A DNA stretch of 64,000 nucleotides from the IMG/VR virus record IMGVR_UViG_3300020161_001040, positions 6,467 to 70,466 of that record; one strand, given 5' to 3'. The stretch comes from a virus. Lineage: Duplodnaviria; Caudoviricetes. Positions 1-64,000 of this stretch are shown one piece after another (within the stretch, counting starts at the first letter, position 1; each line of letters begins with the position of its first letter). The translations under genes were made by a program, and so were the position numbers. The notes under the pieces were generated by a model. It worked only from the letters and a program-made list of their open reading frames with translations. It was not told the origin of the DNA and did not search any database.

Positions 1-31
1 GGGCATGTCGCCTCCTATACGAGGTTCACAA

Positions 32-412
32 ATGATTAAATACGTGAAGGGTGACCTGATGAAGGCTCCCGAGAAGATGATTATTCATGGTTGCAATGCT
101 CAAGGAGTAATGGGATCGGGGGTAGCTTATTTGATTAGGCTCGGAGAAGTTATATGGGCCACGACCGGGGGTAAAATTATCGGAAACGCTATCACCCAGG
201 ATAAATTCGGTCGTAGCGGTGATCGATATGTCGATTACGACGTCGTTCGATCCGTTATTCGCGTCGTCAATCAGATGTACGTGAAACGTTACGAACATTC
301 GGTGGCGCTACCGAAAATCGGAGCGGGACTCGGTGGTGGAGATTGGAATGTCATCTCCGAAATAATCGAGCAAGAGGCTACTGATTTCCTGGCGGTGGTT
401 TACGAGTTGTAG
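32..412 (+). CDS. Macro domain (ADP-ribose binding/hydrolase) protein, apparently with an internal deletion
   Basis: MIKYVKGDL..IIHGCNAQGVMGSGVA and VALPKIGAGLGGGDW are macro-domain motifs; GAGGT RBS before ATG at 32. Confidence 0.8.
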   Translation: MIKYVKGDLMKAPEKMIIHGCNAQGVMGSGVAYLIRLGEVIWATTGGKIIGNAITQDKFGRSGDRYVDYDVVRSVIRVVNQMYVKRYEHSVALPKIGAGLGGGDWNVISEIIEQEATDFLAVVYEL

Positions 413-441
413 AACAAGCACTGCACGCGACATGACGTGTA

Positions 442-450
442 TGATATGAT
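442..450 (+). promoter_or_regulatory. Putative extended -10 promoter (TGATATGAT)
   Basis: TGn-TAnnnT match in intergenic gap upstream of ORF 475. Confidence 0.4.
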
Positions 451-474
451 GAGGTGTCATTGGGAGCATAGTGT

Positions 475-840
475 ATGATCACACATCAGAGGGACGTTGT
501 TGCCGCGATTCCTAGAGTGCCAGAAGGCAAGGTGAGGCTCTGCGAATATGGCCAGGAGCCTCCTGGCACTCTGGTCGAGGAAATCATCCTCGCATCATGC
601 CCGAAATCGACCACACCCGCCGCTCATCCAGTTAATTTCGTTTATCGGTCGCGAGGCTACACATTTGCAGGTTCCTGTCTCCGCTGGAACGACAACGAGA
701 TCTGGGGCGTAGTTTTCAAGGATTACCATAACAATACCACTTATGGTAGGTGGTATCTTTCTCGACCCGAGGCTGAGAAGCATTGGGACCAGATAACCCC
801 GAGCAAATATCAGTCTGCCCCGGCTCCGTTCCAGCGCTGA
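475..840 (+). CDS. Hypothetical protein
   Basis: 121-aa ORF with GGGAG RBS, colinear with neighbours. Confidence 0.55.
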   Translation: MITHQRDVVAAIPRVPEGKVRLCEYGQEPPGTLVEEIILASCPKSTTPAAHPVNFVYRSRGYTFAGSCLRWNDNEIWGVVFKDYHNNTTYGRWYLSRPEAEKHWDQITPSKYQSAPAPFQR

Positions 841-900
841 GCCTCAATCCTAAATCGAAATTGACTCTCCATAGTCCCTCCCATATAGTAAGGAGGGATT

Positions 901-1548
901 ATGGAGGCAGTTATGGCCTATCTAAATCACAATTTGCCCACTTTCACTTGCTTAATCAGAAACGAATACCTTTTCAATCATGAAAAGGGCCATGAACAGT
1001 TCAGCGTCTGCGATGTTCATTCGGTAGCTTCGATAGAGAGTAGAGTGCCTCTATTCGAGGCGTTCATAGACAATGGGGTTAATTGGACCAGGAGGCCGTT
1101 GACGGCTTTCTGTTGGAAGAAAGACGCTCCGGTTCCCACTGTTCAAGATTGTTATTATTGGAACTGCTTTAGTCCCTACATCAATGTAAATGTCAGGTCC
1201 AGGTTTTCCGGGCTAGCAGCCCGTCTCATTAAGCATGACGGCAAGTTCGTCAAAGGCGAGTATATGTTCACTATGGATTGGTCATGGGAAGACAGGTCCA
1301 CTCTAAATACTAATTTCAGCGAAACGCCCGAACATAAGTGTGCACATTTATTCAAAGTAGAGGATGGCAATTTCTATGCTTATCCAAATAACAGAATAGT
1401 GTGGCATGATGATGCTTTCATTGATAAGCTCCTTAGAGCCAATCCCGGATATATTATCGATCAAACAATTTACTCGGTCGAGAGTAGCAGATTCATGCTG
1501 ACTGACAATAAGTATGTGACCGGATTCACCTCTGAGGAAACTCCATGA
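901..1548 (+). CDS. Conserved phage hypothetical protein (YLNHNLPT..NGVNWTRRP family)
   Basis: AAGGAGG RBS; resembles a conserved hypothetical of aquatic phages (recalled, not searched). Confidence 0.75.
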   Translation: MEAVMAYLNHNLPTFTCLIRNEYLFNHEKGHEQFSVCDVHSVASIESRVPLFEAFIDNGVNWTRRPLTAFCWKKDAPVPTVQDCYYWNCFSPYINVNVRSRFSGLAARLIKHDGKFVKGEYMFTMDWSWEDRSTLNTNFSETPEHKCAHLFKVEDGNFYAYPNNRIVWHDDAFIDKLLRANPGYIIDQTIYSVESSRFMLTDNKYVTGFTSEETP

Positions 1549-1772
1549 TCGAATCAAACATTGTGGACCTGACCTCCCTGAGGTTAGATAAGTCGCCGGT
1601 CATCTACGATATCCGGATAGTCCACGATAGCAAAGGGTTCTCGTTCTATCTTAAAGACGTAGCTATCGATCCTAGGAGTTTAAGAGCAGTGGCAGACGAT
1701 CTTCGTCGCGCGGCGGAGTTAGCAGAGGCGGAAGCGAAGCAAATCGAGGCTGGCAATGGCTCAATCGATTAG
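1545..1772 (+). CDS. Hypothetical protein
   Basis: ATGA overlap with upstream stop. Confidence 0.6.
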   Translation: MIESNIVDLTSLRLDKSPVIYDIRIVHDSKGFSFYLKDVAIDPRSLRAVADDLRRAAELAEAEAKQIEAGNGSID

Positions 1773-2109
1773 AGTGTTAGTGTGTGGAGGTAGAACCTTC
1801 AACGATGCGGCTTTACTGGATTCGACTCTGAGCAAGATTCATTCAGAGCGAGTGTTCAATTCAGTGATATATGGTGGAGCCCGTGGCGCTGATTCTCTAG
1901 CGGGTTGGTGGGCTTTTCATAAGAAAATACCCACTGTCGTTTTCCCCGTCGATTGGAAATTATATGCAGAGTCAGCCGGGTCAATTCGTAACAAGCGAAT
2001 GCTGAGCGACGGTCGCCCCCAACTAGTTGTAGCCTTTCCTGGAGGTCCCGGCACCGCTCACATGGTTAAAATAGCCCGCGAGGTCAAATTAGAAGTTATA
2101 TGCGTCTGA
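1756..2109 (+). CDS. DUF2493 / YspA-like SLOG family protein
   Basis: RVLVCGGR, GGARGADSLA, AGSIRNKRML, VVAFPGGPGTAHMV motifs. Confidence 0.85.
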   Translation: MAQSIRVLVCGGRTFNDAALLDSTLSKIHSERVFNSVIYGGARGADSLAGWWAFHKKIPTVVFPVDWKLYAESAGSIRNKRMLSDGRPQLVVAFPGGPGTAHMVKIAREVKLEVICV

Positions 2110-2116
2110 GTCTGCA

Positions 2117-2566
2117 ATGATCATCACCATATTTACTGATGCGTCGTACTGCGACAGATATGGAATAGATACATATGCTGTATGGGCCAAATATCAAGAC
2201 GAGACTTTGAGGTATAGTGGCGTCTTCAAGGTAAAGCCTCCGTGCAATAATTACGCCGAGGCAGCCGCTCTCGCCAATGGGATCTGCTTATCTATCAAGT
2301 ATTTTGATCCGCCCGGTCGCACTAAGATAATAGCCCAGACTGACAGTGTTGTGGAGATAGACGTTCTCGGCCACAGAATGTCTAAGACCAAAAAGTACAA
2401 GGACATTTACAATCACATCAGAGAGACGATAGCCAACAGGTCTTTGACGCTCGAATATAGACACGTTAAAGGCCATAACGGCAGATCCGACCAACGCAGT
2501 GCAGTGAACACATGGTGCCATAGGCAGTGCATTCAGCTCCTTAGAGAGGAACGGAACAAAATTTAA
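2117..2566 (+). CDS. Ribonuclease H-like protein
   Basis: IFTDAS (D), NNYAE (E), QTDS (D), HVKGH motifs of RNase HI. Confidence 0.8.
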   Translation: MIITIFTDASYCDRYGIDTYAVWAKYQDETLRYSGVFKVKPPCNNYAEAAALANGICLSIKYFDPPGRTKIIAQTDSVVEIDVLGHRMSKTKKYKDIYNHIRETIANRSLTLEYRHVKGHNGRSDQRSAVNTWCHRQCIQLLREERNKI

Positions 2567-2579
2567 TGAGGGATCTAGA

Positions 2580-2738
2580 ATGATCACGATCACAGTAATT
2601 TGGCTCACTATTTTCTCCATGTTCACAGGAGTAGCCGCTCATAAAAGCAAGAAGAAGGACGAAGAATTTTGGGTCTTGATGGGCATGTCGCTCTGGCATA
2701 TAATCCTGGCTCAAGGACTTTGGATTAAATACCTGTGA
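2580..2738 (+). CDS. Small two-TM membrane protein (52 aa, not in ORF track)
   Basis: Manual translation MITITVIWLTIFSMFTGVAAHKSKKKDEEFWVLMGMSLWHIILAQGLWIKYL; GAGGG RBS; stop overlaps next GTG. Confidence 0.6.
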   Translation: MITITVIWLTIFSMFTGVAAHKSKKKDEEFWVLMGMSLWHIILAQGLWIKYL

Positions 2739-3007
2739 ACAATATTGTAAAGTTCAGACCTAAAAGCGACGATAAGCCTGATGAAGCTCTCGCCATTTAC
2801 CTTATGGCCGGAGATCGTCTAATGGCCGTCATAACTCCTGAGGGAGATTTAATCGCGCACAGTTCAATCAATGAGATATACCACTCTGCCTCTCAGGCTG
2901 GTAAATTTGCTGGTCTCTTTAGAATGGTAGCTCAACTATCTTCTAAAATTGAACAACTTGAATCCATCATTGAAGGAATGAAAAGTGACTCCTCTAGACG
3001 TTCTTAG
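2735..3007 (+). CDS. Hypothetical protein with C-terminal coiled coil
   Basis: GTGA overlap; 90 aa. Confidence 0.55.
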   Translation: MNNIVKFRPKSDDKPDEALAIYLMAGDRLMAVITPEGDLIAHSSINEIYHSASQAGKFAGLFRMVAQLSSKIEQLESIIEGMKSDSSRRS

Positions 3008-3371
3008 TAGTTTCGACCGGCTAACTACACCAGACAGATCGACGGACGCCAGAATCGCGGAGCTAATGGCTCCCGAGTTGGGATTCACCGGAGTTTCGTG
3101 GAACAACGGAGAGCCTCACTTTTCCGGAAAAGGTTCTGGATATAAGGTTTGGAAGTACACGGCATCCGTTGATTCCGCCCTTAGAATTATCCCCAAAAGA
3201 TGGTTTTTGGAAGAAGTGTACAAGGAGTCTTCGGCCTCGCCGTACGAGGTGACGATCAAATCGAATGGTTTGGCGATCACCGTGAAGTCCAAGATTTTAT
3301 CGATGGCGGTCTGCATCGCGGCTCTAAGAGCCAGGGCTCTAGAAGTTGCCCTCTCTCAACACAATAATTGA
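2985..3371 (+). CDS. Phage hypothetical protein, ABA-sandwich-like family
   Basis: DARIA..YTASVDSAL..P..W..MAVCIAALRA pattern. Confidence 0.55.
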   Translation: MTPLDVLSSFDRLTTPDRSTDARIAELMAPELGFTGVSWNNGEPHFSGKGSGYKVWKYTASVDSALRIIPKRWFLEEVYKESSASPYEVTIKSNGLAITVKSKILSMAVCIAALRARALEVALSQHNN

Positions 3372-3723
3372 TAATCTACAGGGGCGCTCGTCTAGATACG
3401 ACGAGCGCCATTCTGTATTAGAAGCTTTACATTATGCCAAATCCGCGTCCATCATGGATGAGACTCGGTACAGAAAAGCATATAATATGTGGGCTTCCAA
3501 TGCGTTTCTTGATGCTTCTAGACTCTTATTACCAGATGACTGCAGTATCGCGTTGATTATAGACTCTTCCGGTAATACAATGTGCAGACTATCTACAATG
3601 GGGCCGACAGGGCAAGTCCATGTAGAGGCCAACTCTCCGAGCCCGGCTGGCGCAGTTGGGGCAGCGGCCCTAAAGATCGGCGCTATTTACATAGAAATAT
3701 TGGACGAGAACCCTTCTTACTGA
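3346..3723 (+). CDS. Phage hypothetical protein, ABA-sandwich-like paralog
   Basis: AFLDASRLLLP..PAGAVGAAALK pattern parallels upstream ORF. Confidence 0.5.
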   Translation: MPSLNTIIDNLQGRSSRYDERHSVLEALHYAKSASIMDETRYRKAYNMWASNAFLDASRLLLPDDCSIALIIDSSGNTMCRLSTMGPTGQVHVEANSPSPAGAVGAAALKIGAIYIEILDENPSY

Positions 3724-3804
3724 TCGTCAGGGAAAGCCCTAATTGCATCTACCCCCGGTCTATGGTTTCGTGCTATCAGATCCATTGAACGATGAGGGAT
3801 CAAT

Positions 3805-4182
3805 ATGATCGGTTATAAAGTACTATCCGTCAACCAAAATGGTAAATCCGTTAGTGTTAGATACTACAATCCGTATTGGGATCCGAGTCTGGTCGTCACC
3901 GAGACATATAATGAAGAAGTCTATGCTGGGAACGGCAATGTAACCATCGTGGAGAAGACTCGCGAGGTCGATAACAATTCGAATCTACATCACGAGCACG
4001 AAGTGACACTACCAGATCCGGTAAAAGATGAAGAATACGATGTCACTTTCCGAAAAGTAATTGAACAAATTGCTAGCGGCGTTGAAGTTAAGATGGAGAT
4101 TCGCAAAAGGCAGATTTCCGAGACTCTCTTAAGCGCCGTGCTAGGTATAGAATTTAATGCACCCACTGCTCCTGAGGAATAA
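3805..4182 (+). CDS. Hypothetical protein
   Basis: 125-aa ORF with GAGGG RBS. Confidence 0.65.
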   Translation: MIGYKVLSVNQNGKSVSVRYYNPYWDPSLVVTETYNEEVYAGNGNVTIVEKTREVDNNSNLHHEHEVTLPDPVKDEEYDVTFRKVIEQIASGVEVKMEIRKRQISETLLSAVLGIEFNAPTAPEE

Positions 4183-4389
4183 ATGGGAAAATATGAGTTA
4201 GCCTTGAAGCTGGTAGCCAAGGAAATCTGCGATGACCGTTGCACATGTGGCAGCGGAGGCGGAAAATGTAAGCACAGCTACGAATACGAAGCTGGGAAGG
4301 CGATAGCAATGATTGCCAAGCTAGTGAAACAAGGAAGACTAGATTTAGATTTAGATTTAGATTTAGATCAAGTCCCATCCGATGGATAA
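4183..4389 (+). CDS. Small Zn-finger (SWIM-like CTC..CKH) protein with Leu-Asp repeat tail
   Basis: CTCGSGGGKCKH; GAGG RBS. Confidence 0.55.
   Translation: MGKYELALKLVAKEICDDRCTCGSGGGKCKHSYEYEAGKAIAMIAKLVKQGRLDLDLDLDLDQVPSDG
4339..4368 (+). repeat. Hexamer microsatellite (YTAGAT)x5 encoding (LD)5
   Basis: ctagat ttagat ttagat ttagat ttagat read directly. Confidence 0.95.
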
Positions 4390-4603
4390 GGATGAAGCCC
4401 TGAAGCTGTGGGGCGAAATCCAATCTAACCTTCAAATACTAGACGCTTGCGAGCGTCCTCACGAATTTGTAAGCGTCGATCCGAGTATCAGCCCGTTCAA
4501 GGCAAAATATCGGTGCATCAAGTGTAACGGAGTGATAGATTATAATGCCAAGACTTGGTATGGTCGTGACCTGAGACACGGGAAGTTACCCGGTCAACAA
4601 TAG
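4382..4603 (+). CDS. Small Cys/His-rich hypothetical protein
   Basis: CERPHEF..YRCIKC. Confidence 0.6.
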   Translation: MDKDEALKLWGEIQSNLQILDACERPHEFVSVDPSISPFKAKYRCIKCNGVIDYNAKTWYGRDLRHGKLPGQQ

Positions 4604-4660
4604 ATACCGTGAGACTATCGCCCGTGGTAGGATGCAGCTGTACCTACTCAAGACGTGATC

Positions 4661-5116
4661 ATGCGTACTCCTGATGAGATCCTCAAACGAGTCGAAGAAG
4701 TAAAAGAGGAAGATTTCTTCGGTTTCGAAACCGCTGACCTCCTCGCTTGGCTCCCATATGACAAGGCCCGTCCTTATCTCAAGGACTCGGTTGGTCCGGA
4801 AGACTGGTCGTATGAGGTTCCTACCCACGATTCTGTCCTGAAGTGTATTACGAACTATATGCCGTTCGCTTGGGACAAGGCGAATGCGTGTAGAGGACTG
4901 TCGGCCATGAGGAGCCTTCAACACATGAAGGCGTGGCTCTGGCTCCTGGGCGACGATCTGACCGACAAACTGGACGACTATACTTACTACGGCAAGCCGC
5001 AGTTGAGAGCAATCTGCGATAAGCTAGGCATTAATTGGTCGTCCATGGATAATAACTGTTGGAGGAACGATGAATCAAGTCCGTGCGAGAGTCCGGATTT
5101 GATCGCCAAAATCTGA
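4661..5116 (+). CDS. Phage hypothetical protein
   Basis: About 150-aa acidic ORF, preceded by CGTGGTAGGAT extended -10 at 4623. Confidence 0.7.
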   Translation: MRTPDEILKRVEEVKEEDFFGFETADLLAWLPYDKARPYLKDSVGPEDWSYEVPTHDSVLKCITNYMPFAWDKANACRGLSAMRSLQHMKAWLWLLGDDLTDKLDDYTYYGKPQLRAICDKLGINWSSMDNNCWRNDESSPCESPDLIAKI

Positions 5117-5127
5117 AAGGTTAACAA

Positions 5128-5520
5128 ATGACCAGCATTAATGTACGAGCCACGGGGAGTCTTATAAACGCCATTGGGCGTCAGACCAAGGACATAGTAG
5201 AACCAAAGGCAGGAGTGGGGTGCACCGTACTGATGTGGAGCGACCGTCACCCCGCTACCATCGTGGAGGTTAGCCCCTCCAAGAGATCTGTTTGGGTGGT
5301 GGAGAACAGGTACAGGAACGTTCCGGATCACTGCAACGCCTTCACAGAAGACCAAAAATACATCATCGATCCACTGCCGCCCGAGAAGATGGATCGGAAG
5401 TACGCTGAAGAATATACTCTTCGGAAGATCGGCAAATACGTCGCGAAGGGCAGCCCTTATCTCGGCGGTTCTGTACTTTTGATCGGAGTACAAGAAGTGT
5501 ACCGGGACCCTCACTTCTGA
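5128..5520 (+). CDS. Phage hypothetical protein (G.G.T..MWSDR.P.TI family)
   Basis: AAAGG RBS; motif recurrent in phage early genes. Confidence 0.7.
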   Translation: MTSINVRATGSLINAIGRQTKDIVEPKAGVGCTVLMWSDRHPATIVEVSPSKRSVWVVENRYRNVPDHCNAFTEDQKYIIDPLPPEKMDRKYAEEYTLRKIGKYVAKGSPYLGGSVLLIGVQEVYRDPHF

Positions 5521-5529
5521 GGTCCCGAC

Positions 5530-6006
5530 ATGAGAAACATTGCGATGGCTTCGGCCATATTCGTGCTTGCTGCGGCCAATGCCGCAGCCGGTCCCAGATC
5601 TAGCGAGATAGACTGTCTTGCTCAGAACATCTTTATGGAGGCCCAAGGCGAGTCTTATATGGGCAAGATGGCGGTAGCTCATGTGACAATTAACCGCGCC
5701 CATAAAGAGAGGACGACTATTTGCAGATCTTTGCAGCGTCCCGGATCGTATTTTTGGGTCACCCGAGGAACCGGTGGGGCTTGGCATCGAGCCAGAGCGA
5801 CCGAGAAGGATCAAATCCGAGAAGTAGCTAGGACCGCGATTGAACGTCCTTATACTGACTTAACTAATGGAGCCACTCATTTTCATCATCGTCGCCTCCG
5901 AATGGGGTGGACACGCCAGATGGAGAGAGTAGGAACCATCGATAATCACACGTTCTGGCGTGATCCTAATTACATGGAACTCGCAGAAGCACGCGGAGGC
6001 AGATAA
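5530..6006 (+). CDS. Cell wall hydrolase, SleB/Hydrolase_2 family, with signal peptide
   Basis: CLAQNIFMEAQGES..MAVAHVTINR, NGATHFH, IDNHTFW; hydrophobic N-terminus. Confidence 0.85.
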   Translation: MRNIAMASAIFVLAAANAAAGPRSSEIDCLAQNIFMEAQGESYMGKMAVAHVTINRAHKERTTICRSLQRPGSYFWVTRGTGGAWHRARATEKDQIREVARTAIERPYTDLTNGATHFHHRRLRMGWTRQMERVGTIDNHTFWRDPNYMELAEARGGR

Positions 6007-6335
6007 TGGCTAAGAAAAAAGACCTTATCAAGACTTATGATTCCGTGTCGCTTGCCTCGATGGATTTGCTCAGGGAGATCGTAAAGACTCGTTCAGGCAG
6101 ATCTTTCACTTGGCCGAACGAAGGAGAGTTCGTTGGAGATGGATGGAAATTTAGTGCTGAATGCAAGGATTTCCAACCGTTGTGGATAGACCCCACCAAC
6201 GCCAAGCTCCTTGTCGATGTTCATGACAAACTAGGCAAGGAAGAGAACCAACAGAAATTTCAGGGCATGGTAGCCGACGATAGAGGGACCTTCGGGTTCC
6301 TGGTCGAAGAGTCTTGGAAGTTAGTGACCAGATAG
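6006..6335 (+). CDS. Hypothetical protein
   Basis: TAATG coupling, GGAGG RBS. Confidence 0.7.
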   Translation: MAKKKDLIKTYDSVSLASMDLLREIVKTRSGRSFTWPNEGEFVGDGWKFSAECKDFQPLWIDPTNAKLLVDVHDKLGKEENQQKFQGMVADDRGTFGFLVEESWKLVTR

Positions 6336-6835
6336 ATAGGATCGACCAGTTAGTGGTCGCATATTATCATATGTATATAAATAGATATAGCGAAATATCA
6401 AGATTCACCAGAATTAACACGATCCTCGCCGCATCGATTGGCGAGATCCCAGGCAACACAGATTTGGCTAAGCTCAAAGAGGCCGAAAAGAATGCTTTAA
6501 AGTCAACGGTCAGGTCTTACCAGATAGGGGCGGTGATTTATAAAGGTAAGAAGACTTTATCGGTTGGCTACAACAAATGGAAGACTCACCCGTGGCAAGC
6601 CAGATTTAATACCAGATCCGTGTCACTCCACGCCGAAATAGACGCCATTCTCACCGCAATGAGATTCGATCACATCCTACCCGGCAGCACCATAGCGATC
6701 AGTAGAATGCGTTCTAATGGAAACATTGGAGCCTCCTATCCGTGTTTCGAGTGCATGAATGCTCTCAGCCACGTGGGAGTATCTAAGGTGGTATGCATCG
6801 GCGTTGACTTCAATCCTATTAAAGTCAATCTTTAG
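6314..6835 (+). CDS. Zn-dependent cytidine/dCMP deaminase-like protein (start uncertain)
   Basis: IGAVI..GYN, HAE and PCFEC zinc motifs. Confidence 0.8.
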   Translation: MEVSDQIDRIDQLVVAYYHMYINRYSEISRFTRINTILAASIGEIPGNTDLAKLKEAEKNALKSTVRSYQIGAVIYKGKKTLSVGYNKWKTHPWQARFNTRSVSLHAEIDAILTAMRFDHILPGSTIAISRMRSNGNIGASYPCFECMNALSHVGVSKVVCIGVDFNPIKVNL

Positions 6836-6844
6836 GGGGCTTTA

Positions 6845-7495
6845 ATGATTCCCATAGCTAGATCGTTTGTTGGATGGGTCGAGATTTCTAAGCTGATTCC
6901 CAGGCATCTTACTCTGGACGTCCAGAGCAAGATGACCACTGGACGAGCATATCATGACCTATGCCATGTGGGGGGCATTTGGAAAACCTCTCTCAACTTT
7001 GTAATGGCTCCGGACTACAAAATCATGTATGCAGCCGTATTCCACGATTACGAATACAATATTAAGGCTGTCAAGGGTGAGAACGAGATGGCCTCAAATA
7101 GGGCTTGGTTGGAGTTCGCGAATTCCCACAAAATCTCTTCCGAAGTGATTGAGGATGTTTCCGATATGATCCTCTCAACCATCGATCATTCAGAAGCTAA
7201 GACGTCAAACGGCAGATGGTTCTGCGATTTGGATCTATCGGGCTTGGCCTCCGATTGGGATACGTTTGCTTTTATAACTACCTTGATCAGAAAGGAACAC
7301 CATGAGCTTGACGACAACTCGTTCTGGACCGGGAGAGATAACTTCTTAAGTCATATGCTCAGACAGCCGAGAATATTCAGATCGAGCAGATCGCCTTCTG
7401 GCTGGGAAACAAGGGCCAGAAGAAACATCAAGAAAGCTCTCGACATGGGACCTGATATCCTGGAACGACCCATGGCACCGACTACGATAGCGTGA
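6845..7495 (+). CDS. HD-superfamily metal-dependent phosphohydrolase
   Basis: RAYHDLCH, AAVFHD, TIDH, DLDLSGL, IRKEH. Confidence 0.8.
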   Translation: MIPIARSFVGWVEISKLIPRHLTLDVQSKMTTGRAYHDLCHVGGIWKTSLNFVMAPDYKIMYAAVFHDYEYNIKAVKGENEMASNRAWLEFANSHKISSEVIEDVSDMILSTIDHSEAKTSNGRWFCDLDLSGLASDWDTFAFITTLIRKEHHELDDNSFWTGRDNFLSHMLRQPRIFRSSRSPSGWETRARRNIKKALDMGPDILERPMAPTTIA

Positions 7496-7511
7496 TATAG
7501 CGTGATATAGT
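7491..7511 (+). promoter_or_regulatory. Tandem 10-mer (CGTGATATAG)x2 containing extended -10 TGATATAGT
   Basis: Direct repeat read in sequence; TGn-TAnnnT match at 7503-7511. Confidence 0.55.
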
Positions 7512-7521
7512 GCGTATATAG

Positions 7522-7770
7522 AGGCTCCCTACTGCAAACAAACGCCGCGAGGTATTCGCTGTTGGTGCGAACAACCGTGGAGCCTGTTTAGACTATTCCC
7601 CTCCCCATGTAAGTACTTTCAGCCCACCCCTAACCGGGTGGGCTGAAACGTATTTGAGCATCGAGAGATGTGATGATGAAGACTCTCAACAATGAGAGAT
7701 ATCTAATCGTCACTTGAGACTACGATCCCGGTGTGGTATGGTGGGGGCAGATCGCGAGGTCTGCCCTCAC
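7522..7770 (+). ncRNA. Candidate structured non-coding RNA region
   Basis: 7-bp stem 7522-7528/7579-7585 enclosing two GCGA-loop hairpins; 13-bp hairpin 7617-7648; 13-bp GCGA hairpin 7741-7770. Confidence 0.35.
7617..7648 (+). terminator. Terminator-like hairpin
   Basis: TTTCAGCCCACCC-ctaacc-GGGTGGGCTGAAA perfect 13-bp stem. Confidence 0.6.
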
Positions 7771-7786
7771 TCGTATGGGGATTATT

Positions 7787-8086
7787 ATGAAGTTAAACGC
7801 CGCCTATGCACGACAAATGCGTGCAGACTACGCCAATTTCCTCAAAGAAGAAGGCGTGGAGGAATCTGAATCACACCATCAACCCATGAAGATGGGGGTG
7901 GCGATGGGAAAGGTTGTGCGTAAATACGCAGCCGGTCACGAAAACGACATGTTCTCATTCCGCAAATTCTTCGGCAAGACATTCAAAATCGAATCCGCCG
8001 TCATCCGGAGAGGAAATACCAGTGGGACACGAGAAAATCCTGGACAAGCTCCGCAAGCTCAAGGCGTTGGCGGACAGGTCAAATAA
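7787..8086 (+). CDS. Hypothetical protein
   Basis: ATG with GGGG RBS; 3' end overlaps next gene. Confidence 0.45.
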   Translation: MKLNAAYARQMRADYANFLKEEGVEESESHHQPMKMGVAMGKVVRKYAAGHENDMFSFRKFFGKTFKIESAVIRRGNTSGTRENPGQAPQAQGVGGQVK

Positions 8087-8744
8087 CCAGCATGAGGCCG
8101 AACTAGCCCTAACCCGGCTAAACGAGATAGCCCGTCAACACGGCCTGTCCATGGCCGATATTGAATTTTCGGAATTTGGGGACGTCCGAGAAGAGCTATA
8201 CGTGGTCGAAGGCCAGAAAATGAAGCTCAAGTGGATTGAGCTACTGGCTCTCGGATGCGCCGAGATGTTCGACGGCATGCTGATAGTCAACGGCAGACTG
8301 CACGGAACCAGCTTCTCGTTTGTCGGCTTCGAAGAAGATATCGGAGCGATGAAGTATCTATTCGAATATCTGTATCGATCCTGGTATTCGATAGTAGAGG
8401 TAGATCTCGATAAGGCCAAGAGGGACTTTTATCGAACTTTTGAACCTCGCGATACCATGAATTTCAAGGCGGGCCATGGATTGGCTTATTCGATTGCCAT
8501 CCGTAAGCGGGCCAAAGAATTGGTAGACTCCCGTAAGATCGATATTTCTAAGTTCTCTTCTAACGGGAATGCCTTGGTTATCTATAAGGGAGCCCAGGTG
8601 GACGATTATCTGAAAGACCACAAGAGAGTTATCACCAAGGCCAGTGGGGGTTCCAAGATCGGACAACACTACGGGAATAAGGCAGGAGAGTCTATTCCAC
8701 TCGGTGGGGGAGTGGGAGGATCAGGCCAACTGATGATTGAATAA
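8022..8744 (+). CDS. DUF2786 domain protein
   Basis: KILDKLRKLKALA..NQHEAELA..HGLS; GTG start with GGAGAGG RBS. Confidence 0.8.
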   Translation: MGHEKILDKLRKLKALADRSNNQHEAELALTRLNEIARQHGLSMADIEFSEFGDVREELYVVEGQKMKLKWIELLALGCAEMFDGMLIVNGRLHGTSFSFVGFEEDIGAMKYLFEYLYRSWYSIVEVDLDKAKRDFYRTFEPRDTMNFKAGHGLAYSIAIRKRAKELVDSRKIDISKFSSNGNALVIYKGAQVDDYLKDHKRVITKASGGSKIGQHYGNKAGESIPLGGGVGGSGQLMIE

Positions 8745-8785
8745 AGTTGATCAATCTAGTATTCAATCATATTATATACCGGTGA

Positions 8786-8859
8786 TAATGTGGGGCGCAG
8801 ATTAGAGAGCGCCCCACAATGGTAATGTGGGGCGCAGATCAGAGAGCGCCCCACAATGG
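8786..8859. repeat. Tandem 37-nt palindromic repeat x2 (one mismatch)
   Basis: TAATGTGGGGCGCAGAT(T/C)AGAGAGCGCCCCACAATGG twice; each unit has a 10-bp stem. Confidence 0.95.
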
Positions 8860-9353
8860 TATTTGACCCCCAAATAATTAAACTTGTCGCTACCAGAATA
8901 GCGGATAAAAGAGCCGGTCGGGACCCTTACGGGGAGTCAGCTTTTACTCAGGCTCAAGCTACCCCTACTATGGGGGATATCGCACTCGCTGAGGTAGCTC
9001 TGAGAGCCGTGGCGGAGGTCCGTCCCATCATGGCTCCTGCACTATCTCAGATGGATAGTGTTGATCAGCTTAATGACTATTATGAGCTAGAAACGGTTTT
9101 CGAATTAGCTAATGAACGGAGGCGGCAGATTCAAGTCGAAGGTCATACCCCAGAGACGGATAAAAATTACGTCTCTGGTGAATTAGCGTTAGCAGCCGCC
9201 GCCTACGCTCTAGGTTCTGCGGATAGTCACCCTCCTTCTATCTGGCCTTGGGGCAGTTCGTCTTGGAAGCCTTCTAGCAGGATGAAGGATCTGCTAAAAG
9301 CTGGGGCCTTAATAATGGCCGAAATGTGTAGGATCAAAAGATCTCAACGTTAA
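8856..9353 (+). CDS. Phage hypothetical protein (ERRRQ..EG..GELA..WPW..WKP..AGALI domain)
   Basis: Widespread phage C-terminal domain motif. Confidence 0.75.
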   Translation: MVFDPQIIKLVATRIADKRAGRDPYGESAFTQAQATPTMGDIALAEVALRAVAEVRPIMAPALSQMDSVDQLNDYYELETVFELANERRRQIQVEGHTPETDKNYVSGELALAAAAYALGSADSHPPSIWPWGSSSWKPSSRMKDLLKAGALIMAEMCRIKRSQR

Positions 9354-9745
9354 TGGAATGGACTGGATTTATGAATCCTCCTCAATGGTTTCCATTGAGA
9401 GATGTGCATGCTGCCTTGTCACGCAACGTAAAAATAGTAGAGAAAGCTGACGTTCATGCGATCAAACTACTATCTTTTCTGGATATAGGCAGAAATTCTT
9501 GCGCTACGAATCGGATGATCAACACCGAAAAGGATGCTGAAGTACTCACCAGTGTTATACTATCTTACTGTTTTGTACGTAAATATCCACCCGGATTTAA
9601 GCTCAATCTTCGTTGTAGCAATCCTGTCTGTTGGAATCCGTATCACAGACAGTCGATGAGGAATGACAGCAAAGATTACGCTGCCTCACAACGATTTACG
9701 GATCTGAAAACCCATTTCACAGTTAACGGTATGTTGATCTTGTAA
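9353..9745 (+). CDS. Degenerate HNH/His-Me finger protein
   Basis: CSNPVCWNPYH zinc-loop motif. Confidence 0.5.
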   Translation: MEWTGFMNPPQWFPLRDVHAALSRNVKIVEKADVHAIKLLSFLDIGRNSCATNRMINTEKDAEVLTSVILSYCFVRKYPPGFKLNLRCSNPVCWNPYHRQSMRNDSKDYAASQRFTDLKTHFTVNGMLIL

Positions 9746-9804
9746 TCGCTAATTGTGTCCACCATATCGAGCGATATACTATAGGCTCACCACAGGAGCC
9801 GTCA

Positions 9805-10704
9805 ATGTCTGATAGTTTTGCTGCATGGCTTGCTTACAGCCTAGCAAAAGAAGATACCCCGCGAGAAATTAAATATGACCCGATCCAATTGAAGGTCGTG
9901 CCGCTGGCTATGTCTCCACTATTCAATAGGGACGCTTGCAGGTATCTCTTCAAGATCTACAAAGAAATCGGCTTAGTCACAGAGGACTATGATGGGACCT
10001 CCAAGGTGATTCCTTGGAAAGGTCCCACAAAAGTCCACGTGATGGGGTCAATCCACGGCTTTATCAGGGCTGTATATGCCAAGTTAAGCATAGTAGGTGT
10101 CCCGTACGGCTATTCAGCTTATAGTAGATCGGACGATCAGCTTGATATTAACCCAATGAACATGTTGATAAAGTCCGATAGCACGGCGAATGGGCTACGT
10201 TTCGAGTCACACTATTTCCCATTCGTGCCACAAAATAAATCATCTCCTATTGGTATGTTTGGTATATACAGCATACCTTCTGTGGTCAACACTATGATGC
10301 TCTATAAGGAGCGAGATTCAGTATTTCGTCTCCAACATCTTATAGATTTAACCACTTATCACATGACTCAGGGGGACAGGATAAGAAGTGCGACTGCCAT
10401 CAGAGCAACAGAATCTTTGGTATACGATAATCACGACGATATCAGAACTAGGGTAGTCGAGAACGCAGAAAGCACCACTTCTCTTTCCGAATCTGAATTA
10501 TTCACCAAATGTATAGAGCATGTAGATGATAACAGATTCGCATCGGTCATGACAAAACCAATCAGAGTAGATGGCAAGGTAATGAGGATGCATAGAATCA
10601 TGTGGAACGCAGTATTCGGAAATCCAGACTTCAGCGAAAAACGATCGATAAAGACATGTATGAACAGGAATTGTCTCAACCCCTTTCACTTCAAATGCGA
10701 GTGA
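9805..10704 (+). CDS. Protein with C-terminal HNH-like zinc-binding loop
   Basis: HRIMWNAVFG..TCMNRNCLNPFH. Confidence 0.55.
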   Translation: MSDSFAAWLAYSLAKEDTPREIKYDPIQLKVVPLAMSPLFNRDACRYLFKIYKEIGLVTEDYDGTSKVIPWKGPTKVHVMGSIHGFIRAVYAKLSIVGVPYGYSAYSRSDDQLDINPMNMLIKSDSTANGLRFESHYFPFVPQNKSSPIGMFGIYSIPSVVNTMMLYKERDSVFRLQHLIDLTTYHMTQGDRIRSATAIRATESLVYDNHDDIRTRVVENAESTTSLSESELFTKCIEHVDDNRFASVMTKPIRVDGKVMRMHRIMWNAVFGNPDFSEKRSIKTCMNRNCLNPFHFKCE

Positions 10705-10808
10705 TTGCGTAAACCGTAATTGATACGATAGGACATAGATGATAGGATGATCTCTCTATGACAAAATATAAATTAAATCTCGCAACCCGAGTTGGATAGA
10801 GAGGTAAC

Positions 10809-12962
10809 GTGTCGCGACCGTTCGGGGAGTGGGCGAAGGTCTTCTATGACCTCGGATTGGTACCTTTACCCCTTGGGGACCAAAGTAGAAAAGCTAAATC
10901 AGCTTTCTTTGAGGGCTGGCAGAGGCTAGCTAGATCGCCTTATGACGCCAGTTCTTTAAATCAATACGTCAATAAATACGGAGAGCGTAACATAGGGCTA
11001 GCGACCGGGACCCTAATAGGGGACGGTATGCAGCTGGTTGCCATTGACGTTGATCATCCCGATTTCTTAAAATACGTCGAAAGCGCTATGCCCTTTACGC
11101 TCTCGGGCAAGAAGGGTAAGAAGGGACTTACTTGGTTCGCGCTAGCCCCCAAGGATATGCAAAATAAGAAGCTCCAGTCTAAGGGGGCGATGATCGTAGA
11201 AGTTCTGGCTAACGGATGCCAGACAGTATTACCCCCTTCTATCCACCCCGACACTAACGAGCCCTATCATTGGATAGGTATTCCTCTATATGAAGCGGAT
11301 CTTCGTAGCCTCCCTGTTATTAATGACGGCTTCGTGCTGGAAATGCAGTCCATCATTAATGGGTCTGGCCAGTATTTTATAGGCGGCAAGCTCGACAACG
11401 GCGAAGAACTGTCTGGCATCAATGAGATGCAATGGATGGGGGTCGGCGGGGGAGGTAGTACTTACGACAGCCGACTCCGGTGTATCGCCCACATGGTCGG
11501 CACCGGATGGAATGACGATGATATTATCGCACGCATTCGTAGGGCGCAGCAGGAAGCAGTAGAGAGAGCGGGTGAGGAATTTAATTGGCCCGACTGCGAA
11601 CGGGAAACGCAGCAACAGATCAATGATGCTAGGAAGAAGGGGTTTGACAACCCGGCTAAAGGCGGTAGGTCGAAAATCCCCACCGAAAGAATGTGGGCTG
11701 AATGGTTGAAGACCCAGTACGACAACCCGGTTTGCTACGCCGATAAGGTTTATATCTATCGCGAAGAAGCTGAGGAAGAACCGGGTGGATATTTTGGTGA
11801 GATCCCAATTAAGAGCCTCGATGCCAAGATAGCTAACACTTTTGAGGTAGCCACTAAACCAAAAATAAGGACTGCGGTGGACACCTTTTGCTCGTTAGTG
11901 TATCGAGAGAAATTTGGTAAAAATGGGGAAGATTATGTGTGCCTAGCTAACGGCACCCTGCGAGTGTCCACTATGTGTCTGGTGGACCCTTCTCCTGAGC
12001 ATGAACTCATTTATAGGCTTAACGTCAATTGGAATCCTACGGCGACCTGTCCTCAATACGATGCTTTCCTAGAGTGGGCATTCGGAGGGGACGCCAAGAG
12101 TATCCAATGCTGGAACGAATTTTGCGGACTATCGCTGGTGGACAACATGTCTTACCAGAAAGCTATGTTTTTGCTGGGAGAAGGCGCTAATGGCAAGTCT
12201 ACTCTGGCTAACCTATTGGTCCAAATCCATCACAGATCAGTCATCGCGAATGTGCCCATCACCGAATTGGATGATGAACGTAAAGTTACGTCCTTGGTTG
12301 GTAAGCTTCTGAACATATCCACTGAGCAGAGCCGAATCACCTCGATCACCGACAACATCTTTAAGTTGATTGTTGGTGGAGATCCGATTGTGGTGCGGAG
12401 GCTGTATTCGGAGGCTGAAAATAATATTCAACTTAAGGTACGATTCCTATCTCTCGCGAATGAATTGCCGCCTCTCTCCGATAACTCGGAAGCCATGCGA
12501 CGTCGCCTATTGATTCTTAAATGCCCCAACACGATTCCTGAGGGTAAGAGAGACGCCAGCCTCCTGAGTAAGCTTCTGGCCGAGAAGTCCGGTATCCTGC
12601 GTAAATGGGTAGAATCGCTCAGAGCGCTGAACAGCCGTGGCTTCTTCGAAATTCCGCAGATCTCTGACGAAATCGTCAACGAATACACCTCGTCCAGTGA
12701 TCCTGTTTTCCTATGGTCGAGATCCAGATTGATCAAGGACGATGAACCTAAGCACGATATTAGTCAAGTCTACCTCGATTTCTCGGAATGGGGGAAGATG
12801 TCCGGGTATCGCTATGTACCTAATAAGTTTAATTGGTCTAATAAGATGAAGAGCTTGGGCTTCAAGATCAAAGAAATCACGCTGCCAGACGGCGGAGTGG
12901 TCGTGGCCATTAACGCCAAACTTCGCACTCCCTCTCCTTCGATTATCTCATCTGAGTTCTAA
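10809..12962 (+). CDS. Bifunctional primase-polymerase (Prim-Pol) fused to D5-like SF3 helicase
   Basis: NIGLATG..AIDVD, VLPPSIHP (Prim-Pol); GEGANGKS Walker A, GKLLNI, ANELP, RRRLLI (P4/D5 ATPase). Confidence 0.9.
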   Translation: MSRPFGEWAKVFYDLGLVPLPLGDQSRKAKSAFFEGWQRLARSPYDASSLNQYVNKYGERNIGLATGTLIGDGMQLVAIDVDHPDFLKYVESAMPFTLSGKKGKKGLTWFALAPKDMQNKKLQSKGAMIVEVLANGCQTVLPPSIHPDTNEPYHWIGIPLYEADLRSLPVINDGFVLEMQSIINGSGQYFIGGKLDNGEELSGINEMQWMGVGGGGSTYDSRLRCIAHMVGTGWNDDDIIARIRRAQQEAVERAGEEFNWPDCERETQQQINDARKKGFDNPAKGGRSKIPTERMWAEWLKTQYDNPVCYADKVYIYREEAEEEPGGYFGEIPIKSLDAKIANTFEVATKPKIRTAVDTFCSLVYREKFGKNGEDYVCLANGTLRVSTMCLVDPSPEHELIYRLNVNWNPTATCPQYDAFLEWAFGGDAKSIQCWNEFCGLSLVDNMSYQKAMFLLGEGANGKSTLANLLVQIHHRSVIANVPITELDDERKVTSLVGKLLNISTEQSRITSITDNIFKLIVGGDPIVVRRLYSEAENNIQLKVRFLSLANELPPLSDNSEAMRRRLLILKCPNTIPEGKRDASLLSKLLAEKSGILRKWVESLRALNSRGFFEIPQISDEIVNEYTSSSDPVFLWSRSRLIKDDEPKHDISQVYLDFSEWGKMSGYRYVPNKFNWSNKMKSLGFKIKEITLPDGGVVVAINAKLRTPSPSIISSEF

Positions 12963-13030
12963 ATGATGGATTGATTCATTATGGATGACATGATAACGTT
13001 CGCCCATGATTACAAGCACGCGGAAAAAAA

Positions 13031-13867
13031 ATGGTAAATCCCGAAGAAAATAATCGGGACGACCATGAGGAACAACCTCTAGAAGAATCGGATGACTCAG
13101 CCTCGTCGGTTGATAATCTAAGTCTCGCTACAGACCTGACTCCTACTGCCGCAGAGGTTCTGTTATCGAGAGTCCCTAGTCACATATCATCTGATAAAAT
13201 TAGGACTACCACCAAAATAGAAATCACCGTGCGTGAATTATACGCCATGGTGCATTTACTGAAAATATCAGATGCCCGAATAGCGGCTAAATACGGATTA
13301 TCAACCAAGACCATCAGAAATTTCCGTCGAAAGTGCGGATTCGATTCTAACTTCAAAGCCGGATCGATGGACCTTCCCCTCAGGGAGGTCACCCATCTCA
13401 TCAAAACTGAAAAAATGTCGTATGCTGATGTAGCCAGAGAATTTAATACCACTAAAACTGCCGTCAAATTATTCTGTATAAGAAACAACATACAGCAGAC
13501 AGACATTCATTGGCCAATATCTAGACAAGACCTTATAAACTATACCTTATTAGAATTGACTATCGATGAAATAGCTGACAAATACGACGTAACATCTGAA
13601 TCGGTTGGCGAACTTTACCTCAAATATAACGTGATTTCATTCACTGAGAGCAAGACTCATGAGAGTCTTGGAAACTCCCCCAGGGTGGATCTTGATTCTA
13701 ACCCATTTGAAGGCATGGAAGTTGCGGAAATCGCCCATTGCGTATTTGGCGGCACATTTAGAGAACACCCCGCAATGGGGTTTTTATTGAACAATCGTCC
13801 AATCACAGCTGTTGAGTTGTCTATGCTCGTAAAACGCCTACTACCTCCGTATAGGGTCGCGTGGTAG
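13031..13867 (+). CDS. Multi-HTH DNA-binding protein
   Basis: Three HTH-like units: IAAKYGLSTKTI, VAREFNTTKTAV, IADKYDVTSESV. Confidence 0.6.
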   Translation: MVNPEENNRDDHEEQPLEESDDSASSVDNLSLATDLTPTAAEVLLSRVPSHISSDKIRTTTKIEITVRELYAMVHLLKISDARIAAKYGLSTKTIRNFRRKCGFDSNFKAGSMDLPLREVTHLIKTEKMSYADVAREFNTTKTAVKLFCIRNNIQQTDIHWPISRQDLINYTLLELTIDEIADKYDVTSESVGELYLKYNVISFTESKTHESLGNSPRVDLDSNPFEGMEVAEIAHCVFGGTFREHPAMGFLLNNRPITAVELSMLVKRLLPPYRVAW

Positions 13868-13919
13868 GGTGTACCTGCCCATCACGGGCGCGTGAACATA
13901 AACATGAGGACTGATTGAG

Positions 13920-14321
13920 ATGAACGCCGAATCAGCAATTAGATTGTTTGGTCATATTCGCCTTATTTTCGATGGATACGCCACCGGAGGATTTCATCTG
14001 GTAGGTATCAAGGGCAACTACGAAATTCACGTGACATATACTCCAGAAGACATTCAATCCGCCGTATTGGATTCGAACATCACCATTAGCAAACTGAGCT
14101 TGAGCGCACAAGCGTCCATTTGGGTCAATGTTAAGATGGCGGGCATCACGGTATTTGATGACGAAGTTGGTTATAAACATCATCTGTCGACTCAGAATTT
14201 CAATCGCAGCCAAGGTCCCGATCACATGGTGGTCGAGTTTCCAAATCGCAACAGCTCTCCCAGATTGATCTCCGGGTCTTCCGTGATCGATTTTCCTCTA
14301 AAGAGAGTGATCAACGCATAA
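13920..14321 (+). CDS. Hypothetical protein
   Basis: 133-aa ORF colinear with operon. Confidence 0.6.
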   Translation: MNAESAIRLFGHIRLIFDGYATGGFHLVGIKGNYEIHVTYTPEDIQSAVLDSNITISKLSLSAQASIWVNVKMAGITVFDDEVGYKHHLSTQNFNRSQGPDHMVVEFPNRNSSPRLISGSSVIDFPLKRVINA

Positions 14322-14340
14322 TTAATGACTCCTCTCTGGC

Positions 14341-14351
14341 CGTGCTAAGGT
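14341..14351 (+). promoter_or_regulatory. Putative extended -10 promoter (CGTGCTAAGGT)
   Basis: Upstream of RNR RBS. Confidence 0.45.
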
Positions 14352-14381
14352 ACACGGCTAAGTTAATGGGGAGATCATTTA

Positions 14382-16640
14382 ATGTCTAATTCTGAGTACC
14401 GGATCTTTAATGTTCCGGAGGGAATGCCCTTGTCTGTCTTCAACGACAGATACTCTCGCCCGTCTGGTTTTGGCGAGTTGCAATCATATGAAGAGAGAAT
14501 CAGAGAGGTAGTTCACGGCAACTTCTCTCTGATTTGCGATCCGGCTGATCCGGTTCAACACGATCAAGACCTCCGCGATACCCTCCGGCTATCCGTGGCG
14601 GGTGTCATGCCGTATTCTGGACGTCACTTGCAACACGGTGACATGAGCCAGCCGAGCCGCTCGATGGAGGTCTTCACCAATTGTTCCACCGCCATGTTCT
14701 CGTTCATGAGCCTTTTGCTCCTTCTGAACGGATCGGGCGTCGGACGGGATTACTCATCTGACTCTTGCCGGGTTGACTGGGATTACATGCCGAATATCAG
14801 AATCGTCCTGGACGGTGGCCCAGATGATTCCGGCGATGTTGCCAAGGGCTCTCACCCCAATTTTGGTTCGGCCTTCACGGAATTCCAAGGGTCCTTCGAC
14901 AGTCTTCGCGAAGCCCGCCATAAGTACGACTCCAATTCAGAAGACGTTAAATGGTTCAAGGTCCGTGACTCCAGAGAAGGATGGGCCGAAATCATCTGTG
15001 TCCTAGAGACTGCGGCTTATCACCGCAATCATAAGGACTCGCTGTTCATTTTCGACTTCTCTGACGTTCGTAGCGCCGGATCCCCTATCAAGGGGATGCA
15101 GAATCGCCCGGCGCAGGGGCCGATTCCTTTGATGCGGGCGCTGCTCAAGGTAGCTACCATTAAGGGCGCTGGTATGAAGCCCTGGAAGCAAGCTCTGTTT
15201 ATCGATCATTACCTCGCTGCTTGCGTGGTTATGGGCAATGTTCGTAGAGCGGCTCGTATGTCCACCAAGTATTGGAAGGATCGCGATGTTATCGAGTTCA
15301 TCGACATTAAGCGCGGTGGACATCTTTGGTCGTCCAACAATTCGATCCTGACTGATACCGAGTTCTGGGAACAAGCTCGTAACCCGGCCCCTTCTCATGC
15401 CCGCCGAGTATTCGAAGCTGCCCTAGCCGCCGCGTATTTCGATCAGACGGGTGAGCCTGGGTTCATCAACGCGGACCAGCTTACGTCCAACGATAAGGGC
15501 ACTGACAAGATCACCGCTGACATTTATTTGAATAAGGACGTGATCGGTTTTGATCTTCATCCGAGAACGATGGAGATGATTGATCGCATGCTCAGAGACA
15601 TGCGGAAGTCTCCCAATCACTACATCACTAATCCCTGTGGTGAGATTGCGTTGGCCAAGTGGGGTGGTTATTGTGTCATCGGGGACATCGCTCTGTCTCA
15701 CTGTGAACATCTGGACGAGGCAATTGATGCCGCTCGTCTGATGGCTCCGTTCCTCATCAGAGTCAACACGATGAAGGCTCTGTACGCGAAGGAAGTGGAG
15801 CGTACTAATAGAATCGGTGTGGGTATTACTGGTATCCACGAGTTCGCCTTCAAGTTCTTCAACTGCACCTTCCACGATGTAATCTCGGCGTATGACTATG
15901 TGGTGTTCAATAAGGGACCTCGCCCCGAGCATAAGGTAATGGATTTCTGGTCGTTCATTGATGAGATGAGACAGACCGTAGAAGAATCCGCTATCTCCTA
16001 TTCGACTCAGCTTGGTATGAATATTCCTCACACCTTCACCACGATCAAGCCATCTGGCACGATTAGCAAGGTGATGGCGTGCACAGAAGGTGCCCATCTT
16101 CCGGCAGTTAAGTATTACACTCGTAACGTGATCTTCCCCAAGGGCTCGGATAAGGTAGCTGAGTTCGAGAAGCAGGGATATCCCATCAAGGATGTATCTC
16201 ACCAGTATCACGGTTGCGTGGTGGTGGGCTTCCCGACCAAGCAACCGATTGTTGATCTGATTCCGGAAGATCAGATCGCCACTGCCGAGGAAGTAGGTCC
16301 GGAGGCTCACTTCAAGTGGGTGCAATTGATCGAGACTTTCTGGATGGGCGGTCCTGGCAAGAATAACCAAGTCAGCTACACCCTCAAGTATGATCCGAAG
16401 ATCGTTAGCTTCAATTCGTTCATGCAGATGGTGCTAGAGTATCAGCCTCGTGTTCGGTGCTGCTCGGTGATGCCGGTTACTGATATTAGTGCATATGCTT
16501 ACGTACCGGAAGATCCGATTGATGCTAATACTTATGACGCGATGATGGCAAAGATAGTGCGCGCGAAGGAAGAGGCGTATGATGACGCTTCGCTAGAGTG
16601 CGCGGGCGGCGCTTGCCCCATCGAACTGAAGATCCGATAG
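14382..16640 (+). CDS. nrdJ: Class II (adenosylcobalamin-dependent) ribonucleotide reductase
   Basis: TNPCGEI, IGVGITG, TTIKPSGT, C-terminal CAGGACP. Confidence 0.9.
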   Translation: MSNSEYRIFNVPEGMPLSVFNDRYSRPSGFGELQSYEERIREVVHGNFSLICDPADPVQHDQDLRDTLRLSVAGVMPYSGRHLQHGDMSQPSRSMEVFTNCSTAMFSFMSLLLLLNGSGVGRDYSSDSCRVDWDYMPNIRIVLDGGPDDSGDVAKGSHPNFGSAFTEFQGSFDSLREARHKYDSNSEDVKWFKVRDSREGWAEIICVLETAAYHRNHKDSLFIFDFSDVRSAGSPIKGMQNRPAQGPIPLMRALLKVATIKGAGMKPWKQALFIDHYLAACVVMGNVRRAARMSTKYWKDRDVIEFIDIKRGGHLWSSNNSILTDTEFWEQARNPAPSHARRVFEAALAAAYFDQTGEPGFINADQLTSNDKGTDKITADIYLNKDVIGFDLHPRTMEMIDRMLRDMRKSPNHYITNPCGEIALAKWGGYCVIGDIALSHCEHLDEAIDAARLMAPFLIRVNTMKALYAKEVERTNRIGVGITGIHEFAFKFFNCTFHDVISAYDYVVFNKGPRPEHKVMDFWSFIDEMRQTVEESAISYSTQLGMNIPHTFTTIKPSGTISKVMACTEGAHLPAVKYYTRNVIFPKGSDKVAEFEKQGYPIKDVSHQYHGCVVVGFPTKQPIVDLIPEDQIATAEEVGPEAHFKWVQLIETFWMGGPGKNNQVSYTLKYDPKIVSFNSFMQMVLEYQPRVRCCSVMPVTDISAYAYVPEDPIDANTYDAMMAKIVRAKEEAYDDASLECAGGACPIELKIR

Positions 16641-16648
16641 GAGACGAT

Positions 16649-16834
16649 ATGGCTAAGAACACAACCGTTAGGGGCGGCGGCAAGGCATCCGCCCCTGCGA
16701 TTAAACAGAACGAGAGGGTCGAGATCAGGGCCATCTCTAATGGTTTCATCGTCGCCAAGAGCGGTGTTGATTCCAAGGGTAATTATAAGTCCACTGAGAT
16801 GTTTAGCAAGACCAATCCAATCAAGGTCCGCTGA
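16649..16834 (+). CDS. Small basic hypothetical protein
   Basis: AGGAG RBS before ATG 16649. Confidence 0.65.
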   Translation: MAKNTTVRGGGKASAPAIKQNERVEIRAISNGFIVAKSGVDSKGNYKSTEMFSKTNPIKVR

Positions 16835-16846
16835 TCTGATCTAACG

Positions 16847-16875
16847 CGCCCCGGAGAGCAATACTCTCCGGGGCG
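16847..16875 (+). terminator. Terminator-like hairpin
   Basis: CGCCCCGGAGAG-caata-CTCTCCGGGGCG 12-bp stem. Confidence 0.65.
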
Positions 16876-16939
16876 AACTGTATGTGGTGTCTGACGCCGT
16901 GTCATGCTATACTGCGCTATGCTTTGAGAGGCACGATAC

Positions 16940-17182
16940 ATGGCGAAGTTTGGCAAAGACACTATCGAATCTTGGCGCAGCAGGATTCAAGATTGGCTAT
17001 TAGCCAACTCCAATCTTGATACATCCAAGATTCTGACGGGACGCGATGCTTGGACCGTTGCCCACATGTCCGGAATTGTAAGAGAGGCCCACGAAGATCG
17101 TTCGGTGGTAGACGCTCATATTCAGACGGTTCTTGAACAAATCTTCCCGAACGCCGTGTTCAAAAGTAAGAAGGTTTATTAG
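16940..17182 (+). CDS. Hypothetical protein
   Basis: GAGG RBS; preceded by TGCTATACT extended -10. Confidence 0.7.
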   Translation: MAKFGKDTIESWRSRIQDWLLANSNLDTSKILTGRDAWTVAHMSGIVREAHEDRSVVDAHIQTVLEQIFPNAVFKSKKVY

Positions 17183-17189
17183 TAGCGCC

Positions 17190-18227
17190 GTGGAACGCAG
17201 GATAATCCACATCGATCTCGATGCTTTCTACGCTAGTGTTGAGCAACGAGATAATCCTAGCTTGCGCGGTAAGCCCGTGGCGGTGGGCGAGCTAAAGCCC
17301 CGTCACGTGGTCGCTACCGCCAGCTACGAGGCGCGGACCTATGGTGTGCGGTCAGCGATGCCGTGCTGGCTGGCCCGGCAGGTATGCCCGACCCTGATAT
17401 TTATCAAGCCTCGCTCTGATAAATATTCCGAGGCATCAGACCAAGTTCACGAAATATTCAACGAGCATTGTTCGTTAGTCGAGCCTATATCGCTGGACGA
17501 GGCTTATTTGGACGTCACCGATAGTTGCAAGACTTTCGAGAATGCCGGGTCACTCGCTGAGGAGATTAGAAAGAACATCAAGGAACGTTGCGGGATCACT
17601 GCATCGGCAGGTATTTCGTACAACAAATTCCTGGCCAAGATGGCTTCCGGTGAGAGAAAGCCGGACGGACAATTCGTTATCCTTCCCGAGGACGGGTCGA
17701 GATACGTTCGTTATCTAAACATAGAGAAGTTTCACGGGATCGGTCCGGCCACTGCCGCAAAAATGCGTCGAATGGGCGTGTTTATCGGCAAGGACCTTTA
17801 CGAAATGAATATGGCCGAATTGGAGCGGAAATTTGGTAAGCATGCCGAATACTACTACAACATCTCAAGAGGGATAGACGATAGGCCAGTTGACCCGGTG
17901 CACGTGCGACGTTCTTCGGGAGTGCAGCATACATTCTCCAAAGACCTAATCGCCCTGACCCAAGTAGAAAGAGGGCTGGCTAAACTATCGGAAGAGCTAT
18001 GGCAGTGGTGTCAAGAACATCAGTGGTTCGGGCGAACCGTCACCATCAAGGTTAGATATTCGGACTTTACTACGATAACTAGGCAGCGAAGCTTCATCAA
18101 CCCGATTCGTAGCACGGACGAATTATACGCGGCGTCACTGGATTTAGCGAAAACCGTTTTCCCACTGGCGCAGCCTATCAGGTTGCTCGGCATAACTGTG
18201 TCCAGCCCCCAGGAAACGAACGTCTGA
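17190..18227 (+). CDS. dinB: Y-family DNA polymerase IV
   Basis: IIHIDLDAFYASVEQRD, SYEARTYGVRSAM, SLDEAYLD, SYNKFLAKMAS, little-finger domain; GTG start inferred. Confidence 0.95.
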   Translation: MERRIIHIDLDAFYASVEQRDNPSLRGKPVAVGELKPRHVVATASYEARTYGVRSAMPCWLARQVCPTLIFIKPRSDKYSEASDQVHEIFNEHCSLVEPISLDEAYLDVTDSCKTFENAGSLAEEIRKNIKERCGITASAGISYNKFLAKMASGERKPDGQFVILPEDGSRYVRYLNIEKFHGIGPATAAKMRRMGVFIGKDLYEMNMAELERKFGKHAEYYYNISRGIDDRPVDPVHVRRSSGVQHTFSKDLIALTQVERGLAKLSEELWQWCQEHQWFGRTVTIKVRYSDFTTITRQRSFINPIRSTDELYAASLDLAKTVFPLAQPIRLLGITVSSPQETNV

Positions 18228-18273
18228 TAGGCATCGACATATCTCTGTGGTAAAGTAAGTCAGTCTTACCTCC

Positions 18274-19146
18274 ATGGAGATTATTATGCCGATTTCGGCC
18301 ACCATTATAGCTGATAGTGCCACCCCCACTGATATTCGAGTAACGACTCTCAAATTGCGTTATCCGAGACTGATTCATAGCGAATTTATGACCCATCGAG
18401 TGCTGTCTCGTAACGCTAGCAGCAGTCGTGCTATTCCGGTAGAGCGTCTAATTAAAGACGTCATTGATGACCCTGCGATGCCTATTTATTGGGGATCAAA
18501 TAAGAAGGGGATGCAAGCTGGGGCAGAGGTGGAGAACACTTTCCTAGCTGGACGCCGTTGGCTCGCTGCTCGCGATTCGGCTGTTGAGCAAGCAAGGCTC
18601 CTCAATAATCTAGGGCTTCACAAGCAAATCGTCAATAGAGTGCTTGAATCATTCGCCCACATTAATGTACTAGTTACCGCTACCGACTGGAATAATTTCT
18701 TTTCTTTGCGGCGTCATCCCGATGCTCAGCCAGAAATCAAGGCATTGGCTGATGCCATCGCGGATGCTATGTCTAATAATCGTCCGAAATTTATCAATTA
18801 TAATGACTGGCATCTGCCATACGTCAACGACGACGACATTGCTTCGGCTGTCAAAGAAGAAGGTGGCCAAGCTCTGGCTCGTCTACTCAAGGTCAGCACC
18901 GCCCGCTCCGCCAGAGTTTCTTACGAAACCTTCGAAACCGGAAAGATTTCCACGTTTGAGGAAGACGACCGCCTTCACACTCAATTAGTAGTGTCTCAAC
19001 CGGTTCACGCGTCACCCGCCGAACACCAAGTTACTCCCGATATGAAGGACGAGTCGGGTAACTGGAAGAATAGGCACCTCCATGGTAACCTACGTGGAGT
19101 GATCCAGTATAGAAAGCTGATCGCGGGGGAGGCAGTGTATGGTTAA
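18274..19146 (+). CDS. thyX: Flavin-dependent thymidylate synthase
   Basis: RYPRLIHSEFMTHRVLSRNASSSRAIP, RRHPDAQPEI, HASPAEH. Confidence 0.9.
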   Translation: MEIIMPISATIIADSATPTDIRVTTLKLRYPRLIHSEFMTHRVLSRNASSSRAIPVERLIKDVIDDPAMPIYWGSNKKGMQAGAEVENTFLAGRRWLAARDSAVEQARLLNNLGLHKQIVNRVLESFAHINVLVTATDWNNFFSLRRHPDAQPEIKALADAIADAMSNNRPKFINYNDWHLPYVNDDDIASAVKEEGGQALARLLKVSTARSARVSYETFETGKISTFEEDDRLHTQLVVSQPVHASPAEHQVTPDMKDESGNWKNRHLHGNLRGVIQYRKLIAGEAVYG

Positions 19147-19576
19147 TTTGGCCTACATTTCAGGATCTATAACGTATTCTCCGAATTGGGAAGACACTCG
19201 ATCTAAATTCGATCAAACGGAGAAGATTCTGAATGTTTGTGGCTACGAAGTGTTCCAGCCATACAAGGCCATCCAAGGGCTGGATCACTCCAAAGCTGAA
19301 GATCGCCAAAGAATATATGATATTGATACCACCTCGTTATCTAAAAGCACCCTAGTAGTAGCGTATTTGGACGAACCATCCTTTGGCGCTGGATACGAGG
19401 TGTGCTATGCTATGGACTGTGACATTTCGGTAATAGGCATTTTCAAAGCCAGTAATCCCTCGCCGTTCATGCTAGGATGCTTAGAAAAATATCCATGGTC
19501 GTCTATCATTCTTTATGAAAGACTGCACGACGCATGGATTCAACTGGCCGTTGCGGCTGATCGCTGGAGAAAATGA
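19139..19576 (+). CDS. Nucleoside 2-deoxyribosyltransferase / DNPH1-like N-glycosidase
   Basis: YISGS, IYDID..L..S..VVA, PSFGAGYEV. Confidence 0.7.
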   Translation: MVNLAYISGSITYSPNWEDTRSKFDQTEKILNVCGYEVFQPYKAIQGLDHSKAEDRQRIYDIDTTSLSKSTLVVAYLDEPSFGAGYEVCYAMDCDISVIGIFKASNPSPFMLGCLEKYPWSSIILYERLHDAWIQLAVAADRWRK

Positions 19577-19577
19577 G

Positions 19578-19853
19578 ATGGAGGTTCCCAAGCACTTTAT
19601 AATAAAGATCGAGATGCCCAACGGCGAATTAATAGACAGTTATGAAATAGCAAGTTCTAACAGCCTAATAGCGGTCTTGGGTAACATCGGGGGCAAGTAT
19701 CAAATGATGCAGCTCCCGGTTCATAACATCGGAATGAAGACGATGCTTGTCACGATATTCATGTCTATCGTGGACGCTGAGTCGAGAAAGGTGAATAATG
19801 ATCGTAAGCAAGATCACGCCCATCAAGCGAGGAAGATCGAAGAAGCCAGCTGA
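19578..19853 (+). CDS. Hypothetical protein
   Basis: ATG just after upstream stop, GGAG RBS. Confidence 0.55.
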   Translation: MEVPKHFIIKIEMPNGELIDSYEIASSNSLIAVLGNIGGKYQMMQLPVHNIGMKTMLVTIFMSIVDAESRKVNNDRKQDHAHQARKIEEAS

Positions 19854-19992
19854 GGATTATCTAAAGCCATTTATAGGCAAGCCAGGAATGAATGGCAGAT
19901 CGTTGCCCCCAGGTTGTCCAACAAGCAGTATTGATGAGATATTTCAATGGATGGCTACCAAAGCGAGAGACGTGGATAAGAACAATGGGTAG
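19798..19992 (+). CDS. Hypothetical protein
   Basis: AAAGG RBS; 64 aa. Confidence 0.45.
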   Translation: MIVSKITPIKRGRSKKPAEDYLKPFIGKPGMNGRSLPPGCPTSSIDEIFQWMATKARDVDKNNG

Positions 19993-20007
19993 CGCTGATG
20001 CTCAAGC

Positions 20008-20018
20008 CGTGGTACTAT
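20008..20018 (+). promoter_or_regulatory. Putative extended -10 promoter (CGTGGTACTAT)
   Basis: Intergenic, upstream of helicase. Confidence 0.5.
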
Positions 20019-20053
20019 ATACCTATCATCAGACATAGCCGAGAGAGGGCTAA

Positions 20054-21634
20054 ATGAACGCCATAAGCTCCCACACTGTCCAGGATACGGCTCCGATTGT
20101 GCCGTCCCCCTATCAGAGCGTCATCCTGAACAACTATGATCGCCATAACATGCTCATCCAGGCGGTGGCCGGTTCGGGCAAGTCGAAGACGCTTGAACTA
20201 CTCTGCCAACAGATCGGCAAAAGCGCGGGACGCACCTGCCTTTTGGCTTTCAACAAGACCATCGCCACGGTCCTCAAGAATCGCGGACTCCCCGCCTCTA
20301 CCTTTAATTCGCTGGGGTATGGGGTAGTGATGAATGCGTTTAAGAACCCTGTGCTGGACGGCGATAAGGTCGCCAATACTGTTAAGGGGATGATGACGCC
20401 GAAAGATATGAAGGCCATCGGATCGGCCACAATTAATTTGGTGTCCAAGGCTTATACCATCGGGCTCGTGCCGGATCACCGAATGGTGCGTAGCTTGTCG
20501 CTCAATCCGGTCACCAAGGAATACGCCGGGGTGTGGCAGGAGCTTATCGATACTTACGACATCGATACTACGTCTGCCAACGGCGAGATTGATAACACCA
20601 TCGAGATCATCGAGGCTTCGCGCGACGTTTTGGCTCGTTGCTTGGCCACTACCAACATCGTATCGTTCGATGATCAGATCTCGTTTCCTGTCCTTTATGG
20701 CTTGCCGATGCGCCAGTACGACCATTTGATGGTCGATGAGGCTCAGGACACCAATCTGGTTCAAATGGCTTTCCTCAAGAAGGCCCTGGCTCGCAATGGC
20801 AGGTTCACTGCGGTAGGCGATAGGTTCCAGTCGCTCTACATGTTCCGTGGCGCGGCGTCCGACGCGATGGATCGGATCAAGCGTGAATTTGAATGCGTCG
20901 AATACCCACTCTCGATCTGTTATCGCTGCCCTAAAAAGGTGGTCGAGGTCGCGAAGGCCCTGGTACCTCAAATTGAGGCAGCAGAGTGGAAGGGAGAGGG
21001 TATCGTAGAACATCTAGAGAAGCATGGGCCGTCCACTTACAAGACGGGTGATATTATCGTGAGCCGCAAGAACGCAGATCTAGTCTCGATGGCCTACAAG
21101 TTGATGGCGGCGCGAGTGCCCTGCGGAATCCTCGGACGCGACATGATTAGCGGCCTGATCACCTTGATGAGAAAGATCGAGAGCAACTATGTCATGCAGG
21201 GGCGCACCGAGAATCAGATTGAGTTCCTCATTACGTCTCTGGAATCTTGGCGCGACCGGGAGGTCCAAAAGGCTAAGGTAAAGGACGACGAGGGCAAGAT
21301 TCAGGCCATCACCGACAAGTTTGATACGATGATGGTCATTATCGATTCGTCCGACGCCATCACCATTAGCAGCGTTATTAACGAATGCCTCTCGATGTTC
21401 AGCGCCGACAAGGATTTGGAGGCGATGAAAAGGACCAAGGTCGTCCTCATGACCATCCATAAATCGAAAGGAGACGAGGCTCCCCGTATTTTCTGGCTTG
21501 AGCGCGACAACTGCCCGTCCGGTTGGGCGAGGACTAAGGAGCAGGAACATACGGAGCTTTGCATCCAGTATGTGGCTATTACTCGCGCTCAAGAGGCTCT
21601 ATACTACATCGATTTGTCCGGATGGAATGTATGA
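20054..21634 (+). CDS. UvrD/Rep-like SF1 helicase
   Basis: AVAGSGKS, VDEAQD, GDRFQSLYMFRGA, CYRCP, TIHKSKGDE, YVAITRA. Confidence 0.92.
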   Translation: MNAISSHTVQDTAPIVPSPYQSVILNNYDRHNMLIQAVAGSGKSKTLELLCQQIGKSAGRTCLLAFNKTIATVLKNRGLPASTFNSLGYGVVMNAFKNPVLDGDKVANTVKGMMTPKDMKAIGSATINLVSKAYTIGLVPDHRMVRSLSLNPVTKEYAGVWQELIDTYDIDTTSANGEIDNTIEIIEASRDVLARCLATTNIVSFDDQISFPVLYGLPMRQYDHLMVDEAQDTNLVQMAFLKKALARNGRFTAVGDRFQSLYMFRGAASDAMDRIKREFECVEYPLSICYRCPKKVVEVAKALVPQIEAAEWKGEGIVEHLEKHGPSTYKTGDIIVSRKNADLVSMAYKLMAARVPCGILGRDMISGLITLMRKIESNYVMQGRTENQIEFLITSLESWRDREVQKAKVKDDEGKIQAITDKFDTMMVIIDSSDAITISSVINECLSMFSADKDLEAMKRTKVVLMTIHKSKGDEAPRIFWLERDNCPSGWARTKEQEHTELCIQYVAITRAQEALYYIDLSGWNV

Positions 21635-21960
21635 TTAGTAAGGTTTGGATCACACAGCAGATACCACATCTGAATTATCAAAACGCCGGGCGATTTGGCG
21701 AGTTAGCGACGATTGCCACAGTTACGGATGAAATCGGATCAACTGAGGCGGCTGAGAAGTTCGACCTCAAAATCCTTGCATTTCTGGACGAATACAATCC
21801 AGATATCGACCATATCGTTCTGTCCGGTGACCCTGCCATTATAGCTGCGGTCATGATGGCCGTTGGCGAGGAGTATTCGGGCATCGACAAGATGATATCA
21901 CTTCTGAAATGGGATCACAAATTTCAGAAGTATAGGCAGATTAACCTCAGATCTCAATAG
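21631..21960 (+). CDS. Conserved phage hypothetical protein
   Basis: ATGA overlap; D.IVLSGDP..I..LLKWD pattern. Confidence 0.7.
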   Translation: MISKVWITQQIPHLNYQNAGRFGELATIATVTDEIGSTEAAEKFDLKILAFLDEYNPDIDHIVLSGDPAIIAAVMMAVGEEYSGIDKMISLLKWDHKFQKYRQINLRSQ

Positions 21961-21966
21961 GAGAGT

Positions 21967-22566
21967 GTGTTGCTAGACCCAACTAAGCTTGCCCAGATTC
22001 AGGCTACCACCGAGTTCTTAGCGAGAGAGCTTGAGAAGCTATACAAGGCTTTGGCCGAAATCGTGGATGGCACCGAGAAGGTTGCCGAAATCGCTGAGTC
22101 ATTCGTGGTCGTGAAGGGTTCGGCGGAAACCTTGCATGAAGCCATCAAGAACCTCAACAAGCTGAAGGAACACATTTCCTACACCAAGCTCCCCGAAGCA
22201 TTCTTTGAGGAAGAGATCAAGACCCTCACCACCGAAAGCGGGTATCGAATCACTATCTCGTCTCGTATGTCCGTCACTTTCCAGCAGGTCGAAGTTGATC
22301 GCGATTGGCTCGCGGACCAGCCTTGGGCCGAAGAGTTCGTTACTCGGATCAGCAATCAGCCCGATCTCCGTGTCACGGGTAAGATGGCTGGGTACGAATG
22401 GCTTAAGGCCCACGATATGGGTGCCTTGATCCAAGAAACGGTCAACGCGTCCTCGCTGTCTTCGGCTATCAAGGAATTGATCGAGGAAGAGGGCAAGGAT
22501 CCACCCGATCAGATATTCTCGGTCAAGCCCGCGCCTTTCGCCAGCGTCACCAAAGTCAAGCGCTGA
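21967..22566 (+). CDS. Conserved phage replication-module hypothetical protein
   Basis: AGGAG RBS; LP..F..E.I..L..ESG.RIT, LIQETVNA.SL pattern. Confidence 0.75.
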   Translation: MLLDPTKLAQIQATTEFLARELEKLYKALAEIVDGTEKVAEIAESFVVVKGSAETLHEAIKNLNKLKEHISYTKLPEAFFEEEIKTLTTESGYRITISSRMSVTFQQVEVDRDWLADQPWAEEFVTRISNQPDLRVTGKMAGYEWLKAHDMGALIQETVNASSLSSAIKELIEEEGKDPPDQIFSVKPAPFASVTKVKR

Positions 22567-22590
22567 CCAAGATCAGCCGATAATGGGGTG

Positions 22591-22614
22591 GGGAGGCGTC
22601 ACGCGGCGTCTCCC
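22591..22614 (+). terminator. Hairpin downstream of ORF 21967
   Basis: GGGAGGCGTC-acgc-GGCGTCTCCC 10-bp stem with GU pairs. Confidence 0.45.
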
Positions 22615-22658
22615 ATCGCCATGTCAGGGTCCAGCCGATAGAGAGGGGTGATACACCG

Positions 22659-22859
22659 ATGTCTGACCAGTTAATTGAGAAGATAGCCAGGACCATCGCG
22701 TTGGTTAACGGGAAAGATCCCGACCAATTGTCTTGGGGAATGGACGAAGAATCCAGTAGACAAATCCAGAGGCCCATCTGGCACTTCTACAAACGTCAAG
22801 CCGAGATGCATATAGAAGTGTACAAGATATTGAAGCTCTATGACTCCGGTAATTCATAA
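22659..22859 (+). CDS. Hypothetical protein
   Basis: GAGGGG RBS. Confidence 0.65.
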   Translation: MSDQLIEKIARTIALVNGKDPDQLSWGMDEESSRQIQRPIWHFYKRQAEMHIEVYKILKLYDSGNS

Positions 22860-23172
22860 TATACTTCTAGACGAAACCATTCGAGAATTTAAGCGATCTA
22901 CGGGTCCAAGTGTTAGTATTAATATGAAAATAGCTAAAGTTATCGGATACGGCAGTTCATCGACCGTCGCCCCTCCTAATTGGACGGGCGATTTCCACGC
23001 TGCGTTGACCTTCCTTCCAAAAAATTATGTTTGGTCGGTAGGGTGGGACAGCAATTATTACGCCACTTGCCACACTAGAATCAGGCACTCAGTGGCTCCT
23101 GTTAGACATCACGGAACAACGATTCCATTGGCTCTCAGCTTGGCTATTTTGAGCGCCATACGGAGCCATTGA
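22840..23172 (+). CDS. ABA-sandwich-like paralog
   Basis: INMKIA..PNWTGDFHAALTFLP..W..PLALSLAIL pattern. Confidence 0.5.
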   Translation: MTPVIHNILLDETIREFKRSTGPSVSINMKIAKVIGYGSSSTVAPPNWTGDFHAALTFLPKNYVWSVGWDSNYYATCHTRIRHSVAPVRHHGTTIPLALSLAILSAIRSH

Positions 23173-23198
23173 ATATACCATAGCTCCCATACTGCGAG

Positions 23199-23209
23199 CG
23201 TGGTATGAT
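23199..23209 (+). promoter_or_regulatory. Putative extended -10 promoter (CGTGGTATGAT)
   Basis: Intergenic, upstream of ORF 23276. Confidence 0.55.
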
Positions 23210-23275
23210 CAGCGCTGTCGGTCAATTAGGTTGGCCGATGATCCAAATGATCTCCTAATATGAGGACAAAGCATA

Positions 23276-24106
23276 ATGGCTAAAGGTACTGAAGTAACCA
23301 AGAAGGAAGAATCCGGCGCGCTGGCTCTTCCTGACTGGATGAGGGGCGAGCAAAACACCGGGGTTATGGGGATTGACCAGGAAGACGTCGCTCTTCCTAG
23401 AATTTCCCTTCTCCAGGCACTGTCTCCGCAGGTTTCGGATGGTAGCGGTCGCCCCGGTGAATACTACCACCTGTTGTCTGAGGACAACCTAGGTAAGTCC
23501 TTCCGGATGATCCCCGTGCTGGTGACGAAGAGTTACCTGCTCTGGCGTCCCCGCAATGCTGGTGGTGGTCTTCTTGCTCGCGCGGATGATGGTGTCCATT
23601 GGTCCCCCGCAGATGCTGAATTTACCTTCGAAGTCGATGGCAAGCGCATCACGTGGCGCACCGCCAAGACGGTGAAGGAGTCTCGTCTCGATACTTGGGG
23701 CTCGTTCGACCCGTCCAATCCACAGTCGCTCCCGGCAGCCACTAAACTGCTGAACGTTCTCGCCTACCTTCCGGACTATCCGAACCTGTCCCCGTCGATT
23801 GTGTCGCTGCAGCGCGCCCTGCTCAAGCCGGGCCGCAAGTTCGTCGGCAGACTGCAAATGTCGCAGGCTCCGACTTACGGCATGATCTTCAACGTGGGAT
23901 CGGAGAAGATCCCTTCGCCCAAGGGTGAGTTCATGTCCCCGACCTTCACTTCCGATGGCTTCGTGCAGGATAAGGACCTGTTCAATCGCCTCAAGGAAAT
24001 GAATGAGCACTTCCGCAATGTCGGCGTGAAGGTAGTCGAGAAGGGTCTGGACGAGGAGTCCGAACAGTCTGGCGAAGGCGTTGGCCCGAAGGACACCGAG
24101 TTCTAA
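23276..24106 (+). CDS. Putative ssDNA-binding/recombination protein
   Basis: LPRISLLQALSPQV motif; acidic C-tail ending in Phe, typical of phage SSBs; replication context. Confidence 0.55.
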   Translation: MAKGTEVTKKEESGALALPDWMRGEQNTGVMGIDQEDVALPRISLLQALSPQVSDGSGRPGEYYHLLSEDNLGKSFRMIPVLVTKSYLLWRPRNAGGGLLARADDGVHWSPADAEFTFEVDGKRITWRTAKTVKESRLDTWGSFDPSNPQSLPAATKLLNVLAYLPDYPNLSPSIVSLQRALLKPGRKFVGRLQMSQAPTYGMIFNVGSEKIPSPKGEFMSPTFTSDGFVQDKDLFNRLKEMNEHFRNVGVKVVEKGLDEESEQSGEGVGPKDTEF

Positions 24107-24113
24107 CAACAAC

Positions 24114-24141
24114 AGGGCCGGATGGGGAACCCTCCGGCCCT
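24114..24141 (+). terminator. Terminator-like hairpin
   Basis: AGGGCCGGA..TCCGGCCCT 9-bp stem plus inner GGG/CCC. Confidence 0.55.
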
Positions 24142-24161
24142 AATTGTATTTGGAGCATGAC

Positions 24162-24581
24162 ATGCCGAAGTATACTGTTGCCGAGTGCTTTGACTCCGCT
24201 CAGGGCGCTGGTATTTGGAGAGACGGTTCCGAGATTCTCCGCACGACTTTGATGGATGAGTCGGCTGAGAAACACACCGAGATCGCGAAGTTTGTGGCTA
24301 AGGCATTAGAGGAAGCGGAGGCCAGAAGGACCAGTGGATCAAGCACCACTCAGCGTGCCTCTACCTCTAGCCGCTCAGGGTCTGAAACATTCGACATCGC
24401 GTGGATGAAGGAGCTTCTGGCAGACGCTATGAAGTACCCCAACCTGTCGGGCTTCGAAGAGGATTTTGTCCGGAGCATCAAGGACAAGATCGATCAATAC
24501 GCCGAGCGCACTTTCATTTCTCCGAAACAAATGGAGATCCTCAAGAGAATCGAGGACAAGATTCACGGAGGGGGCCGGTAA
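24162..24581 (+). CDS. Hypothetical protein
   Basis: GGAG RBS; stop overlaps next ATG. Confidence 0.65.
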   Translation: MPKYTVAECFDSAQGAGIWRDGSEILRTTLMDESAEKHTEIAKFVAKALEEAEARRTSGSSTTQRASTSSRSGSETFDIAWMKELLADAMKYPNLSGFEEDFVRSIKDKIDQYAERTFISPKQMEILKRIEDKIHGGGR

Positions 24582-25171
24582 TGGAAGTTATTAATTTCGT
24601 CGTCGATATCGAGACGATGGGTAATGTTTCTGGCTCAGCCATCACCGAAATCGCCGCCGTGTCGTTTGTCGGGAACGACTTCGATCCGGATTGCTGCAAT
24701 CGGTTTAGAGTGGCAATCGATTTAGAGTCATGTTTAAGCGTCGGCTTGGGCGTCACTGAGTCAACCATCAAATGGTGGCTAAATCAGCCCAAGGAAGCCC
24801 AGGCCCTGTATCGCGAAGAGGGAGTCCATATTAAGGAGGCCCTAATTTATCTTCAATCGTGGTGTCGTGGACAGATTGAGGGAGACATCCCATTTGATAA
24901 GAATGATCAACTTGAGAAGCCTTACCGAGTGTGGAGTCACGCTACGTTTGACTTCCCAATGATCGAGGCAGCCTATGCAAAGTGCAGTCTAATCTCTCCG
25001 TGGGCATATTGGTCTGCTAGAGACGTTCGGACAGTCTTGGATTTGGCGTCCGGAGGACCGGGAAAGTATCCGAATATCCCGTTTGTGGGGGTCAAGCATA
25101 GGGCTCTCGACGATGCTATCCATGAGGCCAAGCAGGTTTCCGCCTCCTTAGTCCAACTCGCGAGGGTGTAA
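24581..25171 (+). CDS. DEDDh 3'-5' exonuclease (exoribonuclease/DUF5051-like)
   Basis: VDIETMG, ATFDFPMI, RDVRT, HRALDDA. Confidence 0.85.
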   Translation: MEVINFVVDIETMGNVSGSAITEIAAVSFVGNDFDPDCCNRFRVAIDLESCLSVGLGVTESTIKWWLNQPKEAQALYREEGVHIKEALIYLQSWCRGQIEGDIPFDKNDQLEKPYRVWSHATFDFPMIEAAYAKCSLISPWAYWSARDVRTVLDLASGGPGKYPNIPFVGVKHRALDDAIHEAKQVSASLVQLARV

Positions 25172-27072
25172 TGCTCCTGGATATTACCTCCGACCGTAGG
25201 AAGCTGAATCACGACGAAATTCAGCGGTGCATGAATGCGCTGCGTGGCACGAGAGACGTCGTGGTTGACGTCGAAACCTCGGGCCTAGATAAGCATCGCT
25301 GTTTCGTGGTTGGGTACGTATTTACCGTTGGGCCGCGTCCTGACGATACTTGGTACCTTCCGGTGCGACACGCGGACGGAGGTAATATTCCTGGATGTAG
25401 ACTACCTAAGTCCGTGCATGATTTCGTACTCGGAAGAGACGATCACCCCATTGAGTCCGAGATTCGCAAGATATTTCTCGACCCCAATAGACATTGGGTA
25501 GGTCACAATATTAAATATGACCTCTGGCTGTTGTCCAGACACGGCATCGTCGTCGAGGGAACGGTTGAGGATACACGAGTCAATGCGGCTCTGATCGATG
25601 AACTCCAAGGATCGTTCGATCTAGATACTTGCGCTGAACGGATGAAAATCAGCGGTAAAAAGTTGGACATTTATCCGTATATTAGTAGATATATGCTTGA
25701 GCGTCACGGCAAGAAAGTGCCGGAAGATCGCAAGTCGATGGAGTTTTATTGGATCACTCCGGGTGATGGGCCGTCTGCTGACTACGCGCACCAAGATGGA
25801 ATATCGACATTTGAATTGTGGCAGAAGCAACTCGATGAAATTAATAAGCAAGAACTGGGGGTAGTTCATAGCGTTGAAAAGCGCGTAACGAAGACCCTAT
25901 ATCGCATGGAACGTCGCGGTGTCGCCGTGGACGAATATAGACTCAGGAAGATTGAAGGCAAGATTGAGGAAATGCTACTGGGAGCCAAGAAAAAGCTCCC
26001 TGACGGTTTTAATGTACGATCCACCCCTCAAATTCGCGTGCTAATGGAGAAGAATGGTCACAACGATTGGCCGCTGACTGCTCCAAGTATGAAATTCCCC
26101 AACGGACAGCCTTCTTTCACCGAGAAATTCTTAGTTACTAACGAAATCGGTAAGGCGATCCTTAAGGTTCGCAAGTACGAGAATCTGAATAATACCTTTA
26201 TTGAGGGCTCGGTTAAATCCAACCTGTTTCAAGGGCGAGTCCATTGCGACTTTAACCAAGTCAAGACCGACGAATATGGTACCGTGTCAGGTCGCCTGTC
26301 GTCTTCCGGACCAAATATGCAGCAGATCCCCAAGAGAGACAAGGAAATCTCTCCCTTGCTGCGCCAAATTTATCGACCCATGTCCCCATTCCGGTGGTGG
26401 TCAGCTGACTACTCGCAGCAAGAATACAGAGTGTTTGCCCACTTCGCCAAATCCAGATACGTCTTGGACGCCTATGCCAAAGATCCTCGCACCGATTACC
26501 ACCAGTTGGTTGCTGATTTGCTCGGCGTAGAGCGTGATCCTGCTGCCAAGCGAATTAATCTCGGCGTCATTTACTCGATGGGCGTCCAGAAGCTGGCGGA
26601 GAGTCTTGGCGTAGAATTGAGCGTTGCCCAGGGCTACATGAACAAGATGCGGGCTTTGATGCCCGAAGCTAAGAAATTCAATAGAGACGCTCAGATTGTG
26701 GCTGAGAGAAGAGGATACGTTAAGACTAAGCTCGGTCGCCGCCGTCGCTTCCCGAATGGCTTGTTCTCCAGCAAGGCCGGGAACGGAGTAATTCAAGGGA
26801 CTTCGGCAGACATGACCAAACTGAAGATGGCCGAGATCGATGAATTCTTAGCGTCCAACAACGCCCAGAGTGGTATGATCTTACAAATTCATGACTCATT
26901 GGAATTTGAGTTCGTGGAAGAAGAACGTCATCTCATGGACGAGGCAATGCGGATCATGTGCAGCTTCGGACCGAGTGACGTTTTCCAGCTAGACGTTCCG
27001 ATCACCAACGACGTCGCAGTTGGTGACAGTTGGGGGCACGCGACCTTCTCTAAGTATGCCGATTGGGTGTAG
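25171..27072 (+). CDS. polA: Family A DNA polymerase with 3'-5' exonuclease domain
   Basis: DVETSG, GHNIKYD, YAHQD; SGRLSSSGPNMQQIP, ADYSQQEYR, AKRINLGVIY, QIHD. Confidence 0.95.
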   Translation: MLLDITSDRRKLNHDEIQRCMNALRGTRDVVVDVETSGLDKHRCFVVGYVFTVGPRPDDTWYLPVRHADGGNIPGCRLPKSVHDFVLGRDDHPIESEIRKIFLDPNRHWVGHNIKYDLWLLSRHGIVVEGTVEDTRVNAALIDELQGSFDLDTCAERMKISGKKLDIYPYISRYMLERHGKKVPEDRKSMEFYWITPGDGPSADYAHQDGISTFELWQKQLDEINKQELGVVHSVEKRVTKTLYRMERRGVAVDEYRLRKIEGKIEEMLLGAKKKLPDGFNVRSTPQIRVLMEKNGHNDWPLTAPSMKFPNGQPSFTEKFLVTNEIGKAILKVRKYENLNNTFIEGSVKSNLFQGRVHCDFNQVKTDEYGTVSGRLSSSGPNMQQIPKRDKEISPLLRQIYRPMSPFRWWSADYSQQEYRVFAHFAKSRYVLDAYAKDPRTDYHQLVADLLGVERDPAAKRINLGVIYSMGVQKLAESLGVELSVAQGYMNKMRALMPEAKKFNRDAQIVAERRGYVKTKLGRRRRFPNGLFSSKAGNGVIQGTSADMTKLKMAEIDEFLASNNAQSGMILQIHDSLEFEFVEEERHLMDEAMRIMCSFGPSDVFQLDVPITNDVAVGDSWGHATFSKYADWV

Positions 27073-27465
27073 CACGAAAAGAATCTTATTTATATGCTTA
27101 ATGCTAGCGGCCTGCGGAGATTCGCAGGTCATCCAGATCAAGCGGGTAGTGGACGGTGATACCATCGTCCTTGCCGACGAGCGGACTGTCCGTGTCCTGG
27201 GTATTGATACTCCGGAGATCAAAGGCCAATGCCAGAGCGAGCGTGAACGGGTTCAGACCGCCAAAATCCGCATGATGGAACTCGTGTCACGTGGCGTGAG
27301 GATCGAAGTTAGTAGGGATCGCGACCGTTACGGGCGTACCTTGGCACGGGTCTTTGACAACCGTGACCGGGACATTGGCCGAATTTGATTGACGAGGGTT
27401 TGGCGCGTCCTTACAATGGGCGTGGGCAGCGTGGAGGTTGGTGTGATGCAGCGTCTTCTAGATAA
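27056..27465 (+). pseudogene. Thermonuclease (SNase) family lipoprotein split by a 1-nt frameshift
   Basis: LAAC lipobox, VVDGDT, LGIDTPE, DRYGRTLA in frame 1; LIDEGLARPYNGRGQRGGWC in the -1 frame from 27385. Confidence 0.8.
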
Positions 27466-27802
27466 TCCCTTCGCAGGGATTCAGATCTTCGTAAGCAACA
27501 TGGCTTGCGAGCCAAGCGACGAGCGACTTTTTCCGGAAAGCCGCCATCGTTCTAAGCGCATCCTCAAGAAATTAATCAAGCGACACGGCGGCATTTTCCG
27601 AATGAAGCCCGTCATGTTCCAGACGCCTCAAGGCTTGATTGTTCACCCTGCTTTATACCAAACCCTCATAGACGCTCTAGCTCGCCGCGAGAAAGAGGCA
27701 GAATTTGTGACCAAGCGAACCGCTGAGAATCCCGAAGGCCGATCTATGATGGATACCAAGTTCGGGTATTACGGACTCATGACCTCGAAATTCCGTATAT
27801 AG
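27446..27802 (+). CDS. Hypothetical protein
   Basis: GGAGG RBS before ATG 27446. Confidence 0.65.
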   Translation: MQRLLDNPFAGIQIFVSNMACEPSDERLFPESRHRSKRILKKLIKRHGGIFRMKPVMFQTPQGLIVHPALYQTLIDALARREKEAEFVTKRTAENPEGRSMMDTKFGYYGLMTSKFRI

Positions 27803-27826
27803 TACTCGCTATCTATGTTTGGTATA

Positions 27827-27855
27827 TCGACTATAGATAGATCAGTTGGTATAAT
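27827..27855 (+). promoter_or_regulatory. Sigma70-type promoter TCGACT-N17-TATAAT with TG extension
   Basis: Near-consensus boxes at correct spacing. Confidence 0.65.
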
Positions 27856-27880
27856 AGGTTCTCAAAGAGGACCTATTGAC

Positions 27881-28465
27881 ATGGCTCTAGTGACGGCATT
27901 TGACACCGAGACAACGGGCTTGCTGCCCAAACAATTTTCAATGTCTCCGGCTAATCTCCCAAAACTACCTCATATAGTGCAGCTGGCCTCCATTTTGTTT
28001 GATACTGTGAGTGGCGAAGAGCAAGGCAGCTTTAACGTCATAGTTAAGCCAGAAGGGTACGTTGTTCCTCCTGAATCGTCGGCTATCCACGGAATCACTC
28101 ACGAGCAAGCAATGGATGAAGGTGTGCCCTTATCTACTGCTGTCGAGATGTTCTCTAGCTTCAAGAAACAATCGAAGGGGATGATTGCTCATAACATTGA
28201 ATACGACATGAGGATCATGGCTATTGCCTTCGCCCGTCTCGGGCTTGACGACTCGGAAGTTTTACGCTTTCCGAAGAAATGCACCATGAAAGCTTCCACC
28301 GAAATCTGCAAGATTCCAGGCAACTGGGGCTACAAATGGCCTAAGCTCGGTGAAGCATACAAAATCTTCTTCGATGAAGAATTAGAAGGCGCTCACGATG
28401 CCTTGGTGGATATCAGGGCTACTGTGAGAATTTATCGTCATCTTCGCGGATTGGGCGTTATCTAA
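27881..28465 (+). CDS. DEDDh 3'-5' exonuclease (DnaQ/epsilon-like)
   Basis: FDTETTG, IHGIT, AHNIEYD, AHDALVD. Confidence 0.9.
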   Translation: MALVTAFDTETTGLLPKQFSMSPANLPKLPHIVQLASILFDTVSGEEQGSFNVIVKPEGYVVPPESSAIHGITHEQAMDEGVPLSTAVEMFSSFKKQSKGMIAHNIEYDMRIMAIAFARLGLDDSEVLRFPKKCTMKASTEICKIPGNWGYKWPKLGEAYKIFFDEELEGAHDALVDIRATVRIYRHLRGLGVI

Positions 28466-28803
28466 TGGAGAAGATTCCCGTCGATCTCAGATTATCAGCC
28501 GTGATTACCTATTATATGAAAGAAATTTCTAAAGGTGATCAAAATCCGGCAGTATACATGGGATTCCCTGATCGACAAATCGAGGAAGCTGCTGACGCCG
28601 TAATCAATCGCCTCATACGGATACTGGAATGCCCCCTGGTAAAGACGACCACGGAGGATTTAAATTATTGGAGTCTAAACGTCGATGGTCTATCTCAGCC
28701 CATCACGTGGACGACTACCGGAAAATCTAACGTCGAGGACCTAGCTGCGATGTTAGTTCATCTTGATCTTGTAAAGGGATCGAGAACTGCTCCGCAAAAA
28801 TAG
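28465..28803 (+). CDS. Hypothetical protein
   Basis: TAATG coupling. Confidence 0.6.
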   Translation: MEKIPVDLRLSAVITYYMKEISKGDQNPAVYMGFPDRQIEEAADAVINRLIRILECPLVKTTTEDLNYWSLNVDGLSQPITWTTTGKSNVEDLAAMLVHLDLVKGSRTAPQK

Positions 28804-28807
28804 TATA

Positions 28808-28836
28808 TTGTGAGAGCAGTCTGGGTGTGCTAGGAT
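28808..28836 (+). promoter_or_regulatory. Putative promoter TTGTGA-N17-TAGGAT with TG extension
   Basis: Correct spacing upstream of ORF 28876. Confidence 0.55.
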
Positions 28837-28875
28837 ATGATGTGCCACAAAGGCCGACGAAAGGGAAATGGTACT

Positions 28876-29658
28876 ATGGCTATTGAAAAGCCTCTGCATT
28901 TAATGACTCTAGACGAGATTAACGCTGAGCTTGAGTTCGCTGCGGTTAGCAAGACCTATAAGAGGGTCGATCATGCGCGCAACGCTCTTAAGAAGGCAGT
29001 TGATAGCGGCAAGGCTCTCTATGTCGGCACCGATTCGTTCTACGACAAGACGGCGATGACAGAAGTGATCGCTGTTGAGAAGGCGGCAAACGCTACGCCG
29101 AAGGCCGAGAAGAGCGTCGCCCCGAAGAAGGCTATCGTCTTTTCGGAAGACCTAGCCTCTCATGACATGGTTGGTAAGGTCGTCTTCTGCCGTTTCGGTC
29201 GTCAAACGGTTGAAGCCATCGGTCATGTTGAGGGTGAGCCCGAGAAGCTGAAGGCTCGCCTCGGCAATGGTAAGGTGGTGGCGGTGACTGCATGCAGACT
29301 CTCCGCTGTTCGTTCCGAATACCGCCGCAAGTACTCGGTGGACAAGGCCCACAAGACTGCCAGCGGCAAGCCCAGCATCGGTGTGGAAGATCAGATCACC
29401 GATCTTCTCAAGGGCGCTGACGTTGGGATCATCGAGTCGGTCTGCGCCGAGAACGATCTCGACTATAACCGTTGGGCCGGTCTGAACCCCGGCATGCAGC
29501 GTATGTGCCTTGGTAATCGTCTGCGTGGTATGGCGCAGAAGGGCCATCGAGTGGCTATCGCTGGCAACGTCGTGGCTGAGGGTGCCGCTGACGACGCGTC
29601 CGCTACTACAGTAGCTGGTGCCTCGCCTGAGGCGTCCCCGATGGCCTCGGCGGCCTGA
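28876..29658 (+). CDS. Hypothetical protein (LNPGMQRMCLGNRLRG motif)
   Basis: AAGGG RBS; last gene of the plus-strand block. Confidence 0.7.
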   Translation: MAIEKPLHLMTLDEINAELEFAAVSKTYKRVDHARNALKKAVDSGKALYVGTDSFYDKTAMTEVIAVEKAANATPKAEKSVAPKKAIVFSEDLASHDMVGKVVFCRFGRQTVEAIGHVEGEPEKLKARLGNGKVVAVTACRLSAVRSEYRRKYSVDKAHKTASGKPSIGVEDQITDLLKGADVGIIESVCAENDLDYNRWAGLNPGMQRMCLGNRLRGMAQKGHRVAIAGNVVAEGAADDASATTVAGASPEASPMASAA

Positions 29659-29669
29659 GACGGGTATGT

Positions 29670-29695
29670 CGGCGCGGGGGTCATGCCCCGCGCCG
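29670..29695. terminator. Bidirectional terminator-like hairpin between convergent operons
   Basis: CGGCGCGGGG-gtcatg-CCCCGCGCCG 10-bp GC stem at the strand switch. Confidence 0.7.
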
Positions 29696-29699
29696 CAGC

Positions 29700-30272
29700 C
29701 TACCGGACGGGTTCCTTAGTCCGATTGAAAGCCTCCAAGAATCTACCCGTCCATCCATTGGTTCTGCTTCCCGCAGAGGGCGCTGGCGGTAGTTGAGGCT
29801 CCGGTTCTCTTTTCAAAAACAGAGCTTTTTCAGCCTCTCTTCTCCTGACTAGTCCAGGAAGAGGTCGGCCACCGGCCATAATCCATTTCTTAAACTCGTC
29901 TGCAGCTTCGTCATATAAGCCCGAATTTAGCTTGCGCAAGAGAGTGCTAGAGCGTAATCTACCCGGACCTAAATTATACACGAATGAAACTAAGGCTCCG
30001 TATTGGTTCGGCGTTAGAGGAACCTTTACGCTATCCGTTACAGCTGACGCGAAATTCCTGAGATCCCTGGCCAACAGGATTTCTCCCTGAGCCTCGGTTA
30101 TCGGGTCTGTATTCCTAGTAACACAATTCCCGTCGAGCCCACGGATCGATCCCCACCCAATAGTCCATACATTGGCGGGGCATAAATAAGGACCAGCGCG
30201 GCCATCTTGTAGCCTTAGATGCCACCCTTCAAAGCCTTTTATTAGAGCCAGGGCTTCTGCATTAATTGGCAT
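29700..30272 (-). CDS. Endolysin, GH24 phage lysozyme
   Basis: IKGFEG..YLCPANVWTIGWG, NQYGALVSFVYNLG, SSTLLRKLN, GLVRRREAE. Confidence 0.93.
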   Translation of the reverse strand: MPINAEALALIKGFEGWHLRLQDGRAGPYLCPANVWTIGWGSIRGLDGNCVTRNTDPITEAQGEILLARDLRNFASAVTDSVKVPLTPNQYGALVSFVYNLGPGRLRSSTLLRKLNSGLYDEAADEFKKWIMAGGRPLPGLVRRREAEKALFLKREPEPQLPPAPSAGSRTNGWTGRFLEAFNRTKEPVR

Positions 30273-30275
30273 CGG

Positions 30276-30773
30276 TCACGATCCTAAAGAAGAACGACCG
30301 CGCATCATGCTCCGATTGACGAACCAGAACCCTAGCACCGCAGACAGTAAGGCCATGTCAGCCTCGTTGTAAGTAGTCACCAGGGCTTGTAGCCCTTGCG
30401 TCTGCCACGCCATGACTATCTGAGTGATTTTAGCGAACAGGTAGAAAATCAGGAGGAAGTAAGTGGTAAGAGGGCGAATGGTCGCAGACAGCCATCCGGC
30501 GCTCCCGCCAGCTTCTTTAGCTTCACTCGACTGAGCTTGTGTGGCTGTGGCCACGCCATGCAACACCTGAATTTCGGTCTGATGGTCCAATGTGACCCCT
30601 AACTCACGAAAGCGGCGCTCATCCGCTTTCTCGGCTAGGTTACCTTGTAACTCCATCATTCTATGTTCGTGATCTCGGTCCCGCTGCTTCTCTCTAGATT
30701 CCATCCAGGCTTGGAGGAACCGAAATCCGCCTCCGAGTATGCTTCCTAATAGCGTTTCAATGCCAGGAATCAT
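30276..30773 (-). CDS. Holin-like protein (3TM GTA-release holin type)
   Basis: TM segments, SATIRPLTTY, VLGFWFVNR; directly upstream of endolysin. Confidence 0.7.
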   Translation of the reverse strand: MIPGIETLLGSILGGGFRFLQAWMESREKQRDRDHEHRMMELQGNLAEKADERRFRELGVTLDHQTEIQVLHGVATATQAQSSEAKEAGGSAGWLSATIRPLTTYFLLIFYLFAKITQIVMAWQTQGLQALVTTYNEADMALLSAVLGFWFVNRSMMRGRSSLGS

Positions 30774-30785
30774 GTTTATCTCCTG

Positions 30786-31184
30786 TTAACGTCCGAATTT
30801 AGCCTCTAGCACCATCTTCATTCTGTCTATGATTCTTTGTTCAAGCTCCATCAGATCGTTCTTAGTGGGATAAGTTTCAACGATCTTTAGCTGAAGAGCC
30901 AAAATCTGCTTACTTAAGCTCTGCGTCTCGGCTCTGGTGTTTTCTATTTCTCTAAGATACTGTAGCCTATGCTCTTCGATTGATTTATTAAGTTCTCTCT
31001 TAACTTCTTTCAAGTTGAGATCAGCTTTGTTCTTAGCTTCCTCAAGCTCTTCATCAGCCTTCTCTTTGATTTTTACCATTTCGGTTTGGATGTCTTTGTA
31101 TAACTTCCAACCGAAACCGCACAAAGCAAATAGAACAGGAATGAGGAGTTTAGAGGCTAATTCCCACCAACCTACATCGTTCAT
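30786..31184 (-). CDS. Membrane-anchored coiled-coil protein of lysis cassette
   Basis: N-terminal TM, coiled coil, YPTKNDL..LE.RI motif. Confidence 0.6.
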   Translation of the reverse strand: MNDVGWWELASKLLIPVLFALCGFGWKLYKDIQTEMVKIKEKADEELEEAKNKADLNLKEVKRELNKSIEEHRLQYLREIENTRAETQSLSKQILALQLKIVETYPTKNDLMELEQRIIDRMKMVLEAKFGR

Positions 31185-31272
31185 GGGAGGCCCCCTTATA
31201 AGTTTGCCCTAATGATGCCATCGATTCTATCATAGTAAAGTTAGGAAACCCATAATTAATAATAAGATGCGA

Positions 31273-31896
31273 TTAGTCAATCACTGGGAATAATACATCG
31301 TCCATAAACCTTCTAGCTTCGGTAGCTCCGACCATCTTGGTAAGAGCGATCAGAGTCTTATCATTCTTTCTTTGCTGAGCGCAATAACTATTCTGAGATG
31401 ATTTAACCGAATCTACAGAGGCTGATCTAGTGCCCAAGGCCAAATAATATTTCCTATAGACCCCGGTAGCTATGTTTATCAACCAGTACAGTTCATCGTG
31501 ATCGACAGGCTTTATAGCCACTGCTCCCGGCGAAAAGATATTAGATGCCCACTCAGGAACGCTATGGGGAACTTTAAACTTAAACTCGGTGAATCTACCC
31601 CAATCTTCACCGGTGGGAGATAGATCGAAAAACGCGGCTAAACAAGTGTTAGGGGTGGACACTATATCCAGCCCATAAATTGGAGCGGCGTCGTTTAAGT
31701 GTGGGAACACCGTTACGTGTAGAACTGACATTTTATCTGACTTGTAAAGCTCTACGTGTCCTCTTCTGATTTTATCATTGGTATAAATATTATTGGACCA
31801 ATCGAATCCCTCTACTTTAGAGGGCTCACCACATTTGTATTCGAGGTTGTAATTATACCAATCAGCAGCCAGTCTGATTTGATCAAAGTAATTCAT
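31273..31896 (-). CDS. pcyX: Ferredoxin-dependent bilin reductase, PcyA/PcyX type
   Basis: RRGHVE, VLHVTVFP..APIYGLD (His/Asp pair), VPEWASNIFS, QNSYCAQQRKNDKT, FMDDVLFP; paired with heme oxygenase. Confidence 0.82.
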   Translation of the reverse strand: MNYFDQIRLAADWYNYNLEYKCGEPSKVEGFDWSNNIYTNDKIRRGHVELYKSDKMSVLHVTVFPHLNDAAPIYGLDIVSTPNTCLAAFFDLSPTGEDWGRFTEFKFKVPHSVPEWASNIFSPGAVAIKPVDHDELYWLINIATGVYRKYYLALGTRSASVDSVKSSQNSYCAQQRKNDKTLIALTKMVGATEARRFMDDVLFPVID

Positions 31897-32401
31897 CGTA
31901 TATTTCCCTAGTCATTTCAAACGCCGTAATGGCTTCATCTACGAAAAATTCTTGATTGTCGGCCACCATATCGCGGATTTTGCTGACAATAGTGGGGGCA
32001 TCGTCTCTATTGAGATGGGAAGAAGACCATGAAATACCTTTTGCTATAAGTCGACCGCCGAATAAATCTCCCATGTAATTCACGTACACGTGAGCCGGTA
32101 ACTTCTCTATGTCCATCGTCGTCAGTTTATTGACGTATTTGATCGTAGTCTTGGACAGCGTTCCTTTGGTGAACGGGGCCAAATCTTCGTAAAGCAAATG
32201 ACGTCTCGATATTCCTAGCTCATCCATTACCGGGAGTCTTAATTCCATCACCACGGACGTAGTATACTTACTAAGCAAGTAACCGGACCACAACCTCTCG
32301 GGAACCATGCCGCTAAGCAATGCTTTAGCGAATATCGACGATTCTAGCTTGCGATGAGAGGCAGAGGTCGCTTGCTTTAAGTATTCGGTGGATTTGGCCA
32401 C
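31883..32401 (-). CDS. hemO: Heme oxygenase
   Basis: LKQATSASHRKLE (proximal His), AHVYVNYMGDLFGG (distal helix), EAITAF. Confidence 0.88.
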   Translation of the reverse strand: MAKSTEYLKQATSASHRKLESSIFAKALLSGMVPERLWSGYLLSKYTTSVVMELRLPVMDELGISRRHLLYEDLAPFTKGTLSKTTIKYVNKLTTMDIEKLPAHVYVNYMGDLFGGRLIAKGISWSSSHLNRDDAPTIVSKIRDMVADNQEFFVDEAITAFEMTREIYDELL

Positions 32402-32826
32402 ACTACGTCCCCTGGATTTACAAAGCTCTGAGGTACGTTCCTGAGAGATTCACGATAAATAGACCAAGACTCTTTGTTTGCGCTTGAATCCGCCAATTGA
32501 GTCCAGTCAGACGCTGCTAGTAACTGATTACGCTGTCTTCTGACTTGTGCCCACGCTTCGGCAGTTTCCTGATCGATCTCTTCTTGACTCTTATCAACCG
32601 CTATGTAGTGGGCAACAACTCGATCACTTAGCACCTCTACTTCATCGATCTCTACCTTCTGATTCGGTCCGACCGATGAAGGCATGTATTTATAATAACG
32701 GAGCCAGCCGTTGGCCGTTAATTGAGATGTGGACATTTTATCTAAATTAGAGATATTTCTCCAATTCTTAGGCAGAACACAGGGACCTTCAACAACCGCC
32801 CCGTCAGCCACATATGCGTAATCCAT
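32377..32826 (-). CDS. Tail fibre assembly chaperone
   Basis: VRRQRNQLLAASDWTQLAD..W..YRESLRNVPQ..VVWP. Confidence 0.88.
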   Translation of the reverse strand: MDYAYVADGAVVEGPCVLPKNWRNISNLDKMSTSQLTANGWLRYYKYMPSSVGPNQKVEIDEVEVLSDRVVAHYIAVDKSQEEIDQETAEAWAQVRRQRNQLLAASDWTQLADSSANKESWSIYRESLRNVPQSFVNPGDVVWPNPPNT

Positions 32827-35375
32827 TACACTCTCTCCCTCCTAACCGCTCTCACATTGAATACGTTATTAGATTCAAAAGCAGAAGCCGCAAATTGTCC
32901 GATGGTCGTGTTCTGATACCATATGACCGATCCTTGGAGGGCAGTTGATGACCAGTAATATCCATCTAACGCCTCACTGCCACCGGGAAGGAAGTCTGTA
33001 TTGGCAGAATAACCTGATGTTTCGCTGGGGAACCCTAGTCTAGGGGGTATGGAGCTAGCGTTGTACCCTTGGGGTTTGCCATCAGACCCATTCCCACCGG
33101 AGCTATCTCTGTTCCCGGTGATCCCTTGAGGATTTAGAAGATTTCTGATTACTAATTCAAGTTCTTCTCTGGCAGGCAAATACCAATCGTTATACTGATA
33201 TATGTCAAGATCCGCGCAGAATTTCGCTACCGGATAATTACCTGCGCCATTAGAGACTAGCAAATTGGTGTTAAGGAGCCCGTTGGTTAAGCTAAACGCC
33301 CCGGCGTTGCCAAAACCAGCACCATTGTTCCAAAAACCACTAGATTCCCCTCCTATTTTGGGGGCCAAGATTATACGGTATATGATGCCATCGTCATTTA
33401 TATACCCGGCCATGTATCCGCCGTTATAGAACTCCCCAATATCGGGTCCCACAGGTTCTCTTCTGAAAAATCTCACTCTATTGGACGAAGTGGTACCTGC
33501 CTTGGAGTATTCGCCTGTGCTAAAAGACACTGCCCAAAAATTATTGTCTAACGCACAAGAGGATGACCAATAAACCGCCCCATTGAACGATTCCGTGCCC
33601 CCCGATATAAATAGAGGCACCCCGGTCCTGGCCGGGACACCGGTAGAGTATCCACCACGTGGAGGTAATCCTGCTGCCACCCCGTGCGAGACGTTATACC
33701 CTAACTCATTGACACCGGTAGAGGGGGTCCCGGTGATGTTACCCGAGGTAGACGGCTTAAGATTCCAATATGCTACAGCCAATTCATCTCTAGATGGGAC
33801 GTACCAATCAGAATAGTCACCGATGGAATATGTTTCGGAAGCGTTGGCAGCCGGATAACCAGTGAGAGAAGCTTCATACATCGCTCTAGTAGCTTCTTTA
33901 CCGTCCGTCAGTGAATAGACGCCACTCTGATCATTGATTGATCCTATAGAAGGCGTGGCCCCACCACTTGGAACGGCGAGGGTGGAAATTTGTAATGTGA
34001 CTTCTGATGGCTTGGGGGCTGCGATCAATCTCCAAGCTATACCGTTGTTTTCTACAATACCAGCGTAATACCCACCTCTATATGGATCACCAATGGACGG
34101 CCCGAAAGCCACCTTTCTGATTAATTTGGTCCTTCTAGGAGACGTTTTAACCGTGGAGATGGCGGCTCCATCGGACATTCTCAGAGACAAGTAATTAGAC
34201 GTGTTAGCAGCGTCCTGAGAACTACTTAAATAATATTCGTTATTAAAAATCCCGTACTCTCTATGCAGCCTTACTTTGGATTGGGCGTTGCCACCTGAAT
34301 TTTCTGTGCGCAGGGGGAGAACTGTCCAAGGGCGTTGACCACCCACGGTTGGACGATGAACATATGTAGAAAGAGCGCTACCTAATCTTGAATAAATCGC
34401 GTATAATTCCCAAATGGATGGTACGTACCATTGATTGGACCCGCCTTCCAATGTTTGAGACGCGAAAGTAGCGGCTGGCGAATCGCCTCCCGCAAGCAAT
34501 CTTGATGTGTTAGCTACACCGTCATATAGATACGAATCGCCGGTAATGACGTCAGCAGACGATACGGTCCTGTATTGACGGCTAAGATCTATCGATCTTT
34601 TGGTGCAATACAGCTTATAAGTAACGGAGTCCGGCAGAATCACGACTCCGCAATAAAATCCGCTATAATTAGTATAGTCACCGGGCTGAGCCTCTTCTTC
34701 GCCCATCGGGTACAATTCGCGTCGAGCGCCTACGGGCCGACCGGTGCCAGATATTAGTCTTTCAAGTGATAGAGAATTACCTCCCTCAACAAACCCAATC
34801 AAGAAGAAATTATTAGCGCTGAGTGAATATAGGGTTGAGCTAAACATAGTAAGAGGGAAGTCGGGAAGTACGTAGCCAAAATTAGGAGTACTCAAATAAT
34901 AAGGGGCACCTCTAGGCACCGAATTTACATTAAGTCCAGGAATCGCACCATCGAAAGTGTTAGCTAAAATGAAGTTAGTACGAGTCGTGGCGGGAAATCT
35001 AAACGACCTCCATATAACTTCAAGCTCGTCCCTGGCCGGAAGATACCAGTCATTGTAGGTAGAGAATGAGAAATTATCGGCTACTGCGGCTCCATCGAAT
35101 GTGGACCCCTGCAGCACCAAAGTAAGAGAATTCCCTGGGCCATTCGTCCTACTATAAGCTGCTACCGTTCCGGCGACCCCGTCAGACTGCATATTCTCGT
35201 CTACGTCCGATACGATCCTGGCTAGGATCATATAGGTGGTGCCTTCGTCCCGAATTCTTCCTGCGTAGAATCCGCCTCTAAATGCTTGCCCAATGTTGAT
35301 TGATTCTTCGGGCAGTGTTCCATCGCCTTCTGCTTGCCCGGCAGAAGCCATGATAACTTTATTGACCACAGACAT
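32826..35375 (-). CDS. Tail-associated protein with four DUF1566/Lcl-like (C-type-lectin-fold) repeats
   Basis: Four GxxYxGGyYAG..WY(L/V)P(S/A)xxEL units, YWSS motifs. Confidence 0.7.
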   Translation of the reverse strand: MSVVNKVIMASAGQAEGDGTLPEESINIGQAFRGGFYAGRIRDEGTTYMILARIVSDVDENMQSDGVAGTVAAYSRTNGPGNSLTLVLQGSTFDGAAVADNFSFSTYNDWYLPARDELEVIWRSFRFPATTRTNFILANTFDGAIPGLNVNSVPRGAPYYLSTPNFGYVLPDFPLTMFSSTLYSLSANNFFLIGFVEGGNSLSLERLISGTGRPVGARRELYPMGEEEAQPGDYTNYSGFYCGVVILPDSVTYKLYCTKRSIDLSRQYRTVSSADVITGDSYLYDGVANTSRLLAGGDSPAATFASQTLEGGSNQWYVPSIWELYAIYSRLGSALSTYVHRPTVGGQRPWTVLPLRTENSGGNAQSKVRLHREYGIFNNEYYLSSSQDAANTSNYLSLRMSDGAAISTVKTSPRRTKLIRKVAFGPSIGDPYRGGYYAGIVENNGIAWRLIAAPKPSEVTLQISTLAVPSGGATPSIGSINDQSGVYSLTDGKEATRAMYEASLTGYPAANASETYSIGDYSDWYVPSRDELAVAYWNLKPSTSGNITGTPSTGVNELGYNVSHGVAAGLPPRGGYSTGVPARTGVPLFISGGTESFNGAVYWSSSCALDNNFWAVSFSTGEYSKAGTTSSNRVRFFRREPVGPDIGEFYNGGYMAGYINDDGIIYRIILAPKIGGESSGFWNNGAGFGNAGAFSLTNGLLNTNLLVSNGAGNYPVAKFCADLDIYQYNDWYLPAREELELVIRNLLNPQGITGNRDSSGGNGSDGKPQGYNASSIPPRLGFPSETSGYSANTDFLPGGSEALDGYYWSSTALQGSVIWYQNTTIGQFAASAFESNNVFNVRAVRRERV

Positions 35376-38300
35376 TAGGCCACCGCCCTAACGTTCTTGG
35401 ATGCTACCATCCATGTGAATTCTTCGTTAGAATTCTTTTCTATGATAATGACGTCACTACCGCTGGCAGTGTAACTTGGGGATAGACCACCAGCAAATCT
35501 CATGGAGACTGGGTGCGTGATAGCAAACGCTCCCCAGTTGACGGCTTCCAGTACTATCGAGGCCGCTCTACTGGTTGGCATATTTGTAACACTGATAGTA
35601 CTAATGTTGCCGGTGGCGGTCACTCTAAATCTATCTGCGGTGGCGTAGTTCAGAGTCAGAGTGCCCGTGGCAGTCAGCGTTTGCTCTCTCAACCTAACTT
35701 CTCTTAGTTCAGGCTGAAAGACCGGGACAGATGGCAGTCTAGCAGAGCCATCCAAGGCCAGTATGTTACCAGCAGCCACACCAATAGTAGGCGTCCCAGT
35801 GAGGCTCGAATAACTACCGGTGGTAGCTACCGAAGACAGACCACTAATATCGGCGGCAGTCAGAGTAACCGCCCCTCTCCGCCCCGATACACTAGTTACG
35901 GCTACCCCGCTAAGTGACGCGGCAGTCAAATAACCGGCATCGTTGACGAAGGCGCTGACAATGGTTGGGCGACCGGATAGGCTTGAATAATCGACCAAAT
36001 CAAATAACTGGATTTCTCCGGTCATGGTCGGGAACCCGCTAGCGGTATAGTACAGCTTAGCAGGAGCGTCGTATGGCACCTTGAAATTTATTACGTTTCC
36101 GCCAGCCGCTCCGGTGTATGCGCCGTTGTTGGTGACGCCATCGTTGTAGGAATTGATGGCCCCCGAGGAACTGTCGGTCTTAATAAAGAAAGCGTACGCG
36201 GGGTTGGATGAAGTAGGCTGAACGGATATTCTATATTCAAATCCCTTGTAAAGTCTGAGAACCGGATCGTCCGCGTAAGAACGACCATCAATAGTGAAAG
36301 TCCACCCGGAGTTACTTAGGTTGTTGGTAGCGGTAATGTCTATTACAGCGCCTACCTTAGAATCAACGTATTCCATCACCGCGCGAGACGTAGGTAATGT
36401 AGCGGCCAAGTTCCCGTGGTTTGATACCAACAGTCCGCTGCCGATGGTATCACTGAATTCCGCTACGGCCACTCCCACCGGAGAGGCGGTCCCGGCGATT
36501 ATCTGTCTGAATGGACCTAAGGAAGACAGAGAGGAAAGATTAATATTAGCGTCTGCTGGAATAGTGATCGATCCTGTGGATTGATCGATCCTCAGGAACG
36601 CTCCGACTTTAAAATTACCAAGATGATCGGTAGAAGTATAATATACGCGCCCAATGCCGTCATCCACTGCCTCGTTATTGGGGACAGGAACCCCTCCGTT
36701 CTGAGGTAGAGCGCCGTAATCGAATCCGGCCCCAACGAATTCCATGGTATGGCTACCAGTGGAAATAGTGGATCTGTTGTAAAACTTAACCGGGGCTCCG
36801 TTTGCCGGAAATGTTGTGAGGGCCGGAGACACCGTGACGGTTGACTGACCTCCGATAGGTGCCGTGGCTGTTCCTACCGTAAACAGTACGTCAACACCAC
36901 CTATATTGATTTCCATAATCATGCCGCCATACGGGCGGTTAGTACCCAGTGATCCTACTCTGATTTGATTGTTAGCCAACCCGGTTCTATCAGACGAATA
37001 GGCTCCCGTATAAATAGCCGATACTGATTTGCCCGTAGCGACCAGCCCCTGACTACCGAAGTCCGTGGTGCTATTCGATAGGTTAACTTGACCCCCAGTC
37101 GCGGCTTTCACATGATACGAACAGAACGTACCGAAGCAAGAAACTAGTTGGGCATATCCATCATTAAGGATGAAAAATCCAGGGCCATTAAGGTTAACTT
37201 GGGTGAACGAGTCGCACACCATAGATTTAATGGGAGACGATGAGTTAGGCACCGCCCCATCTACCTTCATGCCTCCGCCAGTCGGATCAGAATTAAGAGC
37301 GATTGACCCGGCTTGACCGTCAATATCTTTAGCAGTAATGGACGAGCAGTTCTGAACATAAGGGGACGCCAAAATATAAGCGCCCGGCTTGAACACTATG
37401 GCGAAAGACGGGTATTGATGGCCCCTAAAGGTGGCGCCAGTAATATAGCAACCACCGTCCACTTGAAACATATCATTCTGATTCGTCTCCGGTGTAGGAC
37501 GAATACTGACTACTCTGAGGCCATCGCCAACAATGGAGATATTGTTGTTTAAAACTATTGGACATACTTCAGAGTAATCGCCAGCGGCTACCTTAATGAC
37601 AATACGAGGACGCGCCCGCGCTCTGTCTGCAATGGGAGCTGAAAGAAGCACGTTAGCGGCCAAAAAGGCGTCCTGGAGGGCAATGGCTCTAGCTACCGCG
37701 CTCTTGATAGTCAGTTTGGCTTTAATGACGCTAGACCCGTCACTAGCATCATTACCGCTTTTAGTTACCCAAAGGACGTTTGGAGCGGTTTCGCCGCCAG
37801 CAATGGCATTAAGTTCCGAAAAGGTAGCGACTAGCTGAGTACCTCCACGAATAACAGAGCCGCTACCGAGATCGACTTGACTCGTGAACGTGATTCTATC
37901 GGTAGTGGCCTGAATCGGTAGATTATTTCCTGAATTGTCGGACAAGTTTTGAGGGGTCGCAGACAGGGCTGCCCCCATCTTAAGCATGCCCGCTCCTACC
38001 CCATTTAGATGAGCAGCAGTGGCCGATAAAGTAGTTCCATTTAAATTAAGACTATTGATTCTGACGCCGGAATTTGATAAAGACAAGCCTGTTAAGCTTC
38101 CTGCGGTGTCAGTTACCGCCTGGAACGTACTCGCTATCGCCGCTCCCATTTTCAGGGAGCCAACAGTAGCGCCAATTAAAGTATTCAGGCTGTTGATTTG
38201 GCTGGCAGTTGCCGTGATTCTTGTGCTTCCGAGGAACCAGTCACCGACGAATCTAGCGGCAGTAGTGGACACTTGAAGAGCGGCGTCATTATTGTTGCCG

Positions 38301-38599
38301 TCTCTAAGGGTCTTCAGTACACTGGTTAGACCGCCAGTGACACGGAGAGCATCAGTAGTGGTGGTGCCTCCGATACTAGCCAGGGTGTTAAGTTGTTCTG
38401 CAGTAATAGCAACGTCCACCCCGCCTAGTTGAAGGCCGGATTGGATATTGACCTTGGTGGAGGAAATTTGCAGAGGGGACTGAGTACCCTCCCCATCTTC
38501 GACGGGTCTGGGAGTAGCGTCAATGCCGCTATTGTTATTGCTGACCTGCAGCAGGTCCTTGTAAGTAGACGCGGGGGTTCTACCGGTTAGAGCCACCAT
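35375..38599 (-). CDS. Tail fibre/spike with pectin-lyase-like beta-helix
   Basis: GNDASDG..AKLTIK, SIVGDGLR, SPYVQNC, DSFTQVN, GYAQLVS; N-terminal repeats; WAGG-type C-terminus. Confidence 0.8.
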   Translation of the reverse strand: MVALTGRTPASTYKDLLQVSNNNSGIDATPRPVEDGEGTQSPLQISSTKVNIQSGLQLGGVDVAITAEQLNTLASIGGTTTTDALRVTGGLTSVLKTLRDGNNNDAALQVSTTAARFVGDWFLGSTRITATASQINSLNTLIGATVGSLKMGAAIASTFQAVTDTAGSLTGLSLSNSGVRINSLNLNGTTLSATAAHLNGVGAGMLKMGAALSATPQNLSDNSGNNLPIQATTDRITFTSQVDLGSGSVIRGGTQLVATFSELNAIAGGETAPNVLWVTKSGNDASDGSSVIKAKLTIKSAVARAIALQDAFLAANVLLSAPIADRARARPRIVIKVAAGDYSEVCPIVLNNNISIVGDGLRVVSIRPTPETNQNDMFQVDGGCYITGATFRGHQYPSFAIVFKPGAYILASPYVQNCSSITAKDIDGQAGSIALNSDPTGGGMKVDGAVPNSSSPIKSMVCDSFTQVNLNGPGFFILNDGYAQLVSCFGTFCSYHVKAATGGQVNLSNSTTDFGSQGLVATGKSVSAIYTGAYSSDRTGLANNQIRVGSLGTNRPYGGMIMEINIGGVDVLFTVGTATAPIGGQSTVTVSPALTTFPANGAPVKFYNRSTISTGSHTMEFVGAGFDYGALPQNGGVPVPNNEAVDDGIGRVYYTSTDHLGNFKVGAFLRIDQSTGSITIPADANINLSSLSSLGPFRQIIAGTASPVGVAVAEFSDTIGSGLLVSNHGNLAATLPTSRAVMEYVDSKVGAVIDITATNNLSNSGWTFTIDGRSYADDPVLRLYKGFEYRISVQPTSSNPAYAFFIKTDSSSGAINSYNDGVTNNGAYTGAAGGNVINFKVPYDAPAKLYYTASGFPTMTGEIQLFDLVDYSSLSGRPTIVSAFVNDAGYLTAASLSGVAVTSVSGRRGAVTLTAADISGLSSVATTGSYSSLTGTPTIGVAAGNILALDGSARLPSVPVFQPELREVRLREQTLTATGTLTLNYATADRFRVTATGNISTISVTNMPTSRAASIVLEAVNWGAFAITHPVSMRFAGGLSPSYTASGSDVIIIEKNSNEEFTWMVASKNVRAVA

Positions 38600-38600
38600 C

Positions 38601-38999
38601 TTATGTTACCCCCATGCGGACTCGCATATGATCTGTGATAGGGAATACTGACCCAGGGTCTGAGTCAAGAATCTACCAAGACGTATTGATACTATCCCAC
38701 GACGCATTCAGATTGTCCCATGTCCCGGAGACTCCGCCCCCGGAACCAGTGAGACTCTCCCATGTCGTGTTGATACTTTCCCAAGGAGACGTAACCGTTT
38801 CCCAAGGTCCAACTCCAGACGGACCGCCTGAGCCCAGCTGTTCCCAGACAGTCGATATGCCTTCCCACGGATCAACAACGTTCTCCCAGGGGATCGCAAT
38901 TGTGATCGGAGGTACGGAAGGAGGGGCAGGATAGGCATAGAACTTCCAGTCTAATTCACTGGGTCTATTACCCTTCTTACCCCTCATAGCAGACGACAT
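38601..38999 (-). pseudogene. Trp-repeat tail protein interrupted by in-frame TAG at 38673-38675 (108 aa, or 132 aa with readthrough)
   Basis: Three W-x6-W-x6-W repeats; frame stays open 23 codons past TAG to a TAA 1 nt before the next ATG. Confidence 0.6.
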
Positions 39000-39215
39000 T
39001 TATTCCTCCAAGGGATAAGGATCAATGCCTGATTCATTAAGCTTAATAGACACCGCATCTAGCAACTCAGGGGTAATCGACTCATAACGCTGAGGCAGCA
39101 TCACGAAGACCGTTTTGTCGATCTGTTGGATCGATCCTACTTGCTTGATGATATCAGCTTCCACCGTCGTAACGTTTTCCACGTTATTGACTGTGATGGC
39201 TCGGATTCGAATCAC
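39000..39215 (-). CDS. Small tail-region hypothetical protein
   Basis: Tightly packed in late operon. Confidence 0.65.
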   Translation of the reverse strand: MIRIRAITVNNVENVTTVEADIIKQVGSIQQIDKTVFVMLPQRYESITPELLDAVSIKLNESGIDPYPLEE

Positions 39216-40003
39216 GTGTATTTTCCTCTGAAGACTGTGTAATTAAGGTTCAACGCGAAACCCGTGTATACCGTCACGGGGAAACCGTTCTGATTGCTTT
39301 CGTATGAAGGAAAGCTGGATATGGGGCGTTTAAAGGTTATTTGAGTGTCCAAGAAGATCTTCTGATTTTGAGTATCTTCCACTAAATTGAGAAGAACGCA
39401 TCCGGCGTATTGACCATCTTGCCTTATGATGTGAGCTAAGATAGTTCCACCCATCATGCTCATAGTATATCCACCAGTGTCAGCTTCACCTCCGCCGATC
39501 TGGATATGCGAGAATAATATCTCATCAGGCCCATCCACCGATAGTTCGTTGAACGATAATAATAACTGACGATGAACTACGTCCACATCTCCCCCGACGA
39601 ATGAGACGGCTTCGTTAGGAGTAACATGTGATCCGCTGTATATCTGAGCTATATGTGGCATTCGGTGGTCGGTATCGAATGTTATTAGGTTATCGTCACT
39701 CCTCGATATAAATATTCTATCCGCCGTAGCGAAAAAACCGGGCGGACTATGATAAGTCGAAGCGTTATCTTTTAGATAAGTGATTTGAGCAAAATAATTA
39801 GTATCTATCTGTCCCTGTTGAACTATACCGTAGGACTGACCATCAAACGCGTATCTTAATGAATTAAATTGCGCTACGAACGTTGGGCTGTTAGGGAATT
39901 TCATGTCCGAAGATACTGGACTCTTATGTACGTACCTATTTCTTGAATCAAATTTCGCCCCCACTATCATCTTGAAAGGGTCGATTAATACATTTTGAGC
40001 CAT
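39212..40003 (-). CDS. Tail-region hypothetical protein
   Basis: 263 aa, overlap-coupled. Confidence 0.7.
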   Translation of the reverse strand: MAQNVLIDPFKMIVGAKFDSRNRYVHKSPVSSDMKFPNSPTFVAQFNSLRYAFDGQSYGIVQQGQIDTNYFAQITYLKDNASTYHSPPGFFATADRIFISRSDDNLITFDTDHRMPHIAQIYSGSHVTPNEAVSFVGGDVDVVHRQLLLSFNELSVDGPDEILFSHIQIGGGEADTGGYTMSMMGGTILAHIIRQDGQYAGCVLLNLVEDTQNQKIFLDTQITFKRPISSFPSYESNQNGFPVTVYTGFALNLNYTVFRGKYT

Positions 40004-40512
40004 CAGACGGTCGCCTTATTAAAGCAATACACCCTGAATGTTATATTCTCAGCCGGTAGCGGATTATATTGCACGAACCATCTCTCTTTTAAATAGATAC
40101 TGACATTATCAACTGCAAACCACCCCAGTCTGAATGAAGTGTTACTGGTCGTGGCGAAGAACATTGACCCGGCAATAGCTCTGTTGTTATCCGCTCTCAC
40201 TCCTATAAGTGAGGGTCTATAACCCAAATTATGATGGGCTATAGTATGCAGAGTGGTTCCCTCTCTAGGGATTTCTGAAGGATTTTTACCTTTCTTACCG
40301 CCCGCGCTCTGTGTAACCTCTTGGTACGGGAAAGAGACAGTAGCCTCGACCTGAACCGCAATGGCCATGTAATCGAAACTACTATGGAACCTTAGTTTAT
40401 CATAGTAAAAATCAGGTCGGAATAATACGTCGCCATCGTTGGATGCTGAAGAGTCAACTATAGCTATAGTTCCGCCGCCAATAACGCCGGAACCAATTAG
40501 CTTCTTACCCAT
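40003..40512 (-). CDS. Tail-region hypothetical protein
   Basis: IAHHNLGYRP beta-rich motif, coupled. Confidence 0.7.
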   Translation of the reverse strand: MGKKLIGSGVIGGGTIAIVDSSASNDGDVLFRPDFYYDKLRFHSSFDYMAIAVQVEATVSFPYQEVTQSAGGKKGKNPSEIPREGTTLHTIAHHNLGYRPSLIGVRADNNRAIAGSMFFATTSNTSFRLGWFAVDNVSIYLKERWFVQYNPLPAENITFRVYCFNKATV

Positions 40513-41149
40513 TGTTGTTATTCGTCTGTCTGTATACTCCGAAGATCATTCTCTTATATTCAGAAGTAAGAGGTTCTACACAGGAGAATCTACCCCCAAC
40601 ATGGTGTAAGATCTTACCTTCACCCATGTAAATTCCAGCATGGCTCGGCATAGAGGTGAACTTCATCAGGATGACGTCATTTTTCCTGATCGAGTTGACC
40701 TGTTCGAAGCCGTAATCAGGAGCGCCCTCAACGTACAAATTCTCTCCGGAATTCCACCACCCATAAGTTCTCTGATTGTTATTAGGAAGTAGCTTCCCAA
40801 ATTCTCTTCTGTAGTAATCACGTATCAGAGTGTAGCAATCAAAAATGCCGTGAATGAAAGGACGATTGATATATGGATGATTCTCAAAGAATCTGTCGGG
40901 AACGTAGGCTTCGCTGGCGTCCAAGGTAGGGCCAAGAACGACTAAAGGGAGTTTCTCACTATTCATTTGAGAACGTAATTCTTCAGAAATTTCGTACACT
41001 TGTTCATGGTCAACCGACACGCATCTAACGGCAGTATTAGGTCCCTTTTCAAAGGAGACTACTACTTTGCCTAACTCCTGATCTAGAAAGCAAGTGCCAG
41101 CGCTCTTGATCTGATCAAATATTTCTTTGGTAATTCTATGGCCGAACAC
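40505..41149 (-). CDS. NlpC/P60 tail protein (second K-like paralog, JAB domain degenerate)
   Basis: RPFIHGIFDCYTLIRDYY, HAGIYMG..ILHH. Confidence 0.8.
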   Translation of the reverse strand: MFGHRITKEIFDQIKSAGTCFLDQELGKVVVSFEKGPNTAVRCVSVDHEQVYEISEELRSQMNSEKLPLVVLGPTLDASEAYVPDRFFENHPYINRPFIHGIFDCYTLIRDYYRREFGKLLPNNNQRTYGWWNSGENLYVEGAPDYGFEQVNSIRKNDVILMKFTSMPSHAGIYMGEGKILHHVGGRFSCVEPLTSEYKRMIFGVYRQTNNNNG

Positions 41150-41150
41150 G

Positions 41151-44100
41151 TTATACCTCTATCTTGAAGAACTTGTTGTCTAAATCGATAATAAACTTGC
41201 CATCGTTAGACCGTAGCAATCCTGCAGTAATGACCCCCGCGTTCGCAGTAATCGCAGACAATTGGCCGACCGCCAGTTTACTAGCTCCGATGGTTCCTGT
41301 CACTAGTAGATTCCCGTCTATTACCACGCCTGGAGAAGTCCAAGAGTTAGTGGTAGGCGCGCCGTTCCCAATAGGTCCCGACCAAAACTTAGTGATGGCG
41401 AACGAGGCGGAGCTACCGACTCCACCTTCTATAAACGTCCTAATGCCGTATTGAGTAACAGTATCTCCCGGCATCGGGCCATTGCCCAAGGACGCTGTGG
41501 TGTTGGCTACCGAATCACTCCATGCGCCCGCTTCGGTGACCGCTGAAATTGTTCCTCTATTAACATAGAAAGTTCTGGAACCTCGTAGACCGTCAAGTCC
41601 CCGAATACCTTCTTGCCCCTGCTGACCTTCATCGCCCTTGTCCCCTTTCTCTCCCTTTTCTAGGTACAAAGTCCATTGCTTCTGACCGGGAGTATTCTCA
41701 ACCAGAACGTAGCTGTTGCCGTCTACGCTATTCTTATACACCGAGTTTACATTATAAATTGAAGTGCTAGGTTGAGAGGAGAATGTTCCGACGAAATTAA
41801 CCGTGGGGACCAAGGCATTATTGGCGATATCAGTTAATAGTTTGTTACCTTCGCTCGTCCCGATATAAACACTAGAACCTAGCACCCCATCAGTGGATAT
41901 TAAGAGATTACCGCTGGCATCGAATAGCTCGATACCGTAGTTGGAACCGGATAGCTTGCCTATTTTAACCCTATCTCTGGTGCCGTCATTGACCCTGATT
42001 TGGCCAGAAGCACCATCAATGGCGGTATATTTGACCCCTAAAATCGTGCCACCGAGATTAGAATTAGCTACCACTGGGCCGAGTTGGTTAAATTGGAACT
42101 GACTAGTATTCGGAACGGCGGTAATTTGATACGTTCCATCAAATGACCTGTTGGATACCTCCGATATTACTACGAATTTACCGACAGTGTATTCATGGGG
42201 AACGGAGGTAGTTACGGTAACAACACCAGCGATGCTGCGACCAATGCTAGCAATTTGGAGAGTATCCCCAACATAGATAGTGTCGGCGTCCAAGAATCCT
42301 GTCTTGATGTTACCGGCCCGAAGTACTTCAGTGACGTCTAATTGAGTGGTAGTAATACTGCCGGTCCGGATTCGGTTAGCCAGAATCGTATCGGTAATAA
42401 TAGTACTGCCGTCAACTACAGTCCTGCCGAAATTGGCAACCAGATTCACGCCACCTCTATAGGTGGCCATTATTACTTTGTTATCTCCCTCAAGGTCATC
42501 GGTGTTAATAGTAGCGGTGAGAGAGGTAGTATCTCTGGTCCAATAGACGTAAATTGTTTGACCAGTCCACATCATGCCGGTGAGATTATCAGATACATTT
42601 ACGCTGACTAAATTCCCAGTCAAATCTCCCGGATAGCTTATTCTCCCTCCATACCAGAACACGGTATTAGTGTCTTTATTAAAGTCGAAAGTGATCCCTT
42701 CAATGGTAAGGTTTCTGGACCCGACCACCAAGCTATTCGAACGGACACTATTGGCGGAAATAACTCCGCCATTGATTTGAGTGCTGTCCCCGCCCGTTCT
42801 CCAGGCTTCCACCAAGCTCTGCAGATTAAAGTTCTGATTACCGGTAATGGTAATCTTGCCTGCCCCAATTTGCGTGGTCTTATCGTTAATTCTATTAGCG
42901 GGGTCATCGGCTTGGTTAGCTATCACCTCCAGATTAAACCCAGTGGTTCCGACAGTGATCGAGCCAGGAAGGCTGGTTACAGAGTTAATCCTGTCACCGG
43001 ATATGGACCCGGCTACGATCCTATCGCCATTCAGTGTGGTTACGGCGATGACACTGCCGCTGATGCTGTTGGCCACGAAGTGATCAGTAATAATGGCCCC
43101 ATCGGCAATGTAGGTAGTGGACGTCAATCTGAAGATACTAACGTTATCTAAAAACACCGTACCGGCTCTATTTGTGGCTACCACTTCGACGCGGGCTCTA
43201 ATAGCACCAGCGGGGATAGTAGCTTTCACCGTCGAGCTAGCGTAGGTCGAGCTATTGATCAAGTTACCATCAATAGTAGGGCTGATTAATCCCCCAGACG
43301 AGTCAATAAATCTGACCCTAACGAACGCACCGTTGGCGTTGGTCAATATGCACTTAATCTTGGCTACAGCGTAAAACTTATCACCTTCGACTACGGTGAA
43401 TGCGAATTTATTAGAGATTACGTCATCTATGACGGAAGCATTGTGACGAGCTACCCATGTCCCGGAGAACGCATTCACAGAGTCATTGACGATGGACCAA
43501 TTATCACCCTTAGTCCACCCGCCTGTCTCTGCTCCGTCTCCAGCTTCGAAATTACCGTTCTCAGTAAGGTTACTGAAATCACCAACAGCAAGCGCGTTAG
43601 TAGTTATGGCTCCAGCCGCTATCTGCCCCGCTTGGATTCTTCCAGCCAATAAGGAGGTGTCTACGGTGTTTACCCAAGCTCCAACACCGCTAACTACGCT
43701 GTACCTATAAATGGTGTTGTTGCTCTTTAAGAACGCCAATCTACCCTGGTATAAGCCTTCAGTCGGCAGAGCCTCCACAATTTCCGGGACGGATAGACTC
43801 GACGCCAAGTTAATAGCTTCGATGGCTCCGTTCTCGATATCGGTCGAGGTAAGCTGCGGGACCGCTACGGTTAGTCTTTGAGAAAATACGCTGGCGTTAT
43901 TGCTAGTGTCTACCGCTCTAAGCCACACATAATAGGTAGAGGCTGGAGTTAACCCACTAGCGGTAAAGCCTCCTTCGGTGCCCGATATAGCGTTAACGAC
44001 GCTGAGAAGCATCGAGGCTCTGTTGGCGATGGGATCGGGTTCATCACCGGTCTGATTTAGCCATATTTCGATGTGAGATAAATATTTGTCATCAGACGGA

Positions 44101-47100
44101 TTCATCCATCTTAAGAAAATAGTACGAATAGCGGCGTCGTACGTCAGTGCCGTAGGAGGACTGGGAGGAACGTCGTCAGCAAACGCCTGGATAAACTGCT
44201 GAGTAGTAAACGCGCTTTTATTCTGAATCCTATCCAGCGCTCTCACTCTCACATAAACAGTGGTGAGAGGAGCCACCCCAACTTTATAAGTAGTGGAGGC
44301 AGTCGAGAATGATATCCAATCGAAATTGGCAGCTAATCCTGCGGGAGGCACTGCCTTGAATTGCACGTCATAATAGCTAAAGTCACTTTCCCCATTGGGA
44401 TTCCACTTAGCAATTACATATACAACACCATCATCGCCCAATTCGGTAGACAGAACTAGTCCGGTGGGAGTCCCAGGTGGGATGGTATCTAGGTCTTCCG
44501 GTCTGAGGGTCGGAGTACTGAACGGTATTTGATTGGACAGAGTTAACCCTGTTCTACCAAATACGTCGAATGCAGCATACCTCATGTAATAAGTAACGCC
44601 AGGAGCCGTTGGCAACACGATGGTCGTATCGCTGCCCTCATAGATAGGCAGAACCTCGTTACTGCCGACAGTCTCGCCTGGGTATTTGGGAGTAAAACCA
44701 GATTGATTCGATATCCAGACGTACACTCCTTCCCAATCACTGTCCGTTGGTGGAGTGTATCTGACCAGGGTAGACGAAAAACCAGGGGTAGCGGCAATTA
44801 GAACTGGGACATCTGGGACGGGGTTAGTGAGGACAGCCGTAGCCGCGTTGCTAAGTCTGTTAAATACGTCTCTAGCTTTTATTGAGACTTTTAACCCTCT
44901 TCTGGGGCCTCCGTCATTCAAATTATCCGAGTAGAAATATATGGCCCTGATCTGACCCTCAACATTAACCGTTCTCAGAACGTTATTAGTAATAGGGTCT
45001 AAGATGGATACTTCATAGTCTTGCAGTACGACCTGAGTTAGAACGGCATTCCCAGGGTTGTTGTCCCATTCAAAACCGAGATTAAGACCGGCCCAATTGG
45101 TGCCATTAACAGTCCCAATTACTCGGATATTAACGGGGGGTAGCAGTAGCGAAGATCCTCCTATGGTTACAACATAAGAGGATAGTGATAATAGGCTCAC
45201 TTGACCGAAAGAGCTTACCGCTTCGACCGCAACCTCATAGGTACCGGCCACAACGTTATCGAGAAGATATTCGGGGACATAGATGCTAAATGCCTGGCTC
45301 CAACTATCGTTGTTCACTTTATATCTGAATCTATATCCGGAGACAAATTGATTGTCTGGCGGAGTCCAAGATACTCTTAATCTACGAATAATTCCGGTAT
45401 CCGCTGTCACAGCAAATTCCGAGAATGTGATACCGGTTACGGGCGGTATAGAGTTCGGAAAATAATCGTATTCCTTTCTCTCTAAGCCGAACCCCTGCTC
45501 TACTCTGCCGTATTTATCGGGATCGTGTAGCAAAGCAGTGATATCATAATTATTATCATCGGATTCCTTAATGGCAATAACACGATATAACAAGTCATCC
45601 TTTAAGATATTAGACAGGCCCCAGATGGAACCTGGGGCAGGAACAACGCCATTGGGGAACGGGTTTGCGAGAGTTAGAGTGGTAAACGTACCTGTAGAAT
45701 TACTCACTTCGCAATCGATTACTGGGCCGCGAGTATCCGTGGTGATCAACCACGATCCATCAACGTACCTATGAGCCGTTCCGCTGTTGTTGTACCATAG
45801 ATCGCCGCTATTAGATACAGAAGCTCCAGGAGGATTTTGTTGCTTAAAGATTCTCGCCGGAACGTATACAGATAGCGTGTATGCTCCTGGGGCCGGATTA
45901 TCCAACACCACAGAAGAATCCAACGTCACACTGTCGCTAGTGGCGGATATGATTCTACCACCGGTTCTGACATTAATTCTGTCGGGATCACGGACTCTTA
46001 TGATGTCACCGGGCATCACGGAAGCGTGATCCCACGATGCTCTATAGGTTACCGTCTCGGTTTCGTTCGTCTCAGTATCAAGAATCCATCTACCGTGACG
46101 ATGGGCCTGACTACGGGAAGTGCACCCGTATGCTATCACCTCAGTCTGTCTGTACCCAAGAGCATTAATAGTAATTGGGTCTGCTTCTGCCGCCTCAGGA
46201 GTGGGCTCGTAGTTGTCCTCGGGGTCGTTGTACGTGACAAGAGCCGCCGTATGCCTAGCCTTGATAGAAGTACCGCTGTAACTAAATTCGCCGTTAATAA
46301 CGTTGGACGGGTTAACCTCACGCATAGGGTCTTCAGGTTTATCCGCTTTAACGTAAATAGACCCGCTCGACCAATAAATCATCCCTCGAAAACACGACGC
46401 TATCGATTGGACGACTTTGTATGCGTCCTCTCTGCCGGTTATTACTCCATTAAACCGAAATCTAGGCTCTTTAATGTCCGTCCCGTCTTGATTTCTAAAC
46501 CCCGTATTGACGGGCTCGTCGCAATACCTAGCAATCTCATATAGTCCAGGAGTATCAATATTCTCCTGTAAAATACTTTCCCCTAAGCCATATCTCTCGT
46601 TAGTTAAGATATCGAACAACACCCAGGCGGGGTTGTCGGACCAAGCGGTGTAAAACCCCCCGTTCCACGGTTGTTCAACATTGGTGTCACTACCATCGGA
46701 TGGATTTCTGGTGTATTTCCGGCTTTGAGGGAAATAGTTAGAAGGTACCTGTATCTTTCTGCCTAGAATTTCATACGATCGATTCGGGATACTTGATCCA
46801 AATTGTTGAGCGTCTACCTCGATCCCTAATACAGCCGTATCCGGATACGTGAATTTCTGATTAATAATTTCCGTATAGCTTGAGAAGTAAGTTTTATTCT
46901 GAATATTTGATTCAGTGCTATCGTCTGTGATTCTTCTAACTCTGATGTCCCAATAACCATTTGATGCTATCGGCTTGGGCAGATTTACCCTATATGATCT
47001 TTCATAAGGAGAGGTAGTCTTACCTTTAATCTCATCTAAATAGATCTGTGAATATCCACCTCCGTTAGTAGAAACATCAATAGCAATTGAAACTTCGGAG

Positions 47101-47570
47101 CCTATGAGATCGCCGTTGGACTTGTTTTGAAAAGTCAACATAGGGATACGAATTTTGATGAGTACGGCGTCGATATCAACGTCTTCGACTCTGATCGTTC
47201 TCGGAGTGACTTTCTTTATTTCCGACCCTACCGGCACTTCTCTAGAACTGCTGTTGAAACCTGACAAAGGCTCCTGTGAAGGCAAACCAAGACGATAATC
47301 TACTTTGATACCGGAAAAATTGCGACCGGCTGGACCGAGGACGGGAACATTGTCCAAAAACACGTATTTATAAATGTTGTCTCCGGTTTCCGGGAATCCC
47401 TCAATTTGTCCTTCGCTGATTACTTCAACAATACGGACTACGGCTCTGCTTTGAAGATCGTTTGGACCTTCATAAGCCTCTTTACCGCCACCACCGCCTT
47501 TTCCGCCTTTTCCGCCGCCTCCACCAGAACCTTCAATTGGTAGAGGGGTGATCCAATTCTCATCCATCAT
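41151..47570 (-). CDS. Tail tip/host specificity protein J-like (central fibre)
   Basis: ISEGQIEG, YPDTA..G, AWSDNPAW, EPRF, GCTSRSQAHRHGRW, Fn3 repeats, CBM-like segment, DUF1983-like C-terminus. Confidence 0.92.
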   Translation of the reverse strand: MMDENWITPLPIEGSGGGGGKGGKGGGGGKEAYEGPNDLQSRAVVRIVEVISEGQIEGFPETGDNIYKYVFLDNVPVLGPAGRNFSGIKVDYRLGLPSQEPLSGFNSSSREVPVGSEIKKVTPRTIRVEDVDIDAVLIKIRIPMLTFQNKSNGDLIGSEVSIAIDVSTNGGGYSQIYLDEIKGKTTSPYERSYRVNLPKPIASNGYWDIRVRRITDDSTESNIQNKTYFSSYTEIINQKFTYPDTAVLGIEVDAQQFGSSIPNRSYEILGRKIQVPSNYFPQSRKYTRNPSDGSDTNVEQPWNGGFYTAWSDNPAWVLFDILTNERYGLGESILQENIDTPGLYEIARYCDEPVNTGFRNQDGTDIKEPRFRFNGVITGREDAYKVVQSIASCFRGMIYWSSGSIYVKADKPEDPMREVNPSNVINGEFSYSGTSIKARHTAALVTYNDPEDNYEPTPEAAEADPITINALGYRQTEVIAYGCTSRSQAHRHGRWILDTETNETETVTYRASWDHASVMPGDIIRVRDPDRINVRTGGRIISATSDSVTLDSSVVLDNPAPGAYTLSVYVPARIFKQQNPPGASVSNSGDLWYNNSGTAHRYVDGSWLITTDTRGPVIDCEVSNSTGTFTTLTLANPFPNGVVPAPGSIWGLSNILKDDLLYRVIAIKESDDNNYDITALLHDPDKYGRVEQGFGLERKEYDYFPNSIPPVTGITFSEFAVTADTGIIRRLRVSWTPPDNQFVSGYRFRYKVNNDSWSQAFSIYVPEYLLDNVVAGTYEVAVEAVSSFGQVSLLSLSSYVVTIGGSSLLLPPVNIRVIGTVNGTNWAGLNLGFEWDNNPGNAVLTQVVLQDYEVSILDPITNNVLRTVNVEGQIRAIYFYSDNLNDGGPRRGLKVSIKARDVFNRLSNAATAVLTNPVPDVPVLIAATPGFSSTLVRYTPPTDSDWEGVYVWISNQSGFTPKYPGETVGSNEVLPIYEGSDTTIVLPTAPGVTYYMRYAAFDVFGRTGLTLSNQIPFSTPTLRPEDLDTIPPGTPTGLVLSTELGDDGVVYVIAKWNPNGESDFSYYDVQFKAVPPAGLAANFDWISFSTASTTYKVGVAPLTTVYVRVRALDRIQNKSAFTTQQFIQAFADDVPPSPPTALTYDAAIRTIFLRWMNPSDDKYLSHIEIWLNQTGDEPDPIANRASMLLSVVNAISGTEGGFTASGLTPASTYYVWLRAVDTSNNASVFSQRLTVAVPQLTSTDIENGAIEAINLASSLSVPEIVEALPTEGLYQGRLAFLKSNNTIYRYSVVSGVGAWVNTVDTSLLAGRIQAGQIAAGAITTNALAVGDFSNLTENGNFEAGDGAETGGWTKGDNWSIVNDSVNAFSGTWVARHNASVIDDVISNKFAFTVVEGDKFYAVAKIKCILTNANGAFVRVRFIDSSGGLISPTIDGNLINSSTYASSTVKATIPAGAIRARVEVVATNRAGTVFLDNVSIFRLTSTTYIADGAIITDHFVANSISGSVIAVTTLNGDRIVAGSISGDRINSVTSLPGSITVGTTGFNLEVIANQADDPANRINDKTTQIGAGKITITGNQNFNLQSLVEAWRTGGDSTQINGGVISANSVRSNSLVVGSRNLTIEGITFDFNKDTNTVFWYGGRISYPGDLTGNLVSVNVSDNLTGMMWTGQTIYVYWTRDTTSLTATINTDDLEGDNKVIMATYRGGVNLVANFGRTVVDGSTIITDTILANRIRTGSITTTQLDVTEVLRAGNIKTGFLDADTIYVGDTLQIASIGRSIAGVVTVTTSVPHEYTVGKFVVISEVSNRSFDGTYQITAVPNTSQFQFNQLGPVVANSNLGGTILGVKYTAIDGASGQIRVNDGTRDRVKIGKLSGSNYGIELFDASGNLLISTDGVLGSSVYIGTSEGNKLLTDIANNALVPTVNFVGTFSSQPSTSIYNVNSVYKNSVDGNSYVLVENTPGQKQWTLYLEKGEKGDKGDEGQQGQEGIRGLDGLRGSRTFYVNRGTISAVTEAGAWSDSVANTTASLGNGPMPGDTVTQYGIRTFIEGGVGSSASFAITKFWSGPIGNGAPTTNSWTSPGVVIDGNLLVTGTIGASKLAVGQLSAITANAGVITAGLLRSNDGKFIIDLDNKFFKIEV

Positions 47571-48607
47571 GATTCGCTACCTCCGCCACCACCATCACTG
47601 TAAGACGGATCTTGAACGTCGCTACCCGTCCTGGTGACTTTAACTCCGGTCGAACTACCTACATTGCTATTAGAATCGTCAAGACCCTGGACTACGAAAG
47701 CATCTCTGATTTCATGATAAGCGACCTCATTCTCTTCAGTCCAACCGTCCCGATACTTTACACCAGTCCCAGCTTCGACGGCAGTTATGATCTCCCCGTT
47801 GGATATTAATGTGGTACCATCCGCGCGATAAAGCTGACCTCCCGCTATGTCAGTAATTCTAAATTTAGTGATATTAGGCTGAGAAGCGGGTTTATTAATC
47901 GAAATTAGACCGGACATTTGACCAGGATCGACGGACACATTTGAATACGCTGGAGCGTTGGTAGTGCCAGATCCGGACATCATCTGAACGGTATCATACT
48001 CTGACCCCGCCAGAACCGCGCCCACTCGGCACCGACCGTACGCAATAGGTATCCCCACTCCCTGCTCATACGTATTTAAATTCCCCTCAAGTAAGAAAGA
48101 ATTATTGCTTCCGTCCTTACTTGAAGTAGATGCCTTAGGTGTAGGAGCTAACATCATAGCGACACCAGATAAAGCCACCGCGAGGCCGAGCAGCGCCATA
48201 GAACCGTATGTTAAACTCAGACCGGCAACCCCCGCCACTGTTCCTGCTCCTAAGAATCCAGGAAGAGCAACGCCCATAGCACCACCCGAAGCCACGATGG
48301 CAACTGCTATGATAGCTACCCCAATTATCGCCTTAAAAACTCCCCCCCTGCTACCGGACCCTTCCGGGACCGGTATGACATGCAATTCTCCCTTACCTAC
48401 TCCGAAGGTAAGTTCGTTGATATCAAGATCTTGTTCAACTGGTCCGTGTTTCACCACTACCCTATAGTAGCCTGTCTCGAAATCGTTTTTGAAATTCTTA
48501 AAATTGACCATCAATAGTCGCACGGCCTGGGTGGGCCGGTTAAAATGCCAATCATAAGGACCGCCATACACGTCCTTAAGATGGCCGTGTAAATGAATCA
48601 TCGTCAT
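47567..48607 (-). CDS. Tail assembly protein I-like with C-terminal extension
   Basis: IHLHGHL..YG, LHVIPVPEGSG, QGVGIPIAYGR..VG; ATGA overlap with K. Confidence 0.85.
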   Translation of the reverse strand: MTMIHLHGHLKDVYGGPYDWHFNRPTQAVRLLMVNFKNFKNDFETGYYRVVVKHGPVEQDLDINELTFGVGKGELHVIPVPEGSGSRGGVFKAIIGVAIIAVAIVASGGAMGVALPGFLGAGTVAGVAGLSLTYGSMALLGLAVALSGVAMMLAPTPKASTSSKDGSNNSFLLEGNLNTYEQGVGIPIAYGRCRVGAVLAGSEYDTVQMMSGSGTTNAPAYSNVSVDPGQMSGLISINKPASQPNITKFRITDIAGGQLYRADGTTLISNGEIITAVEAGTGVKYRDGWTEENEVAYHEIRDAFVVQGLDDSNSNVGSSTGVKVTRTGSDVQDPSYSDGGGGGSES

Positions 48608-49317
48608 GGATTGTACCTCACCCAATGATGTACGTATTTTCTCCAGGGCATCACGTTCTCTCTTCTAGATAGTCTGTTAGATAAATGATGCACTATGGTG
48701 CCTGGATCAATTAAAATACCAGCATGGCTCGGGTATTTACCCACCACTTGCGCTATGAATACGTCTCCAGGTTCTGGAATCGTAACTATCTTAAATCCGG
48801 CTTTGCCAAAATTTTCTAAATATAGGTTCTCACCCCTCAACCACCATTCAAGATCTCTAGGAAAATCCATGAGATCAATATTCCGCTCTAGTTTATACCA
48901 ATCTTTAATTAGAGCGTAACAGTCTCCCATACCATCAGAACCGGACGGTCCGTTTCTAAATGATCTACCAATAATAGGTGGGATATTTACCCCAGGCCCC
49001 CACCATAAAGGATCAGTACATCTATCTTCCGATGTACAAACTAGCCCCCAGGTCTTACCGGTGGAGATTTGTCCCTGGATATCTCTGCCAGTGGGATAAT
49101 GGTTGTTATTAGGATGGGAATGAACTATAGCCGACGATTTCTCCAACATTCCATTGAACACCACTTCATCGGACATTCTGAAGTCAGTCTCTGGAGTTTC
49201 GTGAATATTATCTACGGGAACAAATTCATCATCAATAACAAACCCGCACATTTCTTGCGGATATTTCTGCATCGCGTGTTGGCGAATGGCTTCAACGCAA
49301 GTTCTAGAAAACATCAC
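48604..49317 (-). CDS. Tail assembly protein K-like (JAB/MPN + NlpC/P60)
   Basis: HAMQKYPQEMCG, VHSHP..PTGRD, DCYALIKDWY, HAGI. Confidence 0.9.
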   Translation of the reverse strand: MMFSRTCVEAIRQHAMQKYPQEMCGFVIDDEFVPVDNIHETPETDFRMSDEVVFNGMLEKSSAIVHSHPNNNHYPTGRDIQGQISTGKTWGLVCTSEDRCTDPLWWGPGVNIPPIIGRSFRNGPSGSDGMGDCYALIKDWYKLERNIDLMDFPRDLEWWLRGENLYLENFGKAGFKIVTIPEPGDVFIAQVVGKYPSHAGILIDPGTIVHHLSNRLSRRENVMPWRKYVHHWVRYNP

Positions 49318-50075
49318 GGTCTGAGCCTAGCTGCACTAGGAAAGGCACGAGTTGGAAGTGGATCGGTGGTTCCAAATCTTAGCCTACAATCCGACAGCTT
49401 CTTACCACATCTATCGAATCTTTTGTTGGCCTCGTTGAGAGGTTCACCTCTCTCATTGAAGAATCCGTCTTGATGTCTATAAGGGCATGTAGCTATGCCG
49501 AAATCGAATTGCCCTGTAGAGATATTATAGTGTAAGAAATCCCCCCTATCAGCGTTAAACACCAGATATCTATGGGTGCATACGTCTCTGAGTATTTGAC
49601 GACCGGGAATTAACTTACCCTCCTGGTCCATAGACGCAGCCAACTCCCATTCAATAAAGATTTTGGTATGGGCGACCTTCCTGTCGATTTTGTAAATGTC
49701 TAAAGGAAAATGGGCCGTGGGATCGGGGCTGGTTCCGTCATCTAGGAATCGTCTGAAAGTCCTAATTCTAACAAAAGGAGCCCCCAGCAAATCATTGTAA
49801 TTGTTAACCAATCCACCCATAATTCTGTTAGCATTGGCGATTCTTATCTTAGGAGTAGGTAGCGTTCCTCTACCATTCCATTCGAACCCGTCTACTTCAA
49901 GATCAATGGGGTAATATGGCTGTCCTCCGTACATCAAGGGACCACTCTCTCTGGAAGACTGAGTAAATCTAAATACCTCATTACCTCCGATTCTGGTCAG
50001 ATCTAAATAGTACAGCGCCACATAAGTGTCAGTAGATAACTTGGTACCTTCTTGATCAGCTTGTGTAATACTCAT
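49314..50075 (-). CDS. Minor tail protein L-like
   Basis: YYPI..DGFE, RIRTF..FLD, IEWELA, IPGRQI, C-terminal Cys (CGK..DC). Confidence 0.9.
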   Translation of the reverse strand: MSITQADQEGTKLSTDTYVALYYLDLTRIGGNEVFRFTQSSRESGPLMYGGQPYYPIDLEVDGFEWNGRGTLPTPKIRIANANRIMGGLVNNYNDLLGAPFVRIRTFRRFLDDGTSPDPTAHFPLDIYKIDRKVAHTKIFIEWELAASMDQEGKLIPGRQILRDVCTHRYLVFNADRGDFLHYNISTGQFDFGIATCPYRHQDGFFNERGEPLNEANKRFDRCGKKLSDCRLRFGTTDPLPTRAFPSAARLRP

Positions 50076-50557
50076 GGCGAGAAATCTCTTTCCAGGCTAA
50101 CCTTGAAACTCTCATACATCGGAAAGACTCTTGTTGCATTCCATTTAATTGCCACATACTTTCTGATCACGGATGCACCGGTCGGAGTCCATCTAAATGG
50201 TAGCCCTTGGGTGGCGGAGAAGAAAGAGTCGATCCAATTGGAATCGGTGAAATGTAGACTGTCCCAGGAAAGCTCCCAGTTATCAATTATATTATTGATC
50301 CCGTCTGGAGATCTTTGTTTATATCCGTCTCCAAAATTCGCTACTTTAACCTTTGGGGTGATATCCCTGCTGACGCCACCAGGGGTGGCTTGATAAGGGG
50401 GCCAAAAATACAGATCCCATGCGTTAATAGTACCTCTGGCGTAGTAAAATCCATTACTGGTATTCTTATAAACCGAATTGGAAGGAAGCAGCGACACGCT
50501 AGGAGCGGTCGCGCTCTCACCAATATAGTTTATTCCATCTGGGGTGAAGTTACTCAT
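50072..50557 (-). CDS. Minor tail protein M-like (distal tail) with N-terminal extension
   Basis: NFGDGYKQRSPDGIN, PFRWTP. Confidence 0.88.
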   Translation of the reverse strand: MSNFTPDGINYIGESATAPSVSLLPSNSVYKNTSNGFYYARGTINAWDLYFWPPYQATPGGVSRDITPKVKVANFGDGYKQRSPDGINNIIDNWELSWDSLHFTDSNWIDSFFSATQGLPFRWTPTGASVIRKYVAIKWNATRVFPMYESFKVSLERDFSP

Positions 50558-50565
50558 TTATCCCC

Positions 50566-53500
50566 TCACTGGTTGAACATTCCGCCGCTTCTCATTTGGC
50601 GGCGAGTTTCATCTGCGTACATGGCCCTAAACTGATCAGCAACCGCCTTAGCCACTTGATTACCAAGATCAGCATTCTGCTCAGAAGTACCAGAACTACC
50701 AGCCACATTAACAGTGACGTTGACGGTGATGGCAGGACCGCCCTGGGATTCCATCATAGCAGAAGGCGTACCCCTGCTAGAAGAGGCTATTTCCTGCGGA
50801 GTGTTACCCATCCAATCCTGCAACATCGAGCGCCCGTCGAGAACCACGGTCCCGGCGTTAATCATCAAGCTGCTGGTCGTAAGTTGGGACCCGATGGGAG
50901 ATTCCATCGGAGAGCCTCTGAACGTATCGCTCATTGCTTCAACGCCGAGTCTGCCATTCGGTAGTCTACGCAGCGGCATGATTGCCTCTGGTCCCGCTTC
51001 CCCCATTAAACCATACCCGTTCCTCATAGGGAATAAGGTAGGCTGGGTTACTAGACCACCCGTCGCGTAGGGGGTGACTCGCCCACCACTAAACACGCCG
51101 CCCATAGCATATTTTTTCTCACCGCCCGCCATAGGCGCACCACCGGAAAATACTCCGCCATCTCCGAATGTCATTCCCATAGATTCAAGGATTAGCTTAA
51201 AGCCCATCATAAAGACTTTCTTTATGATGATCTCTTCGATCACCTTAGCTAAGAAGTCCGTGATAAAGGACCTAGCCATTTCCTTGAACGAACCCTTGCC
51301 GGTGGTCAGCAACTCAGCAAAGTGGCGCGAAGTGATTCTAGCGAAGCCAGACATGGCTTCACCGGCCAGACCAATTTCCGTGGAGAGATTAACAAACGAC
51401 TCTTTCATATTGAGCGCTTGGCCTAGTTGATCATAAGCGATTTCAAGTTCCCCAACTTGGGTTCTGGCTCCATCCAATAACTCGTTGTGTCTAATGATGG
51501 CCTCATCAGTAGAGGAAATCTCCGACCTCAACCTCTCCGCTTCGCTACCTGACCCCCGATTGGTGTCCTCCAACCCAGTTAGTTGGGTACGGCGCGCTTC
51601 ATTTTCCGCAGAGAATTGGTTTACTCTGCGAGTACCGTCGTTTATGAAATTGTTGATTGACCCAACGCGCTCGTCACGTTCATTGTTATTTTGGGTTCTA
51701 TCTCTGCGAATCCCAGACAAAGCATTAATGCGCTCAGCCTCACGATCAAATCCAAATGTTCTCAGCAGATCACTCTCGTTAGAGATCTGGGAAGTTTCTA
51801 CTCTGTTGTTTAACTCCCTCATTCTCCTATTACGAGGGTTGTTCGGGTTATTAGACATGCTATCAAAACCGGAATTAGCGGCATCTAATCTAGCCTGCCT
51901 TACTCCGATCTGTGTTCTGAGAGCGGCAGCCTGAACGCCTCCACCCTGGCCGGAAGCCTCTAGGCGAGCTAAGCCACTGCCTAAATCATTCACAGCCTGC
52001 CTATAACGATTGATTTCGTCTATGAAAGCGGACAGCGATTTCAGATCCTCGTCTACTCCAGTTAGACCAGCGGCACGGGAAGCACTTTCCAGGGCGGAGT
52101 CTCTGCGGTCTATTCTACGGATCGCGTTGGCCATCAACTCCAGGTTTACAATCTGCTTGCGCTGAGACTCACTTAGATTTTCTCCGCCCACTAATACGCT
52201 TTCGTAATATTCTTCGGCAGCTTGAGTGGAGTTAGTCCAACCAGTAACGGTGCGCTGGAGACGGGCGATCATGTTATTGAAAGAGTTGGCGGCACCATCA
52301 GTAGCACCAGTGGCGTTTCTAATCGCACCATCTCTAATCTGCTGGGTGGAAGCATTGACCTCAGCAATGATTTGTTCATTACTTAGATCTTTTCTGGTAA
52401 TTCTAAGGAACCTATCGGCTTGCCAGCGAAACGCTTTTTCTTGGCTCGCTCCGCCTTTACCTTTGCTGGTCGATAACGCTTTTTCAAATTCTTTCCGAGC
52501 TTCCTCCAATCTCGACTGTTGCTGTAACTGGCTCCGTTCGGCATCGGTCACTGGTCTGGCAGTTAGACCGGCCCTTGACTGAGCTAGCAAAGCAGAAGCC
52601 GGGCCAGCGGTTCCTGCAGTGGCGAGTGCCGACAGTCCGTTTCTGATGACTCCGTTCACCTCGCTGGTAAATTTAGCGCCAGAAAAACTACTTAGTAAGC
52701 TTTGTAGATCGCTAAGAGCAGAGAACGCTCTACCCGTCATACCGGCTACACCACGGAGGCTGGAAGTGATGCCGTCATTCTGGAGAATATGCTGGGCAGC
52801 AGCCTCGCCCGCCATCTTGCGAGCTTCGGCCATCAGTTTTTCCAAGCTCTCAACTTGTCTGACAACAGGAGCGCCTTGCAGCAGAGCTTCTGCCTTCCTC
52901 TCTTCGAGTCTCACATTAGAGGCTAAAGCGATATTTTGAGTCTCTAATTCTTGGGTGCGCTGCGTAGTTAGATCATCTCTATACTTACCTATTCCGCGAT
53001 TCATAACACTAAGTCCACGCTGTTGCGCGAACTGGGCAACATCGCGATCAATACCTTCTGGAACGGCTGCGATAGTCGTGCGTTTTCTGACGTCATCGAT
53101 GGCGCGAGAAACTTCAAGATCTTTTTGTTTGGCACTAGTTACCCCAGCCAAAGCTTTAGCTAATTCTCCGTTATCACGGATTCCATTTTGACGAAGTAAT
53201 TTCTCGGCATCTAGCTGGGCATTCATTTGATCAACCGCCTCAGTGCCGAGACGATAAGCGGACGCTAATCTTTCAGTATCTCTAATTTCTTGATCAGCGT
53301 TGCTTAGAGCGGTAACATACGGCTGCATTCTTCTGGAGTATCGTTCTAGATTGGACGCCTTTTCAGCTTCAATCATGGCTTTAGTAGCGGCTTCAAGTGT
53401 ATCCTGAGAACCAGGACTTTCCGAATCAACATTGCGATTACCGATTACATCTTTAAAAGCTTTCATTCCAGCCTCTGACGCAGCGTTTTTATCTGCTAGA

Positions 53501-56500
53501 TTTAGGATCTGGGCCGGATCTCCAGTCAGGGACGTTATAGACGTCTCGACGGATCTACGAGATGCTTGCTGCGACGTTCTGGCTCGTTCTTCTAGAGCTA
53601 GAGTTTCGTTTTTAATATATTCGGCTCTTTGATTTTCGATAAGGAAAGATATAATCCGAAGCTCTCCCTCTCTCTTAATTAAGTCGTTCAACTTCTTTTG
53701 AGCGTCTTCACGGTCTTGGGTGGCTCTAGTTATATCTTCCTGACTACCGCTCTGGTTAACTAGGTCATTTTGGTTTTGATCAGCAGTGATTAAGGCTCCT
53801 CTGGCGTATTCAACGGCTCTTCTAGCGGAGTCTAACAACCCAAGCTGAACCTGATCTCCAATGATTCTAAAATCTAGGCCGAGACTTCTGCGGATTTCGG
53901 AAAGCTCATACAGCTTACGAGATAACTCATCAAGTCCTTCCGTAGCAAACTTGCGAGTCTCCTTATTAGCGTTTTCAATAGCATCTCTATAATCGAAATT
54001 CACGACATTGGCCGCATCTGCAGCTTGCTTAGCTAATGCACCGGTTCTGTCGGCTAGTTGTTGACTGGTAGTACCTGCATCTCTTTCAGCATTCACTTGC
54101 GCGATTAAATCACGACTTTCTGTTTGGTCAACTATGTTAAATCTTCTGGCTTCCTTGATAGCAGAAATTCTAGAGTCTCTGAGATTATTTCTTCTTTGTT
54201 GTTCTACAAGAGCAGCCTTTTTGGTTTCTGCCTCAACCCCATTCTGAGTTTCCTTATTCAGGGTAGCCTGGGCCTGGGCAACGTCTAAAATGATATCCCT
54301 ATTTCTCAACAGCAACAGAGCCATATCACTGTAAGCGTCAGGATTGGCTCTTGAATTCTCTGCGTTCTTTAGTCTTTCAAGTAACACAAAATACTCTTGC
54401 ATCTGGGGCATCAATTCCCTAATGCGAGCTTCTGGTACCCCTGTACGGCGAACCATGCCCCCTATCTGTCGGTTATCTAGATTCGTTTGATTTACAAGGC
54501 TGAGAGAAGAAGCGGCGGATTCTCCGTGTTTAGCACGAATTTCGGAAAGAATTTGTTGGCGTCTGGCTGCCGCATTTAACATCTGGTCCATGCTTACGTC
54601 AGTGCCTCTTAAGGCCCGAGTCATTTCATCTCGTAAATTTCTCCCGGTATCTACAGTTCCGCCAAGTACGCCCGACACGCCTCCGGATTCCACTCTGGTA
54701 GTGGTTCCAAGATATTGATTCACTGCCTGTCTGGCAGTGTCGGCAGCCTTAGCGGAGTCCTGTAGCTGCTTATTGATGTCGTTGATGGCGTTAGTCATAT
54801 TCATTGAAGTGTAGTTGCCTTGGAGCAACCGTTCGTTGGCTTGCCTTAAAGCGTCTATCCGTCCAGTAGCGGCGTCCAAATCTTTCTGAACTTGGGTAGT
54901 ACGATCTTTAGTTAAAATATACCAAGCAGCGAATGCGGTCCCTGCGGCTGCTATCCACCCCACAACGGGAACACCAGCCAGGAACATGGCGGCGCGACCT
55001 AAAAGACCTATACCGGCGGCTGCCTTGGCTGCAGCTAGTGAAATCATAGTGGCTCCAGCTGCCTGAGTAGTCATCACTACAGCTAGACCGGCCAGAGCTA
55101 TAGCCGCGCCTTCACTTTGAAGCTTAAATTGATTGGCCGGATCAGTAACCCTCTGGTACACAGTACCAGCATTATTGATCTCGTCAGTTACTCTAGACAT
55201 TTCCTCTCGTAGCTGCATCAGTTCTTGGCGAACCTGATCCAATTGTCTTCTAGGAATTTCAGCCCTTAGGGCATTACGAGTGCCTCGCATATTCTCGTTG
55301 AAGGATGGGGTAGCATTATTAACTTGATTATTCAGAGAAGCTTCGGATCTCTCTAACTGCTTGCGTCTATCTTCCAATCTATTTAAACGAATTTCCATCT
55401 CGTTTAATGGACGATTGGCTGCTCCAGAGATGGAAGCTGACCCCGTATTGGGATCAAGTGCTGCTTTCATGGTCATAATCGACGCCGACGCTTTGTCAGC
55501 CGATGTAGAAATGCCCATGAAGTATTCGGGAATACCAGCTAATATGCCCGATAATAACACTGCAGCTATAGTTCCACCGCGTAGAGCCATCGCTACGCCG
55601 GTCAACAGAGCGGCTACACCAGACATAGCCAGAAGAGCGCCAAAAGCTAAGACGAGTCTGGATACTAGCTCAACATTTCTTTCAATAACCCCGGCGAACT
55701 TGTCGAATCCTTTAACAAAATCATTGATAAGTTCTCTGATGGGGCCACCGTTCATCACGGATTCAAGGGTATCAATGATTCTCTTGAACCCACTCTCTAG
55801 ACCAATCTTGAACAAATCCTGAGAGAATACAGTGAAAGTATTCTTAAGTCTGTTAAATTCAGCTAGGATTTTATTAGACATCAAGGCAGCAGCGTCAGCC
55901 ATATCGGTGCGCATTAATCTAGCGACTACGGGCAGTACCTGACTGGCCGTTACTTCGCCAGCCTTCATAGCTTCTTCGAACTGTTGCATCCGTTCGGTAG
56001 TGATTCTGGTAGTCTCATCGATTTCACCGCGAGCGATGAAGAAGGCTCTGGCGAATGTATTGGCGACACCGGGAAGTCTATCGCCTAATTGCTGCCTTAA
56101 TTCTTCCGCCATTACCTTGCCCTTGTTCATCATCTGCTCAAAGGCTCTGATGATGCCACGGGTGTTCTCAGAATCCATACCGAGAGCCTGAGAAGCGACG
56201 ATGGTGGACTCAAAGATGCTACGAAGCTGGTCCTGGCTATAACCCATAGCTTGGGCAGCGGCAGCCAATCTAGCGTAAGGCTGAACTAGGTCACCATACG
56301 AGACACCAAGCTGATCGGCGGTTGTCTTCAGATACTCCATTTCACGATTAGCGCCTTGGATTGTCGGGAAAGTCGCCCTTAGGGCAGCTTCCATTCTATC
56401 CATGGCGATTGAGGTCTGAGTGACAGCCGTGACTATAGTTACAAATCCGGTAGCGTACAACACAGCTTGCAGAGTATCGAGAGAATCGATCACTCTACTC

Positions 56501-59500
56501 ATGCTTCTAGCTTGCTCTAGGAACGCCCTGCTATTATTCTTCTGAGCCTCAAGGAACGAAGCCTTCCTTTGCTCAGTCTTGGCTATCTCGGTCTGTAAGC
56601 TCAGTAAGAGATTTTGTTGAGTAACAATAGACTGATTAACTCTATCGATTTGATCTTTGTACTTATCATCTAGAACTCCAATACCTCCTTCAGATCGGTC
56701 TTTAGCAATGTTCTGAATTTCTTTAAGCTTAGTCTTCTGTAGTTCAATACTGTCAGCTACTACGGAAGAAACATCTTTGAGCTTAGATAGGGAAGACTCA
56801 TAGGAATCGATGCTTTGCTTGGTTGATGCGAACTCAGTACGAACCTGAGCCATCACCAATTTAGCCGTGGAGGAAACGTCTCTTAATCCAGAGTTGATCT
56901 GACGAAATTGATCCGCTCCTATAATGTTGAACATTGAAGCTTGCTGGGGCTGACGGCTTCCCATAGACGTGATAGTCTTGTTGATAGACTCAAGTTGAGT
57001 CTCAGCCTTGTCTAGGGTCCCAAGGGCTGAGGTGAAGGACCGCTCGACACGAGAATCAGCAGCATCACCAAAGGCTCTTCTATACTCCACCCACCCGTCT
57101 CTGAATTTGCCGATTGCCTCAGAATAAGCGTCTCTGAACGAATTAAGGCGACCAATATGGTCAGCCGTTGGCATAGCCGTACCAATTTCTTTGTTAACTT
57201 CACGAATAGCCGAGCGCAGTTCGTAATAACTACGAATTATAGCATCAGCGCTGGGGGGCAGAGCGCCGCCGCCCGAACCATCAGCGTCTGGAGGAGTGGG
57301 GGGAAGACCGCCACCGCCACCGGTTCCTCCACCGCCGCCACCGATTCCTCTGCCACCGCCACCGCCACCGCCACCGCCATTGACCAAGCGATCTGATTGT
57401 TTGATCAGAGAAGAAATTTGGGACAGAGCCCCTCTCATACGATTAGCTGATTCTTTAGTGCTCTTTCCGAGAGAATCGCCCTTTTGCTCTACATATTCCA
57501 AATTGCGACCTAAAGCTTCGGCCATGGGGCCGTAAGCCGCTGCTACGAACTGTTTGAAATCTTCTAATTTTCTACGAGTATTTTCGGTAACTGTTCCAGT
57601 TAAATTTAACTCGGCCTTAATCTCAGTAGCTAGTGTTTTAGAAGCATTAGCGATTTTCTGAAAAATGCCAAACTTCGCGTCCTCAGTCACAACGGCACCA
57701 GTGGATTGCGTGAGACGCTCAATTAGTCCGGCGCGAAGTTTCTGAATGGATGATATATCTGAATTAGGCAGCAAGCTGTTGAGATCGGTAGCAATGGAGC
57801 GGATACGATCATCCCGTGTAGCAGTGCCGACCTGACTTAATTTCGTATAGAACTCCATCGCGGGCTTGAATACATTTATGGCCGTCTGAGTATCTCGAAT
57901 GGCCCGGTCGACTAGAGCCACCATCCCTTGGTCAGCTTTTTGATCATTAGCTAACAATTCTTTGGTCTTGGATAATTTCTCAGCGTTCTGATTAAGCTGC
58001 TCAATAACTTTAGCTTGTCTTTCAGGATTTTGTAAAGCCTCATCCGCAGTCTTCCTCAAGTCGACTAAACGCTCTTGAGTGAGAGATGAATTCTTGAGTC
58101 TGGTTTCCAATTCCCCGGATAGCGTGTTGGCCTTCCCAGCTTCAGTTGTACGGTTGTTGGCGTATCGATTCATTTCCAGAATTTCCGCCCGTTCTAGCGC
58201 CTGTCTCATGCCTGGGCTTATATTGGCGCTAGCCTTAGTCTTTGCGTCGGTAAGAACTGCTATAATGTCACGAGTGGTCTTCGCCATGTTTAACATATCG
58301 GCGGCGCGAGCTTCCGAAATCTTCGCGTCCTGAGCCAGCCTCTTAACTGACTCTGCCATCAAAGCGTCGTATACCTTAGAGTTGACTCCTACGTCATAAC
58401 CGGCTTCATGGGCTAAATCAGCGTCGTATCCAACTCCATATCGCTGAGCCACGGCACCTAGTGCATTAGGAACTCCGGGATTTAGGAATCTGGCTAATTC
58501 AAGGGTATCAATGGTATTAACTTTACCGAGCATCTCATAATCTTCTTTAGAGATGCCTCGTCCCACATAGAAGCTAGCTGCCTCTTTCATTTTGCTAATA
58601 TCGAACTTGTCGATGTTATGACCAACCAGTACCAATTCTCCGGTAGCTTCCTTCATTCCCTTAATGAAATTAATAAATTTATTGATAGCCTTCATCTCAT
58701 CAAAAGTATCAGGACCACCCTGTAATACCGCTTCGCCCATCTTTTTAGCGCCGGAAGTCAAGGGGGTAGAATCGTCATCTTCCCCCATAAACTTGCGCAA
58801 GCCACCAAGAAAATCTCTAAGATCCTCGACATTGCGCTTCACGTAAACGTTCATAGACTGCGCGTCTTGACCGCCTACGACTCTCTGAGCGAATATCTGT
58901 AGTATGCGGTTAACTTGAGAACCATCGTCCCTAGGCTTGAAAGCAGTCTCGATATCAAATACGACGCGAGGACGTAAATCTCTCTGTAGTTTGTTAACAG
59001 CTGTTTGATCGACCATATTAGACGTCGATTTCCTAAAATCAGCAATATCCGTGTTCATTTTTACAATAATTTGCTCAATCCGATTCAACTCCGCACGAGC
59101 ATTGCCAAGTGCTTCCTTGCTGAATAGGGCTTTGTCCCCATCCATAAATCCTAGCTTATCCATCACATTGAGAGTGGATACGAAAGTGGCAGCAGATTTG
59201 CGGGCCGATTCGAATTTGACGGGCATAACTTCAAGATCGCGAGACATCTGAGCAAATCTAATGTCTCTGTCAGATCCGGTGAGTCCTGACAACTCCGATT
59301 TGAATTTATTTAATGTTCTGGTTGATTTCTCAGAACTACTGGCAAGAGCGGTAAACATCTTGTCGTTGTAGCCAAGTGCGGAAGTAAAATTATTTACGCT
59401 TACTTTATTATCTTTCATCAACCTAAAGAAGTCTTCAAATTCAGACGACAAACCCGCTATACTAGTCTTAGTTTGGTTAGTAGCCGTCAGAATATCTAAA

Positions 59501-59796
59501 ACTCTACCACGAAGACCAGCGCTCATGTCTTTCGATAAACTGGCGAAAGACTTCCTTTGTTCAATTTCGATCTCTTCTACTCTGCTCAGAAATCCTACTA
59601 ACTTTTCAATCTCCCTAATCTTTCCGGTGATATTACCAGCAATAGATCTGGAATAATTAGCAAGATCCTTCGTATTTTCAGTAGCCTGTCTCAGTGGTCC
59701 CTGAATTTCCTTAGCAGTATTGATTAGCTTATATACATCACCGAGATCACCGACCTTGGCGTTAATTTCAATAGTGATATCAGCGAGATCTGTCAT
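50566..59796 (-). CDS. Tape measure protein (3076 aa)
   Basis: KGKVMAEELRQQLGDRLPG tape-measure domain; YATGG..LMGEAGPEAIMPL C-terminus; lies between chaperones and M. Confidence 0.95.
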   Translation of the reverse strand: MTDLADITIEINAKVGDLGDVYKLINTAKEIQGPLRQATENTKDLANYSRSIAGNITGKIREIEKLVGFLSRVEEIEIEQRKSFASLSKDMSAGLRGRVLDILTATNQTKTSIAGLSSEFEDFFRLMKDNKVSVNNFTSALGYNDKMFTALASSSEKSTRTLNKFKSELSGLTGSDRDIRFAQMSRDLEVMPVKFESARKSAATFVSTLNVMDKLGFMDGDKALFSKEALGNARAELNRIEQIIVKMNTDIADFRKSTSNMVDQTAVNKLQRDLRPRVVFDIETAFKPRDDGSQVNRILQIFAQRVVGGQDAQSMNVYVKRNVEDLRDFLGGLRKFMGEDDDSTPLTSGAKKMGEAVLQGGPDTFDEMKAINKFINFIKGMKEATGELVLVGHNIDKFDISKMKEAASFYVGRGISKEDYEMLGKVNTIDTLELARFLNPGVPNALGAVAQRYGVGYDADLAHEAGYDVGVNSKVYDALMAESVKRLAQDAKISEARAADMLNMAKTTRDIIAVLTDAKTKASANISPGMRQALERAEILEMNRYANNRTTEAGKANTLSGELETRLKNSSLTQERLVDLRKTADEALQNPERQAKVIEQLNQNAEKLSKTKELLANDQKADQGMVALVDRAIRDTQTAINVFKPAMEFYTKLSQVGTATRDDRIRSIATDLNSLLPNSDISSIQKLRAGLIERLTQSTGAVVTEDAKFGIFQKIANASKTLATEIKAELNLTGTVTENTRRKLEDFKQFVAAAYGPMAEALGRNLEYVEQKGDSLGKSTKESANRMRGALSQISSLIKQSDRLVNGGGGGGGGGRGIGGGGGGTGGGGGLPPTPPDADGSGGGALPPSADAIIRSYYELRSAIREVNKEIGTAMPTADHIGRLNSFRDAYSEAIGKFRDGWVEYRRAFGDAADSRVERSFTSALGTLDKAETQLESINKTITSMGSRQPQQASMFNIIGADQFRQINSGLRDVSSTAKLVMAQVRTEFASTKQSIDSYESSLSKLKDVSSVVADSIELQKTKLKEIQNIAKDRSEGGIGVLDDKYKDQIDRVNQSIVTQQNLLLSLQTEIAKTEQRKASFLEAQKNNSRAFLEQARSMSRVIDSLDTLQAVLYATGFVTIVTAVTQTSIAMDRMEAALRATFPTIQGANREMEYLKTTADQLGVSYGDLVQPYARLAAAAQAMGYSQDQLRSIFESTIVASQALGMDSENTRGIIRAFEQMMNKGKVMAEELRQQLGDRLPGVANTFARAFFIARGEIDETTRITTERMQQFEEAMKAGEVTASQVLPVVARLMRTDMADAAALMSNKILAEFNRLKNTFTVFSQDLFKIGLESGFKRIIDTLESVMNGGPIRELINDFVKGFDKFAGVIERNVELVSRLVLAFGALLAMSGVAALLTGVAMALRGGTIAAVLLSGILAGIPEYFMGISTSADKASASIMTMKAALDPNTGSASISGAANRPLNEMEIRLNRLEDRRKQLERSEASLNNQVNNATPSFNENMRGTRNALRAEIPRRQLDQVRQELMQLREEMSRVTDEINNAGTVYQRVTDPANQFKLQSEGAAIALAGLAVVMTTQAAGATMISLAAAKAAAGIGLLGRAAMFLAGVPVVGWIAAAGTAFAAWYILTKDRTTQVQKDLDAATGRIDALRQANERLLQGNYTSMNMTNAINDINKQLQDSAKAADTARQAVNQYLGTTTRVESGGVSGVLGGTVDTGRNLRDEMTRALRGTDVSMDQMLNAAARRQQILSEIRAKHGESAASSLSLVNQTNLDNRQIGGMVRRTGVPEARIRELMPQMQEYFVLLERLKNAENSRANPDAYSDMALLLLRNRDIILDVAQAQATLNKETQNGVEAETKKAALVEQQRRNNLRDSRISAIKEARRFNIVDQTESRDLIAQVNAERDAGTTSQQLADRTGALAKQAADAANVVNFDYRDAIENANKETRKFATEGLDELSRKLYELSEIRRSLGLDFRIIGDQVQLGLLDSARRAVEYARGALITADQNQNDLVNQSGSQEDITRATQDREDAQKKLNDLIKREGELRIISFLIENQRAEYIKNETLALEERARTSQQASRRSVETSITSLTGDPAQILNLADKNAASEAGMKAFKDVIGNRNVDSESPGSQDTLEAATKAMIEAEKASNLERYSRRMQPYVTALSNADQEIRDTERLASAYRLGTEAVDQMNAQLDAEKLLRQNGIRDNGELAKALAGVTSAKQKDLEVSRAIDDVRKRTTIAAVPEGIDRDVAQFAQQRGLSVMNRGIGKYRDDLTTQRTQELETQNIALASNVRLEERKAEALLQGAPVVRQVESLEKLMAEARKMAGEAAAQHILQNDGITSSLRGVAGMTGRAFSALSDLQSLLSSFSGAKFTSEVNGVIRNGLSALATAGTAGPASALLAQSRAGLTARPVTDAERSQLQQQSRLEEARKEFEKALSTSKGKGGASQEKAFRWQADRFLRITRKDLSNEQIIAEVNASTQQIRDGAIRNATGATDGAANSFNNMIARLQRTVTGWTNSTQAAEEYYESVLVGGENLSESQRKQIVNLELMANAIRRIDRRDSALESASRAAGLTGVDEDLKSLSAFIDEINRYRQAVNDLGSGLARLEASGQGGGVQAAALRTQIGVRQARLDAANSGFDSMSNNPNNPRNRRMRELNNRVETSQISNESDLLRTFGFDREAERINALSGIRRDRTQNNNERDERVGSINNFINDGTRRVNQFSAENEARRTQLTGLEDTNRGSGSEAERLRSEISSTDEAIIRHNELLDGARTQVGELEIAYDQLGQALNMKESFVNLSTEIGLAGEAMSGFARITSRHFAELLTTGKGSFKEMARSFITDFLAKVIEEIIIKKVFMMGFKLILESMGMTFGDGGVFSGGAPMAGGEKKYAMGGVFSGGRVTPYATGGLVTQPTLFPMRNGYGLMGEAGPEAIMPLRRLPNGRLGVEAMSDTFRGSPMESPIGSQLTTSSLMINAGTVVLDGRSMLQDWMGNTPQEIASSSRGTPSAMMESQGGPAITVNVTVNVAGSSGTSEQNADLGNQVAKAVADQFRAMYADETRRQMRSGGMFNQ
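58350..58975 (-). other. DEDDh 3'-5' exonuclease domain embedded in tape measure protein (aa about 275-480)
   Basis: VVFDIET (D281,E283), LVGHNIDKFD (D399), IDTLELAR, AHEAGYD (H463,D468). Confidence 0.85.
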
Positions 59797-60550
59797 TTTT
59801 TGTTCGCCTCGTGATAGGCGTTTAGATAGAGGTTATCTATCGCCTTGAGGATGTCTACCTCATAAGACGATAACACAGCCCCCGCATGACGAGAATAAGA
59901 GGCAAAGTCATCGAGTGAGAACCTATTAGGTCCCCACCCGTTACTGCCTCGCCACTGGTTTAGATCGAAGAAGGTACCGATGAATCCAGCGGCCTGATCG
60001 CCTATCTCGGGTTCTCGGTCATCGTCGTTTACCCTTCTTCCCTTAGCGACAAGCTCCTGGATGAATGGGAGCTTGTCGCCGTCCTTCGAATGGAGGAGCT
60101 TAAATCTCCACTTACACCATTCGTATACTTCGTCTTCTATTCCTACTTGATAAAATTTCCAGTCTCATTGATCTCCTCATCAAGCTGCTCGCGAATCCAG
60201 GCGAGGCGAGAATCGGAAAGAATCTTCACGGCATTGGCATAGCTGCACTCAAGCATCTTGCCGTCCAGGGTGATGTTCTTCCAGGACTTAATGCAGCGAG
60301 CGATGAGTTCAATCGTCTCAGCTTCGATCTCCTCAGAGGTGATCTTACCGCGACCGCCGCGCTGCGCGAGACGACGATTCTGGACGGCGCGCTGGTGCTT
60401 CTGGTACTCGTCCGAGTACTTACCAATAATAGTAATCGTGATCTTCTCACCATCATCAGTGATGAGAGGGACGCGCTTCACGGGATGGAGAATTTCGACT
60501 TCTCTACCCTGATTGGAACCGGACGCTACGTCTAGGCTAGAAAGATCCAC
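59793..60550 (-). CDS. Tail assembly chaperone GT (programmed -1 frameshift product)
   Basis: -1 frame open for 119 codons after slip site (..FFDLNQWRGSNGWGP..YEVDILKAIDNLYL), TGA overlaps TMP ATG. Confidence 0.8.
60143..60550 (-). CDS. Tail assembly chaperone G
   Basis: ITIIGKYS, IKSWKNI..DG..LECS..NA..WIREQL; upstream of TMP. Confidence 0.85.
   Translation of the reverse strand: MDLSSLDVASGSNQGREVEILHPVKRVPLITDDGEKITITIIGKYSDEYQKHQRAVQNRRLAQRGGRGKITSEEIEAETIELIARCIKSWKNITLDGKMLECSYANAVKILSDSRLAWIREQLDEEINETGNFIK
60152..60158 (-). other. -1 ribosomal slippery heptamer A AAT TTT
   Basis: X XXY YYZ in GGA AAT TTT, three codons before the G stop. Confidence 0.8.
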
Positions 60551-60599
60551 TGGATATCTCCGTTTGTGGGCTAAGGAGGGGCGACGAGATGGGTGAGAG

Positions 60600-60797
60600 C
60601 TACTGCTGCGGTGTAGGCACCGGGTACGAGCTAGAGCCCGTCTCGGTGGCCTCCGGGGGCAGCGGGAGGCCCATCGGCTGGGTATCTCTAAGGCGAGCCT
60701 GTAGGACTTCGTTCTGAGCCATCAACTGGGCGCACAGATTTAAGGCATCGTTCCTCTGGCGCTCAATAGAACGGATTAGAGCTTCTGCGTATTCCAT
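60600..60797 (-). CDS. Small coiled-coil hypothetical protein
   Basis: GAGG RBS; QRNDALN motif. Confidence 0.65.
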   Translation of the reverse strand: MEYAEALIRSIERQRNDALNLCAQLMAQNEVLQARLRDTQPMGLPLPPEATETGSSSYPVPTPQQ

Positions 60798-60860
60798 AAT
60801 TTCCTCTAACCAATTGCAGCTTATGTTATCAAACCGAAATAAGAGCGTCTATATATATAC

Positions 60861-62126
60861 CTAACCAGCCGGAAGGGGAGGTCGGACCATTTGCCCCTCC
60901 ATACTTACTATAACCGCGCCCGTGAGTCTGTGCAAGGCTGCCATCATTATCCCAAGATTATACGCGAATTCATTGTGACAGGTTTGATTAAAATAGTCAC
61001 CTTTTAAATACATACACCCACCTTTACACAGTTGCACTACTGGGCAACTCATGCACTCTTCTCTGTAGGTCAGATGGGTGGAAGTGGTTAACTTAATATC
61101 GTCAAAAGCGTCTAAATGACCGATTTTGTGAGAACCTTTCGCCCCGGTGTTCTGGCAAGTCATCACGTTACCTTGCAAATCCACGGCAATGTGATCAGGT
61201 CTATCCATTCCGCACTTTTGCCAAAGTGCATTCACCGGTCTACGCTGAAATAACGAATGAATGAAATCATGGACCTTATAATCTAATCCATCTATGGTGG
61301 ATAACGGCTCGTTCGACTCCATAGAATAAAATACAGAACTAGTTAGCTCTTTCAGCTTGTCGGAACTAAACCGACCAGATCCGTTCAGTGTATCCGCGTC
61401 GTAAACATTAACCACTCCTTCGATATTGATCCTAACGGGATGATCGAATTTCTGAGCAAACCAATCGCGCAGGGCTATTAAATCGAATGAATCTGAGCTT
61501 AATACTGAGTTAATATGATGAGTATCAGATTTAGCTAGAAGTCTGCTCCAAATCTTAAGAAGGCCATGATCATCAAGTGGATCGGGACCTCTCAAGTGTT
61601 GCCCTGGGCCGTCATGACTGATTGCTATTGAGATGTTGTTTTGTTCAATGAAATCCACCACTGAATCATCAAGTAAAGATCCATTGGTGACCATTGAGAT
61701 TCTAGATTCTGGCCATATTTCTTTGATCTTCGGCACCAGGAACTTAATCTTATTTAAATACAGAAGAGGCTCGCCGCCCCACAACTCAACTCTACTGGGG
61801 GCCGCATCAAACCATTGGCTGACCTTGTTGATGAAATTCTTTGCATCTGAGATACTGGACGCAGTAGCTTGTTTAATGAAAGAAGACTGTGAGCAATAGC
61901 TGCAGCTGTAATTGCATCCCAGACCCAACTGAATCTTTAGATTCTTAACGGATCTGGATTTGGGATTAGGAGTTAGCTCAGAGGTGGGTGACGCCGCTCT
62001 AAATTCCTTGATCTTCTCGTCGGACAGGATATCGCTGCCATCAGAATTTTTCAGGGTATTCAAATGTGGATCGTACACCAGGGTAAAACTATTACCCTCT
62101 CTGGAATTCATATTCAGCTTGAACAT
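60861..62126 (-). CDS. Radical SAM/SPASM domain protein
   Basis: CNYSCSYC, ELWGGEP, MVTNG, ISHDG; SPASM cysteines KCG..TCQ..CMSC..LCKGGC..TCH. Confidence 0.93.
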   Translation of the reverse strand: MFKLNMNSREGNSFTLVYDPHLNTLKNSDGSDILSDEKIKEFRAASPTSELTPNPKSRSVKNLKIQLGLGCNYSCSYCSQSSFIKQATASSISDAKNFINKVSQWFDAAPSRVELWGGEPLLYLNKIKFLVPKIKEIWPESRISMVTNGSLLDDSVVDFIEQNNISIAISHDGPGQHLRGPDPLDDHGLLKIWSRLLAKSDTHHINSVLSSDSFDLIALRDWFAQKFDHPVRINIEGVVNVYDADTLNGSGRFSSDKLKELTSSVFYSMESNEPLSTIDGLDYKVHDFIHSLFQRRPVNALWQKCGMDRPDHIAVDLQGNVMTCQNTGAKGSHKIGHLDAFDDIKLTTSTHLTYREECMSCPVVQLCKGGCMYLKGDYFNQTCHNEFAYNLGIMMAALHRLTGAVIVSMEGQMVRPPLPAG

Positions 62127-62127
62127 T

Positions 62128-62844
62128 TCAGACCTTAGCGATCTTGATCGAGGAATAATTGCTCCAGTGTCTGAATCCTACTTTGATTTCAGCTTCATCA
62201 CCGACGCTCATGCCAAGAGGTTGAAAAGTAAAAGTCCCTTGACCATTTTCCAGCTTGACCTTTCTGGGAACGAAGCCGTTGTCAGTTTTCAGATAAACGT
62301 GACAAGAAGCGGGGCCGTCCACAGTTACAGTAAACACCCCGCCAGAATCGCTGACCGTCAGCGGACCGGATACGTCCATATCAAAATGATAGGCTTTACG
62401 ACCGCTGGTAAATTGCCTGTTGCGAATATTCACCGTCATTGAAGGATTGAAGACCGCGACCGCCTCGGGGTGAAGGTTCACAATGTAAAATGCCTCGCTA
62501 AAACTAGAATCTCCCGGTCTGATAAAGATATGCAGCCATTTGGTGCCTGCGGGCAAAAACGGAATGGCGTCCTTAAATTCCTGCTTAGTGGTGGCAGTCA
62601 TGGCATGAGCATTGTATAAGGGGGGTATGCTATTTACCGACGCCGCATTCTCTGGCAAATACGACAGAACCCATCTATCGTAGTCCCCAGCTTCGCTGTG
62701 ATTAATAAGTTGATCCCACGTGATTTGGCTAGCGATGTGGTTAGCTACCGCTGTCAAGGTCTTGGCGTCTTCACTGAATGTTATAGACACGTCGGACGGA
62801 GCGTCTAGGGCGTCTTTGTACACTAAAAAATATGAATTTCTCAC
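62128..62844 (-). CDS. Hypothetical protein with beta-rich (Ig-like) C-terminus, partner of the radical SAM enzyme
   Basis: GTGA overlap with oxygenase, 1 nt from rSAM start. Confidence 0.7.
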   Translation of the reverse strand: MRNSYFLVYKDALDAPSDVSITFSEDAKTLTAVANHIASQITWDQLINHSEAGDYDRWVLSYLPENAASVNSIPPLYNAHAMTATTKQEFKDAIPFLPAGTKWLHIFIRPGDSSFSEAFYIVNLHPEAVAVFNPSMTVNIRNRQFTSGRKAYHFDMDVSGPLTVSDSGGVFTVTVDGPASCHVYLKTDNGFVPRKVKLENGQGTFTFQPLGMSVGDEAEIKVGFRHWSNYSSIKIAKV

Positions 62845-63554
62845 ATCTGGCTCCTGATCTTCACGATGTCATCAACCGATTTATAGACCTCTCCTGAGGC
62901 TTCTCCCTCAAGGGCTCCGGTAAATCTGATATTAGATATCAACGCTCTTTTATGCGACCCTTGCTTAAACATAGGCATAGTAGAATGCGGAGCATTACCT
63001 GGGAAGATGACTAATACACCAGAGGTATTCCCTATGGGAAAAATTGGCGTCTCCCGCCTAGCGAATTGACCACTCATTAACGCCTTAGGATTGTGGAAAG
63101 TGAGTTGACCGGCCAGGGGATGGTCACCTTCTTCTACGACCACTCTAGGATAATAGGTAGCAACTAGTTGGTTACCATGGTGAGCATGATACATGCTGAA
63201 ATCTTGATGATCTTCTACATTACCCCACATGTTGATTTTAAATTGGGTATATTCGTGAGGGTCTAAATTATACGCTTCTTTAAGATATTTAATTGCCATT
63301 ATACATTTAATTTGCATCAATTCTTCAACGGCTCTGCTCTTGTAATTCAGTAAAATATTATTAGGGATGGCGTGCTTAAAGCCGGACTGATAGCGAGCCA
63401 TACTCTTTTCTGCGTAATCTTCGGCAATCTCTACTAATTCGTTGTTCCAAGAATCGGGAGCGTCGATTGGTACTCTCATAACATACGTGGGCCAAAGGGC
63501 AAGCATGTTATGATCACCAACGTTAACGTCATAATCCATTTTATGTTGCTCCAT
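62841..63554 (-). CDS. Putative 2OG-Fe(II) oxygenase (TIGR02466-like)
   Basis: LWPTYV, NMWGN, HAHHGNQLVATYY, GQLTFHNP, LVIFPG..PHS. Confidence 0.8.
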   Translation of the reverse strand: MEQHKMDYDVNVGDHNMLALWPTYVMRVPIDAPDSWNNELVEIAEDYAEKSMARYQSGFKHAIPNNILLNYKSRAVEELMQIKCIMAIKYLKEAYNLDPHEYTQFKINMWGNVEDHQDFSMYHAHHGNQLVATYYPRVVVEEGDHPLAGQLTFHNPKALMSGQFARRETPIFPIGNTSGVLVIFPGNAPHSTMPMFKQGSHKRALISNIRFTGALEGEASGEVYKSVDDIVKIRSQM

Positions 63555-63580
63555 GTTGATTGGGCAGAGACTTCATAATA

Positions 63581-63814
63581 TTACGCGGTATCCGTAGAAC
63601 AAGCACAAGCACAATTACAGGCGTTGCTCTTATGTAAAGTTACAGTATCCGTGGTATAAGAGAGAGACATTAACTTAATGGGCTGAGTACCATCTCCTGT
63701 AGTATCTACATTTACGCTCAGCACCCTCGATGGACGATTGATAATTCTAGACCACGGGATATTGCCCGAAGAATCTATGACTAAGGTACCTGAAATGTAT
63801 ACGGCCATAGACAT
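63581..63814 (-). CDS. Cys-rich small protein B (C-terminal ACNCACACSTDTA)
   Basis: ORF track plus manual check; ATG overlaps upstream TGA. Confidence 0.8.
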   Translation of the reverse strand: MSMAVYISGTLVIDSSGNIPWSRIINRPSRVLSVNVDTTGDGTQPIKLMSLSYTTDTVTLHKSNACNCACACSTDTA

Positions 63815-63981
63815 CAATCCCCTGAACTGTCAGTGGAACAGGCACAAACGCAGTTGCAATCAGTGCTTATTATGTAAGTCAAATTCCCTGTAGAGTAATT
63901 GTAAACTATATCATTAAATCTAGCCCAATCTATTTGAGCCGATAAGTTAAATACGGTGGTGCCAGATACAATAATCGTCAT
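63814..63981 (-). CDS. Cys-rich small protein A (55 aa, C-terminal DCNCVCACSTDSSGD; not in ORF track)
   Basis: Manual translation MTIIVSGTTVFNLSAQIDWARFNDIVYNYSTGNLTYIISTDCNCVCACSTDSSGD; AGGGGG RBS; paralog of B. Confidence 0.85.
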   Translation of the reverse strand: MTIIVSGTTVFNLSAQIDWARFNDIVYNYSTGNLTYIISTDCNCVCACSTDSSGD

Positions 63982-64000
63982 GTCGGCCCCCTAAAATAAA

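Follow-up and report, generated by a model that had tools for sequence, protein, structure and literature searches.

A DEDDh exonuclease domain embedded in the tape measure protein of an uncultured phage

Tape measure proteins (TMPs) with embedded muralytic domains, either lytic transglycosylases or peptidases, occur for example in mycobacteriophage TM4 and in phage T5 (pb2). Other virion proteins accompany the leading DNA end and determine what becomes of it on entry, as exemplified by T4 gp2 and Mu N. For a TMP-borne enzyme acting on nucleic acids, the closest precedent is gp96 of Thermus phage P23-45, a TMP whose N-terminal virion RNA polymerase is found on the full-length TMP in virions (PMC10770324; Chaban et al. 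2024). Its authors propose that the polymerase acts on phage DNA passing the TMP pore during entry, and an exonuclease is not mentioned in their paper (PMC10770324). This protein is also the sole precedent for an N-terminal nucleic-acid enzyme that stays on a full-length virion TMP. The TMP cargo known so far comprises wall-degrading domains and one studied RNA polymerase, to which a nuclease would add a new enzyme class. Literature searches returned no TMP-borne DEDDh or DnaQ-like nuclease, in agreement with an earlier note on the DNA described here, whose author knew of none.

The window analyzed here, a stretch of 64,000 nucleotides, belongs to the IMG/VR metagenomic viral contig IMGVR_UViG_3300020161_001040 of an uncultured phage (70-kb record, ~65% complete). 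It contains, in an uninterrupted single open frame, a gene for a protein of 3076 aa, P0001 (50566..59796; this and all features given below by window position lie on the (-) strand). The product is a genuine lambda-type TMP, as is evident from its TMP_3 domain, its matches to TMP PHROGs, its hydrophobic segments and its gene context. The TMP_3 core domain (Pfam; aa 1124-1327; 55816..56427) clears its cut-off of 41 bits with a score of 99.2 (E 3e-28), and 11 TMP PHROGs match between aa 1065 and 3075, which upholds the earlier designation of the host protein as a TMP. Matches to PHROGs 24 and 1716 lie in the C-terminal part, and a weak lambda gpH C-terminal-type motif at aa 2812-2850 (51247..51363) reaches 21.2 bits with Pfam Tape_meas_lam_C, below the cut-off of 23. 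A Kyte-Doolittle scan revealed two hydrophobic membrane-type clusters (aa ~1375-1429 and ~1563-1629; 54910..55665), a pattern also found in the related TMPs P0003 and P0017. The gene is flanked by a G/GT frameshift chaperone on one side and by gpM/L/K/I/J-like genes on the other. Upstream, a gpG-like tail assembly chaperone (60143..60550; PHROG 313, E 2e-15) is continued in the -1 frame by a 'T' extension, read directly from the sequence, of 123 aa from stop to stop (59793..60164). The slippery heptamer A AAT TTT at 60158-60152 gives entry to this frame, and the stop of the extension overlaps the TMP start as ATGA. Downstream lie the distal tail genes (41151..50557), assigned by PHROGs 14, 18, 30, 32 and 31 and by Pfam names on syntenic loci: gpM-like (50072-50557), gpL-like (49314-50075), gpK-like (48604-49317), gpI-like (47567-48625) and gpJ-like (41151-47570).

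Profiles, motifs and a structural model identify a DEDDh (DnaQ/RNase T-like) 3′-5′ exonuclease domain at aa ~275-490 of this TMP (58327..58974). The earlier note had placed such a domain near the TMP N-terminus at 58350-58975, which equals aa ~275-482, and had read four motifs in the TMP frame with a catalytic set D281/E283/D399/H463/D468; all four were found where it had put them, and the five residues have the stated identities, an agreement that chance would hardly produce. The Exo I motif FDIET (aa 280-284 with D281 and E283; 58945..58959) has its D and E invariant in three TMP lineages, and the DxE of five RNase_T proteins falls in the same alignment columns. In the Exo II motif GHNIDKFD (aa 392-399 with D399; 58600..58623), the N, F and D are invariant and HNIDKFD aligns to HNAAFD of Escherichia coli epsilon. 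IDTLELAR (aa 429-436; 58489-58512) follows in the same TMP frame. The likewise invariant Exo III motif AHEAGYD (aa 462-468 with H463 and D468; 58393..58413) is of the 'h' type, H463 and D468 of HEAGYD aligning to H162 and D167 of epsilon in an H-x4-D arrangement. PHROG 192, 'DNA polymerase exonuclease subunit', matches the TMP at aa 243-621 with an E value of 4.6e-17. The NCBIfam PolC and DnaQ models match aa 241-520 (E 4.5e-11 to 2.5e-9), these matches being partial and far under the equivalog cut-offs. Pfam PF00929 (RNase_T) gave no match to P0001 and 17.8 bits, under the cut-off of 24, to P0003. By motifs and fold, the domain is a divergent member of the DEDDh superfamily that stands outside any curated family.

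The AlphaFold model of the domain (pLDDT 77, pTM 0.75) bears out the DnaQ fold that the earlier note had put forward for checking. Foldseek returned RNase T, a TREX1 homologue and epsilon as top matches (E 2e-6, TMt 0.6-0.72), and VIA-align gave Z scores of 17.4 for the PolC exonuclease domain, 16.8 for RNase T and 16.1 for Pol III epsilon, the best matches having an rmsd of 2.7-3.5 over 154-185 residues. With DnaQ-type DEDDh enzymes at large (1j53 and 2gui, epsilon; 9qpc, PolC; 2is3, RNase T; 8h18; ExoI, ExoX and TREX1), the domain shares the fold at Z 14-17.4 as well as the Exo I DxE, Exo II NxxxFD and Exo III Hx4D signatures. In contrast to these enzymes, it resides inside a virion structural protein and has no polymerase, helicase or Cas protein joined to it, and its Exo I and Exo II motifs are separated by an extra variable insertion of ~50-80 aa, which is modeled with low confidence. 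A DnaQ/RNase T-type DEDDh fold with complete catalytic residues is thus located inside a genuine TMP. The possibility of an intein or homing element was considered and rejected: no Hint or endonuclease family matched, and the alignment with DnaQ-type enzymes spans the domain over its full length. The same applies to a proofreading subunit of the phage replicase, since the PolA encoded in the window has its own 3′-5′ exonuclease domain and the nuclease is situated within a late structural gene. No paralogue of the domain is present in the 70-kb record.

Full-length orthologues of the TMP are P0002 (98% identity), P0003 (41%) and P0017. Searches for relatives, in line with the survey of TMPs for DEDDh domains suggested in the earlier note, yielded two more lineages with complete catalytic residues, their domains being 47% (P0003) and 26% (P0017) identical to that of P0001. 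D281, E283, D399, H463 and D468 are retained in all three lineages and are among the 46 invariant columns in the 280-column three-lineage alignment, for which our own arithmetic gives a chance probability of ~1e-4. Within the domain, the window and L002 differ by 6 synonymous and 3 non-synonymous changes, corresponding, in these small numbers, to a pN/pS of 0.14. An exhaustive phmmer search with the domain against 1.84 billion representatives recovered only two TMP relatives; the remaining 13 matches had E values of 1e-6 to 1e-3, and the eight of them that were scanned were all ordinary RNase_T or PolC proteins. P0017 was recovered solely via the TMP core and not via the domain; its lineage shows the canonical gene order of tail terminator, tube, chaperones and TMP. 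A profile search among proteins of 577-2000 aa found one exo-helicase and no TMP-like protein, two IMG/VR scans found nothing but stand-alone exonucleases, fusions of an exonuclease with a helicase and a single 2473-aa ORF without explanation, and nucleotide and tblastn searches of 50,697 GenBank phage records found no match. The window derives from a metagenomic viral contig, in which an exonuclease gene might have been falsely joined to a TMP gene by assembly or annotation. However, the same architecture is found in three diverged lineages, each represented by 3-4 contigs that come from different samples and assemblies where a source is listed (JGI, ENA, NCBI, Logan), and the frame is unbroken, with TMP-like sequence flanking the domain on both sides. 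Because each lineage was independently assembled from several samples, a chimera is very unlikely, to the point of being negligible.

Common to the three lineages is an N-terminal module of ~800-850 aa that harbors the nuclease. Its first segment (aa 1-274; 58975..59796), delineated by alignment and a low-confidence model, starts with MTDL..I.IEI.A and continues with long helices. This start is kept in all three lineages and is similar to the N-termini of nuclease-free TMPs. The nuclease begins 275 residues from the TMP N-terminus, which would place it near the DNA end and not at it. It is followed by a segment modeled as helices only (aa 491-805; 57382..58326), into which the PHROG 192 match extends as far as aa 621 and for which the comparison of the window with L002 gives a pS of 0.33 and a pN/pS of 0.10. 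The module ends, according to the alignment, in a Gly/Pro-rich linker (aa 806-848, with G-runs and LPPTPPDADGSGGGALPP; 57253..57381). In the model of aa 1-860, which is poor (pLDDT 48), helices flank the nuclease, while packing and extra domains are not reliable. The linker is the best-conserved part of the N-terminal half of the TMP (85% identity to P0003, 63% to P0017) and, among 27 TMP_3 relatives, is exclusive at that place to the nuclease-bearing lineages. It could be a cleavage site that releases the module before or after assembly.

The striking conservation and exclusiveness of this linker would also suit an enzyme that is cleaved off there in tail assembly, or made separately, and that plays a late intracellular role, for example in recombination or in end processing before packaging. 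Processing of TMPs is frequent, as exemplified by the conversion of lambda gpH to H*. Fragmentation is likewise noted for the TMP of a described neck (PMC11661146). On the other hand, the conserved and canonical-looking TMP N-terminus suggests that a role in the neck has been kept, the N-terminal enzyme of P23-45 remains on the full-length TMP in virions (PMC10770324), and a late nuclease has no evident need for insertion into a TMP, yet it is retained at this site in three lineages. A non-virion enzyme therefore appears distinctly unlikely.

In 80alpha, the DNA end is capped by the tail completion protein, to which the N-termini of three TMP copies are bound in the neck (PMC11661146). That the N-terminus of a siphovirus TMP adjoins the capped DNA end has a bearing on a second alternative, according to which the 3′ end of the packaged DNA is a ligand of the domain, or the domain marks assembly or termination in the upper tail, hydrolysis being incidental or suppressed. 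A domain linking DNA to the TMP could allow TMP ejection to pull the DNA in. The conservation of helical flanks and linker along with the module fits such a structural role, and binding of a 3′ end would also preserve the metal-ligand residues. However, the general-base histidine of Exo III serves chemistry and not binding, yet it is invariant down to 26% identity. Moreover, the DNA end in 80alpha is capped by the tail completion protein rather than by the TMP (PMC11661146), and the domain starts only 275 residues into the protein. A structural or tethering function is thus considered about as unlikely as a non-virion enzyme.

The reading preferred over these two is that of a TMP cargo module with a DEDDh exonuclease that is ejected ahead of the genome and acts most likely on its incoming end; as a whole, this proposal is held at about even confidence. 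In this reading, the cargo module comprises the first ~850 residues of the TMP of a lambda-like long-tailed phage, with a canonical N-terminal strand, long helices, the DEDDh exonuclease, further helices and the Gly/Pro linker; the usual tape follows with TMP_3 core, membrane segments and lambda-type C-terminus. By analogy with other TMPs, ~3 copies would occupy the tail tube with their N-termini at the neck beside the DNA end. The polymerase-bearing gp96 of P23-45 (PMC10770324) and the neck of 80alpha (PMC11661146) serve as precedents for this reading. A folded globule of ~215 aa is roughly as wide as the lumen of a siphovirus tail (~4 nm), so that three copies would need staggering or partial unfolding. 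Upon infection, the TMP would be expelled C-terminus first, and the nuclease module would exit last, directly before the genome. The domain would then refold, either in the cytoplasm or at the channel through the membrane, into a metal-dependent 3′-5′ exonuclease. With its active site intact, the cargo probably reaches the cell as a ready-made nuclease. Because so few copies are expected and the module would adjoin the leading DNA end, its most likely substrate would be the end of the phage genome that enters. Trimming or recession of the 3′ strand may ready the end for annealing or circularization or, alternatively, turn it into a poor substrate for host end-dependent nucleases. The more specific idea that the ~850-residue module is devoted to processing of the genome end, being kept in the upper tail next to the leading DNA end and deciding by 3′-strand recession between annealing/circularization and escape from RecBCD-type enzymes, is tentative and on present evidence improbable.

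If delivered, the enzyme would be in the cell before phage gene expression and exactly at the genome entry site. This bears on the survival of incoming linear DNA against end-dependent host nucleases, on the preparation of genome ends for circularization and on pre-made phage counter-measures to nucleic-acid-based immunity. The last point represents the main rival to end processing: the ejected nuclease might destroy 3′-ended immunity nucleic acids, or nibble host DNA at the entry site, before phage genes are expressed. Retron msDNA, guide RNAs or DNAs, linear oligonucleotide signals and primers are possible targets. The motif and fold evidence for such a role is identical to that for end processing, and acting before transcription is possible only with a pre-made enzyme. 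In addition, structural neighbors of the domain model occur in immunity contexts, namely the Cas-associated DnaQ protein 8h18 (Z 16.7), CBASS Cap18 (7t2s, Z 14.4) and TREX1. The packaged anti-restriction proteins Dar of P1 and IPI of T4 constitute a general precedent for anti-defense cargo. Nevertheless, ~3 molecules per infection, all of them anchored by a TMP that is inserted in the membrane, would be poorly designed against diffusible or abundant targets, DEDDh enzymes require a free 3′ end and cyclic nucleotide signals are therefore not substrates, and family searches matched no defense or anti-defense family to the domain. An anti-defense or host-attack function is accordingly regarded as unlikely, if less so than the two alternatives discussed above, and the entering DNA end is favored as the target rather than host nucleic acids in bulk. 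If true, end processing by an enzyme from the virion would constitute a new and general step in phage DNA entry. The domain is small and well defined and has obvious catalytic mutants, which renders the idea directly testable by expression and assay.

With P23-45 gp96, the protein shares the architecture of a giant TMP of a long-tailed phage with a nucleic-acid enzyme in its N-terminal part, known in the present case from sequence. The two differ in their cargo, which is a two-barrel RNA polymerase in gp96 and a DEDDh exonuclease of ~215 aa here. The DxDxD (DFDGD) motif is absent from P0001, P0003 and P0017, and no RNA polymerase family match was obtained. A P23-45-type polymerase was rejected on these grounds and because the region between nuclease and TMP core is too short, so that gp96 is an analogue and the present TMP is not a member of its type. 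T4 gp2 and Mu N, unlike the TMP nuclease, protect or bridge DNA ends and are not DEDDh nucleases. As in the muralytic TMPs, the enzyme domain lies within the TMP and would be delivered upon TMP expulsion; in contrast to those, its predicted substrate is nucleic acid rather than peptidoglycan. Whereas muralytic domains reside distally, where the TMP first encounters the cell wall, the nuclease is found in the head-proximal N-terminal part, which would be the last to leave. Both kinds of domain occur together in P0017, which has the nuclease and an SLT transglycosylase (aa 2400-2489).

The domain in question is carried by a real tape measure protein (TMP). The TMP gene is a single unbroken open frame on the minus strand (50566-59796) encoding 3076 amino acids (P0001), in which Pfam TMP_3 is found at amino acids 1124-1327 (99 bits, cut-off 41), a Pfam scan weakly detects the C-terminal motif of lambda gpH (amino acids 2812-2850), and eleven TMP PHROGs cover amino acids ~1065-3075. 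Hydrophobic, membrane-type segments form two clusters (amino acids 1375-1429 and 1563-1629). Immediately upstream lies a tail assembly chaperone gene (PHROG 313). Within its final codons sits a perfect slippery heptamer, A AAT TTT (60158-60152), through which a -1 frame of 123 codons (59793-60164) is reached; the stop of this frame overlaps the TMP start as ATGA. Chaperone and -1 frame ahead of the TMP constitute the classical G/GT arrangement, and gpM-, gpL-, gpK-, gpI- and gpJ-like genes follow downstream.

An earlier note had placed a catalytically complete, DnaQ-like DEDDh exonuclease at 58350-58975, which corresponds to amino acids ~275-482 of the TMP. All four of its motifs, FDIET (amino acids 280-284), GHNIDKFD (392-399), IDTLELAR (429-436) and AHEAGYD (462-468), and its residue numbering (D281, E283, D399, H463, D468) are confirmed in the TMP frame. 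PHROG 192 ("DNA polymerase exonuclease subunit") matches amino acids 243-621 with an E-value of 4.6e-17, and the NCBIfam PolC exonuclease region and DnaQ models match amino acids 241-520 (E 4.5e-11 to 2.5e-9). Pfam RNase_T stays below its cut-off in scans of P0001 and its relative P0003, and phmmer against PDB sequences gives weak matches (E about 0.1); in the alignment to E. coli epsilon, the Pol III proofreading subunit, HNAAFD stands opposite HNIDKFD, and HGALLD opposite HEAGYD. The AlphaFold2 model of amino acids 241-520 (pLDDT 77, pTM 0.75) retrieves RNase T, a TREX1 homologue, epsilon, the DinG exonuclease domain, ExoI and ExoX as top Foldseek matches, with VIA-align Z-scores of 17.4 for the PolC exonuclease domain, 16.8 for RNase T, 16.7 for a Cas-associated DnaQ domain and 16.1 for epsilon (154-185 residues). 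Its structural neighbours among viral proteins are stand-alone phage DnaQ/DEDDh proteins. By sequence and model alike the domain has a DEDDh exonuclease fold; it departs from the family in missing the RNase_T cut-off and in a variable insertion of about 50-80 amino acids between Exo I and Exo II.

An exhaustive phmmer search with the domain (1.84 billion representatives) returned only two close relatives, both TMPs: P0002, which is 98% identical to P0001, and P0003, with 45% identity in the nuclease domain and 41% over its full 3105 amino acids. A third lineage, P0017 (3711 amino acids; L010 9843-20978), was located by searching with the TMP core rather than the domain; its identity amounts to 45% in the core but drops to 26% in the nuclease. 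P0017 also contains a classical SLT lytic transglycosylase (amino acids 2400-2489), so that enzyme domains of the nucleic-acid and the cell-wall kind occur together in one TMP. For the first lineage (window and P0002) the architecture recurs in four contigs, with JGI and ENA samples as their source; three contigs, including one Logan and one NCBI assembly, show it for the lineage of P0003, and four Logan contigs for the third. The nuclease-TMP join is very unlikely to be an assembly artefact. All three lineages share a conserved start (MTDL..I.IEI.A) followed by predicted helices, the nuclease, more predicted helices and, near amino acids 800-850, a strikingly conserved Gly/Pro linker. TMPs without the nuclease have an extreme N-terminus similar to that of P0001, and the nuclease is therefore inserted within the TMP rather than prefixed to it. 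The motifs are retained as (F/Y)DIE(T/N) for Exo I, (H/Q)N...FD for Exo II, DTL.LAR, and AH.A.YD for Exo III. Invariant columns number 46 of 280 in the three-lineage domain alignment and include all five catalytic residues, which by our own arithmetic would occur by chance with a probability of about 1e-4; between the window and the P0002 locus, L002, the domain differs by six synonymous and three non-synonymous changes. Full-text literature searches that combined the TMP with nuclease-domain, exonuclease, DEDDh and DnaQ terms turned up no account of a TMP-borne nuclease, in agreement with the earlier note, which knew of none of DnaQ type. The protein joins the already known enzyme-bearing TMPs; its anatomy is well supported and its nuclease function putative.

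The linker (a Gly-run plus LPPTPPDADGSGGGALPP; amino acids 806-848, 57253-57381) closes the N-terminal module, and no other part of the N-terminal half is as well conserved (identity of 85% with P0003 and of 63% with P0017). Of the TMP_3 relatives examined, only the nuclease-bearing ones have it; the other 23 lack it at the corresponding place. It could serve as a hinge or be a site of processing; that the module is cut off here and acts only inside the producing cell is, in our estimation, improbable. The adjoining segment (amino acids 491-805, 57382-58326) shows a synonymous divergence of about 0.33 between the window and L002, compared with 0.01-0.05 elsewhere in the gene, and a pN/pS of 0.10; it resembles a patch that entered the TMP from another lineage by recombination and has been maintained under strong purifying selection.

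Several other identities were considered. The replication module lies on the opposite, plus strand (10809-27072) and comprises a Prim-Pol/D5 primase-helicase, class II RNR, a Y-family (IMS) translesion polymerase, uncommon among phage genes, ThyX, a UvrD-like helicase and PolA. Since PolA has its own 3'-5' exonuclease domain, the TMP nuclease is ruled out as replicase proofreader; it has no paralogue elsewhere in the 70.5-kb source IMG/VR record, estimated to be about 65% complete. A two-barrel RNA polymerase was rejected for want of a DxDxD motif, any family match and sufficient space, the gap between nuclease and TMP core being only about 545 residues, and an intein for want of any intein signature in the TMP.

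Three TMP copies fill a siphovirus tail tube, and the TMP, expelled first, forms the path of the DNA. In the neck of 80alpha, TMP N-termini bind the tail completion protein capping the DNA end (PMC11661146). The TMP of Thermus phage P23-45 bears an N-terminal nucleic-acid enzyme, an RNA polymerase, which stays on the full-length protein in virions and is proposed by the authors of that study to act on DNA during entry (PMC10770324); here the cargo would be a putative DEDDh nuclease. By analogy with both systems, the nuclease module would be last out of the tail, directly ahead of the genome, and about three molecules per infection would be tethered beside the leading DNA end. For this reason the entering genome end is judged the most likely substrate; its 3' strand might be trimmed or recessed, permitting end joining or escape from end-dependent host nucleases. 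An anti-defence activity, in which the delivered nuclease would attack host nucleic acids with 3' ends, is regarded as unlikely, and a tethering or structural role for the domain as improbable. A physical caveat attaches to every virion model: once folded, a domain of this size has roughly the width of the tail lumen, and its copies therefore have to be staggered or metastable, an assumption also made for other TMP enzymes.

The third lineage is ordered as tail terminator, tube, two chaperone ORFs and TMP, and the distal tail genes that come next are not the set seen in the window; the N-terminal module is therefore kept across two tail-tip architectures. Directly upstream of the chaperone, a radical SAM enzyme, a 238-residue protein of unknown function, a 2OG-Fe(II) oxygenase and small ORFs (window 60861-63981) are syntenic in the first two lineages (L002 5816-8936; L003, the P0003 locus, 1482-4896). 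This block is not present in the third lineage, which has the tube gene ahead of its chaperones instead. In a separate viral contig (IMGVR_UViG_3300045988_161125; L019 6692-14110), a 2473-residue open frame carries a DEDDh-like domain in mid-protein (amino acids ~1012-1177; PHROG 403, E 2e-8) as its sole PHROG family match, and may be a further case of a giant virion protein that carries a nuclease.

Follow-up and report, generated by a model that had tools for sequence, protein, structure and literature searches.

A radical SAM/SPASM gene module among phage tail-fibre genes and its possible action on Cys-tailed fibre-like proteins

The gene module and its setting

The window analysed here is a stretch of 64,000 nucleotides of viral DNA, and its end is also the end of the contig. 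Five minus-strand ORFs near that end (Table 1) were all present where the original prediction had placed them: two small Cys-tailed proteins, a 2OG-Fe(II) oxygenase-like protein, a protein of 238 amino acids (aa) and a radical SAM (rSAM)/SPASM enzyme. The junctions read from the sequence are tight: the reading frames of the two small proteins share nucleotides, as do those of the oxygenase and the 238-aa protein (4 nt, GTGA), and a gap of 1 nt lies between the 238-aa and rSAM genes. Translation of the second small protein gives 78 aa from a TTG and 77 aa from the ATG at 63814, which is preceded by AGGGGA and is the likely start.

Table 1 Features of the module and neighbouring genes in the window.
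Feature	Position	Strand	Basis or remark
Small fibre-like protein A, 55 aa	63814..63981	-	ORF; AGGGGG Shine-Dalgarno before ATG; paralogy; family alignment
Small fibre-like protein B, 78 aa	63581..63817	-	ORF; paralogy; homotrimer model
2OG-Fe(II) oxygenase-like protein, 237 aa	62841..63554	-	PF13759, phrog_81
Core partner protein, 238 aa	62128..62844	-	Homologs in related loci; AF2 model
Radical SAM/SPASM enzyme, 421 aa	60861..62126	-	PF04055, phrog_1802, CX3CX2C and seven-Cys SPASM set; predicted modifier of Cys tails
65-aa ORF (context only)	60600..60797	-	Between rSAM gene and tail assembly chaperone
Tail assembly chaperone (context)	60143..60550	-	phrog_313, 2.2e-15
Tape measure protein, 3076 aa (context)	50566..59796	-	PF20155 TMP_3 on called gene

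The 55-aa protein has the conserved N-terminus MTIIVSGTTVFNLSAQIDWARF and the C-terminal tail CNCVCACSTDSSGD, with its Cys run at 63838-63858; the last residues of the protein read TDCNCVCACSTDSSGD. The corresponding parts of the 78-aa protein are MAVYISGTLVIDSSGNIPWSRI at the N-terminus and NACNCACACSTDTA in the tail, with the Cys run at 63599-63619. A C-x-C-x-C run was found only in these two proteins among the 622 stop-to-stop frames of at least 40 aa in the whole window. That the two are paralogs, as had been proposed, was confirmed by BLASTP (E = 4e-9). Their number holds for the window but not for the full phage, which on a longer contig (L006) encodes four paralogs of 74, 80, 55 and 78 aa; only two were counted because the contig, and the window with it, ends there, and the 55-aa protein is the third of four in tandem. 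Three tandem paralogs are common in related loci, and some paralogs have no Cys tail at all. The family alignment revealed a common layout of a conserved N-terminus, a variable middle and a C-terminal Cys tail. Neither protein gave a significant match to Pfam, PHROGs or NCBIfam, even at E <= 10, and a tblastn search of cultured phages with the 80-aa paralog gave no match.

The original prediction put the module directly upstream of the tail chaperone, at the usual place of the major tail protein gene. It does lie upstream, but a 65-aa ORF intervenes. The 4 loci with this ORF are all copies of this phage, and BLASTP gave no support for regarding it as a look-alike of gp031 of Achromobacter phage JWF. 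Replacement of the major tail protein gene was rejected because a gene for a 531-aa Phage_tube_2 protein is present, about 12 kb upstream of the module and before two large fibre genes. The module comes right after these fibre genes, whose products are a fibre of 813 aa and an S74 fibre of 1505 aa; together with them it forms an insertion that separates the tube gene from the chaperone gene, and the small proteins are encoded inside the fibre gene block. A nucleotide search of the region against cultured phages gave no match.

The enzymes and the partner protein

The 421-aa protein matched PF04055 (E = 3.8e-10; 40.6 bits against a cutoff of 29.5) and phrog_1802 (1.5e-58), and carries the cluster motif CX3CX2C as C71x3C75x2C78. 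We took CX9-15GX4C ... CX2CX5CX3C ... C as the SPASM signature. The expected full Cys set could be read directly from the sequence as C305-x13-G319-x4-C324, C358x2C361x5C367x3C371 and C383, and none of the cluster and SPASM positions from C71 to C383 varied among 10 aligned family sequences. With the Pfam SPASM model there was no match at E <= 0.1. Most members of the large family to which the enzyme belongs come from phages and prophages, and hundreds of other phages likewise combine such an enzyme with fibre-like proteins that have Asn-Cys repeats at their ends.

Among the best 25 of 61 NCBIfam matches, the nearest families were maturases of Cys peptides, namely nif11 (TIGR04064), PapB (NF047865), CcpM (TIGR04068), QhpD (TIGR03906) and SCIFF (TIGR03974). 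The scores against these five stayed below the curated cutoffs (bits/cutoff: 74.6/518.7, 73.4/340 for PapB, 64.7/500, 59.4/453 for QhpD and 51.7/425), and the anSME model TIGR03942 likewise gave 44.3 bits against a cutoff of 349. Judged by these profile scores, the enzyme is a relative rather than a member of the named RiPP maturase equivalogs, and because the scores are far under every curated cutoff, its reaction cannot be transferred from any named family. The closest solved chains by sequence were 8vpo, CteB (5wgg; query residues 52-382) and anSME (4k37). CteB and anSME are the closest full-length solved relatives, and both act on Cys. No Pfam match to an RRE (PqqD-like) domain was found in the proteins of the module.

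Assignment of the 237-aa protein as an Fe/2OG oxygenase held up, with a match to PF13759 (2OG-FeII_Oxy_5) of 29 bits over a gathering cutoff of 27, a match to phrog_81 (1.8e-18) and the metal-binding histidines kept as H123-x-H125 and H190, the last being invariant in 69 relatives. Its activity is uncertain, because Gln129 stands in place of an Asp conserved in 90% of the family. A sequence search against solved structures found nothing. Of the 89 viral loci, 41 encode the oxygenase, which occurs twice in Rhodobacterales prophages; it is an accessory, optional member of the module. ORF047 of Ralstonia phage RSP15 was considered as its counterpart and dropped for want of BLASTP similarity.

Homologs of the 238-aa protein were found more widely, in 65 of the 89 viral loci and nearly always with the Cys-repeat gene on one side and the rSAM gene on the other; this protein is a core member of the module. 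It had no match in Pfam, PHROG or NCBIfam, nor in cultured phages by tblastn, and in a protein atlas it met only unnamed clusters below 0.9, with one Big_1/Invasin lead at 0.76. In the AF2 model (pLDDT 75), the C-terminal domain (residues 153-238) is predicted to be Ig-like, of the Big_1/intimin type, and the model superimposed on intimin 1f02_I over 82 residues (VIA Z 11.0, rmsd 1.8 A). The N-terminal domain folded alone (pLDDT 68) showed no recognised fold, its best Z being 4.4, and the only look-alikes of the full-length fold were uncharacterised phage proteins. RSP15 ORF047 is instead the counterpart of the 238-aa protein, identified by a profile search and, as a probable match, by its fold. 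Two other candidates, JWF gp029 and RSP15 ORF046, showed no BLASTP similarity and were set aside.

The Cys repeat in related loci and in a trimer model

The original prediction had called for a survey of co-occurrence. When we counted loci whose upstream sequence extended for 3 kb or more, and CxCxC genes on the same strand no more than 4.5 kb upstream of the rSAM gene, a CxCxC gene accompanied the rSAM gene in 87 of 107 loci. CxCxC runs occurred in 97 of 2247 ORFs in the upstream zone against 44 of 11869 elsewhere (Fisher p = 3e-45), and the association holds in viral contigs as well as in bacterial genomes. About one-fifth of the related loci have no CxCxC gene; some have C-x-C only, and some AT-rich contigs have none. 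These loci, together with the 238-aa protein being as conserved a neighbour as the Cys proteins, would suit a different explanation, in which the enzymes modify another target (the 238-aa protein, the large fibres or a small molecule) and the Cys-tailed proteins are unmodified structural neighbours. We consider this very unlikely: what recurs beside the enzyme is specifically a Cys-repeat gene, in carriers that differ greatly from one another, and the 238-aa family lacks a conserved Cys and is nearly devoid of invariant positions.

The (N)-C-x-C-x-C repeat is carried by small proteins of 55-100 aa, by tail-fibre-like proteins of 350-440 aa, and by fibre or collagen-like proteins with a Hint or S74 domain. 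It lies no more than 12 aa from the C-terminus in 70 of 84 distinct cases. In at least 7 cases a Hint-like "C-F-P/A-x-G-T-x-V-x-M-A-D-G" domain follows it directly, and in loci L067 and L075 it leads into an S74-type end. Since the repeat is either C-terminal or precedes a self-cleaving Hint/S74 domain, the mature end is the repeat in all these architectures. Carriers in cultured phages include JWF gp028, a tail fibre, and RSP15 ORF048, a side tail fibre, and other carriers show collagen GPP repeats or typical fibre N-termini. In fibres of the L058 type, the W-x-R-V/I-x-x-K/R-P motif of the small proteins appears about 83 aa before the repeat. The module also has fibre genes as neighbours in prophages and in the cultured phages RSP15 and JWF. 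In 68 of the 84 cases the first Cys follows an Asn, and Asn makes up 47% of the x positions; the residues found at x are nevertheless diverse (N, A, D, R, K, V) and point to no fixed acceptor.

These comparisons speak against free peptides as the substrates, because the same repeat ends bona fide tail-fibre or collagen-like proteins or precedes Hint/S74 domains. The substrates look like fibre modules, and a modified peptide effector is the less likely alternative.

A homotrimer model of the 78-aa protein gave an ipSAE of 0.60, against 0.00 for the best control, with a partner pLDDT of at least 56 and at least 58% of contacts shared between runs. In calibration, this mark was reached by 20 of 30 solved same-chain pairs and by 1 of 23 solved single chains, counts that are only roughly valid here. 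The predicted interface comprises residues 3-29 plus C69, C71 and C73, and the prediction favours a homotrimer. In the model, Cys69, Cys71 and Cys73 touch across the chains and face the trimer axis. Axis-facing cysteines of this kind would fit metal binding equally well.

This geometry bears on a second explanation: the Cys repeat would form a tip that binds metal or iron-sulfur, and the rSAM enzyme would carry out a reaction on it other than cross-linking, for example conversion of Cys to formylglycine, or epimerisation. The long tail fibre of T4 has His-x-His iron sites, and anSME converts Cys to formylglycine. The convergence of cysteines from three chains on the axis, the variable x residues, which suit a role where only Cys counts, and the presence of anSME among the closest solved relatives of the enzyme are all consistent with it. 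However, the anSME motif C/S-x-P/A-x-R was absent from every Cys tail listed, metal binding does not call for so strong a bias towards Asn ahead of the cysteines and between them, and we know of no need for a dedicated SPASM enzyme at simple metal sites. We therefore regard a metal-binding tip as an unlikely explanation.

A true RiPP would have the conserved N-terminus as leader and the Cys tail as core, and the core, once modified, would be cut off and freed at lysis as an effector that might bind metal, carry a signal or act as an antimicrobial. The small proteins do show a leader-like and core-like layout, the genes are tightly coupled, and the rSAM enzyme is nearest to RiPP maturases. Some paralogs, however, keep the N-terminus without the core, and the core also ends large fibres or stands ahead of their self-cleaving domains. 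The genes called from the fibre genes to the chaperone include no protease or exporter, and neither do the five family profiles searched across loci (those of the rSAM enzyme, the 238-aa protein, the oxygenase and the two small proteins). The module is always among fibre genes, and the trimer model passes its controls. A secreted RiPP thus seems an improbable product of this module.

Proposed function and comparison with known systems

We propose that the module enzymatically modifies the tips of fibre-like virion proteins, probably by thioether cross-linking, rather than producing a secreted RiPP; we put the probability of this reading at roughly 55%. The general idea of a RiPP-style system acting on late, possibly virion, proteins is thus retained, in keeping with the relationship of the enzyme to Cys-peptide maturases and with the survey of loci, but with substrates that look like fibre modules.

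The small proteins would be stand-alone versions of a C-terminal "tip" module, whose tail ends real tail fibres elsewhere, and their conserved N-terminal stretch may hold three chains together. Going by its family, the rSAM/SPASM enzyme would abstract a hydrogen atom and modify the Cys tail, and the likeliest product would be thioethers from Cys sulfur to carbon of neighbouring Asn, Asp or other residues, within or between chains. The gene for the 238-aa Ig-domain protein immediately precedes the rSAM gene, and in most related loci it comes directly after the substrate gene. The position just after a fibre gene is where phages keep fibre assembly chaperones. The likely role of the protein is to hold the tail or present it, or else to remain part of the tip. 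The 2OG oxygenase may add an optional oxidation, such as hydroxylation of Asn or Asp. The outcome would be a fibre tip, produced in the reducing cytoplasm, that is chemically hardened and non-reducible. A fuller version of the proposal, which we offer tentatively, is that phages of many lineages weld the Asn-Cys tails of three fibre chains by thioethers, using the rSAM enzyme and its Ig-domain partner, that Hint/S74 self-cleavage, where present, first exposes the tail, and that the result is a covalently locked, reduction-proof receptor-binding tip.

Modification of whole proteins by SPASM enzymes has precedents in QhpD/QhpC and CrpC/CrpA, in which thioethers are installed in proteins (PMC13692751). 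In the CrpC/CrpA/CrpB system of Methanococcus voltae, CrpC installs ranthionine thioethers in a protein, not in a short peptide (Dieter et al. 2026, PMC13692751). As in our module, a SPASM rSAM enzyme there stands beside a Cys-rich protein with C-terminal cysteines, and a paralog shares the N-terminus of the substrate (PMC13692751). The Crp system, which we likened by description and not by sequence, is archaeal and cellular, has the Cys motifs CPLVL and ACAGM, and is without an Ig-domain partner, a fibre context or Hint/S74 fusions. Because its Cys-less paralog may be a helper (PMC13692751), the Cys-less paralogs of phages are alone no proof of a structural role. QhpD, of quinohemoprotein amine dehydrogenase maturation, is an rSAM/SPASM enzyme that cross-links Cys to Asp/Glu carbons in a small subunit kept in a larger assembly. 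Its model (TIGR03906) matched our enzyme at E = 2.5e-16 (59 bits against the cutoff of 453), but the substrate, cofactor context and gene neighbours are different.

CteB (PDB 5WGG/5WHY) and PapB (NF047865) share the rSAM-plus-SPASM architecture and modify Cys-rich C-terminal cores; PapB matched our enzyme at E = 1.8e-20, and CteB aligned over residues 52-382. Their substrates (SCIFF, freyrasin) are short secreted peptides with other Cys spacings, the curated cutoffs were not reached here, and the N-terminal extension of our enzyme is only ~58 aa. Streptococcal, quorum-regulated NxxC peptides (NxxcA/NxxcB) reportedly contain a beta-thioether from Cys to Asn, in work attributed to Caruso et al. 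2019. Since N-C-N-C holds overlapping N-x-x-C units, a Cys-Asn thioether would be chemically precedented, a lead that comes from likeness of motif only. In the CXXX-repeat rSAM systems (TIGR04115/TIGR04114), Cys recurs at every fourth residue instead of every second as here, and the rSAM family is another one; TIGR04115 was absent from the best 25 of the 61 NCBIfam matches of our enzyme.

Covalent chemistry is known in phage capsids from the isopeptide chainmail of HK97, whereas we know of none in phage fibres. A description of a module joining an rSAM enzyme to Cys-tailed fibres was not found in the literature searched. If the fuller version of our proposal is true, it would be the first class of enzyme-installed covalent cross-links in phage host-recognition structures. 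With enzymatic modification of fibre tips, radical SAM "RiPP" chemistry would extend to large structural proteins. The module is small (three or four genes), is carried by the cultured phages JWF and RSP15 and by Rhodobacterales prophages, was met in Thioclava, Nereida, Lentibacter and Phaeobacter species, and offers hundreds of natural pairs of substrate and enzyme with a very simple (N-C)n repeat, which is convenient for enzymology. Such modification, if widespread, would be a hidden layer in host recognition and particle stability, and it could matter for the heterologous expression of fibres, for phage engineering and for the prediction of host range from sequence.

Cassette genes and their place in the tail operon

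Five tightly coupled minus-strand genes fill the last 3.1 kb of the window, as read from ORF calls and gene junctions, and all five lie exactly where the original prediction had placed them. The two small Cys-tailed proteins are paralogs as had been claimed (E = 4e-9 between the 55-aa and the 78-aa protein), and theirs are the only two reading frames in the whole 64-kb window with a C-x-C-x-C run.

Cassette genes and the tape measure gene of the window
Feature	Coordinates	Strand	Tail, family or length
Small protein A, 55 aa		-	tail CNCVCACSTD
Small protein B, 78 aa		-	tail CNCACACSTD
2OG-Fe(II) oxygenase-like protein	62841-63554	-	PF13759
238-aa protein		-	no family match
Radical SAM (rSAM) enzyme, 421 aa		-	family matches and Cys motifs
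Tape measure protein	50566-59796	-	3076 aa

The window breaks off where its viral contig ends (70.5 kb, 65% complete). The missing part of this phage can be read from a 133.6-kb contig, on which the rSAM protein is identical and the genes are in the same order. It runs from terminase, portal and capsid genes through a tail terminator, the tail tube protein (Phage_tube_2, 531 aa) and four small genes to two fibre genes, whose products are 813 aa (fibre-like) and 1505 aa long (ending in Peptidase_S74). Behind these lie the small Cys-tailed paralogs, here four in number (74, 80, 55 and 78 aa), and the other cassette genes in the order oxygenase, 238-aa protein, rSAM enzyme; a 65-aa ORF separates the latter from the tail assembly chaperone, which the 3076-aa tape measure follows. 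Thus, the two paralogs described earlier are both in the window, but the longer contig has four. The cassette had also been said to lie where the major tail protein gene is normally found; because the tube gene is included in this order, upstream and ahead of the fibre genes, the cassette is no substitute for the major tail protein. The cassette travels with two fibre genes placed between the tube and chaperone genes.

In the tape measure protein of the window, approximately residues 270-470 read like a DnaQ/DEDDh 3'-5' exonuclease (FDIETAF ... GHNIDKFD ... HEAGYD), and the protein also contains a long Gly run, GGGGGGGGRGIGGGGGGTGGGGG.

Cys-repeat genes beside the rSAM gene

The original prediction had proposed surveying the co-occurrence of such peptides with the enzyme. 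Profiles derived from proteins of the window were run against all ORFs of the fetched loci. A same-strand C-x-C-x-C gene lay within 4.5 kb upstream of the rSAM gene in 87 of the 107 loci whose sequence before that gene was 3 kb or longer. At the ORF level the run was found in 97/2247 ORFs of this zone vs 44/11869 elsewhere (Fisher p = 3e-45, which overstates independence because the loci are related). Several of the 20 loci counted as misses have shorter runs: the fibre of Ralstonia phage RSP15 ends NCQCGN, and others have CACGDC or CDCANC as their end. An rSAM sub-branch on AT-rich IMG/VR contigs (loci L050, L053, L054, L055 and L065) had no CxCxC gene nearby and several small cupin- or oxygenase-like genes around the rSAM gene; in L050 an S74 fibre of 918 aa comes after it.

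The repeat has 3 to 12 cysteines. Of 84 distinct cases, 68 have an Asn before it, and Asn also fills 47% of its x positions, ahead of Ala, Asp and Arg. In 70/84 cases it lies at most 12 residues from the C-terminus, in at least 7 further cases it leads directly into a Hint/intein-like domain (…CNCSC-FPAGTMVLMADG… in gp028, a tail fibre of Achromobacter phage JWF), and two carriers have an S74-type self-cleaving end behind a long (CK)n run. Judged from sequence, the repeat would be the mature C-terminus in every architecture. The two (C-K)n fibre-like proteins (L067:116-910 and L075:973-1680) have more than 20 Cys-Lys pairs before the S74-type chaperone end, and their genes lie ~6 kb upstream of an rSAM gene of this family, with a second rSAM gene near. 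In JWF gp028 (L002:4727-6178) and in L004, L058, L113, L122 and L128, the last repeat Cys doubles as the nucleophile with which the Hint/intein-like domain starts. Self-cleavage in such fibres would proceed through a thioester on this final Cys of the tail, which could serve for hydrolysis or transfer to another group.

The carriers are small proteins like those of the window, 350-440-aa proteins with N-termini typical of tail fibres, and collagen-like or annotated tail-fibre proteins. That they include fibres speaks against a released peptide product (RiPP), and no protease or exporter was found among the genes between the fibre genes and the chaperone or with five family profiles across the loci; we consider a released RiPP unlikely.

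Members of the widespread family of small proteins share a conserved N-terminal stretch (approximately M-A-Y-K-V-G-x-T-T-V-I-D-x-S-G-x-V-D-W-x-R-I-x-N-K-P), after which come a variable middle part and the Cys tail. They frequently occur in sets of three, and in several phages (L042, L046, L052, L063 and L034) one or two of the three paralogs have no Cys tail. Because their W-T-R-V-N-N-R-P motif also occurs in 470-aa fibres of the L058 type, ~83 residues ahead of the Cys repeat, the small proteins resemble a fibre-tip module that has become detached. A complex predicted from three copies of the 78-aa protein scored 0.60 vs 0.00 for the best control, with a calibration, roughly applicable here, in which the mark was reached by 20/30 proteins solved as one-chain pairs vs 1/23 solved as single chains. 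The predicted contacts, of which at least 58% were shared between runs, involve residues 3-29 and Cys69, Cys71 and Cys73, and the partner pLDDT did not fall below 56. The model supports, but does not prove, a trimer with the cysteines of three chains close together. Their axial position in the model would also suit a metal-binding tip, with the rSAM enzyme doing another reaction, but the Asn bias of the repeat and the absence of the anSME recognition motif from the Cys tails seen weaken this reading, which is improbable.

The rSAM enzyme and its partner proteins

The cluster motif CX3CX2C corresponds to C71, C75 and C78, and the full SPASM set noted originally is borne out: all seven Cys can be read from the sequence, and every motif Cys is invariant in an alignment of ten relatives. 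In NCBIfam the enzyme matches Cys-peptide maturases best (nif11, PapB, CcpM, QhpD and SCIFF, among others), with every score far below the curated cutoff. Because of these scores, and since the closest full-length solved relatives by sequence are CteB (thioether) and anSME (Cys oxidation), the enzyme is related to these proteins and belongs to no named family among them. Its own family is large, with at least 2588 proteins at E <= 1e-20 and matches in at least 567 IMG/VR stretches. Full-length relatives were found in Alpha-, Beta- and Gammaproteobacteria genomes, many Rhodobacterales hold copies ~50% identical to the window's, and in the one Rhodobacterales locus looked at closely the relative is the last gene of a prophage.

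In the Ralstonia jumbo phage RP12 (L172:436-8006, ORF074-ORF080), a distant relative (28% identity) lies within three consecutive rSAM genes, preceded by a virion structural protein, a 125-aa His/Tyr-rich protein (HTHNYYDYYW ... RSHTHYSPDGSY) without the Cys repeat, and a 295-aa protein. This row may be a sister system working on other residues.

Homologs of the 238-aa protein occur in 65/89 viral loci, nearly always between the substrate and rSAM genes, vs 41/89 for the oxygenase, which is present in two copies in Rhodobacterales prophages and in some loci is replaced by a second rSAM of ~340 aa. Therefore, the module core is the substrate, the 238-aa protein and the rSAM enzyme, and the oxygenase is a tailoring option. 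An AF2 model of the 238-aa protein (pLDDT 75) has a confident C-terminal Ig-like domain similar to intimin (VIA Z 11.0, rmsd 1.8 A over 82 residues); fold comparison gave no match for the N-terminal domain (best Z 4.4), and full-length look-alikes were only uncharacterised phage proteins. The slot right behind the fibre gene is the usual phage place for fibre assembly chaperones or tip adhesins, and its gene position suggests that the 238-aa protein is one of these.

In the window's oxygenase, residue 129 is Gln, where 90% of 69 related oxygenases have Asp, and the three histidines are retained; its activity may be altered or lost. Collagen-like (G-x-y) fibres adjoin the module in two loci (L009:6425-7537 and L004:2190-5245), and in the former, a Lentibacter prophage, the fibre lies a few genes ahead of two 2OG oxygenases. 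Hydroxylation of collagen repeats would be an alternative job for the oxygenase.

Proposed reaction and precedents

In the best reading, given a probability of roughly 0.55 as a whole, the (N-C)n tail of virion proteins resembling fibres would be the target of the rSAM enzyme. Thioether cross-links would be the most likely product, the Ig-domain protein would serve as a holder or tip partner, and the oxygenase would act as an optional hydroxylase. That the rSAM enzyme or oxygenase acts on something else altogether seems improbable. QhpD/QhpC and the recently characterised CrpC/CrpA are precedents for SPASM enzymes that cross-link proteins rather than peptides (PMC13692751). The Crp system backs protein-level thioether chemistry; on the other side, its paralog CrpB has the substrate's N-terminus in common, and by this parallel the Cys-less paralogs may be helpers and not structural partners (PMC13692751). 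No description of a module joining an rSAM enzyme and Cys-tailed fibres was found in the literature searched. The general theme, rSAM/SPASM maturation of Cys-rich substrates, is known; new in this module are the substrate class, the partner protein and the biological setting.

Follow-up and report, generated by a model that had tools for sequence, protein, structure and literature searches.

Near one end of a phage genome fragment, two small genes encode peptides that close with strictly alternating cysteine residues, and a gene for a radical SAM (rSAM) enzyme lies 1.45 kb downstream of them. The locus raises the question of what these peptides do, and the link between the peptides and the rSAM enzyme is the key to their function. 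The stretch of DNA that was analysed (the window) comprises 64,000 nucleotides, positions 6,467 to 70,466 of the IMG/VR record IMGVR_UViG_3300020161_001040; all of its genes described below lie on the minus strand.

Peptide A, which was absent from the ORF list available to the initial annotation, was identified as a genuine minus-strand ORF of 55 aa (63981..63814). Peptide B (63581..63808, minus strand) has 75 aa when translated from the second ATG. Both are ORF translations and predicted mini fibre proteins. Their proposed paralogy was confirmed, as both open with (V/I)-S-G-T-x-V ... I-x-W-x-R and close with C-x-C-x-C-x-C-S-T-D, and the middle between the conserved ends is variable, as had been suggested. 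The Cys tract with its S-T-D extension spans 63829..63858 in A (minus strand; Cys at residues 42, 44, 46 and 48 of the translation) and 63590..63619 in B (minus strand; residues 64, 66, 68 and 70). Translational coupling of the two genes had also been proposed, and the TGA of A indeed overlaps one ATG of B (TGATG). Starts at 63817, 63814 and 63808 would yield B proteins of 78, 77 and 75 aa, respectively. The second ATG at 63808, 6 nt downstream of the overlapping one, matches the N-termini of the paralogs and has the better Shine-Dalgarno spacing, with an A-G-G-G-G-A sequence 9 nt before it, and is therefore the likelier start. Shine-Dalgarno-like sites precede all four genes of the array to which A and B belong (see below).

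A six-frame scan for further C-x-C peptides, which the initial annotation had recommended, covered the whole 70,466-bp genome and found C-x-C-x-C-x-C in A and B only, among ORFs of real length, so the motif is not a product of chance. Comparison of a longer sibling contig (L001) with its orthologs in a diverged relative (L002), in which the B ortholog is 61-68% identical, gave pS ~0.78 and pN ~0.23, with synonymous sites saturated. These values indicate that the genes of the array, A and B included, are real coding genes under purifying selection. Searches of Pfam, PHROGs and NCBIfam with the A and B peptides returned no family and only one spurious weak match. The best E value in a tblastn search of 50,697 cultured phage records was ~2, megablast of the A/B region against phages gave zero matches, and the ESM Atlas matches of the small proteins were confined to viral clusters without a name and scored too low to be meaningful.

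The window ends where the contig ends. A protein identical to B is encoded on the ENA contig L001 (133.6 kb) and its sibling L148 (125.8 kb). On both, a gene for a 1505-aa Peptidase_S74 tail fibre is followed by two extra paralogs of 74 and 80 aa, which lie directly upstream of A. The earlier expectation that more copies might lie beyond the window edge was thus correct for these near-identical longer contigs, and A and B belong to an array of four tandem paralogs. The array is kept in L001, L148, L149 and L002, and the 55-aa form of A is also present in the sibling assemblies L001, L148 and L149. The DNA of A matches that of the 80-aa paralog with 98.4% identity in the 5' part and 93.7% in the 3' part, the upstream 61 bp are identical, and a single in-frame deletion of 25 codons separates the two genes. 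A is therefore a very recent deletion copy of the 80-aa paralog located just past the contig end. The duplication of the 80-aa gene that gave rise to A explains why the window contig and the independent JGI contig L149 break here; both end inside the duplicated 61-bp intergenic stretch that precedes the gene for A (window 63982-64000, L001:9773-9833, L149:1-62). The near-identical tandem paralogs are a recurrent assembly breakpoint, so that short-read assemblies will under-count such arrays. The array recurs in the diverged relative L002, where the Cys tracts are shorter. There, the first paralog (57 aa, L002:387-560) stops before the Cys tract and may be a decaying copy or a tail-less variant. 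When a profile of the small proteins was run against the ORFs of the phage itself, only the four small genes were matched, and the large fibres did not contain the repeat.

A profile built from ten family members was searched against 1.84 billion representative proteins and matched 128 representative clusters. Small proteins accounted for 84 of these matches, and about 64 of the 84 end in a Cys tract. Eleven matches of intermediate length consisted of the same small protein with the tract followed directly by a Hint-type self-cleaving domain. In several others the entire module formed the C-terminal domain of longer fibres, some of them collagen-like; in L007 and P0062, the tract comes right after collagen-like repeats. 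Another 27 matches were giant fibre proteins that align with the N-terminal ~40 residues only, repeatedly (up to 11 copies) and without a Cys tract. These internal repeats suggest that the conserved N-terminus of A and B is a generic fibre repeat unit.

Structure prediction pointed to a folded protein with a flexible tail. An AlphaFold2 monomer model of B was computed from a 61-sequence family alignment (mean pLDDT 79). It shows a compact all-beta fold over residues 1-61, and disorder is confined to the accessible Cys tail at residues 62-75. C64, C66 and C68 of B and the Trp position are nearly invariant in the same alignment. Foldseek searches of the PDB and BFVD with the model returned nothing significant. 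Fibre homology is suggested by the N-terminal repeats in giant fibre-like proteins and by the module at the end of collagen-like, gp36-like and Hint fibres; however, neither Pfam nor PHROG gave a tail-fibre match, and no fold match was significant. The initial annotation had described the peptides in terms of a conserved leader and core. If this is taken in the RiPP sense, it is not supported: the N-terminal segment is a repeat unit of fibres, with as many as 11 copies in giant ones, and is predicted to be folded rather than a cleavable leader. In contrast, the accompanying idea of small fibre-like structural proteins with the Cys tract as a putative crosslinked or metal-binding virion tip gained support. 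A and B appear to be fibre-related and are probably present in the virion.

The same data bear on the possibility that A and B are non-functional remnants or chance frames in which the Cys tract has no role. Such a reading would fit the origin of A as a deletion derivative, the tail-less paralog in L002 and the lack of a database family for the small proteins. It does not fit the purifying selection on the array genes, the recurrence of the same architecture in at least 64 representative clusters, the near-invariance of the Cys and Trp positions, or the retention of the array in several assemblies. Sequence conservation already contradicts it, and we consider it hardly credible.

With regard to the tract itself, the earlier description was partly right. 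Both A and B end in C-x-C-x-C-x-C-S-T-D, but the tract, which had been called invariant, varies, with 2-5 Cys in close relatives and 3 to 9 in the wider family. An S-T-D extension marks a minority subtype, present in 8 of 131 distinct tails. Among these 131 tails, the residue preceding the first Cys is Asn in 75%, the residues between Cys are mostly Asn (47%), Ala (16%) and Asp (11%), followed by Arg (6%), Gln (5%) and Val (5%), and the last Cys is the final residue in about 40% of the proteins. In each architecture, the tract reaches the mature C-terminus, either at a stop codon or directly before Hint or Peptidase_S74 cleavage. The Peptidase_S74 chaperone and Hint/BIL domains directly follow the tract in part of the family, and their cleavage would expose it as the C-terminus. 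A and B contain neither domain and reach a stop codon a few residues past the tract; the S74 domain of this phage is on the separate 1505-aa fibre upstream. An atypical case was observed at another locus (L017:6274-6762), where a gene downstream of the rSAM gene encodes a Gly-rich protein of 162 aa whose alternating tract of nine Cys is close to the N-terminus instead of at a C-terminus.

Three genes for a putative modification cassette follow B. The first encodes a 237-aa 2OG-Fe(II) oxygenase (62841..63554, minus strand), which passes the Pfam gathering threshold (PF13759, 29 bits vs a cut-off of 27) and matches phrog_81 (E 1.8e-18); related cassettes contain one to four PF13759 oxygenase genes each. 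The second encodes a 238-aa protein (62128..62844, minus strand), referred to here as the partner. It has no Pfam or PHROG family. Its C-terminal Ig-like beta-sandwich domain is predicted with confidence by AlphaFold2 (residues 155-238) and is homologous to RSP15 ORF047 (E 1e-6) and to partners at many loci; Foldseek with the partner model gave generic Ig-like matches only. The third gene encodes the rSAM enzyme, a predicted radical SAM/SPASM maturase of 421 aa (60861..62126, minus strand). It is followed by a coiled-coil-like ORF of 65 aa (60600..60797, minus strand), whose membership in the cassette is uncertain. Small coiled-coil ORFs were also seen directly before or after the rSAM gene in several unrelated loci (L042:6766-6957, L046:6721-6942, L004:8245-8649), and pairwise BLAST did not support homology. 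Three relationships suggested by visual inspection, namely of the window oxygenase to RSP15 ORF046, of the 65-aa ORF to JWF gp031 and of the partner to JWF gp029, were dropped after BLAST gave no support for any of them.

The cassette lies between the S74 tail fibre (seen on L001) and a tail assembly chaperone-like gene (60143..60550, minus strand; phrog_313, E 2.2e-15), a 3076-aa tape measure protein (50566..59796, minus strand; the identical L001 gene matches PF20155 TMP_3) and a J-like fibre. Downstream of the tape measure gene are tail assembly proteins, the 2139-aa J-like central fibre and further fibre genes. The tape measure, chaperone and fibre genes around it place the cassette inside the tail morphogenesis operon, and RSP15, JWF and dozens of loci show the same placement in the tail module. 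A tape measure protein of 3076 aa implies an unusually long non-contractile tail, and the sibling contigs of 126-134 kb are large for a siphovirus-type phage. ARAGORN predicted a tRNA-Tyr (98 nt, anticodon ATA, 53501-53598, plus strand) on the opposite strand inside the tape measure gene, which is probably a false positive.

The rSAM enzyme matches PF04055 with 40.6 bits (cut-off 29.5) and has the C71-x3-C75-x2-C78 motif. It was also compared with the SPASM pattern C-x9-15-G-x4-C, gap, C-x2-C-x5-C-x3-C, gap, C, and contains it in full (C305-x13-G-x4-C324, C358-x2-C361-x5-C367-x3-C371, C383). The SPASM cysteines are invariant in a three-phage alignment. Only peptide and protein maturases (nif11 rSAM, PapB, CcpM, QhpD, SCIFF) were found among its best NCBIfam matches, and it falls below every NCBIfam equivalog cut-off (TIGR04064, the best, 74.6 vs 518.7 bits; PapB, 73.4 vs 340; CcpM, 64.7 vs 500). 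Among solved structures, it is closest to 8VPO (a RiPP cyclopropylglycine synthase), CteB and anSME. No RRE (PF05402, PqqD-like) was found in the rSAM enzyme or its neighbours at E values up to 1. An anSME-like formylglycine reaction was rejected, as the sequence lacks a C/S-x-P/A-x-R motif.

The association between this enzyme clade and Cys-tailed proteins was assessed in both directions. In the forward test, 47 IMG/VR loci with the rSAM clade were collected, and the 29 with at least 3.5 kb upstream were counted. An ORF was scored if it was on the same strand and had at least three alternating Cys no more than 8 residues from the stop codon or directly before a Hint or S74 domain. One to four such ORFs were present in 24 of the 29 loci, and terminal-tract ORFs numbered 44 on the rSAM strand versus 5 on the opposite strand. 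A few rSAM loci (L015, L042, L046) were without a visible substrate. In the reverse test, which started from the small-protein family and was limited to loci with more than 1 kb downstream, all from one subclade, the rSAM, oxygenase and partner genes were present in 15 of 15 loci. The Ig-like partner recurs across rSAM loci, and tandem arrays of 2-4 substrate paralogs are common (e.g. L011, L020, L044, L079).

Two cultured phages conform to the same arrangement. In the Ralstonia phage RSP15 and the Achromobacter phage JWF, the rSAM homologs sit just after fibre genes; the RSP15 side tail fibre ends with a two-Cys version of the tract, and in the gp36-like fibre of JWF a tract of five Cys is immediately followed by a Hint domain. 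A cyclophane on the conserved Trp was rejected as the product, because JWF gp028 and RSP15 ORF048 have the tract without the N-terminal motif and yet accompany the rSAM enzyme. The most elaborate cassette among those examined is at L044:704-8541. It begins with a tandem of four substrate paralogs (170-196 aa) packed with N-C-x-N repeats and continues with the Ig-like partner, four PF13759 oxygenase paralogs, the rSAM gene and a fifth oxygenase fragment. A second, shorter rSAM protein (332 aa; PF04055 and weak DUF3641) is encoded between the partner and the main rSAM gene at L008:6296-7294.

In a tree of 51 enzymes, fibre association was distributed across all major branches. The pairing of the rSAM clade with Cys-tailed fibres is thus old and has been maintained. 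In bacterial genomes, a tract was found under the strict test in 14 of 25 loci, and the exceptions were two groups of classical RiPP clusters. The first group combines a YcaO-nitroreductase fusion, an ATP-grasp enzyme and a 68-aa peptide, the second a second rSAM enzyme, a PqqD protein and an ABC transporter. Both RiPP types form monophyletic groups nested in the 51-enzyme tree, that is, within the same enzyme clade, which places the phage enzyme in a lineage of polypeptide maturases. Burkholderiales and Gammaproteobacteria MAGs (L074:3477-8254 and L077) contain rSAM relatives with 43-46% identity in an apparently uncharacterised RiPP cluster with the gene content of the first group. In Bacteriovoracaceae MAGs (L086, L092), a second rSAM of 573 aa, a PqqD-like protein and an ABC-2 transporter pair were observed, and a precursor peptide was not identified at these two loci.

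The bacterial relatives raise the possibility that A and B are leader-core precursors which, after modification by the rSAM enzyme and the oxygenase, are released as a bacteriocin, signal or metallophore during infection. Besides the RiPP clusters of the relatives, the small size of the peptides, the paralog array, the conserved ends and the adjacent rSAM/SPASM and tailoring oxygenase genes would be in line with a diffusible product. However, the N-terminal segment is a fibre repeat in a predicted folded domain, and the module also ends long, gp36-like, collagen-like and S74-bearing fibres. Neither A nor B has a visible signal peptide. The cassette, within a tail morphogenesis operon, includes no leader peptidase, transporter or RRE, which further argues against a RiPP-type grammar; instead, the neighbours are the oxygenase, the Ig-like protein, the rSAM enzyme, the chaperone and the tape measure protein. 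Overall, we regard a diffusible product as very unlikely.

We propose instead that A and B are miniature proteins of the fibre tip, with a flexible Cys tail that serves as a substrate of the rSAM enzyme and is probably crosslinked by thioethers, a reading to which we assign a probability of about 60%. Each mini-protein would consist of a folded all-beta domain (the fibre-repeat N-terminus, the variable middle and a conserved hairpin) followed by the flexible tail with alternating Cys. The tail would be threaded into the rSAM/SPASM maturase and modified, most plausibly by ranthionine-type thioethers from the Cys sulfur to a carbon of the adjoining Asn, Ala or Asp. The product would be a redox-insensitive ladder, either rigid or stapling chains, at the distal end of the fibre. 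As a guess, the oxygenase may hydroxylate residues of the tract or fibre, and the partner may take over the substrate presentation that an RRE would otherwise provide. The action of the rSAM enzyme on the tract, the type of bond and the roles of oxygenase and partner are what we infer here, and genomic linkage is not proof of an enzyme-substrate relation. With this reservation, the phage probably modifies its fibre tips chemically.

Thioether chemistry appears likeliest because the nearest characterised relatives perform it, because the acceptor set of NxxcB fits, and because SPASM enzymes are known to crosslink whole proteins. We know of no verified direct precedent for crosslinks between adjacent residues in a C-x-C ladder. 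The thioether formed by NxxcB runs from Cys to the Asn beta carbon, and Ala, Gln and Asp can replace Asn as the acceptor (PMC9389541); this set mirrors the residues between Cys in the phage tracts. In this streptococcal RaS-RiPP system (NxxcB/NxxcA), as in the phage, an rSAM enzyme, which in NxxcB has auxiliary clusters, is paired with repeated Cys/Asn motifs. However, the NxxcA motif has N-x-x-C spacing and not strict alternation, and NxxcA is a short leader-bearing peptide from a quorum-regulated bacterial operon, whereas the phage substrate is a folded fibre protein from a tail operon. NxxcB also belongs to a named system, while the phage enzyme scores below all named-family cut-offs.

The SPASM enzymes CrpC (on CrpA, Methanococcus voltae) and QhpD (on QhpC) place ranthionine thioethers on whole proteins, and their substrates, like A and B, combine a C-terminal Cys-rich region with a conserved N-terminal part (PMC13692751). 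In contrast to the phage system, these are cellular proteins without a link to virions, they use an RRE-leader interaction, whereas no RRE was detected here, and their Cys motifs are C-x-x-(Q/D)-like repeats instead of C-x-C ladders. Phages are not mentioned in the CrpC paper (PMC13692751). PapB (freyrasin), CteB (SCIFF) and CcpM, to which the rSAM enzyme gave its best sequence matches in NCBIfam and the PDB, likewise act on precursors with C-terminal Cys-rich regions, but the phage enzyme scores far under their equivalog cut-offs. Compared with ranthipeptide and sactipeptide systems in general, the phage locus encodes no leader peptidase or exporter, and the putative substrates of the family span sizes from 55 aa up to fibre proteins of over 600 aa.

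The tract could alternatively serve, with no covalent modification, as a metal ladder, in which Cys facing the axis of a trimeric fibre bind metal ions or a metal-thiolate cluster and the rSAM enzyme acts elsewhere or aids metallation. Strict alternation would place all Cys on a single face of a beta strand, and collagen-like trimers are found just before the tract in L007 and P0062. C-x-C is also the classic metallothionein motif. An analogue at a fibre tip is the trimeric needle of T4 gp37, in which His-x-His repeats bind iron. The likeness lies in alternating potential metal ligands at the distal tip of a fibre (a location that is predicted for the phage tract); in gp37, however, the ligand is His, there is no dedicated modifying enzyme, and the repeats lie within a long needle domain, whereas the Cys tail is terminal. 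CrpA may bind metals according to its authors (PMC13692751). A metal ladder accounts neither for the nearly obligate pairing with a SPASM maturase throughout the enzyme tree nor for the strong bias towards Asn, Ala and Asp at the positions between Cys, and as a substitute for the proposed modification we consider it unlikely. The two are compatible, as a modified ladder could still bind metal.

Inter-chain disulfides, formed after release from the cell, might also lock the fibre trimer, in which case the neighbouring enzymes would be unrelated to the tract. Covalent trimer staples are familiar from collagens, such as the C-terminal cystine knot of collagen III, and the tract ends probably trimeric proteins, sometimes right after collagen repeats. 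Yet disulfides require no dedicated cytoplasmic set of enzymes, so the rSAM linkage would again be unexplained, and 3-9 strictly alternating Cys exceed what a knot needs. A disulfide staple or cystine knot is therefore quite unlikely, and enzymatic thioether crosslinking of the tail remains our preferred reading.

More broadly, many tailed phages may install a thioether ladder at the C-terminal tip of their fibres by means of an rSAM/SPASM-oxygenase-partner cassette, which would be a new class of virion modification. In the present phage, the free-standing mini-proteins of the four-gene array, with their variable middles, could be interchangeable stapled receptor-binding caps. This wider reading is tentative, and we would give it somewhat less than even odds. 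A literature search for rSAM enzymes in connection with phage tail fibres, SPASM, thioethers and RiPPs, and for JWF and RSP15, found no description of the module. New here are the free-standing form of 55-80 aa, the four-gene array with its recent deletion copy, the S-T-D subtype, the identification of the N-terminus as a fibre repeat, and the relatives of the enzyme in bacterial RiPP clusters.

Receptor-binding fibres decide the host range of phages and the stability of their particles, and their maturation is thought to proceed by chaperones and self-cleavage, not by radical enzymology. If the proposal is correct, the action of an rSAM/SPASM enzyme on fibre tips would be an additional kind of virion modification. 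RiPP-type chemistry would then reach the structural proteins of viruses, at a time when protein substrates are gaining recognition (CrpC/CrpA, 2026). It would also account for small genes and enzymes that carry public labels such as hypothetical or "anaerobic sulfatase-maturating enzyme". As putative natural substrates of 55-80 aa that are predicted to be well folded, the mini-proteins would be ideally suited to biochemical reconstitution. For phage engineering, the proposal would mean that fibres moved without their cassette might fail to mature.
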